A stretch of 32,000 nt of DNA. It comes from Gemmata obscuriglobus. GTDB taxonomy: Bacteria; Planctomycetota; Planctomycetia; Gemmatales; Gemmataceae. The stretch covers positions 2,250,001 to 2,282,000 of the forward strand of contig NZ_CP042911.1 in assembly GCF_008065095.1 (NCBI RefSeq), given 5' to 3'. The notes under the pieces were generated by a model. The model was given only the letters and a program-made list of their open reading frames with translations. It did not search any database and was not told where the DNA came from. Positions within the stretch are counted from its first letter, which is position 1, and every line of letters starts with the position of its first letter. Position numbers and translations under genes: made by a program. Shown piece by piece: positions 1 to 32,000 of the stretch.

Positions 1-2624
1 TGCTGGAGCGCGCCCGCGAGCTGCTCCCGCTGCACCGGCTTGAGCATGTACCCGACCGCGCCCAGCGCCAGGGCGGTTTGCGCGTAGTCCCCCGCGGAGA
101 CGACGTGGACCGGGACGTGCCGGGTGCGCGCGTCGCGCTTCAGCCGGTCCAGCACCGACAGCCCGGAGTTGTCGGGCAGCCCCACGTCCAGCACCACCGC
201 GCTGGGGCGGTACTGGACGGCGACCGCGAGCCCCTCCTCGGCGGTGGCGGCGACGAGGCACTGGAACCCGAGTTCGTGCGCGAGGTCCACCACGATCCGC
301 GCGAACGGCGCGTCGTCTTCCACGATGAGGATTACCCTGCGGTCGCCGGACAGCTTCTCGCGGTCGTCCTCGACCCGCCGCGCGGCGGGCACGCGGGCGG
401 GCGCCGCCGGGGCCGGGGGCTGGCCCGCGACCGCCGCCGGCGTGTAGGGCGGAACCGTGAGCCTCGGCGCGGGTGCGGGCGGGGCGGCGGGCGCTTCGGC
501 GCGGGGCCGCACGTGGGCCGGGTTGTACGTTGTCGGGATGGTCACGGTGAACGTGCTGCCGCGCCCGGGCTCGCTCGCCAGGTGGATGTCGCCGCCCAGC
601 AGCCGGGCCAGTTCGCGGGCGATCGACAGCCCCAGGCCGGTGCCCCCGTGCTTGCGGTTGGTGGTCCCGTCCGCCTGACGGAACGCCTCGAACACCATCT
701 GCTGCTGGTGCTCCGCGATCCCGATCCCGGTGTCGCGCACCGCGAACGCGATCCGGTCCCCGGGGGCCGCGCTGGCCTCCAGCGCCACCTCCCCGGACTC
801 GGTGAACTTGAGCGCGTTCGACAGCAGGTTCTTGAGCACCTGTTCGAGCCGCTGCCGGTCCGTCTCGATCCCCTCCGGGCACCCCGGGGCGAGCCGGACG
901 GCGAACCCGAGCTTCTTCTCGTCCGCGATCGGCTGGAACACCCGGGTGAGGTCCTCGGCGAGGCTCGCGAGCGGCACCGGGCCGGGCCGCACCTCCATGT
1001 GCCCGGCCTCGATTTTGGACAGGTCCAGGATGTCGTTGATGAGCGCCAGCAGGTCGTTGCCGGCGGCCCGGATGGTCTCCGCGTACCGCACCTGCTCGGC
1101 GGTCAGGTTCCCGTCGCGGTTGTCGGCCAGCAGCTTCGCGAGGATCAGCGACGAGTTCAGCGGGGTCCGCAACTCGTGCGACATGTTGGCCAGGAAGTCG
1201 GACTTGTACCGGCTGGCCCGCTCCAGCTCGCGGGCCTGGACCTGCAGCTCGCTCTTGGCCCGGGTCGCCTCGTCGCGCTGCGCCTCCATCAGTTGCGTCT
1301 GCTCCTCCAGTTGGACGTTCGTTTGCTCCAACTCGGTCTGCTGCTGCTCGAGCCGGGTCTGCGTCTCGCGCAGCGCGCGGCCCTGCTCGTCCAGCTCCTC
1401 GTTCGAGACGCGCAGCTCCTCGGTCTGGGCCTGCAGCTCCTCGCTCTGGCGCTGCGTCTCCTCCAACAGGTCCTTCAGGTGGGCGCGGTAGTTCGCGGAC
1501 CGGACTGCCAGCCCCACGTCCTCGGCGACGCGGTCGAGCAGTTCGGCGGCATCGCCCCGCGGCGCGCGGACGAACCCCAGCTCGATCACCGCGTTGACCG
1601 CGCCGTCTTCCGTCAGCGGGACCACGGCGAGGTGCTCGGGGGTGCCGCGCCCGAGCGCCGAGCCGACCGTCAGGTAGCCCGCCGGGAGGTCGCGCAGCAG
1701 GAACGACCGGCCGGCCTTGATCGCCTGCCCGGCCAGCCCGTCGTCGGGGCCGATCCGGTCCGGCGCGCCGCCCGCCGGGACCCCGTAGGTCGCGACGCGG
1801 CGGAACGTGCCGCCGTCCTTCGCGAAGAACGCCCCGGCGTGCGCGCCCAGGTATTCCGCGAGGAACGCCAGCGCCCGCTCGCCGAGGACGTCGAGCGCCC
1901 GGTCGCCGACCAGCGCCTGCGACAGCCCGGTCTGGCCCGCGAGCAGCCACTCCTGCCGGCGCCCGGCCCGCACCGACCGCCGCACCAGATACCCGACGAC
2001 GCCGGACAGCGCCACACCGAGGACCCCGCTCAGCACCCCGCTGACGACGGTGACGGTGTACGCGGACCCGGCCGCCGCGAGCCGCTCCTTGCGCACCTCG
2101 CGCTCGGTCTGCTCCATTGCTTCGACCTGTGCCCGGACGCTGTCCATCGCGTTCTTCCCGCGGTCGGTCTCGACAGCCGCGCGGGCGGCCTCGAACCCTT
2201 TGGTGCGGCGCACGACGATGGTCTCTTCGAGTTCCCGAATTTTGGTGCGCGCGTGCTCCTTGATCGCGGGGACGCGGGCCGCCTGTTCCGGGTTGTCGGC
2301 GGTGAGCCGCTCGAGGTCTTGCAGCCGCGTGTAGATGTTGCCGACCGCCGCGGTGTGCGGCGCCAGGTACCGCTCGTCGCCGGTGAGAACGAATCCGCGC
2401 TGCCCGGTTTCGGCGTCCTTCAGCAGCGACATCACGTCCTCAAGGGTCGTGATGGTGTCGTGCGTGCGGGCCACCCGTTCCATGCCGCGGCTGAGCGTGC
2501 GCGTGTTGAGGTAGGAGATCGCCCCGCTGATCACGAAGAAGAGCACTACGGTGCCGAGTCCGGCGGACAGCCCGACATCGCCCCCGAACCGCTCCGGCCG
2601 ACCGTTTGCGGCGCTGTTGGGCAT
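1..2624 (-). CDS. hybrid sensor histidine kinase / response regulator (CHASE3 - TM - GAF - coiled coil - HisKA - HATPase_c - REC); C-terminal end runs off the left edge
   Basis: My own reverse-complement translation from the ATG at 2624 gives MPNSAANGRPERFGG... It contains a CHASE3-type LLKDAETGQRGFVLTGDERYLAPH and a long EELQAQTEELRVSNEELDEQ coiled coil. The H-box DFLANMSHELRTPLN has its Met codon at 1184, in frame with 2624. ATPase boxes are VRDTGIGI and GGTGLGLSIAR. The receiver segment is RVILIVEDD...VVLDVGLPDNSG...GYMLKP. There is no stop inside the window, so the ORF is absent from the supplied track. The listed 78..2642 + ORF is its antisense shadow. Confidence 0.85.
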   Translation of the reverse strand, partial: MPNSAANGRPERFGGDVGLSAGLGTVVLFFVISGAISYLNTRTLSRGMERVARTHDTITTLEDVMSLLKDAETGQRGFVLTGDERYLAPHTAAVGNIYTRLQDLERLTADNPEQAARVPAIKEHARTKIRELEETIVVRRTKGFEAARAAVETDRGKNAMDSVRAQVEAMEQTEREVRKERLAAAGSAYTVTVVSGVLSGVLGVALSGVVGYLVRRSVRAGRRQEWLLAGQTGLSQALVGDRALDVLGERALAFLAEYLGAHAGAFFAKDGGTFRRVATYGVPAGGAPDRIGPDDGLAGQAIKAGRSFLLRDLPAGYLTVGSALGRGTPEHLAVVPLTEDGAVNAVIELGFVRAPRGDAAELLDRVAEDVGLAVRSANYRAHLKDLLEETQRQSEELQAQTEELRVSNEELDEQGRALRETQTRLEQQQTELEQTNVQLEEQTQLMEAQRDEATRAKSELQVQARELERASRYKSDFLANMSHELRTPLNSSLILAKLLADNRDGNLTAEQVRYAETIRAAGNDLLALINDILDLSKIEAGHMEVRPGPVPLASLAEDLTRVFQPIADEKKLGFAVRLAPGCPEGIETDRQRLEQVLKNLLSNALKFTESGEVALEASAAPGDRIAFAVRDTGIGIAEHQQQMVFEAFRQADGTTNRKHGGTGLGLSIARELARLLGGDIHLASEPGRGSTFTVTIPTTYNPAHVRPRAEAPAAPPAPAPRLTVPPYTPAAVAGQPPAPAAPARVPAARRVEDDREKLSGDRRVILIVEDDAPFARIVVDLAHELGFQCLVAATAEEGLAVAVQYRPSAVVLDVGLPDNSGLSVLDRLKRDARTRHVPVHVVSAGDYAQTALALGAVGYMLKPVQREQLAGALQ

Positions 2625-2782
2625 ATCTGTGTGCCTCTGTAAGATTCTTGCGCCGCTCGGCGCCGTGGGGCGTTGGGGGAATGTAGTGCCGCGCCGCGTT
2701 CGGGGCAACGAACGGGCCGGCGGTCGCGGGGCCGGAAATTCGTTACAACGGCAACTCGTCCCGACCCGATGGGAGCCCCACG

Positions 2783-3955
2783 ATGCCGGTCGTCCGGAGT
2801 GGCCTCGACCTTCTCTGCGCCTCCGATTTCGCCCCGCTCCGCGACCGCCGGGTCGGGCTCGTGTGCCACCCGGCGTCGGTGGATGTCCGGCTGCGGCACG
2901 CTGCGGAACTTCTAGCGGGGGCGCCCGGCGTTGAACTCCGCGCGCTGTTTGGCCCGGAGCACGGGTTCCACGGCACCGCGCAAGACCTCATCGGCGTCGG
3001 GCACGCGGACGCCGGCGCGCTGCGCGTCCACAGCCTTTACGGGAGCACCTTCGAGAGCCTCAAGCCGACCGCCGAACAGCTCCGCGGGCTCGACGTGCTG
3101 GTCATCGACCTTCAGGACATCGGGACGCGGTACTACACGTTTCAGGCGACGATGCTCTACTGCCTGGAGGCGTGCGCGGAGAGCGGCGTGGCGGTGGTGG
3201 TGCTGGACCGGCCGAACCCGCTCGGCGGGCTCGCGGTGGAAGGTCCCGCGCTGCGCGCGGGGTTCGAGAGCTTCGTCGGGCCGCACAACATTGCCACGCG
3301 GCACGGGCTCACGATGGGCGAACTCGCACTCTTCTATCAAAAGCACCGGGTGCCGAACGTTCAGCTCGAAGTGATTCCGTGTGAGGGCTGGGGGCGCGAC
3401 CTGGAGTTCGAACGGACGGGCCTACCGTGGGTGCTTCCGTCGCCGAACATGCCCACCCCCGACACCGCGACCGTTTACCCGGGGCTGTGCCTGATCGAGG
3501 GGACCAACCTGTCCGAAGGGCGCGGGACGACGCGGCCGTTCGAGTTGGTCGGCGCGCCGTGGCTCGACGGGGCGGAACTGGCCCGGCGCCTGGAGGCCGA
3601 GCGCCTGCCCGGGGTGCGGTTCCGCCCCGCGTGGTTCCGGCCCACATTTCAGAAGTTCGCGGGGCAGGACTGCGGCGGCGTTCAGCTCCACGTCACCGAC
3701 CGCGCGAACTTTTTACCGGTCCGAACAGGGTTGGCGGTTCTCGCGGTAATGTGTGCGCTGTCCGGCACGCGGTTCGCATGGCGGACCGAGGAATACGAAT
3801 TCGTTTCGGACCGCCCCGCGATCGACCTGCTGTTCGGCAGCGACCGTGAACGGCTCGCGCTCGAAGCCGGCGCCTCGTGGCGCCAGGTCGCGAGCGCGTG
3901 GGACGCCGAAGAGGCCGACTTCCGCCAGGTGCGGGAGCCGTCCTTGCTCTACTGA
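2783..3955 (+). CDS. namZ: DUF1343 family protein, exo-beta-N-acetylmuramidase NamZ-like
   Basis: 390-aa ORF with DUF1343 hallmarks: RRVGLVCHPASV, LFGPEHGFHGTAQD, VIDLQDIGTRYYTFQATM, VVVLDRPNPLGG and RHGLTMGELA. GGGAG lies 7 nt upstream of the ATG. It is the first gene of a co-directional MurNAc-type cluster. Confidence 0.8.
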   Translation: MPVVRSGLDLLCASDFAPLRDRRVGLVCHPASVDVRLRHAAELLAGAPGVELRALFGPEHGFHGTAQDLIGVGHADAGALRVHSLYGSTFESLKPTAEQLRGLDVLVIDLQDIGTRYYTFQATMLYCLEACAESGVAVVVLDRPNPLGGLAVEGPALRAGFESFVGPHNIATRHGLTMGELALFYQKHRVPNVQLEVIPCEGWGRDLEFERTGLPWVLPSPNMPTPDTATVYPGLCLIEGTNLSEGRGTTRPFELVGAPWLDGAELARRLEAERLPGVRFRPAWFRPTFQKFAGQDCGGVQLHVTDRANFLPVRTGLAVLAVMCALSGTRFAWRTEEYEFVSDRPAIDLLFGSDRERLALEAGASWRQVASAWDAEEADFRQVREPSLLY

Positions 3956-3993
3956 TCAGACCGCTCTACTGCTTTTCCGCCGGACCACTCCTC

Positions 3994-5526
3994 ATGCCGC
4001 AACTCTTACCGCTCGATCTCGCTATCGTCGGGGTGTACGTCCTCGGGATGACGCTCCTCGGCGTGTGGTTCACCCGCGCGCAGAAGGACCTGCGCACCTA
4101 CTTCGTCGGCGGGCGCAATATCGGCTGGTTCATGGTGCTCGTGTCCATCGTCGCCACCGAGACGAGTGCCGTCACGTTCCTGAGCGTCCCCGGTCTGTCG
4201 TTCAACCCCGCGGGCGGGAACTTCACCTTCCTGCAGTTGTCGTTCGGGTACATCATCGGGCGGTGCCTGGTCGCGTGGCTGCTGCTGCCGCAGTACATGA
4301 ACGGCGAGCTTTTTAGCGCGTACCAGGTGCTCAAGGAGCGGTTCGACCCGTCCGTGCAGCGGGTGGCCAGCGGGCTGTTCCTCCTCACCCGGACCGTTGC
4401 GGACGGGCTCCGCATCTTCCTCACCGCGCTGCTGCTCCAGTTCGTGCTCGGCGGGGTGACGCCGGCGATTATTGTTGTGGGCGTGGTCACGATCGTTTAC
4501 ACCTACCTCGGCGGCATGAAGGCCGTCATTTGGACCGACCTGATCCAGTTCATCATCAAGATCGCCGGGGCGGTCCTCGCGGGCGTGTTCGTGCTGAAGC
4601 TCCTGCCGGGCGGGTGGGACCAGTTCCTGACCGAAGGGGAGGCCGTTGGGAAGTTCCGGCTCATCGACGCGGAGTTCCGGCCCACCGTTGCCCTGAACAT
4701 CTGGGCCGGGGTAATCGGCGGGGCGGTGTTCTCGATGGCCAGCCACGGCGCCGACCAACTCATGGTCCAGCGCTACCTGTGCGCGAAGTCGCTCGGGCAG
4801 GCCCGGCTCGCGCTGGTGCTGAGCGGGTTCGTGGTGCTCGCCCAGTTCCTGCTGTTTCTCGCGGTCGGCGTCGGGATGTACCTGTTGTTAGAGGGCGGAC
4901 AGTTCCCGGAGGCCGCCGGGAAGCGGAACGACGAGGTGTTCGGGCTGTTCATCGTGACGAAGCTCCCGACCGGCGTGGTCGGGGTGCTGGTCGCCGCGGT
5001 GCTGGCCGCGGCGATGTCCACGCTGTCGTCGTCGCTGAACAGCTCGGCGAACGCGGTGGTGACCGACTTCTACCGGCCGCTGCGGCCGAACCGGGGGGAA
5101 GGGCACTACGTGCTGCTTTCGCGTGTGATGACCGCGGCGTGGGGGCTGGCGCAGATGGGAGTGGCTTACGGCGCGTACAAGGCGGGCGGGAACAAGAGCG
5201 TGGTCGAGCAGGTGCTCGCGGTCGCCGGGTTCACGACCGGACTCCTACTCGGATTGTTCCTTCTGGGTAGTACAAAACGGTTTGTTCAATCCTGGGCCGC
5301 ACTGACGGGTCTGGTGTGCGGTTTTGCAACGGTGTTTGCGGTGTGGCTCCCGTCGTCCGGAATAACTGCGGACCTGCCGGTGCCCTCCTTCTATAAGGGG
5401 GCGCTGATCGCGTGGCCGTGGTTCGCCCCGATCGGTGCTGGAACGACGGTGCTGGTCGCGCTCGCGTTGCAAGTGATCGCGTACTGTGTCACCTGGCGCC
5501 GCAAACGCGGCACGTCCGTTGCATAG
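3994..5526 (+). CDS. sodium:solute symporter (SSS) family transporter, candidate MurNAc/amino-sugar importer
   Basis: Polytopic membrane protein with SSS-type N-terminus LAIVGVYVLGMTLLGVWFTRAQKDLRTYFVGGRNIGWF. I start it at internal Met40 of the track ORF 3877..5526, because the upstream 39 aa are Arg/Gly-rich overlap with the namZ 3' end. Its position between namZ and murQ suggests the substrate. Confidence 0.8.
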   Translation: MPQLLPLDLAIVGVYVLGMTLLGVWFTRAQKDLRTYFVGGRNIGWFMVLVSIVATETSAVTFLSVPGLSFNPAGGNFTFLQLSFGYIIGRCLVAWLLLPQYMNGELFSAYQVLKERFDPSVQRVASGLFLLTRTVADGLRIFLTALLLQFVLGGVTPAIIVVGVVTIVYTYLGGMKAVIWTDLIQFIIKIAGAVLAGVFVLKLLPGGWDQFLTEGEAVGKFRLIDAEFRPTVALNIWAGVIGGAVFSMASHGADQLMVQRYLCAKSLGQARLALVLSGFVVLAQFLLFLAVGVGMYLLLEGGQFPEAAGKRNDEVFGLFIVTKLPTGVVGVLVAAVLAAAMSTLSSSLNSSANAVVTDFYRPLRPNRGEGHYVLLSRVMTAAWGLAQMGVAYGAYKAGGNKSVVEQVLAVAGFTTGLLLGLFLLGSTKRFVQSWAALTGLVCGFATVFAVWLPSSGITADLPVPSFYKGALIAWPWFAPIGAGTTVLVALALQVIAYCVTWRRKRGTSVA

Positions 5527-5588
5527 CCGGGTTCACTTCGACAGCTACCATCAGTCCGACGACGCGACCCGGAGGTCGGCGAATTTCC

Positions 5589-7472
5589 ATGGACCACCTG
5601 CAAACCGAAGCGCGCAACCCGGCGTCGACCGAACTCGATGAGATTTCATCACTTCAGTTCGTGCGGCTGATGCTCGGCGAGGACGCGGCGGTCGTTCCGG
5701 CGGTGGCGTCGCAGGCCGAAGCCCTGGCGCGTGGTGTCGAAGTCATCGCCGGCCGGCTCCGGGCCGGTGGGCGGCTCGTCTACATCGGGGCGGGCACGTC
5801 CGGTCGACTCGGCGTACTCGACGCCAGCGAGTGCCCGCCGACGTTCAACGTGCCTCCGGGGCTGGTAGTTGGACTGATTGCGGGCGGCTCCGGCGCGCTG
5901 ACGCGGGCCATTGAGGGGGCCGAAGATAACCCCGAGTTCGGCGTCACGGACCTCAAGGGCATCGCGCTTTCGGCGGCCGACGTGCTCGTCGGGATCGCGA
6001 CGAGCGGTCGCACCCCCTACGTGCTTTCCGCGGTCGATTACGCCCGCTCGGTTGGCGCGTTCACCATCGGGTTGTCGTGCAACCCGGGGGCGGAAATCAT
6101 TTCTCGCGTGGATCTTGCGATCACACCGGTGGTCGGCCCGGAGGTGCTCAGCGGGTCGACGCGGCTGAAGGCCGGGACCGCGACCAAGCTCGTGCTCAAC
6201 GTCCTCAGCACCGGCGCAATGGTCAAACTGGGCAAGACTTACGGCAACCTGATGGTGGACGTTCGCGCCACCAACGAAAAGCTCCGGGTGCGGACCAACC
6301 GCATCGTTCGGGAGGCGACGGGGCTGGACCACACCGCCGCCGACCGCTTGCTGGAGACGTGCGGGCGCGAGCTGAAGACCGCTCTGGTTGCTCAGCTCGC
6401 GGGCGTTTCGGCCGATGACGCGCGTGACCGGCTTCAACGCACGAACGGCCTCGTGCGGGCCGCCATCACGACCAACGGCACCAACGGCAAAAACGGGCAC
6501 CACCACAAGAACGGTCACGCCAAGGCCGCTCCAGAGAACGTGGTTCTTGGGATCGACGGCGGCGGCACGGGTACGGTGGCACTCCTCGCGGTGCCGGACG
6601 CCGGCGCCGAGGGCGGCTGGAGACTGCTCGGGCGCGGCGAGGCCGGGCCGTCGAACCGGCACGCGGTGGGCACGGACGCGGCCCTGGCGGCGCTCAACGA
6701 GGCCACCACAAAGGCGTTCGCCGCGGCGCACCTGCCGCGCGCCTCGGTGCGCGCGGCGTGCCTCGGGCTGGCCGGCGCCGGACGCCCCGGCGACCAGGAA
6801 ATCGTGCGGGAGTGGGCCGCCCGCGTGCGGCTCTCGGCGGCCGTCGAGGTGGTCGAAGACGCGGCCCTGCTGCTGGCCGCCGGGACCCCCGACGGGGTCG
6901 GCGTCGCGGTGGTCGCGGGGACGGGCTCGATGGCTTACGGCCGCCGCGCCGACGGCACAACGACCCGCGCCGGCGGGTGGGGGCCGCTGCTCGGCGACGA
7001 GGGGAGTGGATACTCGCTGGCGCTCGCCGGGCTCCGCGCCGCGGTCCGCGCGGCCGACGGCCGTATCGCGCCCACGCCGCTGACGGAGCGGCTGCTCGCG
7101 GCGCTGAAACTGGCGCGGCCCCAAGAGCTGGTCGAGTTCGTGTACCGCGGGTGCGACCGGGCGGCGCTCGCGGCACTCGCCCCGGTGGTGCTCGACGTTG
7201 CCGAAGAGGGCGACCCGGCCGCCGATCACATCGTGCGCGAGGCCGCGGGCGAACTCGCCGCCGCCGCCGCTGCTGCCGCCAAAGCGCTGGGCTTCGGCGC
7301 GTCCTTCCCGGTCGCCCTCGCCGGCGGGGTGTTCGGCGCGGGCTGCTACCGCGAGCGCTTCCGCGCCGCGCTCGCGGACCGCGGGCTCACCGCCGATCCG
7401 CTGTCATTCGTTCGCGAACCGGCCGAAGGGGCCGTCCGCCGGGCCTTCGGCCGATCGGTTCGCGTCTCCTAA
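5589..7472 (+). CDS. murQ: fusion protein: N-acetylmuramic acid 6-phosphate etherase (MurQ, SIS domain) + BadF/BadG/BcrA/BcrD-type sugar kinase (MurK / GlcNAc-kinase-like)
   Basis: From Met60 of the track ORF: MDHLQTEARNPASTELDE..., GGRLVYIGAGTSGRLGVLDASECPPTF and GSTRLKAGTATKLVLN, which are MurQ/SIS motifs. An Asn/Gly/His linker TNGTNGKNGHHHKNGH follows. The kinase half then shows VLGIDGGGTGT, GPSN, GLAGAG, VVAGTGSMAYG and GGWGPLLGDEGSGYSLA, which are BadF/BadG ATPase motifs. Confidence 0.85.
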   Translation: MDHLQTEARNPASTELDEISSLQFVRLMLGEDAAVVPAVASQAEALARGVEVIAGRLRAGGRLVYIGAGTSGRLGVLDASECPPTFNVPPGLVVGLIAGGSGALTRAIEGAEDNPEFGVTDLKGIALSAADVLVGIATSGRTPYVLSAVDYARSVGAFTIGLSCNPGAEIISRVDLAITPVVGPEVLSGSTRLKAGTATKLVLNVLSTGAMVKLGKTYGNLMVDVRATNEKLRVRTNRIVREATGLDHTAADRLLETCGRELKTALVAQLAGVSADDARDRLQRTNGLVRAAITTNGTNGKNGHHHKNGHAKAAPENVVLGIDGGGTGTVALLAVPDAGAEGGWRLLGRGEAGPSNRHAVGTDAALAALNEATTKAFAAAHLPRASVRAACLGLAGAGRPGDQEIVREWAARVRLSAAVEVVEDAALLLAAGTPDGVGVAVVAGTGSMAYGRRADGTTTRAGGWGPLLGDEGSGYSLALAGLRAAVRAADGRIAPTPLTERLLAALKLARPQELVEFVYRGCDRAALAALAPVVLDVAEEGDPAADHIVREAAGELAAAAAAAAKALGFGASFPVALAGGVFGAGCYRERFRAALADRGLTADPLSFVREPAEGAVRRAFGRSVRVS

Positions 7473-7482
7473 AAGGTGCTTC

Positions 7483-8928
7483 ATGCTGCGATTGCTCCTC
7501 GGGCTCACGGCCCTGGGCCTCTGCGCGCCCGTGCGCGCCGCGGACCCGCCCGCTCTGAAACGCGAGTTCCGCGCGGTCTGGGTCGCCACCGTCTCGAACA
7601 TCGACTGGCCCAGCAAGCCCGGGCTGCCCGCCGACCAGCAGAAAAAAGAGCTGCTCGCGATCCTCGATAACGCGGTCGAACTGAAGCTCAACGCGGTCAT
7701 CTTCCAGGTGCGGCCGATGGCCGACGCGCTCTACGCCTCGGAACTGGAGCCGTGGAGCGAGTACCTGACGGGCCAGATCGGGAAGGCGCCCGGGTACGAC
7801 CCGCTCGCGTTCGCGGTGACCGAGGCGCACAAGCGGGGGCTGGAACTGCACGCGTGGTTCAACCCGTACCGGGCACGCCATCCGTCGGCGAAGTCCCCGG
7901 CACCGGCCGATCACCTGACCAGGAAGCGGCCGGACCTCGCGAAGCCCTACGGCACGCACGCCTGGATGAACCCCACGAACCCCGAGGTGCAGGAGCACTC
8001 GCTCCGCGTGTTCCTGGACGTGGTGAAGCGGTACGACATCGACGGCATCCACATCGACGATTACTTCTACCCGTACAAGGAAAAGGGCACCGACGGGAAG
8101 GTGATCCCGTTCCCCGACGACGACACCTGGGAGGCATACCAGAAGCAGGGCGGCAAGCTGTCCCGCGACGACTGGCGCCGCGACGCGGTGAACGTGTTCG
8201 TCCGCCGGATGTATGAGGAGACCAAGAAGGCGAAGCCGTGGGTGAAGGTGGGCATCAGCCCGTTCGGCATCTGGCGCCCGGGGCACCCCGCGGGCATCGC
8301 AGGGTTGGACCAGTACGCCGAACTGTACGCCGACGCGAAACTGTGGTTCAACGAGGGCTGGGTCGATTACTTCACGCCGCAACTCTACTGGCCGATCGCT
8401 CAGGAGAAGCAGAGCTTCCCGAAGCTGCTGGACTGGTGGGCGGGTGAGAACACGAAGAAGCGGCACCTGTGGCCCGGGTTGTACACCAGCCGCGTGACCG
8501 GCGCCGCGAAGGGGTGGAACGCGAAGGAGATCGCCGACCAGATCGCGGTGACTCGTCAGCGCAGCGACACCGACGGCGCGGTTCACTTCAGTGCGAAAGC
8601 CCTGGTGCGCAACACCGGCGGCATTGCGGACGAACTGAAGCAGGTCTACGCCGAACCGGCCTTGGTGCCCGCGTCCAACTGGCTCAGCCAAGGGGAGCCG
8701 CCCGCGAAGCCGGAGGCGGTTCGGGAGGTGACTGGCGGGAAGGCCGTTCTTCGCGTGAAAACGGCCCCAGGAACGCGATTCGTGGCCGTGCGTGCCCAAA
8801 CGGGCGATCGGTGGGCCGTGAGCGTTTCTGACGCGTCTGGTGCGATTGCAGTGCCCGAGACGGGAAGGATCGTGGTTACGGCGCTGGACCGGATCGGACG
8901 TGAGAGCGAGCCGGTCGAGGTGAAGTAG
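7483..8928 (+). CDS. secreted glycosyl hydrolase-like family 10 (GHL10 / DUF187, YngK-like) protein
   Basis: Signal peptide MLRLLLGLTALGLCAPVRAA, followed by REFRAVWVATVSNIDWPS, NAVIFQVRP, LHAWFNPY and DGIHIDDYFYP, which are typical of GHL10. The start lies 10 nt after the murQ-fusion stop. The N-terminal 95 aa of the track ORF 7198..8928 overlap the previous gene and are rejected. Confidence 0.8.
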   Translation: MLRLLLGLTALGLCAPVRAADPPALKREFRAVWVATVSNIDWPSKPGLPADQQKKELLAILDNAVELKLNAVIFQVRPMADALYASELEPWSEYLTGQIGKAPGYDPLAFAVTEAHKRGLELHAWFNPYRARHPSAKSPAPADHLTRKRPDLAKPYGTHAWMNPTNPEVQEHSLRVFLDVVKRYDIDGIHIDDYFYPYKEKGTDGKVIPFPDDDTWEAYQKQGGKLSRDDWRRDAVNVFVRRMYEETKKAKPWVKVGISPFGIWRPGHPAGIAGLDQYAELYADAKLWFNEGWVDYFTPQLYWPIAQEKQSFPKLLDWWAGENTKKRHLWPGLYTSRVTGAAKGWNAKEIADQIAVTRQRSDTDGAVHFSAKALVRNTGGIADELKQVYAEPALVPASNWLSQGEPPAKPEAVREVTGGKAVLRVKTAPGTRFVAVRAQTGDRWAVSVSDASGAIAVPETGRIVVTALDRIGRESEPVEVK

Positions 8929-8977
8929 CCGGCACGGAATTGGTTGTCGCGGCAGTTTTCTGATTGAGGCTCACCGT

Positions 8978-9023
8978 CAACGAAGCGAGCCGCCGGGAGG
9001 AACCCCGGCGGCTCGCTTCGTTG
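8978..9023. terminator. perfect 20-bp stem / 6-nt loop hairpin between convergent genes (bidirectional terminator candidate)
   Basis: caacgaagcgagccgccggg - aggaac - cccggcggctcgcttcgttg. It lies between the GHL10 stop (8928) and the lipoprotein stop (9035). There is no clear U-tract. Confidence 0.55.
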
Positions 9024-9034
9024 GCGGCTTATCG

Positions 9035-9445
9035 TTATTTCGCTTTGGGAGCGGCTTTGAACTCGGCGGCGGTCATTTGCTTGACAGTGCCGTCCTGAAG
9101 CAAGACGACCCCACCCTTTTCCGCGGCCGCTTTCTCGTGAGCGACAACACCCGTGCTCCCGGGCTGGAGTTTCGCGCCCCAAATGAGGACGTAGGTTTCG
9201 GTAACCAACCCTCGAACACCGGCAGGGTAAGACGGCTCTAGGTACATAATCTCGTCCATCTTGGCCGGCGGGCGGCCCTTATCCTGCTGGTATTGCTCCA
9301 ACAACACCTTCAGGTTTTCAAGCCCTTGATCGGGTGACGGGCCGATCATCCCGGTCGGTTTCGATTCGCCCCCGCCGCAACCGGTTACGGCGAGAATCGA
9401 GGACACAAGAAGGACCGTCATCCACCGAGGTGTATACCGCAGCAT
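9035..9445 (-). CDS. small lipoprotein, unknown function
   Basis: MLRYTPRWMTVLLVSSILAVTGCGG carries a lipobox (VTG|C). It lies about 70 nt downstream of, and co-directional with, the DUF1559 gene. Alternative starts are GTG 9469 and ATG 9421. Confidence 0.6.
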   Translation of the reverse strand: MLRYTPRWMTVLLVSSILAVTGCGGGESKPTGMIGPSPDQGLENLKVLLEQYQQDKGRPPAKMDEIMYLEPSYPAGVRGLVTETYVLIWGAKLQPGSTGVVAHEKAAAEKGGVVLLQDGTVKQMTAAEFKAAPKAK

Positions 9446-9517
9446 TCGTTGCTCCAACGCGAACGGCACGCCCCGACAGTTCCGAGCCGTCTGAGAGCGC
9501 GCCGTTACATTTCGAGG

Positions 9518-10555
9518 TCAGAAGTTGGCGAGCACTTCCCCGCCGCTGGACGAGCCCATTCCTTGCCACGTGGCGAAGTCGATTGAATCCTGAACGAATC
9601 GGACGCTGCCATCAGCCATGCACACGTTCACACCGCCCGAGTGGTAGCTCGAAGCCGGTAGGTGCATCACCTCCAAATTGCTGAGGCCACAACCGTACTT
9701 CTGTCCCGTGGAAACTTTCTTGTTCCAGTTCGGTGGCAGCGTGTGTGAGTAGACAGAGGTGGTGAAGAGGTCGCGGTAGTACTGGTGACCGACGTTCCGG
9801 CCCCAACTGAAAATGTGCGTGGACGGGGTGATCGTGATGCTCGCCGCGCAGAGCGGGACGGCCCGTCCGTCGTACACGTTCCACCCGGTGCCCCCGGTGC
9901 CGCTGTTGAGGACGCTGGTGTCGTCGTACTGGTTCGATTCGTCGAAGGCCTTTGTGCCCCGCTTTACCTCCGCAAACATCACCGTGTTGCTCGTACCGTC
10001 GGAGACCGCCGTGATGGTTTTACCCTTCGGCCACGTTGGCGGGGCGGGCACTGAGGTCAAGGAGAAAATGCCGGACTTGCTGTCCGATTCCAACCGCCGG
10101 TCGGCGACCGCCCCGATGCTGCCGAAATAGTTGGAGCGACCGGCCGAGTAGTAGGTCTTGCTCGACGCGTCACTCGGGCACAGGTAACTCGGAACGTCCT
10201 GGTTTTGGGCCGGAACGTTGGCCGCAGCGGAGTGCACGTCTGCGTCGAAGTTGAACAGGTTATATTTGTTCGCTTGCTCCAGGTATGACAGGATCGAGGC
10301 CTGAACCGATGGAAGGGAGTAGCCCGAGGTTGGGGTCAGCGGGCGCCGGCCCCTCCCGGGTGGCAGGGTCGACATTGCACTTTCGTAGTTGTGGGCGGCC
10401 AGACCCATTTGCTTGAGGTTGTTCTGGCACTTCATCCGGGCGGCCGCTTCACGCACCTTCTGGACGGCGGGCAGCAGCAAGCCAATTAAGATGGCGATGA
10501 TCGCGATGACAACGAGTAACTCAATGAGCGTAAAGCCCCGGCGCGGACGCGACAT
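9518..10555 (-). CDS. prepilin-type N-terminal cleavage/methylation domain protein, DUF1559 / H-X9-DG family
   Basis: [49 protein letters not shown] is a type IV pilin-like leader plus the DUF1559 N-terminus. The C-terminal [19 protein letters not shown] is the H-X9-DG motif. GAGGA lies 5 nt upstream of the ATG. Confidence 0.9.
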
Positions 10556-10610
10556 GACGATCCTCGGGAGTAATAACGCGAGTAACGAACGAAGAGAGTG
10601 TTAGATGTAT

Positions 10611-10626
10611 TGCACGTCGCATACCA
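10611..10626 (-). promoter_or_regulatory. candidate sigma-54 (-24/-12) promoter for the DUF1559 gene
   Basis: The minus strand reads TGGTATGCGACGTGCA, against the consensus TGGCACG-N4-TTGCW. GG and GC have exactly the canonical spacing and 9 of 12 defined positions match. It lies about 55-70 nt upstream of ATG 10555 and directly downstream of a sigma-54 activator gene. Confidence 0.45.
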
Positions 10627-10741
10627 ATGCCCACGTGCAGCGCGCGAAGAGTGGAGCAACGCCTCTGGACTGTGTCGTGATGAGACTTTCGCCCACTTAT
10701 TGCGGGGAGGGCGTGAAGCGAGCGGGAGAGCCGTCGGGAGC

Positions 10742-10788
10742 GGTGTCGAAATTTCGTCGCGTCGTCACTCGGGTGTCGAAATTTCGAC
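10742..10788. promoter_or_regulatory. two copies of GGTGTCGAAATTTCG, 30 bp apart (candidate enhancer / UAS)
   Basis: Exact 15-nt direct repeat at 10742-10756 and 10772-10786. The second copy is part of a perfect 14-bp palindrome GTCGAAATTTCGAC (10775-10788) and encodes the last residues (NVEISTPE) of the activator. The repeat centres lie about 125 and 155 bp upstream of the putative -24 element. Confidence 0.4.
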
Positions 10789-12453
10789 ATTGCCGCCGTC
10801 TCGCGTGAGCCCGAGCTTCTTCATCCGCGACAAAAGCGTAGTGCGCTTCAGCCCGAGCTGCGCGGCGGCGCCGTTCGGGCCGCCGATGACCCACCCGCAC
10901 CGGTCGAGCGCCCGGCGGATCAGATCGCGCTCGCTTTCACGGAGCGCATTGAATTGCGGCGGGGGCTCTGCGGGGGAGGTTGGCGGGATCGTGAGTGCGA
11001 CCGCGGGCCGTGGGTGGGAGGGCGGCTCGGCTGTTGTGGGCGTGAGTTCACCGAGCGGCACACGCAGTTCCGAACCGGTCGTAAGGATCACCGCACGTTC
11101 GATGAGGTGTTGCAGCTCGCGCACGTTCCCCGGCCACGCGTACCGCTCCAGCGCGGCCATCGCCTCTGCCGGGATCGTTTCGATCCGCTTACCGAACCGC
11201 TGAGCGAACAGCGCCACGAAGTGCCGCACCAGCGACGGGATGTCCTCGCGCCGGTCCCGCAGCGCCGGTAAGTGAACCGGGAACACGTGCAACCGGTAGT
11301 AAAGGTCCGACCGGAACTTCCCCTCCGCCACCAGTTTCGCGAGGTTCCGGTGCGTCGCCGCAACCAGCCGCACGTTCACCTTAACGGTTTTGGCGCTGCC
11401 GAGCCGCTCGAACTCCTGCTCTTGGAGCACCCGCAGTAGTTTCGGTTGGAGTTCCTGCGGGATGTCGCCGACCTCGTCAAGGAACAGGGTGCCGCCGTCG
11501 GCCAGTTCGAACCGCCCGAGCCGCCGCTCCACCGCGCCGGTGAACGCTCCCTTCTCGTGCCCGAACAGTTCGCTTTCGAGCAGCCCCGTGGGAATGGCGG
11601 CGCAGTTCAGCTTCACGAACGTCCGCTCGCTCCGGGCGCTCAACCGGTGGACGGCCCGTGCGACGAGTTCCTTGCCGGTGCCGGTTTCGCCGGTGACGAG
11701 CACGGCGGAGTCGGTCGGCGCGACCACTTCGACCTGCTTCAGCACCTCCTGAAGAGTCCGGCTGTCGCCGACCACCTCGTGCATCCGCCGGTCGGCGCGG
11801 ATCTCCTCTTCGAGGTACAGCTTCTCCGCCGCGAGCCGGGCGTTGGCCCGCTCCAGTTCCTGGCGTGTGAGCGCGCCTTCGACCGCGAGCGCGACCAACC
11901 GCCCCACCTGAAGGGTGAAGTTGATGTCATCGGGGGCGGGGCTCACCGGAAGGTAACTGGTGAACGCCATCGCCCCGAGCTTGCGCCGCGGGGTGGTGAG
12001 GGGCACGAAGCACGCGCACCGCACGCCCTGCTTGGCGAACGCGGTCCGCAGTACCGGGAACCGGCCGTCGGCTGTTACGTCGAGCCAGAGCGGCTCCTGG
12101 GTGTCCCACACGTGCGCGGTGGGAGACTCGCCGGCGGGCAGCTCGGTCGGGGTGTCGGCGGACTTCGGGGCCGGGCCGCCGCCGACGGGTTCGAGGAACT
12201 GGAGTTTGCCGGCGTGCGAGTGCGGCTCGAGTAGTGCGAAGCTGAGATACCCCCTGGGGAGGTGGGGGCCGAGCGCCTGTGACAGGTCGCGGAGCAGCGC
12301 GGCGAGGTCCGTGTGGGCCGCAACCGCCTGAGCGACGGCCAATAGCACCGCCGGCCGCTCGGCGACCGGCGCACGAACGAGCCGAGCGCCGGGTGAGTCG
12401 GGGCCAGAGCCGCTCCCGGCCGCGGGGGGCGGTGAGGGCGGTTGTGGGGTCAT
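10765..12453 (-). CDS. sigma-54-dependent Fis-family transcriptional activator (GAF - AAA+ - HTH)
   Basis: Walker A is [12 protein letters not shown]. The sigma-54 contact motif is [10 protein letters not shown]. Also present are [30 protein letters not shown], and the C-terminal Fis-type [24 protein letters not shown]. The N-terminal ~200 aa is GAF-like. Confidence 0.9.
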
Positions 12454-12577
12454 GTGCCGAACCGATGGTGCGAGTAGGACGACAGAATTTTAACGCGGAG
12501 AAGTGGGCAGTGCTGAGAAATCGGCATCCGGAGTGACAGGGCGAACCGGCACCGCCGGCTTTTTCGCACCTTCGGTG

Positions 12578-12606
12578 TTGCAGGCAGATCGGCGCGCAAC
12601 TAATAT
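12578..12606 (+). promoter_or_regulatory. candidate sigma-70 promoter TTGCAG-N17-TAATAT upstream of bfd
   Basis: TTGCAG lies at 12578-12583, followed by a 17-nt spacer and TAATAT at 12601-12606. The -10 element ends 3 nt before the first ATG (12610). The bfd start may therefore be a downstream ATG (12631 or 12646), or the mRNA is leaderless. Confidence 0.3.
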
Positions 12607-12609
12607 GCC

Positions 12610-12915
12610 ATGAGATTGCATCTCAGTAGCATGGGGCGCGGGCCGATGGAGCTGAACCAGGCCGAGGATTGCACCGGTTCGTGTCGCACGTGCCCGGCCG
12701 TGGGGAGTTGTCCGGACCGGGTGGTGTGCCGGTGTCTCCAGGTGACCGAGCAGACTCTTATCAGCGCGATCGTTGAACTCGGGCTGCGCACCGTGAAAGA
12801 GGTGCGCCGGGCGACCGAGGCCGGGACCGGGTGCAACTGCTGCCACCGCGAGGTGAACGCGTACCTCGCCGTTTACGCCTCGTCGTCGTCGCCGAACATG
12901 TGCTCGGCCAAGTAG
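12610..12915 (+). CDS. bfd: bacterioferritin-associated ferredoxin (BFD-like [2Fe-2S] domain) with extra N-terminal Cys cluster
   Basis: VVCRCLQVTEQTLISAI...GTGCNCCHREV fits the BFD C-x-C...C-x2-C pattern. It is preceded by CTGSCRTCPAVGSC. The start is uncertain (12610, 12631 or 12646). The 3' end overlaps the bfr 3' end. Confidence 0.7.
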   Translation: MRLHLSSMGRGPMELNQAEDCTGSCRTCPAVGSCPDRVVCRCLQVTEQTLISAIVELGLRTVKEVRRATEAGTGCNCCHREVNAYLAVYASSSSPNMCSAK

Positions 12916-13358
12916 CGCTCCAGCCCGATCTTCTCGATCAGCCCGAGTTGCGTTTCGAGCCAGTCCACGTGCTCCTCGGAGTCGTGCAGGATCTCGAGCG
13001 CGAGCTTGTGCGTCCCGTTGTCCTTCACCTTGATGCACAGGTCCACGAGTTCGTTGTAAGCGACCACGCCGCCGGTCTCGAGCTTCAGGTCGTACTCGAA
13101 CTGCTCCTTCACGTCGGTGCCCACGCGGATCACGTCGTACCGGGCGATCTCGGGCGTCCCGTCGAGGAACAGGACGCGCTCGATGATCTTGTCCGCGTGC
13201 TTCATCTCGCCGATGGACTCCTCGTAGTGCTTGTGGGCGAGCTTCATGAACCCCCAGTTCTTGCACATCCTGGACTGAATGAAGTACTGGTTGATCGCGG
13301 TCAGCTCGATGGTGAGCGCCCGGTTGAGTGCGTCGATGACCGTTTGGTTGCCCTTCAT
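12873..13358 (-). CDS. bfr: bacterioferritin (heme-binding ferritin)
   Basis: MKGNQTVIDALNRALTIELTAINQYFIQSRMCKNWGF...EESIGEMKHADKIIERVLFLDG matches Bfr, including the heme-ligand Met in EMKHAD. AAGGAG lies 5 nt upstream of ATG 13358. The track start at 13361 is a GTG one codon upstream. Confidence 0.92.
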   Translation of the reverse strand: MKGNQTVIDALNRALTIELTAINQYFIQSRMCKNWGFMKLAHKHYEESIGEMKHADKIIERVLFLDGTPEIARYDVIRVGTDVKEQFEYDLKLETGGVVAYNELVDLCIKVKDNGTHKLALEILHDSEEHVDWLETQLGLIEKIGLERYLAEHMFGDDDEA

Positions 13359-13669
13359 CACGGCTCCTTGTGGCGAGTGCGGAAAAGCTGGCGTCGGAAT
13401 CGTCTTAGCGATTTTCGGCCGGCCGCGGCGCGAATCACGCGCGGGGAATCCGTACCGTTTTTCTGCGATATCGACTTGACGAGTACGCTTGCCCGCTTAG
13501 GCTGATAGTGGCCTTGTTGAGACTGGTTCTCATAACTAGTCCGTTCCGCTAGCTTCCGTCGGCACGGCTCTCTGCCGTCCATCCGTACGCGACGCGGTCG
13601 GTGAGTTCTCCGGCACCCCCGGAGAGGTTTCCCTACCTACGTCCCGCTCCCGTACCGAGGGAGCGCCGG

Positions 13670-14659
13670 ATGCCGCTGACGGAGCTTTCCATGTCCCGAG
13701 CCGCAGGGCGCGCGCCCGCTCGCGCCGGTTTTACGCTGATCGAACTGTTGGTGGTGATCGCGATCATCGCGATTCTCATCGGGCTTCTGCTGCCGGCCGT
13801 GCAGAAGGTGCGCGCCGCGGCCGCGCGGATGAAGTGCCAGAACAACCTCAAACAGATCGGACTGGCAACTCACAACTACCACGACTCCAACAGCAAGTTC
13901 CCCTACGCGGTGAGCTACTACCAGACGGGTGAAGAGGTCGCCAGTTACGTGTCCGGGTGGATCTTGATCTTGCCGTACCTGGAGCAAGACAACGTCGCGA
14001 AAAGATGGAACCCGAAGCTGCCCCGTCACAGTACCGACGACAGTGACGGTGACGGATACACCAACGCGATGTTGCAGCGGATGCAGATCCCGACGTACAC
14101 CTGCCCGTCGATGACCCCGCCCAGCGCCACCGAAGGCGGGGCGCTGGGGCCGGCCGGCTCGGGAGAGAACCGTGCGCCTTCGAGTTACGTGTTCTCCTCC
14201 GGTACGGCGACCTGTTACGACGCCACCTACGGCGCTTATGTGGGTAAGGCGTGCGACGGCGTGGTTCTGCCGATCCGCAACGCCAAGTATTCGGCCGACC
14301 CATCGCAGCGCGACCCGGGCGGGAACTCGCCGACCACGATCGTCGGGATCACCGACGGCGCTTCGAACACGCTGCTTGCGGGCGAGTGCGACTTCAAGCC
14401 CGCCGGTGTCCCTTCAACGAACGGGCCGGTGTGGGCCTACGGGTACTTCTACAACTGGACCGGCACGAACGGCGGTCTGAACCTGCGGGACGGGTCTTAC
14501 GCCGGCGCCAGCACGGGCACGTTCCGGAGCGAGCACGGCGGCGGGGCCAACTTCGTGATGGCCGACGGGTCCGTGCAGTTCCTCCGCGACGGTATCGACG
14601 CGAACACCTTTAAAGCGCTCGGCTCTCGCAACGGCGGTGAAGTCGCGACGCTCCCTTAA
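13670..14659 (+). CDS. prepilin-type N-terminal cleavage/methylation domain protein, DUF1559 / H-X9-DG family (paralog of 9518..10555)
   Basis: [51 protein letters not shown] is the conserved N-terminus. The C-terminal [19 protein letters not shown] is the H-X9-DG motif. The start is taken at ATG 13670 (GAGGGA upstream). ATG 13691 is also possible, and the track start 13601 is a GTG. Confidence 0.88.
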
Positions 14660-14701
14660 TATCCTCCCAAAAGACACAAGCCTCACAAAGGGAATTGCAA
14701 G

Positions 14702-15706
14702 ATGGTGCGAGCTTCAATCCTGTGCCTCGCGGTACTGACCGGCGCTGCGCATGTAGCCGGAGCCGATGTGGCGAAGGCGCCGCAACTGCCGCCGCTGCCG
14801 AAGGCGGTGTCGAGTTTCGGCGCGATCGCGTGCGACGGCTACGTGTACGTGTACGGCGGGCACGCCGGTAAGACCCACAGCTACGACACCACGTCCGTGC
14901 TGGGCACGTTCTCGCGTCTCAAACTGGACGGCGGGACGAAGTGGGAAGAGCTGCCCGGCGGACCCATTCTTCAGGGCGTGAACCTGGCGGCCCATAAGGG
15001 GAAGGTGTACCGCGTGGGCGGGATGCAGCCGAAGAACGCCCCCGGCGAGCCGTCCGACAACACCTCCCTCGCGGAGTGCGCCCGGTTCGACCCGAAAACC
15101 GGCAAGTGGGAAGAACTCGCGGCGCTGCCGGCCGGCCGCTCGTCGCACGACGTCGTGGTGGTGGGTGACAAGCTGGTTGTGGTCGGCGGGTGGCAGATGC
15201 GGGGGAAGGGCGAGAAGCCGGTGTGGCACGACACGGCCCTGGTCCTCGACCTCGCAAGCGCGAAGCCGGAATGGAAGTCGGTCCCGCAGCCGTTCAAGCG
15301 CCGCGCCCTGACCGCGGCGGCGGTCTGCAACAAGGTGTACGTGCTCGCCGGGCTGGGCGCCGAAGGGACCGACCGGAAGGTGGACGTGTTCGATGTCGAA
15401 ACCGGCAAGTGGAGCACCGGGCCGGAGTTCCCCGGCACCGACCGGACGGCGTTCTCGCCGGCCGCTTGCACCGCTGGCGGAAAGCTGATCATGAGCACGT
15501 CGTCCGGGGCGCTGTACCGGCTCACCGACGCCGGGGACAAGTGGGAGCGGATCGGCACCGCGGCAAAGGGCCGCATGGTCGCCCGGCTGGTGCCGCTCGG
15601 CGCGGATCACGTGGTGCTGCTCGGCGGCGCCAGCAACAGCGGCAACGTCGACGCGCTGGAAGTGCTTCCGATCGCGGTGAAGGGCGAACCGGTCAGTGGG
15701 AACTGA
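14702..15706 (+). CDS. secreted Kelch-repeat beta-propeller protein
   Basis: Signal peptide MVRASILCLAVLTGAAHVAGA. Repeated Kelch-like blades: YVYVYGGH, KVYRVGGM, KLVVVGGW, KVYVLAGL, KLIMSTS and HVVLLGGA. It starts 42 nt downstream of the DUF1559 gene. Confidence 0.75.
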   Translation: MVRASILCLAVLTGAAHVAGADVAKAPQLPPLPKAVSSFGAIACDGYVYVYGGHAGKTHSYDTTSVLGTFSRLKLDGGTKWEELPGGPILQGVNLAAHKGKVYRVGGMQPKNAPGEPSDNTSLAECARFDPKTGKWEELAALPAGRSSHDVVVVGDKLVVVGGWQMRGKGEKPVWHDTALVLDLASAKPEWKSVPQPFKRRALTAAAVCNKVYVLAGLGAEGTDRKVDVFDVETGKWSTGPEFPGTDRTAFSPAACTAGGKLIMSTSSGALYRLTDAGDKWERIGTAAKGRMVARLVPLGADHVVLLGGASNSGNVDALEVLPIAVKGEPVSGN

Positions 15707-15756
15707 CCAACGCCAAGAGCCCGTTCCGCAACAGCCGACGGGCGGAACTGAACTGC

Positions 15757-15807
15757 GCGCTCACGGCCCGGGCGATCGCATTTTGCGATCGCCCGGGCCG
15801 TGAGCGC
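15757..15807 (+). terminator. perfect 24-bp stem / 3-nt loop hairpin downstream of the Kelch gene
   Basis: gcgctcacggcccgggcgatcgca - ttt - tgcgatcgcccgggccgtgagcgc. It lies 50 nt after the stop at 15706. The U-tract is weak. Confidence 0.55.
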
Positions 15808-15995
15808 TCTACGGTTCCGAGTGAGCGTTACCCCGTTCGTGGTTCGGCAGAACACGTTTCACGGTGCAACGGGCCGAAACAAAGTGATGAATGTTTTGTA
15901 CATGAGGGGTTCGCGGGCCGCGCGGTGCGAGCAAGCACGACGCGGTCTGACGCGGCGAGCTTGGCCTTGTGGTTTGCCGCGCGGGATGCGATAAG

Positions 15996-17360
15996 ATGTT
16001 CACGTCAGGGTTCTCGCTCCGCACGGCGACGGCGGCTGGTCTCATGCACTTTCACGGTTCGGAAGAATCCGGCTCCATTCCCACTCGCGTTAGCGCGGAT
16101 GTCGCGGTCGTCGGTGGCGGCCCTGTCGGGTGCGCTTCGGCGCTCGCGTTCGCCCGCGCCGGGGCTCGGGTGTGCCTGATCGACCCGAGCGCGCAGTCCC
16201 ATCGGCTCGGGGGCGAGTGGCTGCACCCCACCGGTGCCACGATCCTCGCCGACCTCGGGGTCGACTTCGCGCGCGATCACATTCCGCACGCCGCCGGGCA
16301 CGGGTTCGCCATCTTCCCCAAAGGCTCCGATCCGATCGTCCTCCCCTACGTGGGCGGCGAACGCGGGATCGGGTGCCAGCACCACCTCATCATCAACGCG
16401 GTTCAGAAAGTCGTCGAACGCACACCCGGCATAACCGCGCTTTCGGGATACCGTGCCACGACGGTGAGCCGCGGCACGCTCACCGTGACGAGCGCGGACC
16501 GCAAACGAACTGTCGAAATCGCGGCGGGGTTGATTGTCGGGGCCGACGGGCGGCAATCGGTTGTGCGGCAGTCACTTGGGTACGAAAGCGGCTCGCGCCC
16601 GGTGTCGTACATGCTCGGCGTGCTGATCGACGCCCGGTCGCTGCCATTTGATGGGTACGGGAACGTGTTCCTGGGCGGGCCGGGGCCGGTGCTGGCGTTC
16701 CGCGTGGACGAGCGGCAGGCCCGGATGTGTTTCGACGTGCCCGCAGACCGGGTGGCGTGGGTGCGGAACCCGACCGAACTGCTCGCGGCGTACCAGAACT
16801 GCGTTCCGGCCCCCCTCCGCGAAGCCTGCGCGCGGGCGCTCGCCGAGGCTGCGCCTTCGGTTGCGGCGAACCAGTGGATGCGGCGCCGGCAGTACGGCCG
16901 GAAGGGCGTCGCCCTCGTCGGCGACGCCGTGGGGCACTGCCACCCGCTCTGTGCCGTTGGAATGTCGGTGGGGTTCCTCGACGCGGTGGCCCTGGCGCGG
17001 GCCGGCTCGGTGGAAGAGTACGCGAGCGCCCGGCGCGCCGGCGGGCGCGTGCCGGAACTGCTCTCGATGGGTCTTTACGATCTGTTCGTCGGCGCCGACG
17101 CGGGAAGTACCGAGTTGCGGGAAGCCGTGTACCACACCTGGCGCACGTCGGCCGCAGCGCGGCGCGACACGATGCGCCTGCTGGCGGTGCGCGAGACCCG
17201 TCGTGCGGCGCTGGGCGTCACGTTCGCGCGCCTGCTGGTCGCGGCCTCGCGCCAAGTAGTGACCGGCGCCGCCCGCCGCCCGCTGGCGTACACGGCGGGG
17301 GCCGTTGCCGGATTTGCGAGCTGGGCCGGATGGTTCGCCCGCGAGGCTCTTACAAACTGA
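15996..17360 (+). CDS. FAD-dependent squalene monooxygenase (squalene epoxidase)-like
   Basis: Rossmann motif DVAVVGGGPVGCASALAFARAGARVCLIDP. It also has GADGRQS, and VALVGDAVGHCHPLCAVGMSVG, which resembles the squalene epoxidase GDxxNxRHPLTGGGM box. It lies 9 nt upstream of an oxidosqualene-type cyclase. The start is uncertain (GTG 15969, ATG 15996 or ATG 16044). Confidence 0.7.
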   Translation: MFTSGFSLRTATAAGLMHFHGSEESGSIPTRVSADVAVVGGGPVGCASALAFARAGARVCLIDPSAQSHRLGGEWLHPTGATILADLGVDFARDHIPHAAGHGFAIFPKGSDPIVLPYVGGERGIGCQHHLIINAVQKVVERTPGITALSGYRATTVSRGTLTVTSADRKRTVEIAAGLIVGADGRQSVVRQSLGYESGSRPVSYMLGVLIDARSLPFDGYGNVFLGGPGPVLAFRVDERQARMCFDVPADRVAWVRNPTELLAAYQNCVPAPLREACARALAEAAPSVAANQWMRRRQYGRKGVALVGDAVGHCHPLCAVGMSVGFLDAVALARAGSVEEYASARRAGGRVPELLSMGLYDLFVGADAGSTELREAVYHTWRTSAAARRDTMRLLAVRETRRAALGVTFARLLVAASRQVVTGAARRPLAYTAGAVAGFASWAGWFAREALTN

Positions 17361-17369
17361 TGCCGTCTG

Positions 17370-19322
17370 ATGCCGCACGATCCCACTGCCCGCGCGGCCG
17401 CGCGCCTGACCGAGACCCAGCAGCCCGCCGGGTGCTGGGAAGGCGAGATGATCTGGTGCCCGGTCGTCACGGCACAAGTCGCGATCACGCGGCACGTTGT
17501 CGGGATGCCCTTCTCGGACGCCGACGCGGCCAAGATCATCCGGCACTTCGAGTTCTCCCAACTGCCGAACGGCGCGTTCGGCTTGCACCCGGAACACCCC
17601 GGCTCGGTGTTCGTCACCACGCTCGTGTACGTCGCGGCGCGGTGCCTCGGTGTGAGTGCAGAACACGCCGTCACCGCGAAGGCGCGCGGCTGGCTGCACG
17701 CGCAACCGGGCGGGGTGTTGTCCGCGCCGACGTGGGGTAAGTTCTGGCTCACGCTGCTCGGGCTGTACGGCCGCGACGGGCTGCGCCCGCTGCTCCCTGA
17801 ACTGGCGCTGCTACCCAAAGCGTTCCCCGTCCATCCGGTCCGTTTTTACTGCCACACGCGGTACGTGTACCTGGTGATGTCGCTGCTCCAGGGCGCGCAC
17901 GCGACGTTCGACCTCGGCCCGCTTCGCGCGGAACTGGAACGCGAGTTGTACGGCCCGCTGGCGGTGCCCGAGTCGTTCCGCCAGTACCGCTACCGCCTCG
18001 CCGAAACCGACGCCTTCGAGCCGCCGAACCTGTTCATCCGGGTCGCCGAGCGTGTGATGGGCTGGTACGATCGCGTTGCGCTGCCCGGGCTGCGCCGCGC
18101 GGCACTCAAGCGGTGCGCGGACCTGATCGACCTGGACCTCGACGCGAACGGGTATCTGACCCTGTCGCCGGTGAACGGCACGCTCAACGCACTCGCGCTG
18201 TTCGCACGCGGCGCGGACCGCGAGGTGATCGCCAAGTGCGTGAGCGGGTTCGAGTTCTATCGTTTCGACGACCCCGAGCGCGGGCTGCGGTACTCCGGCG
18301 GCAGTACACGCACCTGGGACACGGGGTTCGCCTTGGAGGCGCTGCTCGCGAACCCGGCGGTGGCCTCCGTGTACCGCGATGTGGTCCATCGGGGCTATCG
18401 GTTCCTGGCCGCGCACCAGATGTCGAAGTCGGTTGCGGGTCGCGATCCGTCGTTCCCGGACACCGCCCGCGGCGGCTGGTGCCTTGGCGACGGGGGGCAC
18501 GCGTGGCCGGTGAGTGATTGCACCGCGGAAGCGCTCTCGGCCGTTCTGAGTGCGCACACGCACGGCATGGCACCCGAGGAACGCATCCCGGACGCCCGGC
18601 TGATCCAGGCCGCCGAGTTCATGCTGACGCGCCAGAACCGGGACGGCGGGTTCGGCTCCTACGAACGCGCCCGCAGCCCGCGCTGGCTCGAACGGATGAA
18701 CCCGTCGGAGATGTTCACCCGGTGCATGACGGACCAGTCGTACATCGAATGTACGGGGTCGTGTCTCGTGGCGCTCGGGCGGTTCCGAAAGGCGATCCCG
18801 CACCACGCGGCCGGACGCATCACCCGGGCGACGAACCGCGGCGCCCGGTTCCTGTTGAGCCGGCAGCGCCCGGATGGCGCGTTCCCCGGAGCGTGGGGGG
18901 TGTACCTCACCTACGGAACGTTCCATGCGGTGCGCGGGCTTCGTGCCGCTGGCTACGCGCCCTCCCACCGGGCACTTCAACGGGCCGCGAACTGGCTCAT
19001 CGCTACCCAAAAGCGGGACGGCGGCTGGGGCGAGGACTACCACGGTTGTCTTCGGCAGGAGTACGTCGAGCACCCCGAGTCGCAGGCCACGATGACGAGT
19101 TGGGCGATTGTAGCGTTGTGCGAGACCGTCGGGACCGGGCACCCGGCCGTGCAAAAAGGGGCCGCGTGGCTCGCGTCACGCCAGCGGGCCGACGGCTCGT
19201 ACCCGCGCGAGGCCGTTAATGGGGTGTTCTTCGGAACGGCGATGCTCGATTACGATCTGTATCGCGCGTACTTTCCGACATGGGCGCTCGCACTGGCTTC
19301 GGGTACAACTGCGAAAAGTTGA
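17370..19322 (+). CDS. oxidosqualene cyclase (lanosterol/parkeol synthase type triterpene cyclase)
   Basis: 650-aa protein with several QW repeats: TETQQPAGCWEGE, MLTRQNRDGGFGSY, LLSRQRPDGAFPGAWG, LIATQKRDGGWGE and LASRQRADGSYP. The catalytic box is VSDCTAE (18510-18530), which is the oxidosqualene cyclase form, not the DxDDTA of squalene-hopene cyclases. Confidence 0.85.
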   Translation: MPHDPTARAAARLTETQQPAGCWEGEMIWCPVVTAQVAITRHVVGMPFSDADAAKIIRHFEFSQLPNGAFGLHPEHPGSVFVTTLVYVAARCLGVSAEHAVTAKARGWLHAQPGGVLSAPTWGKFWLTLLGLYGRDGLRPLLPELALLPKAFPVHPVRFYCHTRYVYLVMSLLQGAHATFDLGPLRAELERELYGPLAVPESFRQYRYRLAETDAFEPPNLFIRVAERVMGWYDRVALPGLRRAALKRCADLIDLDLDANGYLTLSPVNGTLNALALFARGADREVIAKCVSGFEFYRFDDPERGLRYSGGSTRTWDTGFALEALLANPAVASVYRDVVHRGYRFLAAHQMSKSVAGRDPSFPDTARGGWCLGDGGHAWPVSDCTAEALSAVLSAHTHGMAPEERIPDARLIQAAEFMLTRQNRDGGFGSYERARSPRWLERMNPSEMFTRCMTDQSYIECTGSCLVALGRFRKAIPHHAAGRITRATNRGARFLLSRQRPDGAFPGAWGVYLTYGTFHAVRGLRAAGYAPSHRALQRAANWLIATQKRDGGWGEDYHGCLRQEYVEHPESQATMTSWAIVALCETVGTGHPAVQKGAAWLASRQRADGSYPREAVNGVFFGTAMLDYDLYRAYFPTWALALASGTTAKS

Positions 19323-19420
19323 TGGCGTTTAGCTCGTCGCTCTGCGACAGGCTGATGTTGCGTCAGCCGAGCTTCTGCCTTCACACCCCGCGCGGGGAGC
19401 GCTGTTCCAGCACCGCTTCC

Positions 19421-19503
19421 GACCGGTCCGCCCCCCGGACGGTCCAGGTCTGGAACAACCCCGCCGATCGTGGTTCCTGGACCGTCCGGGGGGCGGACCG
19501 GTC
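19421..19503. repeat. perfect 28-bp inverted repeat with 27-nt spacer, downstream of the cyclase gene (terminator or REP-like element)
   Basis: The arm gaccggtccgccccccggacggtccagg (19421-19448) pairs exactly with cctggaccgtccggggggcggaccggtc (19476-19503). No U-tract follows. Confidence 0.85.
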
Positions 19504-19608
19504 GGCGGTGCCGTGAGCGCTCCGCGCCACAGGAAGAGAAGTTAACGCCGTCAACTCCGAACCCCGTGGCTCGTGCCGCGGGGTTCGTGCATTTGCCGAT
19601 TGTAAAAT

Positions 19609-19622
19609 GTTCCACGTGGAAC
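19609..19622. promoter_or_regulatory. perfect 14-bp palindrome GTTCCACGTGGAAC (candidate operator) next to a TAAAAT -10-like hexamer
   Basis: TAAAAT lies at 19602-19607, and the palindrome starts 2 nt later. Further AACGTG / AACGTG / AACGTA copies occur at 19620, 19630 and 19638. The site is about 70-80 nt upstream of the RNA ligase ATG. Confidence 0.35.
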
Positions 19623-19691
19623 GTGGGTAAACGTGCGAACGTAGCGAAGGAAGTTGAACCCTTCGTGGTGCCAGAGTGTCTCCTGGGCACC

Positions 19692-20336
19692 ATGTTGCAC
19701 TACCCGAAAATTCCCGGCAGCGCAGCGGCCCCGAATGATCGGTGTGTCGCGTTCGAGAAACTCGACGGCACCAACCTGCATTGGTGCTGGGAACGCGACT
19801 TCGGCTGGCACGCCTTCGGCACACGTCGCGACGAGTTCAACCTGACACCCGACGGCATCGCCGCATTCAACCTCGCGCACCCGGGACTGGAAGAGGCCGC
19901 GCCGGCGTTCATCAACACACTCGCCGAACCGCTCGACACACTTTTGCGGGAGCACCCGAACTACGCCTCCTTTATCACAGTGAAGGTGTTCACCGAGTTT
20001 CTGGGGCCGAACTCGTTTGCAGGCGCACACAAGCCCGACGATCCGAAACGGCTCGTCCTGTTCGACGTTTGGGCGGAGGGATACGGGTTTGCTGTACCGA
20101 AGACATTCGTGACCGACTTCGGTCACCTGCCGACGCCTCGCGTCGTTTATGAGGGGAAGTTGACCGGCACGTTCCTCGAAGCGGTTCGTGAAGGGAAGTA
20201 CGGTTTGGCGGAGGGCGTTGTGTGTAAGGGAGGGCCGGGCGGTGAGGACGTGTGGATGGTGAAGGTGAAGACCTATGAGTACCTTGAGCGCCTGAAGAAG
20301 GCATTCGGAACGAGATGGAACGAATTCTGGGAATGA
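19692..20336 (+). CDS. ATP-dependent RNA ligase-like nucleotidyltransferase (Rnl2-type adenylyltransferase domain only)
   Basis: From internal Met75 of the track ORF: MLHYPKIPG... Motif I is FEKLDGTN (Lys nucleophile), the motif III-like box is KVFTEFLGPNS, motif IV is AEGVVCKG, and motif V is VWMVKVKT. About 214 aa, with no obvious C-terminal or OB domain. Confidence 0.7.
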   Translation: MLHYPKIPGSAAAPNDRCVAFEKLDGTNLHWCWERDFGWHAFGTRRDEFNLTPDGIAAFNLAHPGLEEAAPAFINTLAEPLDTLLREHPNYASFITVKVFTEFLGPNSFAGAHKPDDPKRLVLFDVWAEGYGFAVPKTFVTDFGHLPTPRVVYEGKLTGTFLEAVREGKYGLAEGVVCKGGPGGEDVWMVKVKTYEYLERLKKAFGTRWNEFWE

Positions 20337-20371
20337 AAAACGCGAAGCGACCGATGGCGGTCGCTTCGCGT
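20336..20371 (-). terminator. intrinsic terminator of the atp operon (14-bp stem, 4-nt loop, U-tract on the minus strand); also closes the convergent RNA ligase gene
   Basis: acgcgaagcgaccg - atgg - cggtcgcttcgcgt. On the minus strand the hairpin is followed by TTTT(T). It lies 20 nt after the atpC stop. Confidence 0.8.
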
Positions 20372-20391
20372 GTGTTACTGCTGCGGCAGTA

Positions 20392-20811
20392 TCAGGCGGA
20401 TGTGGTCTTGCCTGCCACTTTCTTGAGTCCGGCGGCGCGGTCGAGGGCTTTCGCCTTGTTCGCTCGTTCGATCGCGGTGGAACTCGGCAGTGCGGCGGCC
20501 TCGTTCGCGGCGGCCGTTACCATTTCGGCGGTGATCGCCGCTGCGGCCTTCGCACTGGCGGTCAGCACGGTGACCACGTTCAACCGCACCTGGACGAAAC
20601 CGGCCTCAACGAAGAAACGCTTCGTTGTGGAGCCGGTGACGAGACGCAGCTCGCCCGCCCCGAGCCGGCCGATGAGCGGCGAGCGGCCCGGCTGTACGCC
20701 CAGCTCGCCGTCGATCATCGGCAGGATGACCATGTCTGCGGTGTCGTCGAGTACGGCCTTTTCGGGCGTAACGACGACCACCTTGAGGTTGCGCGAAGTC
20801 GGTTCGGCCAT
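20392..20811 (-). CDS. atpC: F1 ATP synthase subunit epsilon
   Basis: MAEPTSRNLKVVVVTPEKAVLDDTADMVILPMIDGELGVQPGRSPLIGRLGAGELR is the typical epsilon N-terminal beta-sandwich. It is the last gene of the atp operon. The start is taken at ATG 20811 (Met15 of the track ORF). Confidence 0.9.
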   Translation of the reverse strand: MAEPTSRNLKVVVVTPEKAVLDDTADMVILPMIDGELGVQPGRSPLIGRLGAGELRLVTGSTTKRFFVEAGFVQVRLNVVTVLTASAKAAAAITAEMVTAAANEAAALPSSTAIERANKAKALDRAAGLKKVAGKTTSA

Positions 20812-20902
20812 GGGAGTACAGTGAGGAGTGAGGGTGAGGGGTGCGGAATTCACAAGAGGCGGGAGCGAACGAACCGCTCCTCGCCCTGTGACTCCGACCC
20901 AC

Positions 20903-22862
<1,960 letters not shown>

Positions 22863-23203
22863 TCGGCCTCCGAAGACCGAGCAGTCTCATGTCTCTGACC
22901 CAAAACCACACAGCGGCAGCGGCCAACAGGAGCCAAGACCAAGAAGCCAGAATCACTCGGCCGGCCCCACCGCCTTGGTGCGAAACCCCGCCACTCTCTG
23001 TTCTCGCCGTTTCAGTTCGTTCAACGTATTCGTGCCACGGGCTGAACGACAATCCGGTCGCGTAATGGCGCTCGACGACTCGCGTGTTATCTAGCTCCTG
23101 ATGCTGCTCGTGAGTAACACCTGTGGGAGTGAAAAATAGACCCAGAAGCACACTGATACCGAACAGGAACAGACACCGTTCACGGATCGTTCCCATCGTG
23201 ATC

Positions 23204-24109
23204 TCACTTTAGCGCTTCGGAGCCGGCGATCAGCTCCGAGATTTCCTTCGTGATGTTCGCCTGGCGCGTGCGGTTGTACAGCCGCGTGATGTCCTTGATG
23301 AGGTCGCCGGCGTTCTCGGTCGCGGCCTTCATCGCGATCCGGCGGGCGATCTGCTCGCTCACCGCGGCGTCGAGGAACATCTTGAACAGGCGCACTTTCA
23401 GGGCGGCCGGAACCAGTTCTTCGAGGATCTCGGCGGCGTTCGGGATGAACTCGTATTCGACCTTCGCGTCGGTCCCGCCGGCCGCGTTTTCGGTCGCGGC
23501 CGGAGCGCTCTTCCGCGTCTCGACACCGACCGACGACAGCGGCAGCAGTGTCTCAACAACGGCTTGCTGCTTCGCGGCGCTGACGAACCGGGTGTAAACG
23601 ACCTTCACCTCGTCGATCTGGCCCGAGATGAAGAGGTCGACGTACCGGCTGGCGACCGCATCCACCTCAGCGAAGCTCGGCTTGTCCTCGAAGTTGGTGT
23701 ACTCTCGGGTCCGCGGCACGCCCTGGAACTTGAAGAACGCGATGCCGCGCTTGCCCGAGACCTCGAGGTCGAACGGGGCGTTGCTCGCGGTCAGTTGGCG
23801 TGTGAGTGGCAGCGCCTCGCGGAGCACACTGCCGTTGTACCCGCCGCACAGCCCGCGGTTGGCGGTAATGACCAGCACCACCGTCTTCTTGACAGGCCGG
23901 GTGGCGAGCAGCGGGTGCGTCACGTCGCCCGCGTTCTTGCTGAGGTCGGCGGCCAGCTCCGCGATCTTGCGGGTGTACGCTTCCGCCTCGGTGGCGCGGT
24001 CGAGCGCCTTCTTGAAGCGGGCGGTCGCGATCAGTTCCATCGTCTTCGTGATCTTGCGGATGTTCCGCACGGCCTTGCGGCGCTTCACGAGTACACGAAG
24101 GTTTGCCAT
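23204..24109 (-). CDS. atpG: F1 ATP synthase subunit gamma
   Basis: MANLRVLVKRRKAVRNIRKITKTMELIATARFKKA..., the C-terminal YNRTRQANITKEISELIAGSEAL, and LCGGYN. Confidence 0.95.
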   Translation of the reverse strand: MANLRVLVKRRKAVRNIRKITKTMELIATARFKKALDRATEAEAYTRKIAELAADLSKNAGDVTHPLLATRPVKKTVVLVITANRGLCGGYNGSVLREALPLTRQLTASNAPFDLEVSGKRGIAFFKFQGVPRTREYTNFEDKPSFAEVDAVASRYVDLFISGQIDEVKVVYTRFVSAAKQQAVVETLLPLSSVGVETRKSAPAATENAAGGTDAKVEYEFIPNAAEILEELVPAALKVRLFKMFLDAAVSEQIARRIAMKAATENAGDLIKDITRLYNRTRQANITKEISELIAGSEALK

Positions 24110-24135
24110 CGGCGTTGGTGTTTCGTGTTTGGTGT

Positions 24136-24402
24136 TTAGTGGTTGATCCGCCCCGGCGGAACCGGCACGTGATACGCGGTGATCACGAAGACCAGGTCCT
24201 CATCGCCGAGACCGTTGTGGCGCCAGATGATCTTCACCCACCGCCCGTTCGGCACCCGCCCGTAACTCTCGACGCCCGGCTCGGGCTCGTCCCACTCGGC
24301 AACGTCTCGCCGGTGCTCCCACGCGAACTCCACCTCGTCGGTCGACAGGTGGTGCATGGCCAGTTTCGCTTGGTTCCAATCGATCCAGAGAAACTGAGCC
24401 AT
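24136..24402 (-). CDS. DUF497 / BrnT-like small protein (possible orphan toxin), inserted between atpA and atpG
   Basis: 88 aa. FLWIDWNQAKLAMHHLSTDEVEFAW resembles the F-x-WD-x-x-K...KHG...E-x-x-x-F start of DUF497. ...GRWVKIIWRHNG...LVFVITAY resembles its C-terminal strands. No antitoxin-sized ORF lies adjacent. The call is based on pattern memory only. Confidence 0.4.
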   Translation of the reverse strand: MAQFLWIDWNQAKLAMHHLSTDEVEFAWEHRRDVAEWDEPEPGVESYGRVPNGRWVKIIWRHNGLGDEDLVFVITAYHVPVPPGRINH

Positions 24403-24465
24403 GCCTCCTTTTCGCTGTGGTGAACCGGTGGGACAGTAACCCCGACACTCCGGGGGGACAAACTA

Positions 24466-26190
24466 TTAGGCTTTGAACTGCGGCTGGAAGGCCGCGATCG
24501 CCTCGTTGAGCGCCTTAACCACGTCGTCGCTCATCTTCTTCTCTTTGGCGAGCAGGGCCCGGCTCTCCGGCTTCTGCTCCTTCATGAACTTCAGGAACTG
24601 GTCTTCCCAGTCCTTCACCTTGCGGCGGTCGACCTTGTCCAGGGCACCGGTGTTGGCGGCGTAGATGATCATGATCTGGTCGATCACGTTCATCGGCTTG
24701 TACTGCCCCTGCTTCAGAATCTCGACCATGCGGTAGCCGCGGTCGAGGCGGGCCTGAGTGTCCTTGTCGAGGTCCGTACCGAGCTGGGCGAACGCCTCCA
24801 ACTCGCGGAACTGGGCCAGCGCCAGCTTCAACCCGCCCGCGACCGTCTTGTGCTTCATCGCACCGATCTGGGCGTTACCGCCGACGCGCGACACCGAGAT
24901 GCCGACGTCCACGGCCGGGAGCACGCCGGCGTTCTTGAGGTCCGGCTGGAGGTAGATCTGACCGTCGGTGATCGAGATCACGTTGGTCGGGATGTACGCG
25001 GACACTTCGCCTTCGAGCGTCTCGATGATCGGGAGCGCCGTGAGCGAGCCGCCGCTGCCGGCGATCTTCGCGATCTTCGCGCCGGGGAAGTTCTTGAGGT
25101 CGTGCTTGGCCTGCTCCAGCCCGCCGCGGTCGCCCGGGCCGACGTACACCATACCGGTGTCGCCGGGGCCGCGCCGCTCGGTCGGCTTGCCGGCCTTGTT
25201 GATGCCCCAATGGGCCGCGGCGTCCTTGTCCTCGGTCGAGGCGTCGAGGATGACGTACTTCTCGGCCAGCTTTGCGGACCGCTCGAGCAACCGGGAGTGG
25301 CAGTAGAACACGTCGCCCGGGTACGCCTCGCGGCCCGGAGGGCGACGCACCAGCAGCGAGAGCTGGCGGTACGCGGCGGCCTGCTTCGAGAGGTCGTCGT
25401 ACACGCAAAGCGTGTCCTTGCCCTGCTCGTACATGAAGTACTCGGCCATCGCGGTGCCCGCGTACGGCGCGAGGTACTGGAGCGGGGCGGCGTCGGCGGC
25501 GCTGGCGACCACGACGATGGTGTAATCCATCGCGCCGGTCTTGCGCAGGATCTCGACGACGCCGGCGACCTTCGACTCCATCTGCCCGCACGCGACGTAC
25601 ACGCAGACGACGCTTTCTTCCTTCTGGTTGATGATGGTGTCGAGCGCGATCGCGGTCTTACCGGTCTTGCGGTCGCCGATGATCAACTCGCGCTGCCCGC
25701 GGCCCACCGGGGTCATGGCGTCGATGGCCTTGATCCCGGTCTGGAGCGGCTGCTTCACCGGCTGGCGGTCGACGATCCCGGGGGCGGGCGACTCAACGAG
25801 CCGGCGCTTCGTGGTTTGGATCGGCCCCTTGCCGTCGAGCGGGTTGCCGAGCGGGTCCACGACGCGGCCGATGAGGCCCTCGCCGACCGGCACCGACAGC
25901 AGCTCGCCGGTGGTGCGGACCTCCATCCCCTCGGTGACCTTCAGGTAGTCGCCGAGGATGATGACCGCGACCGAGCTCTCTTCGAGGTTGAACGCGAGCC
26001 CTTTCACCCCGGCCTGCGGGAAGTCCACCAGCTCGCCGGCCATCACCTCGGACAGGCCGTAGCAGCGCGCGATGCCGTCGCCGACTTCAAGCACCTGCCC
26101 GACGGCCCGGGTCTCCACCTTCCGGTCGAAGGTGGAGATCGAGTTCTTCAGGACGCTGATGATTTCGCTGGCGTTGATTTTAGTTGCCAT
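24466..26190 (-). CDS. atpA: F1 ATP synthase subunit alpha, carrying a ~55-65-aa internal insertion
   Basis: Walker A is GDRKTGKTA. Also present are [57 protein letters not shown] and [10 protein letters not shown]. At 574 aa it is longer than the roughly 500-515 aa usual for bacterial alpha subunits. Confidence 0.95.
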
Positions 26191-26788
26191 GGCTACCGCC
26201 CTTGTCGAGCAAGAGTGTCCGGAGGGTCTGGAGTCGCGTGCGAACCGAGGTGTCGACGACCGAGTCGCCGACCTGCACCACCAGCCCGCCGAGCAGGTCG
26301 GGGTCCACCCGCACGTTCAACACGGGGTCTTGTTTCAGCAGCTTCTTAAGGTTCTCGGTCAGCTTCGCCATCTGGTCGTCGGTGAGCGGGACCGCGGCGG
26401 TGATTTTCACCGGCACCTGGCCCGCCTGCTCCGCGATGAGCCGCCGGTACGCGGCCGCGACGGGCCGGAGGAGGGCCAAGCGGTTGTTCTGTTGCAGCGT
26501 CGCGATCAGACCGCGGAGCGTGCGCGACGCGCGGTCGCTCAACGCCGTTTCAAGGGCGGCGGCACGAACCTTCTTGCCGACCACGGGGCTGACGAGCATG
26601 TTCGCAACGGTCGCGTCCGCGCCCACGGCATCGACGAACGCGGTCAGTTCGGCGGCCAGTTCAGTGGGCGCCGCGGGGGACACCTGTTGGGCCGACGCGA
26701 GCAGCGCCTCGGCGTACACCCGTGCCAGTCGCGACTTAGTCGTGCCGGCGTCGAGAACGGTTTCGTGTTTGACTTCGACGTTTGCCAT
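26180..26788 (-). CDS. atpH: F1 ATP synthase subunit delta (OSCP)
   Basis: It sits between atpF and atp[12 protein letters not shown] and the C-terminal [20 protein letters not shown] are typical delta motifs. The 3' end overlaps the atpA start by 11 nt. ATG 26788 is preferred over the GTG at 26821. Confidence 0.85.
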
Positions 26789-26936
26789 GATCGCGGTTCC
26801 GGTTCGCTTCGGTCCAGACACTCACGCCGCTGGTGCCACAAGACAGTTGCCGCCCTGAACCCGGAGAACGCTTTCGGAGTTCAAGACGGGCCGGCCCCTT
26901 GTAGCCAGGGGCGTGTGCCCCTGGGTTTTCGCCCGG

Positions 26937-27527
26937 TCATGCCTTGGTCGCGTTGAGTTCCGCGATGGAGGCGCTCACCAGTTCGCTTTGGGCGTCGACG
27001 GTCACTTGCTGGCGAACCGCCTTGGTTGCCATGAGGGTCGCAAGTTCGACGGCCTTGGTGTACACGTCCTTGAGGGCCGCGTCACGCTCGATGGCGACAT
27101 CCCGCCGTGCCCGCTCTCGCTCGGCCTCGGCTTCCTTGCGCCCTTCTTCTGCTAGCGTCTTCTTCAACACTTCGGCGTCGCGCCGGGCCTCGTCCACAAT
27201 GGCCTTGGCCTGCTGAGCCGCTGCCGCCAACTCGGCGTCCAATTTGGAACGCAGAGCCGCAGCGTCTTCCTTGGCCTTCTTGGCGTCCTCAATGGCCTGG
27301 AACTGGGCCGCCTCGCGGGCTTGCAAGCCTTTAAGGATCGGCCCCCAGGCGAACGCGTACAGGATCGCCAGCAGAGCCACGAACACGATCACGGTGACGA
27401 TCGAGTTCACGAGGTCCGGTTTCAGCACGTTCGTCGAACCGCCGCCCTCGGACGCCGCCAGCGCGAGAGTCGGCAACAAGAGGACGGCCGCGGTCGCGCA
27501 AGCCGCCCGGATGAATGTGGTCGTCAT
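26937..27527 (-). CDS. atpF: Fo ATP synthase subunit b, with signal-peptide-like N-terminus
   Basis: One TM segment (IVTVIVFVALLAILYAFAW) is followed by a long charged Ala/Glu/Lys/Arg helix (AAQFQAIEDAKKAKEDAAALRSKLDAEL...). ATG 27527 has GAGAGGTGG upstream. The track start 27551 is a GTG. Confidence 0.85.
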   Translation of the reverse strand: MTTTFIRAACATAAVLLLPTLALAASEGGGSTNVLKPDLVNSIVTVIVFVALLAILYAFAWGPILKGLQAREAAQFQAIEDAKKAKEDAAALRSKLDAELAAAAQQAKAIVDEARRDAEVLKKTLAEEGRKEAEAERERARRDVAIERDAALKDVYTKAVELATLMATKAVRQQVTVDAQSELVSASIAELNATKA

Positions 27528-27569
27528 GTGTTGCCACCTCTCGTCGGACACAGTTTCGGGGCCGGTCGC

Positions 27570-27917
27570 TTAGGAGATCTTGTTGACGAGGCCGAAGCAA
27601 ATCACCAGCAGGGCGATGATGGCGGCACCTTCGACGAGCGCGGCCAGCACGATCATGTTGACCTGGATCGCGCCCTTCTGCTCCGGCTGGCGGGCGATGG
27701 CGGACAGGGCCGACCACCCGATGAGGCCGATGCCCAGGCCGGCGCCGAGGATGGCGAGGCCGGCACCGATACCCGCACCGATCCCAGCGCCGAGGCTGTT
27801 GTTGGAAGCGGCCGCGGTGGTGGTCGCGGGAGCGGCCGGATCGGCCGCGAGGGCCGGAACGGCGGCGAAGGCGGCCAGAGCGATCAGGGCGAGCGCGAAC
27901 CGGTAAGCGAACTTCAT
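27570..27917 (-). CDS. atpE: Fo ATP synthase subunit c, with ~40-aa N-terminal extension resembling a cleavable signal peptide
   Basis: The C-terminal ~75 aa form a classic c-subunit hairpin: Gly-rich helix 1 (GAGIGAGIGAGLAILGAGLGIGLIG), loop ARQPE, and helix 2 with the carboxylate in LAALVEGAAII. The N-terminus is MKFAYRFALALIALAAFAAVPALA|AD. Confidence 0.9.
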   Translation of the reverse strand: MKFAYRFALALIALAAFAAVPALAADPAAPATTTAAASNNSLGAGIGAGIGAGLAILGAGLGIGLIGWSALSAIARQPEQKGAIQVNMIVLAALVEGAAIIALLVICFGLVNKIS

Positions 27918-27979
27918 CTGACGGTCCCTTTCAAACGGGGTGGAAAGCGTGTCCCGACTCGCGGCCGGGCGGCTACGGG

Positions 27980-28858
27980 TTAGTGTTCCGGGTTCAGTTG
28001 CATTCCGAGGAAGATCGACGACAGCAGTACGAACACGAACGCCTGGAGGAACGCGACGAACAGTTCCAGCACGCTCAGCGCGGTCGCCATCACGACCGCC
28101 GCAACGGTGCCGCCCGGCGACAGCCCGCCTTGGATCGGGTCGGCCACGGCGAACAGCAGGATCGCACCGAGGGCGACGTGGCCGGCGAAGATGTTCGCGA
28201 ACAAACGGATCGCGAGCACCGCGGCCCTGATGAACGCCCCCATCACCTCAATCGCGGCGATCAGCGGTACGATGGCGACCGTCAGGAAGATCGTCATCGG
28301 CAGGTTGTCGGCCTTCAGTCGCGGGATGTACGACATCACGTACTTGCCGACACCCAACTTGCGGACGGCGGACACATGCGTGACGAGAAACACGCTGAGC
28401 GCCAGCACAAGCGTGATACTCAATTCGGCCGTAGGGGAGCCGAGGAACGGTACCATGCCGAGCAGGTTGCACGCGAGGATGAACAGGAACAGCGTCCACA
28501 GGAACGGCACGTAGCGGTCCGCGTAGTGGACGTGCGGCTGCGCGACCGGCGGGTGCGGGTGCGTCTGGTCCGCGATAGCCGCCGAGATCCCGTGGGGCTC
28601 GTCGTGCTCGTCGTGGTGGTGTTCATGCCCCGAGTGGATGTTCGGCCGGGCGACTTCGTCCCGGATGAACAGCAGGAGCATTTCGAGGAAATTCCAGAAC
28701 GGCCCACGCGGCGGCGTTCCGTCCTGGGTGCGGCGGGCCAGCAAGATGTACGGGATCGCAACGCAGGCGGCCGCAACCACCAGTAGAACTTGATACTTGG
28801 AGAACGGCCCGAGCCATTTTTCATGGTCGAGAACGTGTTCGAGCGCGTTTGCGGCCAT
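27980..28858 (-). CDS. atpB: Fo ATP synthase subunit a, with a His-rich loop
   Basis: Polytopic protein. It carries the conserved Arg region AVLAIRLFANIFAGH and a C-terminal LQAFVFVLLSSIFL. It sits directly upstream of atpE. Confidence 0.92.
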   Translation of the reverse strand: MAANALEHVLDHEKWLGPFSKYQVLLVVAAACVAIPYILLARRTQDGTPPRGPFWNFLEMLLLFIRDEVARPNIHSGHEHHHDEHDEPHGISAAIADQTHPHPPVAQPHVHYADRYVPFLWTLFLFILACNLLGMVPFLGSPTAELSITLVLALSVFLVTHVSAVRKLGVGKYVMSYIPRLKADNLPMTIFLTVAIVPLIAAIEVMGAFIRAAVLAIRLFANIFAGHVALGAILLFAVADPIQGGLSPGGTVAAVVMATALSVLELFVAFLQAFVFVLLSSIFLGMQLNPEH

Positions 28859-28956
28859 GTTCTGCGATCCTCTGGTCCGCTCGGGCTTTCATTGCCCGGG
28901 TGCCCGAGTCTGGGCACGTTTCAAGTAAGGTTCGTTCCGCCAGACCGAATCAACCG

Positions 28957-29193
28957 TTAGTTGGAGCCACCGGGCTTCTGTCGGTCGGCCTGCTTCATCA
29001 TGAACAGCAGATGCGCGATGCCGCCGGCGAATCCGACAACCCCGCCAACTGCCAGTCCCCAAGGAGACCAACCGAACCGCTGATCGAGCCAGACCCCGAT
29101 GACGATCGGGGCTACTAATTCCATAACCGCGGTGCCGGCGATAGCGAGCCCGCGATAGTCGCTGGCGTCTCGCCCGCCCGGAGATCGGCTCAC
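28957..29193 (-). CDS. atpZ: AtpZ/AtpR-type small membrane protein (ATPase_gene1 family)
   Basis: GLAIAGTAVMELVAPIVIGVWLDQRFGWSPWGLAVGGVVGFAGGIAHLL fits the two-helix AtpZ pattern (W-L-D...-P-W). The GTG start at 29193 overlaps the TGA stop of the upstream ORF (GTGA), which indicates translational coupling. The longer track ORF (to 29508) is rejected. Confidence 0.65.
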   Translation of the reverse strand: MSRSPGGRDASDYRGLAIAGTAVMELVAPIVIGVWLDQRFGWSPWGLAVGGVVGFAGGIAHLLFMMKQADRQKPGGSN

Positions 29194-29594
29194 CGCGTCC
29201 CTCCCGATTGACGGCCGGTCATCAATAACCCGCATTCGAGTGCGAGAGTGACGATGTACAAGTACGCGACCCATCTGGCGAACTGGTCCGGCGGGATGCC
29301 GTGAGGCTTGAGAGCCTGACCGAGCATCACGACCCCGACGACCGCCACGGTCATCCGCATCCCTGTTCCGAGCAGCACTGCCATGGGACCAAGCAGCGGT
29401 GCCCGCTCGAACACCTTCTCCGCGAACACGAGTGTGGCCACTGCCGTTGTCACGCACATCGCGGTTGCAACCGCTGCTGCTAGCGCCGCTCCTGTTCCCG
29501 ATGCCCATTCGAGCTGTTCGGCTACCACCAGCCCAGTAGCGGCGCCGAGTGCGCTCCCGGCTACCAGAGCGACAACCTTTCGGGCTGGTCGCAC
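29190..29594 (-). CDS. atpI: ATP synthase protein I-like hydrophobic protein
   Basis: 134 aa and strongly hydrophobic, with about 4 helices. It is the first gene of the atp operon and is coupled to atpZ. The call rests on position and hydropathy, not on a recognisable motif. Confidence 0.55.
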   Translation of the reverse strand: MRPARKVVALVAGSALGAATGLVVAEQLEWASGTGAALAAAVATAMCVTTAVATLVFAEKVFERAPLLGPMAVLLGTGMRMTVAVVGVVMLGQALKPHGIPPDQFARWVAYLYIVTLALECGLLMTGRQSGGTR

Positions 29595-29670
29595 GTCGCG
29601 CGTCCTGGTCGGAATTCGTTCAACTACGGGCGTATTGTGAGCAGGGGGGTGACAAAGTCAATCCGCATCT

Positions 29671-29686
29671 CGTGAAAAATTTCACA
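29671..29686. promoter_or_regulatory. CRP/FNR-type palindrome cGTGA-N6-TCACA upstream of the atp operon
   Basis: cgtgaaaaatttcaca matches TGTGA-N6-TCACA at 9 of 10 positions. It is centred about 85 nt upstream of the atpI start, in an unusually AT-rich stretch. Confidence 0.3.
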
Positions 29687-29885
29687 AGCGTGGCGCCATT
29701 GCTTCGGAGCTTTCAAAGACACGGGTTTATGCTCGACGCGTAGACGGTTGTCGCGAACTGGCTTGTGATGCTTGTGCTAGACGAGTGCGTTCTGTGTGCC
29801 TGATTTTTGTGCGATCGGCCGGCCTGGTTTCTGACATCTCGCGGCAAAATCTGTCGCCGGAACCAGTTCCGGCGACAGAATCACG

Positions 29886-29915
29886 TTGACAGCGTAGTCG
29901 GTGTTTTTCTAAGAT
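29886..29915 (+). promoter_or_regulatory. candidate sigma-70 promoter TTGACA-N18-TAAGAT pointing toward the DUF4912 gene
   Basis: A perfect -35 hexamer lies at 29886-29891 and TAAGAT at 29910-29915. Use of this promoter would give a ~290-nt leader before ATG 30212. Confidence 0.3.
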
Positions 29916-30211
29916 GAGCAACGAGTTAGGGACGCTCAGCACCCGGACTTTTCGCCCGTTTTCCTGAATTCGGAAACGAGTCGAAATAGGCCCACCACAC
30001 TGCCTCGGTTCCGGTCTCGCCTGCTCGGTCGACAGAGGGGCCGCTTCTACTCAGCGGTTCGGCCCATGGCCGGACATTGACGGCCCTTAGAATGCCCGGC
30101 CGGGCTACTCGAACCCGATATGGGTCCGAGGTTCGCGGTTGCGCCGGCACGGATGCTCCCGAAGAACAACGTTCCACAACCGCTCACGCGACGCGGGGGA
30201 GTGGCTCGCCG

Positions 30212-31531
30212 ATGAAGACTGCTGGCACGTTGAACGACCGGTCCAAGAAGGAACTGGCCGATTTGGCCAAGCGAAACGGCGTTCGCGGATGGGAAGCGAT
30301 GGACAAACCCTCTCTCATCAAGGCGCTCGCTAAAAAGTCGGCGCCTAAAAGCTCCAGCTCCGTGCCGGATAAATCGCCTCCGAAGTCCGCTAAGCCCCCG
30401 GTGAAGGTGGCAAAAGTGGCGGCGAAGGTGACAAAGGCGAAGAAAGTCAAACCCACCCCGAAGCCGGCCGACAAGGGTAAAGTTGTCGCAAAGGCTGCTC
30501 CGACTCCGAAGCCTGCTCCTGCCAAAACTAAACCGACTCCGACTGTCGCCTCGCCTGTTACAAAGGCGACGACGAACGGCAGTCACAAGCCCGTTCCGCC
30601 GGCAGTCACGAAGCCGCTGATTCAGAAAACCACTACGCCTGCCAAGACTGCGACGAAGTCACTGCTTCCAACACGAGATACCTCAAAAGAAGCGGCCCGC
30701 TCTCTGAACACGGCCACCAAAGATCGTATCTTTCTGACCGTTCCGAATCCCTACTGGCTCAATGCGTATTGGGAGCTGACCACTCATTCCATGCAGCGTG
30801 CCGAGGCGGCTCTTCGTCAGGACTGGCACGGTGCGAAACTCATTATCCGATTGTTTGATGTGACGAGCGGTGACACCACCAGCACCAGCGAAACCCCTGT
30901 CAAAGACGTGACGATCCAGGGGACTGGGCAGACGTGGTACATTGATGTCTCGGGCGTCGGCCGCGCGTACCGTGCCGACATCGGATACGTCTCCCGCCGC
31001 GGCGATTTCTACGTCTTGGCCCGGTCGAACGTGGTGACGCCGCCGAAGGCGGGCACGGGGGAGGCCGGTGAAGGGTTCGACCTCGGTGGGTGGGACGACG
31101 ACGACGCGAAGCGGAAGGCCGAACGCATTTTGGCGATGTCCACCGGGTTCGAGTCGTCAGGCAGCTCCGAACTGCGTGAGCTGTACGAAGAGCGCCTCGG
31201 TCGACCGCTCGGGCCGCCGAAGCAGACCGCGTTCGGCACCGGTGCGATCCCGCCGGGCAGTGTGAAAAAGTTCTTCTTCGAGATCGACGCGAAGCTGATC
31301 GTGTTCGGCCGTACCGACCCGTCCGCGCACCTGACGCTCAACAACGACCCGATCAAACTGAGTTCCGACGGCACCTTCCGGATGACGTTCAACCTTCCGG
31401 ACAGCCGGCAAATCATCCCCGCCGTCGCCGCCAGTGCCGATGGCGTCGAAGAGCGGACCATCGTGCTCGCGGTCGAACGCAACACCAAGCACCTTGACCC
31501 GATGATTCACGACCAGATGAACGAGGTTTGA
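30212..31531 (+). CDS. DUF4912 domain protein with N-terminal Rho_N/SAP-like domain and Lys/Pro/Ala-rich (histone H1-like) linker
   Basis: LNDRSKKELADLAKRNGVRGWEAMDKPSLIKALA is Rho_N-like. About 110 aa of AKK/PKP repeats follow. DRIFLTVPNPYWLNAYWEL is the DUF4912 signature. The start is taken at Met46 of the track ORF, with GGGGGAG upstream. Confidence 0.8.
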   Translation: MKTAGTLNDRSKKELADLAKRNGVRGWEAMDKPSLIKALAKKSAPKSSSSVPDKSPPKSAKPPVKVAKVAAKVTKAKKVKPTPKPADKGKVVAKAAPTPKPAPAKTKPTPTVASPVTKATTNGSHKPVPPAVTKPLIQKTTTPAKTATKSLLPTRDTSKEAARSLNTATKDRIFLTVPNPYWLNAYWELTTHSMQRAEAALRQDWHGAKLIIRLFDVTSGDTTSTSETPVKDVTIQGTGQTWYIDVSGVGRAYRADIGYVSRRGDFYVLARSNVVTPPKAGTGEAGEGFDLGGWDDDDAKRKAERILAMSTGFESSGSSELRELYEERLGRPLGPPKQTAFGTGAIPPGSVKKFFFEIDAKLIVFGRTDPSAHLTLNNDPIKLSSDGTFRMTFNLPDSRQIIPAVAASADGVEERTIVLAVERNTKHLDPMIHDQMNEV

Positions 31532-31572
31532 TCGCCGCGCTGCAGGAGAGACAGAAGAGGAATGACCGCGAA

Positions 31573-31646
31573 GAAGCACAAAAGAGAACCAAGGACAAGA
31601 GCTTGAATTTCTTCAACTCTGCCTTGATTCCTTTTTGTGCTTTTTT
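31573..31646 (+). terminator. AT-rich imperfect long hairpin followed by a T-tract (intrinsic terminator of the DUF4912 gene)
   Basis: gaagcacaaaagagaaccaagg ... ccttgattcctttttgtgc pair with a few mismatches. TTTTTT follows at 31641-31646. A nested agagcttgaa/ttcaactct stem sits in the loop. Confidence 0.6.
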
Positions 31647-31678
31647 GCTTTCCTTCGCGGCCAATCTGTTGGGTTCTT

Positions 31679-32000
31679 ATGGTTGTTGATTTTTTCCTCT
31701 CCGACCAGCCAGAAGTCCCGAGCGAGTTTGCTCTCGTGCGGGTGTCGCGGCGCGCGATGGCGACCCGGTTCGAGGTCGCGATTCCCGTCGGCACACACCA
31801 TGATCCCGTTGCAGCGGCCGAAGACGCTTTGGACCTCATCGACGAACTCGAGGCTCAACTCACCGTTTACCGCGACGACTCCGAAGTATCTCAACTGAAC
31901 CAAACTGCGGCCGACGGTTTCGTTGAGGTCGAGTCGCACCTGTTTGCGTTGCTCTCACGTTGCGCGGGGTGGACGAAGGAAACGGGGGGCGCGTTCGATA
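31679..32000 (+). CDS. apbE: FAD:protein FMN transferase (ApbE family), 5' part; runs off the right edge
   Basis: My own translation in the frame that starts at the ATG at 31679: MVVDFFLSDQPEVPSEFALVRVSRRAMATRFEVAIPVG...AEDALDLIDELEAQLTVYRDDSEVSQLNQ...LLSRCAGWTKETGGAFD. The pattern AMGT/ATxFxI...LS/TxYxxxSExSxLN...TxGxFD is characteristic of ApbE. It is not in the track because there is no stop in the window. A GTG at 31637 is an alternative start. Confidence 0.7.
   Translation, partial: MVVDFFLSDQPEVPSEFALVRVSRRAMATRFEVAIPVGTHHDPVAAAEDALDLIDELEAQLTVYRDDSEVSQLNQTAADGFVEVESHLFALLSRCAGWTKETGGAFD

What the first reader, a model, noticed from the sequence alone, without database searches (positions are those of the whole stretch)
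2783..8928. PTS-independent MurNAc scavenging operon (NamZ - SSS transporter - MurQ/kinase - GHL10) in a planctomycete-like genome
Four tightly spaced co-directional genes encode four functions:
- a DUF1343 exo-N-acetylmuramidase-like enzyme;
- a sodium:solute symporter;
- MurNAc-6-P etherase fused to a BadF/BadG-type kinase;
- a secreted GHL10 hydrolase.
Transporter plus kinase plus etherase is the logic of the PTS-independent MurNAc utilisation locus described in Tannerella (murT-murK-murQ). NamZ is the exo-muramidase described in Bacillus. Planctomycetes were long thought to lack peptidoglycan, so a dedicated muropeptide/MurNAc salvage locus matters for cell-wall recycling or for feeding on the walls of other bacteria.
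Basis: partly seen in the sequence, partly recalled or inferred. Interest (0 to 1): 0.6.

Follow-up and report, generated by a model that had tools for sequence, protein, structure and literature searches.

The report
Gemmata cell-wall sugar (MurNAc) salvage operon
Four adjacent genes in a Gemmata (planctomycete) genome look built to cut bacterial cell-wall glycan, import the acidic wall sugar MurNAc without a PTS and convert it to GlcNAc-6-phosphate; it is a rearranged version of known salvage loci, in a genome where no canonical wall-cutting enzyme family was found.

Summary
Refined genes on the + strand are:
- NamZ/GH171, 2783-3955
- Na+:solute symporter (SSS), 3994-5526
- MurQ etherase fused to a BadF/BadG-type kinase, 5589-7472
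- secreted GHL10 hydrolase, 7483-8928

The gaps are 38, 62 and 10 nt, and a 24-bp hairpin follows the last gene. The genome is a Gemmata. The SSS lies next to murQ-kinase in 21 of 22 planctomycete loci, and the full four-gene order recurs in six Gemmata/Frigoriglobus loci.

1. NamZ has no signal peptide in Gemmataceae, unlike every characterised NamZ. It probably works in the cytoplasm on an imported MurNAc-ended sugar.
2. GHL10 is a clear homologue of two peptidoglycan glycan cleavers, Cwp19 and E. coli DigH.
3. The kinase resembles the chain deposited as MurNAc/GlcNAc kinase (8zo3), not Tannerella MurK.
4. This is the genome's only MurQ, NamZ and GHL10. No GH3, GH20, GH73 or GH25, no lytic transglycosylase family, no amidase, no AmpG and no PTS was found.

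So the operon may be the main wall-glycan turnover route, not only a scavenging one. No experiment exists. The scan noted related SSS/NamZ/MurQ loci before on other DNA. It is a new variant of a known kind.

The parts
2709..2782 (.). Divergent intergenic region between the histidine kinase gene and namZ; presumed promoter region
   Evidence: Sequence. A GGGAG lies 7 nt before the namZ ATG. No sigma-70-like match was found.
2783..3955 (+). NamZ / GH171 (DUF1343) homologue, 390 aa, without a signal peptide; predicted cytoplasmic exo-beta-N-acetylmuramidase
   Evidence: Pfam NamZ_N and NamZ_C. Best PDB match is 4k05, E 4e-67, aligned from query residue 4. The PEHG Glu59 and GRGTTRP Arg motifs are present. 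No start codon or hydrophobic stretch lies upstream, here or in Gemmataceae orthologues. It is the only copy in the genome.
3994..5526 (+). Sodium:solute symporter (SSS/SLC5 family), 510 aa; predicted Na+-coupled importer of MurNAc or a small MurNAc-containing sugar
   Evidence: Pfam SSF and TIGR00813, 201.8 bits against a cut-off of 184. Best PDB match is the sialic-acid symporter SiaT 5nv9, E 5.6e-42. The Na2 and Na3 sites and the carboxylate-binding Ser58/Thr61 are kept, and Arg133 and Arg140 sit on TM3. It lies next to murQ in 21 of 22 planctomycete loci.
5589..6473 (+). MurQ domain (MurNAc-6-phosphate etherase), residues 1-295 of the fusion
   Evidence: TIGR00274, 382.9 bits against a cut-off of 302. 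PDB 4s12 MurQ, E 4e-91. The DASECPP and GAEDN motifs are present. It is the only MurQ over cut-off in the genome.
6474..6533 (+). Low-complexity Asn/Gly/His/Lys linker (NGTNGKNGHHHKNGH...)
   Evidence: The linker differs in sequence between orthologues, but the reading frame stays open.
6534..7472 (+). BadF/BadG-type (ASKHA) sugar kinase domain, residues about 316-627; predicted MurNAc (perhaps also GlcNAc) 6-kinase
   Evidence: Pfam PF01869, 141.5 bits. [quoted passage not shown] The GIDGGGT, GTGS and GDEGSG motifs are present. It forms one ORF with MurQ in seven Gemmatales loci checked.
7483..8928 (+). Secreted GHL10 glycoside hydrolase-like enzyme, 481 aa, with a signal peptide and a C-terminal ~80-aa extra domain; predicted peptidoglycan glycan-strand cleaver
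   Evidence: Pfam GHL10, 239 bits. Cwp19 5oq2, E 8.6e-87. 37% identical to E. coli DigH, E 3e-67. The proposed Cwp19 active-site residues are kept. It is the only copy in the genome.
8974..9027 (.). Perfect 24-bp stem-loop between convergent genes; likely bidirectional terminator that ends the operon
   Evidence: -63.2 kcal/mol, z -6.63, and 0 of 200 shuffles fold as well.

Best explanation
This is a PTS-independent operon for breaking down and re-using peptidoglycan sugar in a Gemmata.

Proposed route:
1. The Sec-exported GHL10 enzyme cuts wall glycan strands in the periplasm. It probably cuts MurNAc-GlcNAc bonds next to peptide-free MurNAc, by lytic-transglycosylase or muramidase chemistry, as its homologues Cwp19 and DigH do.
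2. The Na+-coupled SSS imports a carboxylate-bearing wall sugar: MurNAc, or a small MurNAc-ended saccharide.
3. The signal-less NamZ removes terminal beta-MurNAc inside the cell.
4. The kinase half of the fusion protein phosphorylates MurNAc at O6.
5. The MurQ half of the same polypeptide removes the lactyl ether, giving GlcNAc-6-P and D-lactate.
6. GlcNAc-6-P then enters NagA-like and NagB-PIG-L enzymes encoded elsewhere, or goes back into wall synthesis.

What is shown here: gene order, domain identities, conserved motifs, conserved synteny, absence of a signal peptide on NamZ, single-copy status, and absence of PTS, AmpG and NagZ.

What is inferred: every substrate and every reaction. My odds are about 0.75 for the overall function and about 0.85 for steps 4-5. 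They are about 0.6 for GHL10 acting on peptidoglycan here, and about 0.45 for NamZ acting in the cytoplasm on an imported MurNAc-ended di- or oligosaccharide.

Whether the wall being recycled is the cell's own or comes from other bacteria is open.
For: - Domain and equivalog matches.
- MurQ and a sugar kinase sit in one ORF in seven Gemmatales loci (six titled Gemmata, Frigoriglobus, Gemmataceae or Planctomycetota, plus L016). They are adjacent but separate in Pirellulales. They are fused in the opposite order in a Methylomirabilota MAG. This is a Rosetta-stone link between the two steps.
- The kinase's nearest solved relative is a MurNAc/GlcNAc kinase.
- The SSS lies next to murQ in 21 of 22 planctomycete loci, including divergent arrangements. 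SSS-kinase-MurQ-NamZ clusters also occur in four gammaproteobacteria.
- The SSS keeps SiaT's Na2 and Na3 sites and its carboxylate-binding Ser/Thr. It has two invariant TM3 arginines but lacks SiaT's sialate-specific Gln82 and Arg135.
- GHL10 is homologous to Cwp19 (E 9e-87) and DigH (37% identity), with the proposed active-site residues intact. Both are published peptidoglycan glycan cleavers (PMC6016235, PMC12288456).
- NamZ is signal-less in all Gemmataceae orthologues.
- Ktedonobacter has ABC importer - signal-less NamZ - AnmK - MurQ - GH3. This is a precedent for intracellular NamZ.
- The genome has no PTS EIIC, AmpG, GH3, GH20 or GH73. It has AnmK, NagA-like genes and a NagB-PIG-L fusion.
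Against: - There are no expression or biochemical data for any of the four proteins.
- The SSS subfamily, with identical pocket residues, is present in 158 of 251 Bacteroidota genomes. In the six loci whose neighbours I annotated it sits among housekeeping genes, and only 1 of 30 loci shows a pathway gene (NamZ) within 1.5 kb. Its substrate need not be MurNAc.
- Orthology to Tannerella MurT was not tested.
- An exo-muramidase needs MurNAc at the non-reducing end, yet no enzyme that removes GlcNAc was found. Cwp19-type cleavage leaves GlcNAc, not MurNAc, at that end.
- In Bythopirellula, NamZ carries a signal peptide although the SSS pocket is the same. This argues for free MurNAc as the transported species.
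- NamZ and GHL10 are each missing from some Gemmataceae loci.
- A Deinococcus GHL10 has been reported to act on starch (title of PMC9967864).
Confidence: 0.72

Rival explanations
1. The pathway is the same, but NamZ works outside the cytoplasm, as in Bacillus and Tannerella. It would be exported by a route that needs no N-terminal signal, or released by lysis. The SSS then imports only free MurNAc and/or anhMurNAc.
For: - All characterised NamZ enzymes are extracytoplasmic (PMC8054146; bioRxiv 10.1101/2021.12.02.470905).
- The Bythopirellula orthologue has a signal peptide.
- SSS pocket residues are identical in Gemmataceae and Pirellulales.
- Known SSS substrates are small, and Tannerella MurT takes free MurNAc (PMC7670621).
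Against: - No signal peptide or upstream coding potential exists in any of 11 Gemmataceae orthologues.
- Signal-less NamZ genes sit beside cytoplasmic MurQ and AnmK, and beside ABC oligosaccharide-type importers, in Ktedonobacter and Lederbergia.
Confidence: 0.25
2. The locus is chiefly the cell's own wall-growth and turnover machinery. GHL10 would be the main, perhaps the only, glycan-strand-cleaving autolysin of Gemmata, and the other three genes would recover what it releases. On this view it is not a system for feeding on other bacteria's walls.
For: - GHL10, NamZ and MurQ are single-copy.
- Twelve canonical wall glycosidase, lytic-transglycosylase and amidase families give no hit in the complete genome.
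- AnmK is present and needs a source of anhydro-MurNAc, and Cwp19 has lytic-transglycosylase activity (PMC6016235).
- DigH acts at the division site in E. coli (PMC12288456).
Against: - GHL10 is missing from several Gemmataceae loci that keep the SSS and MurQ-kinase (L011, L015, L020). It was not searched for elsewhere in those genomes.
- Divergent hydrolases could escape Pfam models.
- Nothing here tells own wall from foreign wall.
Confidence: 0.4
3. The operon is not about peptidoglycan. GHL10 would cut another glycan, for example an alpha-glucan as claimed for Deinococcus DogH, and the SSS would import an unrelated carboxylate. Only the MurQ-kinase gene would serve wall recycling, fed by AnmK.
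For: - The specificity of GHL10 is poorly defined, and a starch-active member is reported (title of PMC9967864; I did not read its body).
- SSS orthologues in Bacteroidota are not linked to MurQ.
Against: - The synteny of SSS with murQ-kinase survives rearrangements across Planctomycetota.
- NamZ, whose only known activity is on MurNAc glycosides, sits in the same operon.
- P0004 is closer to the two peptidoglycan-active GHL10 enzymes, and their proposed active-site residues are intact.
- Similar SSS-kinase-MurQ-NamZ clusters occur in gammaproteobacteria.
Confidence: 0.07

Closest known systems
Tannerella forsythia murT-murK-murQ, part of the Tanf_08345-08385 peptidoglycan salvage operon (also holds ampG and namZ1)
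   Same: - PTS-independent logic: a sodium-symporter-superfamily transporter, a PF01869 kinase and the MurQ etherase.
- A GH171 NamZ gene lies in the same cluster (PMC5790795, PMC7670621, bioRxiv 10.1101/2021.12.02.470905).
   Different: - Here kinase and etherase are one polypeptide, in the order MurQ then kinase.
- The kinase domain does not detectably match the Tannerella MurK structures at E 1e-3 and instead matches 8zo3.
- NamZ lacks the signal peptide.
- There is no AmpG.
- A GHL10 gene is added.
- Unlike Tannerella, which lacks MurA/MurB (PMC7670621), this organism makes its own peptidoglycan (MurNAc and GlcNAc shown in G. obscuriglobus glycan, PMC4432640; MurA/MurB not searched here).
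- Orthology of the SSS to MurT is untested.
Bacillus subtilis murQ-murR-murP-amiE-nagZ-namZ operon
   Same: - MurQ and NamZ are encoded together for MurNAc recovery.
- NamZ cleaves MurNAc-GlcNAc (PMC8054146).
   Different: - Bacillus uses a PTS (MurP), so it needs no kinase.
- Its NamZ, NagZ and AmiE are secreted.
- Gemmata has no PTS, no NagZ and no amidase hit.
- Its NamZ is signal-less.
8zo3-type MurNAc/GlcNAc kinase (the molecule name matches the Clostridium acetobutylicum MurK of the literature)
   Same: - It is the best solved relative of the kinase domain: E 1e-36, aligned over about 275 residues with shared ATP and sugar motifs.
- C. acetobutylicum MurK is published as acting on both MurNAc and GlcNAc (cited in PMC5790795).
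   Different: - It is a stand-alone 306-aa enzyme.
- Here the domain is fused behind MurQ.
- The genome also has a 50%-identical stand-alone paralogue next to AnmK, so the two may have split the two substrates between them.
GHL10 enzymes Cwp19 (Clostridioides difficile) and DigH/YddW (E. coli)
   Same: - Same catalytic domain: E 9e-87 to Cwp19 and 37% identity to DigH.
- The proposed active-site residues are kept (Trp, Gln, Trp/Arg of WFNPYR, the DD-Y motif, PQLYW, FSAK).
- All are exported.
   Different: - Cwp19 carries CWB2 anchoring repeats and DigH is a lipoprotein, whereas this protein has a different ~80-aa C-terminal domain.
- Neither known enzyme is encoded in a MurNAc catabolic operon.
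- The bond cleaved by DigH is still undecided (PMC12288456).
Staphylococcus aureus MurP-MupG route for the disaccharide MurNAc-GlcNAc
   Same: It would share the idea of importing a MurNAc-ended disaccharide and splitting it inside the cell before MurQ acts (PMC6262408). This is an analogy only.
   Different: - S. aureus uses a PTS and a 6-phospho-muramidase of another family (MupG).
- Here an unphosphorylated sugar would be split by a GH171 enzyme and phosphorylated afterwards. This has not been shown.

Membership tests
GH171 / NamZ exo-beta-N-acetylmuramidase | Both Pfam domains (NamZ_N, NamZ_C) over the gathering scores | tested here: met
   246.9 and 193.6 bits against cut-offs of 26.9 and 25. 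E 4e-67 to B. fragilis 4k05.
GH171 / NamZ exo-beta-N-acetylmuramidase | Putative catalytic Glu at the tip of beta-2 (Glu92 in B. subtilis) and the conserved C-domain Arg (Arg279) | tested here: met
   The PEHG motif puts Glu at 59, and GRGTTRP starts at 246. Both positions are offset by about 33 residues from the B. subtilis numbering given in PMC8054146. No direct alignment to the B. subtilis sequence was made.
GH171 / NamZ exo-beta-N-acetylmuramidase | Secretion signal, present in all characterised members (BsNamZ, TfNamZ1-3) | tested here: not met
   The protein starts 3 residues before the first structured element. There is no upstream start and no hydrophobic segment, here or in 11 Gemmataceae orthologues.
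GH171 / NamZ exo-beta-N-acetylmuramidase | Hydrolysis of pNP-MurNAc or MurNAc-GlcNAc | not testable with these tools
   Needs an enzyme assay.
MurQ (MurNAc-6-phosphate etherase) | Score over the NCBIfam equivalog cut-off | tested here: met
   TIGR00274, 382.9 bits against 302. E 4e-91 to MurQ structure 4s12.
MurQ (MurNAc-6-phosphate etherase) | The two catalytic glutamates (Glu83 and Glu114 in E. coli numbering, recalled from memory) | tested here: inconclusive
   Glu81 in DASECPP and Glu112 in GAEDN are present, and they are conserved in the 4s12 alignment. Their equivalence to the E. coli residues rests on my memory of the literature.
BcrAD/BadFG-type N-acetyl-hexosamine kinases (MurK/NagK group) | PF01869 over cut-off, with the ASKHA phosphate and sugar motifs | tested here: met
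   141.5 bits against 31.5. GIDGGGT, GTGS and GDEGSG are present. The best PDB match is a MurNAc/GlcNAc kinase.
BcrAD/BadFG-type N-acetyl-hexosamine kinases (MurK/NagK group) | Room for the lactyl ether, i.e. no bulky Glu/His at the position of S133-P134-L135 in Tannerella MurK | tested here: inconclusive
   I take the equivalent segment to be GWGPLLGDEGSG, which has no Glu or His before the GDEGS motif. This placement is my own reading, not an alignment, because Tannerella MurK was not a PDB hit. Human NagK also lacks the bulky residue (PMC10465942), so the feature does not discriminate.
Tannerella MurT-type MurNAc transporter | Sequence orthology to Tanf_08375 | not tested
   The MurT sequence could not be obtained with these tools. 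Bacteroidota murK-murQ loci that I fetched showed no P0002-like gene alongside.
Sodium:solute symporter family (SSS/SLC5) | Family HMMs over cut-off and conserved Na2 site residues | tested here: met
   SSF, 124.8 bits, and TIGR00813, 201.8 bits against 184. Ala54, Ser342 and Thr343 (Na2) and Asp182, Ser345 and Ser346 (Na3) align with SiaT.
SiaT sialic-acid symporters (rival assignment) | Sialate-binding residues Thr58, Ser60, Thr63, Gln82 and Arg135 | tested here: not met
   Ser and Thr are kept (Ser58, Thr61). Thr58 aligns with Glu56, Gln82 with Ser83 and Arg135 with Ala136.
PutP / PanF / ActP / MctC symporters (rival assignments) | Score over the NCBIfam equivalog cut-offs | tested here: not met
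   94 against 515, 63 against 328, 28 against 1099 and 30 against 670 bits.
GHL10 (PF02638) peptidoglycan glycan cleavers (Cwp19, DigH) | Domain over cut-off and the proposed Cwp19 active-site residues (Trp36, Gln77, Trp127, Arg132, Asp195/196, Tyr197, Ser250, Gln295, Tyr297, Phe367-Ser368) | tested here: met
   239.3 bits. The motifs IDWP, FQVRP, AWFNPYR, IDDYFYP, ISPFGIW, PQLYWP and HFSAK are all present.
GHL10 (PF02638) peptidoglycan glycan cleavers (Cwp19, DigH) | Activity on peptidoglycan or denuded glycan | not testable with these tools
   Needs digestion of sacculi with LC-MS of the products.

The most novel reading that the evidence does not exclude
I found none of the canonical lytic transglycosylases, glucosaminidases, lysozymes or MurNAc-L-Ala amidases in this Gemmata genome. 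In such a genome this four-gene operon could be the organism's whole wall-glycan turnover machinery.

On this reading GHL10 is the sole strand-cutting autolysin and also the source of anhydro-MurNAc for AnmK. A MurNAc-ended di- or oligosaccharide enters through an SSS transporter and is split in the cytoplasm by a signal-less GH171 enzyme. The sugar then passes to a fused kinase-etherase.

This route has not been described in any bacterium.
Probability: 0.22. Interest if true: 0.75.

Novelty: new variant of a known kind. Interest (0 to 1): 0.5.

Why it matters
Peptidoglycan was shown in Planctomycetes only in 2015. How these budding, FtsZ-less bacteria cut and recycle their wall is unknown.

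This locus gives four concrete, single-copy genes to test in Gemmata, for which genetic tools have been published.

It also offers three things of wider use:
- a natural MurQ-kinase fusion, which supports the functional coupling of MurNAc kinase and etherase outside Bacteroidota;
- a clade of signal-less GH171 enzymes, which suggests an intracellular exo-muramidase step;
- a genomic setting that could settle what bond GHL10 enzymes (Cwp19, DigH) cut.

If the operon is only a routine salvage path, it is still the first candidate MurNAc route for the phylum. I found no paper describing it.

Tried and rejected
1. Testing whether the SSS is an orthologue of Tannerella MurT. I could not obtain the MurT sequence. 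One search went to the wrong group: the locus titled 'Bacteroidales' (L016) turned out to belong to a planctomycete order. I searched 251 Bacteroidota genomes with MurQ and with the SSS and fetched 16 Bacteroidota murQ loci. Five of them show a kinase hit beside murQ, and none of those has a P0002-like transporter beside the pair. Only weak (25-28%) SSS genes lie next to MurQ, in two loci. The closest Bacteroidota SSS family (38-45% identity) lay in housekeeping contexts in the loci I annotated. The result is inconclusive, not negative.
2. The upstream hybrid histidine kinase as a dedicated regulator. It is conserved only in G. algarum, so I do not count it as part of the system.
3. Sigma-70 promoter scan: nothing was found. 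This is uninformative for Planctomycetes.
4. Reading kinase specificity from the lactyl-pocket residues of Tannerella MurK. The feature does not discriminate.
5. The NagA-like gene 16 kb upstream as a member of the operon. Its neighbours are unrelated.
6. A literature search for a described MurQ-kinase fusion or a planctomycete MurNAc pathway found none in the held library.
7. I ran no structure prediction and no complex prediction. The sequence matches to solved structures were already strong.

Full report
**What is there**

The window is 60-75% G+C. Between 2783 and 8928 lie four + strand genes with these Pfam matches:
- NamZ_N + NamZ_C
- SSF
- SIS domains + BcrAD_BadFG in one ORF
- GHL10

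NCBIfam places the first 295 residues of the third protein over the equivalog cut-off for MurNAc-6-phosphate etherase (TIGR00274, 382.9 bits against 302).

Reading the junctions and translating gives these genes:
- NamZ, 2783-3955 (390 aa)
- SSS, 3994-5526 (510 aa)
- MurQ-kinase, 5589-7472 (627 aa), with an Asn/Gly/His-rich linker at residues 296-315
- GHL10, 7483-8928 (481 aa), with an N-terminal Sec signal peptide

The gaps are 38, 62 and 10 nt.

The gene upstream is a divergent hybrid histidine kinase on the - strand. Downstream, a perfect 24-bp hairpin separates the block from convergent genes. Terminator-like sites in the scanned stretch are no more frequent than in shuffled sequence.

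**Whose genome**

The window is bases 2,250,001-2,282,000 of a single 8,999,201-bp contig that is 99.5% complete. The nearest named record is Gemmata algarum JC673, with 95-99% protein identity over the four genes.

**Conservation**

I fetched 80 loci with the fusion protein and scored them by tblastn.
- The full order NamZ-SSS-MurQ/kinase-GHL10 recurs in six Gemmata/Frigoriglobus loci (L001, L003-L007).
- Three loci lack NamZ (L002, L008, L010).
- Three lack GHL10 (L011, L015, L020).
- In Pirellulales (L018, L021, L025) the SSS is divergent to murQ.
- In all, the SSS adjoins murQ in 21 of 22 planctomycete loci; the exception is L014.

MurQ and kinase form one open frame in seven Gemmatales loci checked: six titled Gemmata, Frigoriglobus, Gemmataceae or Planctomycetota, plus L016. 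They are separate adjacent genes in Pirellulales. In a Methylomirabilota MAG they are fused in the reverse order.

More than 100 full-length fused homologues at 61-81% identity exist in public data. The source names they carry point to Planctomycetota, apart from one 'Bacteroidales' and one plain 'bacterium' label. They are annotated only as 'MurNAc-6-P etherase'.

Four gammaproteobacteria carry SSS(28%)-kinase-MurQ-NamZ clusters.

The SSS orthologue is present in about half of 200 genomes of the Gemmata order.

**The individual proteins**

*MurQ domain.* E 4e-91 to a solved MurQ.

[quoted passage not shown] Tannerella MurK is not hit at 1e-3. Tannerella MurK is itself a PF01869 protein. It is only 26.7% identical to the Clostridium enzyme, which acts on both sugars (PMC5790795).

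*GHL10.*
- E 8.6e-87 to the catalytic domain of Cwp19.
- 37% identity to E. coli DigH.
- All residues proposed for the Cwp19 active site are present.
- Cwp19 cuts the MurNAc-GlcNAc bond with lytic-transglycosylase/muramidase chemistry. The reducing-end products identified end in peptide-free MurNAc (PMC6016235).
- DigH is specific for denuded glycans, and its bond is undecided (PMC12288456).

*SSS.*
- It passes only the generic SSS models and is far below the PutP, PanF, ActP and MctC cut-offs.
- Its best solved relative is the sialic-acid symporter SiaT.
- Mapped on the SiaT structure paper, it keeps both Na+ sites and the Ser/Thr pair that holds the substrate carboxylate.
- It has Glu, Ser and Ala in place of Thr58, Gln82 and Arg135.
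- Two arginines on TM3 (133 and 140) are invariant in all orthologues and in the MurQ-linked SSS genes of other phyla.
- This fits a carboxylated sugar that is not sialate. It does not prove MurNAc.

*NamZ.*
- E 4e-67 to B. fragilis 4k05, aligned from query residue 4.
- The PEHG glutamate and the GRGTTRP arginine are present.
- There is no signal peptide. No start codon lies upstream.
- In 11 Gemmataceae orthologues the upstream sequence is unconserved and not hydrophobic.
- All characterised NamZ enzymes carry predicted signal peptides and act, or are proposed to act, outside the cytoplasm (PMC8054146; bioRxiv 10.1101/2021.12.02.470905).
- Gammaproteobacterial neighbours have signal or lipoprotein leaders.
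- The Bythopirellula orthologue is a secreted beta-lactamase-family-NamZ fusion.
- Signal-less NamZ genes also occur in Ktedonobacter, inside an ABC importer-NamZ-AnmK-MurQ-GH3 cluster, and in Paenibacillus and Lederbergia.
- So an intracellular GH171 clade is plausible, and to my knowledge it is uncharacterised.

**The rest of the genome**

Single copy:
- NamZ
- GHL10
- MurQ

Present elsewhere:
- AnmK, convergent with a stand-alone BadF/G kinase that is 50% identical to the fused one
- two NagA-like genes
- a NagB-PIG-L fusion

Not found at E <= 1e-3, with the controls responding in model genomes:
- PTS EIIC and AmpG
- GH3, GH20, GH73 and GH25
- SLT, SLT_2, MltA, YceG/MltG, DPBB_1/RlpA and SpoIID
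- Amidase_2 and Amidase_3

A tblastn with a Ktedonobacter GH3 also found nothing. The lack of AmiA/AmiB and NlpD in Planctomycetes, and of EnvC across the PVC group, was noted before (PMC5147048). MurNAc and GlcNAc in polymeric strands have been shown in G. obscuriglobus (PMC4432640).

**Mechanism**

The best-supported reading runs as follows.
1. Secreted GHL10 cuts wall glycan.
2. The SSS imports MurNAc or a small MurNAc-ended sugar with Na+.
3. NamZ removes terminal MurNAc, probably inside the cell.
4. The fusion protein phosphorylates MurNAc and removes its lactyl ether.
5. GlcNAc-6-P goes on to catabolism or back to wall synthesis.

The kinase-etherase steps are the firmest, because they rest on the equivalog score, the fusion and independent fusions or adjacency in other phyla.

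The weakest points:
- the transported species;
- the site of NamZ action;
- the absence of any enzyme that would expose MurNAc at a non-reducing end.

Cwp19-type cleavage leaves GlcNAc at that end. If GHL10 here were a glucosaminidase, it would yield MurNAc-GlcNAc. A signal-less NamZ and a dual MurNAc/GlcNAc kinase would then make a complete route without NagZ. That is a prediction, not a finding.

Because this is the only MurQ, the product of AnmK must also pass through the fusion. The locus therefore serves recycling of the cell's own wall at least as plausibly as scavenging.

**Comparison and novelty**

The locus works like the Tannerella murTKQ system and the Bacillus murQ...namZ operon. 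It differs in five respects:
- the gene fusion;
- the kinase type;
- the signal-less NamZ;
- the GHL10 partner;
- the absence of AmpG, NagZ and amidases.

I found no paper on a MurQ-kinase fusion, or on MurNAc recycling in Planctomycetes, in the held library. Databases already name the genes. Earlier notes of this scan describe related SSS/NamZ/MurQ loci on other DNA.

I rate it a new variant of a known kind, of moderate interest.

Noticed in passing
own genome, whole (G000:C1): No hit for 12 canonical peptidoglycan-cleaving families, nor for AmpG or PTS EIIC, in a 99.5%-complete 9-Mb genome that has peptidoglycan and AnmK. The 12 families are GH3, GH20, GH73, GH25, SLT, SLT_2, MltA, YceG/MltG, DPBB_1/RlpA, SpoIID, Amidase_2 and Amidase_3. 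It is unclear what cuts and trims the wall.
   Followed up: partly
own genome G000:C1:989199-992238 (L093 5053-6387 + and about 7331-8320 -): AnmK lies convergent with a stand-alone BadF/BadG kinase that is 50% identical to the kinase domain of the MurQ fusion. It may be a GlcNAc kinase paralogue, or a second MurNAc kinase.
   Followed up: partly
own genome G000:C1:8248274-8250145: A NagB (glucosamine-6-P deaminase)-PIG-L deacetylase fusion, 51% identical to a Bacteroidota one (L204 3735-5660). It is a likely downstream step for GlcNAc-6-P.
   Followed up: no
L018 3896-6262 (-), Bythopirellula MAG: A secreted fusion of a PF00144 beta-lactamase/PBP-family domain (SxxK motif SITK) with NamZ. It lies beside a divergent SSS and separate murQ and kinase genes. 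Gemmata has a 44%-identical stand-alone copy of the beta-lactamase part at C1:1891823-1892902.
   Followed up: partly
L022 1943-10873, Ktedonobacter robiniae: A cluster of SBP + two ABC permeases, signal-less NamZ, AnmK, MurQ and GH3. It looks like a cytoplasmic pathway for imported wall oligosaccharides.
   Followed up: partly
L069 3418-5211, Methylomirabilota MAG: Kinase and MurQ appear fused in the opposite order (kinase first), with no stop codon across 1794 nt. This would be an independent fusion event.
   Followed up: partly
L016 / genome G001: The record is titled 'uncultured Bacteroidales bacterium', but its order-level relatives in the genome collection carry SSS genes up to 97% identical to the Gemmata one. 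The title and the collection's classification disagree.
   Followed up: no
window 9035-9469 (-): A 144-aa lipoprotein-like gene with no Pfam match lies convergent just after GHL10. Homologues (33-48% identity) sit at the same place in eight other Gemmata/Frigoriglobus loci, and upstream of murQ in L014. It may simply belong to the neighbouring DUF1559 gene.
   Followed up: partly
L164-L192 (Bacteroidota genomes): An SSS subfamily 38-45% identical to the Gemmata transporter is present in 158 of 251 Bacteroidota genomes. The aligned members share nearly all of its putative pocket residues (E56, T57, S58, T61, R133, D137, R140). In the loci I annotated it lies next to housekeeping genes (DNA ligase, Ham1, SnoaL-like). 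Its substrate is unknown.
   Followed up: partly
window 3-2708 (-): A hybrid histidine kinase/response regulator lies divergent to the operon. It is conserved at this place only in G. algarum, so it is probably not a dedicated regulator.
   Followed up: yes

Follow-up and report, generated by a model that had tools for sequence, protein, structure and literature searches.

The sqmo-osc sterol operon of Gemmata obscuriglobus and a structured element at its 3' end

Bacterial sterol systems and the identity of the locus

Bacterial sterol synthesis is relevant to the origin of eukaryotic membranes and to the reading of sterane fossils. The closest described system is that of Gemmata obscuriglobus itself, for which the sterol locus has been known since 2003 (Pearson, Budin and Brocks, 2003, as cited in later papers). 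The sqmo-osc operon of this species has also been treated by Rivas-Marin et al. (2019; PMC6606645) and by Gudde et al. (2019). Lanosterol and parkeol are its only sterols, and the two genes are co-located and were described as an operon (PMC6606645). Disruption of either sqmo or osc is lethal, the cells could not be propagated, and terbinafine decreased the sterols as well as growth, both of which were restored by lanosterol (PMC6606645). The operon was restored with sqmo "under its own promoter" (Rivas-Marin et al., 2019; PMC6606645). ERG1 and ERG7 homologues of Gemmata have been described, with H449 and V453 in the OSC (PMC2817430), and Gemmata has been placed in the "OSC1" group (PMC7306690). 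Gemmata represents the minimal model, as its pathway is essential, comprises two genes and yields two sterols; published work has already brought out the value of this model.

In Methylococcus capsulatus and other Methylococcaceae, adjacent genes encode members of both enzyme families, with identities of 44-49% for OSC and 27-34% for SQMO. The order is reversed, with osc first and sqmo about 200-300 nt downstream. In these bacteria the sterols are further demethylated by CYP51 and a bacterial C-4 demethylation (cited in PMC7306690 and PMC2817430). Gemmata, in contrast, stops at lanosterol and parkeol. The window analyzed here, i.e., the whole stretch of 32,000 nt, contains no genes for sterol tailoring by C-14 or C-4 demethylation, and the first-pass annotation, which had been made from the sequence without database searches, was right in noting their absence.

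With a probability of about 0.97, positions 15996-19322 of the window are the sqmo-osc sterol operon of G. obscuriglobus. Over all of its 650 aa the cyclase shows 100% identity with a G. obscuriglobus protein, and the DNA of the window is 99.9-100% identical to GCA_000171775.1 and to Logan metagenome assemblies. The earlier proposal had been the known Gemmata locus or one closely related to it; the first of these is correct, and its gene order and co-location agree with the published description without any difference (PMC6606645). A published locus was thus correctly rediscovered from raw sequence; it is already in the literature, and there is no novelty in the sterol cassette itself. The identity of the locus, the protein families, the conservation of catalytic residues and, across bacteria, of the gene pair, and the absence of tailoring genes from the window are results of the present analysis. 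The features are compiled in Table 1. Both open reading frames lie where they had been reported, including the start of the cyclase gene 9 nt past the monooxygenase gene. In the NCBI assembly of G. obscuriglobus sqmo is called as the same 454-aa gene; alternative starts are an in-frame GTG at 15969 and the start used in one Logan metagenome gene call of 438 aa. In the draft assembly of 2008 (ABGO01000020) the two flanking hairpins are affected by artefacts, which the present window resolves.

Table 1. Features of the sqmo-osc region (positions within the window)
Feature	Position	Strand	Remarks
Palindrome, 24-nt arms, 3-nt loop, 100% complementary	15757..15807		between Kelch-repeat gene and sqmo
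Non-coding leader	15808..15995	+	presumed promoter region of the operon
sqmo, 454 aa	15996..17360	+	ATG 15996, stop 17360
GxGxxG FAD motif GGGPVG, residues 40-45	16113..16130	+	aligned to GAGVLG of human SQLE
GD FAD-binding motif GDAVGHCHPLCAVGM (GDAVGHCHPL...), residues 309-323	16920..16964	+	motif of group A flavoprotein monooxygenases
Intergenic spacer, 9 nt, TGCCGTCTG	17361..17369	+	without terminator
osc, 650 aa	17370..19322	+	ATG 17370, stop 19322
Protonation box VSDCTAE	18510..18530	+	D383 = human D455, C384 = C456, V381 = V453
Structured element, about 275 nt	19318..19600	+	directly 3' of osc; one copy of a multi-copy family; not a sterol gene

Assignment of the two enzymes

Osc and Sqmo were classed by model cutoffs and by comparison with solved structures; published trees are also available (PMC7306690; PMC2817430). 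With the squalene-hopene cyclase (SHC) of Alicyclobacillus acidocaldarius (1GSZ/2SQC) Osc has the superfamily, the domains and the QW repeats in common. SHCs protonate an alkene through a DxDD box. The first-pass annotation had called the protein an oxidosqualene and not a hopene cyclase, and had pointed to a DCTAE box and at least five QW repeats. Six QW-like repeats (Q-x2-5-G-x-W/F/Y) were found, which start at residues 17, 64, 422, 499, 547 and 605, and the bases at the reported position of the box do translate to VSDCTAE. This box aligns column for column with VSDCTAE of human lanosterol synthase, which contains the catalytic D455, and the partner residues are also kept.

The rival view is that the protein is an SHC that makes hopanoids directly from squalene, and that the flavoenzyme encoded upstream is unrelated. 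It could draw on the NCBI record for the identical cyclase, which is labelled "Squalene--hopene cyclase", and on the names of the Pfam domains SQHop_cyclase_N (168 bits) and SQHop_cyclase_C (175 bits), although these domains are common to the whole superfamily. However, Osc reaches only 213.5 bits with the hopene cyclase model TIGR01507 of NCBIfam, below the cutoff of 431.1, while it scores 1190.2 bits with TIGR03463 (2,3-oxidosqualene cyclase; cutoff 851) and covers positions 2-633 of the 634 of that model. A motif scan of the whole protein revealed no DxDD box, in the place of which DCTAE is present. Among solved structures, human lanosterol synthase (1w6k, E = 5e-103, 349 bits) is much nearer than the SHC of A. 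acidocaldarius (E = 1e-39, 139 bits), and the sterols of the organism are lanosterol and parkeol (PMC6606645). The failure with TIGR01507, the DCTAE box instead of DxDD and the closeness to the human OSC refute the SHC reading, the probability of which is negligible. The cyclase therefore belongs to the OSCs rather than to the SHCs, and the NCBI label is regarded as a misannotation, because the model scores and the motif tests favour an OSC.

The comparison with human lanosterol synthase (1W6K) extends to the active site. In common are VSDCTAE, the Cys partners, the His/Tyr deprotonation pair, most of the cation-stabilising aromatics and the two-barrel domains. The matching catalytic residues (Osc/human) are D383/D455, C384/C456, C461/C533, H162/H232 and Y431/Y503, and the matching aromatic residues are W316/W387, W509/W581, F620/F696 and Y628/Y704. 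V381 corresponds to human V453 and is a lanosterol-type residue (V, not I), in agreement with the published description (PMC2817430). In contrast to the human enzyme, the N-terminus of Osc is about 80 residues shorter, and several active site residues are substituted, i.e., Y98 by M27, W230 by Y160, F444 by L372 and C449 by H377, while T381 lies in a one-residue gap. Thus Osc combines H at position 449, which is of the cycloartenol type, with V at position 453. The differing positions may be related to parkeol as a side product.

For the upstream gene, a squalene monooxygenase, rather than a UbiH-type enzyme or a geranylgeranyl reductase, had been proposed, with reference to an FAD box that resembles squalene epoxidase. 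The box is present and GDAVGHCHPLCAVGM aligns with GDAYNMRHPLTGGGM of human SQLE, but it is a generic GD motif for FAD/ribityl binding; it also aligns with GDAAHTIHPLAGQG of the UbiH-type enzyme VisC, and therefore the GD box alone cannot identify a squalene epoxidase. Support for the assignment comes instead from the SE domain of Pfam, from the nearest solved structure and from a linkage to osc that is conserved. The SE domain (PF08491) is matched with 77.2 bits (cutoff 20.1) by residues 177-412, over positions 2-253 of the 276 of the profile. Among solved structures, human squalene monooxygenase (6c6n, E = 2.2e-18, 69.7 bits) is closest, followed by VisC (E = 7.3e-8, 35 bits). With the human enzyme Sqmo shares the GxGxxG, DG (DGRQS at residue 184) and GD motifs and the C-terminal SE domain, but it is distant (70 bits) and is devoid of the eukaryotic N-terminal regulatory region. 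Taken alone, the sequence makes a moderate case, because the score of the SE domain is barely above that of FAD_binding_3 (Pfam, 76 bits) and NCBIfam gave no match to an equivalog for squalene monooxygenase. This part of the assignment is carried by the published genetics and inhibitor data (PMC6606645).

It could be argued that Sqmo is a UbiH/Coq6-type quinone hydroxylase or a geranylgeranyl reductase that lies near osc by chance, and that another enzyme epoxidises squalene. Apart from the generic GD box, the top NCBIfam matches, which are a "FAD-dependent hydroxylase" and models of the UbiH/UbiF family, would point in this direction, but all of them stay below their cutoffs. The UbiH/Coq6-type and geranylgeranyl reductase models fail (TIGR01988, 65.5 versus 224.65; TIGR02032, 43.1 versus 158.8), and the PRK models reach at most 75 bits against cutoffs of 384-653, so that the scores of such models are 4- to 15-fold under the cutoffs (e.g., 65 versus 225 and 75 versus 487). 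The SE domain, in contrast, is above its cutoff, and human SQLE is ahead of VisC by 11 orders of magnitude in E-value. In addition, the gene is linked to osc in several phyla: of the 80 bacterial loci examined, most have an SE-type gene adjoining osc, and loci with an osc-linked Sqmo homologue occur in Gemmataceae, Methylococcaceae, Rokubacteria/Methylomirabilota, Acidobacteriota and others. Disruption of sqmo and terbinafine both deplete sterols, and growth comes back with lanosterol (PMC6606645). A chance neighbour of the UbiH or reductase type is thus very improbable, and the identification as squalene monooxygenase has held up.

In this pathway, Sqmo converts squalene to (S)-2,3-oxidosqualene using FAD, O2 and a reductant. 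Osc then folds the substrate and cyclises it via the protosteryl cation to lanosterol and its isomer parkeol, at which the pathway ends without later tailoring. Based on the homology to the human OSC, the epoxide would be protonated by Asp383, a residue of the DCTAE box that Cys384 and Cys461 would activate, and deprotonation would take place in the region of His162 and Tyr431. The first-pass annotation had stated that the two enzymes suffice for such a protosterol route. Both enzyme families were confirmed, and the products as well as the essentiality of both genes, the inhibition by terbinafine and the rescue by lanosterol are taken from published work, in which the suggested checks (GC-MS of sterols, terbinafine sensitivity, knockouts) had already been answered, all of them favourably (PMC6606645).

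A structured element 3' of osc

The element directly 3' of osc seems to be worth more than the finding of the sterol locus itself. At its core, positions 19419-19505 form a perfect hairpin, each arm of which is 30 nt long. In the family to which it belongs, the stem comprises 25-29 bp and is randomised between copies, even between orthologous loci. The helices P1a and P1b show covariation, and there is strong support for the long helix. The closing duplex is copy-specific, with -25.9 kcal/mol for the copies' own strands versus -14.7 kcal/mol across copies. It was also observed that the long stem, in spite of being hypervariable between copies, is strictly Watson-Crick paired, with almost no G.U pairs.

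A comparison with Rfam yielded no family at the gathering score and no relevant match at E<=10; the weak matches were only generic long-hairpin miRNA precursors far under their cutoffs. Literature searches on repeats, sRNAs and retrons of Gemmata and Planctomycetes revealed nothing that matches the element. The other long hairpins of the window (8974-9027 and 31560-31656) and the L009 hairpin have no loop sequence in common with the loop of the element. Several candidate explanations were discarded. One was a functional tie between the element and the RNA-ligase-like gene downstream, which adjoins the element only at orthologous osc loci; no recurrent neighbouring protein family was found beside the copies. 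Another was that the variable stem is a guide, or a copy of its own flanks or of nearby DNA. The longest shared substring is 6.1 with the own flanks and 6.1 with those of other copies, and none of the 14-mers of an arm was found a second time in the locus of that copy.

Tentatively, 19318-19600 might belong to a family of functional structured RNAs that is undescribed and occurs in many copies in Gemmataceae. Its members would combine a closing duplex specific to each copy with a three-way scaffold and an apical loop, both conserved, and with a randomised Watson-Crick stem; we hold this reading to be possible, with the odds somewhat against it. A more ordinary alternative would be an intergenic element of the REP/BIME type, or a terminator, in which template-switch mutagenesis keeps the palindrome perfect. 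The boldest version of the RNA reading, a retron-like template RNA that is copied into DNA by a reverse transcriptase in trans, is a long shot. It would account for G.U pairs being avoided in no other part than the long stem, and the layout of retrons is present in the element, i.e., an a1/a2 closing duplex, short 5' hairpins and a long 3' hairpin, a resemblance that concerns the layout only. NAxxH, Y/FxDD and VTG are motifs of retron reverse transcriptases. A crude screen with these approximate motifs (NAxxH ... Y/FxDD ... VTG) found no matching open reading frame in 693 kb around about 120 copies, and no curated retron RNA model in Rfam matched the element. The copy described here directly follows an operon that is essential and genetically tractable, in a bacterium that can be cultured, and therefore transcription, processing and function of the putative RNA are directly testable.

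Operon boundaries and gene order

The Kelch-repeat gene upstream of sqmo ends with a stop at 15706. The palindrome that follows has a folding energy of -58.1 kcal/mol (z = -9.8), and its motif has no second occurrence within the window. It probably represents a 3' hairpin or a terminator belonging to the Kelch-repeat gene, and would mark the boundary of the sterol transcription unit on this side. A scan for the sigma-70 consensus around the operon, including the presumed promoter region, gave no match, and a scan of the same surroundings for intrinsic terminators had no useful result. In addition, the operon may have its 3' end or its terminator in the element that follows osc. The short spacer between sqmo and osc is consistent with co-transcription of the two genes, which we infer.

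A minor observation, which is new here, concerns the gene order. The order sqmo-osc is typical of the Gemmataceae, whereas osc precedes sqmo in most of the other examined bacterial loci with an adjacent sqmo.

Identity and layout of the sterol operon

The first-pass annotation had proposed a two-gene bacterial sterol cassette, probably the known Gemmata obscuriglobus locus or a close relative. It is exactly the known locus: the cyclase Osc is 100% identical to a 650-aa G. obscuriglobus protein found in a search of a large protein collection, contigs encoding the identical protein include NCBI assembly GCA_000171775.1 (ABGO01000020.1), and the window DNA matches this assembly at 99.9-100% and two metagenome (Logan) assemblies at 100% identity. 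Therefore, the window represents the G. obscuriglobus chromosome, and the cassette is confirmed and its interpretation supported, at a locus that was already known. Both ORFs had been placed exactly, with a spacer of 9 nt (TGCCGTCTG) between sqmo and osc. An in-frame GTG is present 27 nt upstream of the sqmo ATG, and one gene call of a Logan metagenome assembly contains a shorter sqmo product of 438 aa.

Features of the window and related loci (L-numbers denote loci from other genomes or assemblies)
Feature	Position	Strand	Remarks
Peptidoglycan amino-sugar recycling-like cluster	2783-8928	+	upstream of sqmo
NamZ exo-beta-N-acetylmuramidase	2783-3955	+	recycling-like cluster
Sodium:solute symporter (SSF)	3877-5526	+	recycling-like cluster
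SIS (MurQ/GKRP-like)-BadF/BcrA-type ATPase fusion	5412-7472	+	686 aa; recycling-like cluster
GHL10 glycosyl-hydrolase-like protein	7198-8928	+	recycling-like cluster
sqmo ORF	15996 (ATG)-17360 (stop)	+	454 aa
GGGPVG	Sqmo residue 40		motif of monooxygenase
DGRQS	Sqmo residue 184		motif of monooxygenase
GDAVGHCHPLCAVGM	Sqmo residue 309		generic 'GD' motif, group A flavoprotein monooxygenases
osc ORF	17370 (ATG)-19322 (stop)	+	650 aa
VSDCTAE	18510-18530	+	translation of Osc
Structured element	19318-19600	+	~275 nt, right after osc; core hairpin 19419-19505
Element copies elsewhere	L005:7924-8238, L006:7927-8241, loci L084-L203
RNA-ligase-like nucleotidyltransferase	19692-20336	+	214 aa, minimal; ligase motif I EKLDGTN
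F1Fo ATP synthase operon (a, c, b, delta, alpha, gamma, beta, epsilon)	20392-29508	-
DUF1569 gene	22377-22862	-	inserted between ATP synthase beta and gamma
ORF without family	24136-24402	-	88 aa; between ATP synthase gamma and alpha
Weak AtpI-like ORF	28957-29508	-	upstream in ATP synthase operon
Other long hairpins	15757-15807, 8974-9027, 31560-31656, L009:7953-8066

The two enzymes and the published sterol pathway

Family membership and residue conservation were observed directly for both proteins. Osc scores 1190 bits against the NCBIfam model for 2,3-oxidosqualene cyclase (TIGR03463, cutoff 851), covering the full model, while it misses the cutoff of 431 of the squalene-hopene cyclase model (TIGR01507) with 213 bits. 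Both SQHop_cyclase barrels were found. The best solved relative is human lanosterol synthase (1W6K, E 5e-103, 349 bits), compared to only E 1e-39 for a solved squalene-hopene cyclase. The assignment as an oxidosqualene, and not a squalene-hopene, cyclase is thus borne out. The Osc protein contains no DxDD motif; six QW-like repeats were counted where at least five had been claimed, and VSDCTAE was found by translation at the position reported before. In the 1W6K alignment WPVSDCTAEAL of Osc stands opposite human WIVSDCTAEAL, and the Asp of the DCTAE box, regarded as the protonation box in the first-pass annotation, aligns with the catalytic Asp of the human enzyme. Mapping of the published active-site positions (human to Osc) gave D455 to D383, C456 to C384 and C533 to C461 for the protonation site, and H232 to H162, Y503 to Y431, W387 to W316, W581 to W509, F696 to F620, Y704 to Y628 and V453 to V381 are also kept. 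Substituted are C449 (H377), F444 (L372), W230 (Y160) and Y98 (M27), and T381 falls into a one-residue gap; these differences might relate to parkeol formation. H377 and V381 agree exactly with the H449/V453 pair described for the Gemmata enzyme (Desmond and Gribaldo, citing Summons et al., 2006; PMC2817430), which published phylogenies place in the 'OSC1' group (PMC2817430, PMC7306690).

In Sqmo, Pfam detects a squalene-epoxidase domain (77 bits, cutoff 20.1) as well as FAD_binding_3. Among solved structures, human squalene monooxygenase (6C6N, E 2e-18) is the closest, followed by the UbiH-like enzyme VisC (7e-8), and the NCBIfam models for UbiH/UbiF/Coq6 and geranylgeranyl reductases all remained several-fold below their own cutoffs, which argues against a grouping with these enzymes. 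The box GDAVGHCHPLCAVGM, which had been likened to the squalene epoxidase signature, is present, but it is a generic motif and aligns equally well to VisC, so that alone it is no marker of squalene epoxidase. The Tyr in VNGYMIH of the human enzyme, which we take to be Y195, a contact for allylamine-type inhibitors, stands opposite a Phe in Sqmo (residue ~F79, window ~16230). This Phe might have to do with the need for high doses of terbinafine.

The checks that the first-pass annotation had named, i.e., GC-MS, terbinafine treatment, knockouts and phylogeny, have all been published already (PMC6606645, PMC2817430, PMC7306690), and the products and the physiological role of sqmo and osc are taken from this literature (PMC6606645). 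The sterol pathway of G. obscuriglobus is the most minimal yet reported, and the co-located sqmo and osc were named sterol synthesis operon (Rivas-Marin et al., 2019, PMC6606645). Only lanosterol and parkeol are made (PMC6606645, citing Pearson et al., 2003). Interruption of either gene led to colonies that fail to propagate, terbinafine caused a dose-dependent drop in sterols and growth, and growth and budding were rescued by exogenous lanosterol (PMC6606645). Mechanistically, Sqmo uses FAD, O2 and a reductant to convert squalene to its epoxide, which would be protonated by Asp383 of Osc, activated by Cys384 and Cys461. Osc then cyclises the substrate via the protosteryl cation. Deprotonation, presumably near His162/Tyr431, yields lanosterol or, when it takes the alternative course, parkeol; these residues are assumed to act like their counterparts in the human enzyme.

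Gene neighbourhood and gene order

No sterol-tailoring genes were found within the window, as had been noticed before. Upstream of sqmo, in addition to the recycling-like cluster, are two DUF1559 genes, a sigma-54 activator and a Kelch-repeat protein. Past osc, the ligase-like gene is followed by the ATP synthase operon, which is encoded on the opposite strand. The ligase-like protein is at the Pfam RNA_ligase threshold (27.1 versus 27.0 bits) and matches PHROG 548 'RNA ligase' (E 8.5e-9); an NCBIfam match or a solved relative was not found. Several Gemmata genomes (L004, L005, L009, L016) carry its gene downstream of osc, and in close Gemmata relatives it is syntenic together with the ATP synthase operon. 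The coding strand of window 1-2708 is ambiguous: an 854-aa plus-strand ORF (78-2642) has no Pfam match, and an open minus-strand frame (1-2708) that runs off the window has a GC3 of 0.94, which suggests a real gene on the minus strand.

A genome-wide scan for OSC relatives yielded 80 loci (L004-L083) and revealed that the order of the two genes is lineage-specific. Gemmataceae (Gemmata, Frigoriglobus, Fimbriiglobus and related MAGs) have sqmo before osc, as in the window, and since the cassette also occurs in genomes and MAGs of Frigoriglobus and Fimbriiglobus, G. obscuriglobus is not the only planctomycete with sterol genes. Where sqmo adjoins osc in the remaining fetched loci (Methylococcaceae, other Proteobacteria, Acidobacteriota), osc comes first in most cases, and in Rokubacteria/Methylomirabilota sqmo lies downstream of osc on the opposite strand. 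In one myxobacterial locus sqmo is upstream of osc, and in many others from myxobacteria the 6 kb around osc contain no sqmo.

A structured element downstream of osc

The sequence following osc is, in our reading, an undescribed multi-copy structured element, which merits a follow-up of its own, the sterol finding itself being known. Its core is a perfect inverted repeat ~100 nt past the osc stop, the 30-nt arms of which enclose a spacer of 27 nt; it folds at -89.8 kcal/mol (z = -9.6). Other Gemmata osc loci have the same architecture with wholly different arms, while flanks and loop are conserved. A metagenome scan with the conserved flanks TTCCAGCACCGC and GCGGTGCCGTGAG, separated by a gap of 75-105 nt, retrieved at least 120 stretches; among the matches listed, the length is exactly 113 nt with few exceptions, and one assembly contains several of them. 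Together with copies in the loci fetched earlier, at least 122 distinct cores were found in Gemmataceae-like genomes and metagenomes. The scaffold and the 27-nt apical loop are conserved, with conserved sequence between about -78 (GTTTAGCTCG) and about +30 as counted from the core, and an Rfam search matched no family.

The consensus fold of three species has 94 pairs, 37 with compensatory changes. The hypervariable stem comprises 25-29 bp; 96-97% of the cells in the 29-bp stem are Watson-Crick and about 1% G.U, and each variable position shows all four Watson-Crick pairs in similar proportions. Covariation was tested with an alignment of 106 copies and a named structure of 77 pairs, of which helix 7 is invariant by construction because it is the search pattern. 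This structure is 95.2% paired versus 72.5% in shuffles, with 0 of 500 shuffles reaching that value; the covariation score is 0.572 versus 0.122 in shuffles and at most 0.096 with the partners slid, and fifty pairs have changes on both sides. Outside the conserved GUUUA...UAGAC lies a copy-specific closing duplex, with -25.9 kcal/mol for its own two sides versus -14.7 for sides from different copies, and ~10% G.U pairs versus 0.3% in the long stem. The arms change by blocks, and 82% contain an internal palindrome of at least 6 nt, versus 41 +/- 4% in shuffles. At orthologous loci arm identity is at chance level (0.2-0.4), compared to 0.7-0.9 for the loop and 0.7-0.8 for four-fold degenerate sites of the flanking genes.

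We see two readings: an RNA gene or 3'-end element on the one hand, and on the other a REP/BIME-like DNA element, the palindrome of which would be kept perfect by template-switch mutagenesis. Most of the copies listed lie between genes, preferentially at gene 3' ends (23 between convergent versus 8 between divergent genes), their arms do not match their own flanks, and their neighbourhoods have no protein family in common. In many copies the element is followed, on the plus strand, by a GC-rich hairpin with a U-rich tail. The layout also recalls what we take to be that of retron msr-msd RNA; however, a reverse transcriptase, the hallmark of retrons, is not encoded next to it, and a crude motif screen detected no ORF of this type near the copies. 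The undescribed element is no part of the sterol pathway, but the sterol operon transcript may end with it.

Other long hairpins lie shortly past the stops of plus-strand genes (Kelch, GHL10, DUF4912 and osc of Gemmata sp. IIL30). Their arms are 24-43 nt long, two being perfect, two 95-96% and one only 77% complementary; those in the window and L009 have no clear U-tracts, and they have no loop sequence in common with the element. Long hairpins look like a usual gene-end structure in the Gemmata-type genomes examined. The old draft contig ABGO01000020.1 (L001) is broken at both hairpins flanking the sterol operon: at ~380-415, opposite window 15790, the upstream palindrome is interrupted midway by a chimeric join to window 4579-4992, and at 4047-4402, opposite window 19431-19497, the downstream hairpin contains an artefactual insert of ~350 nt that includes a poly-C run of ~150 nt.
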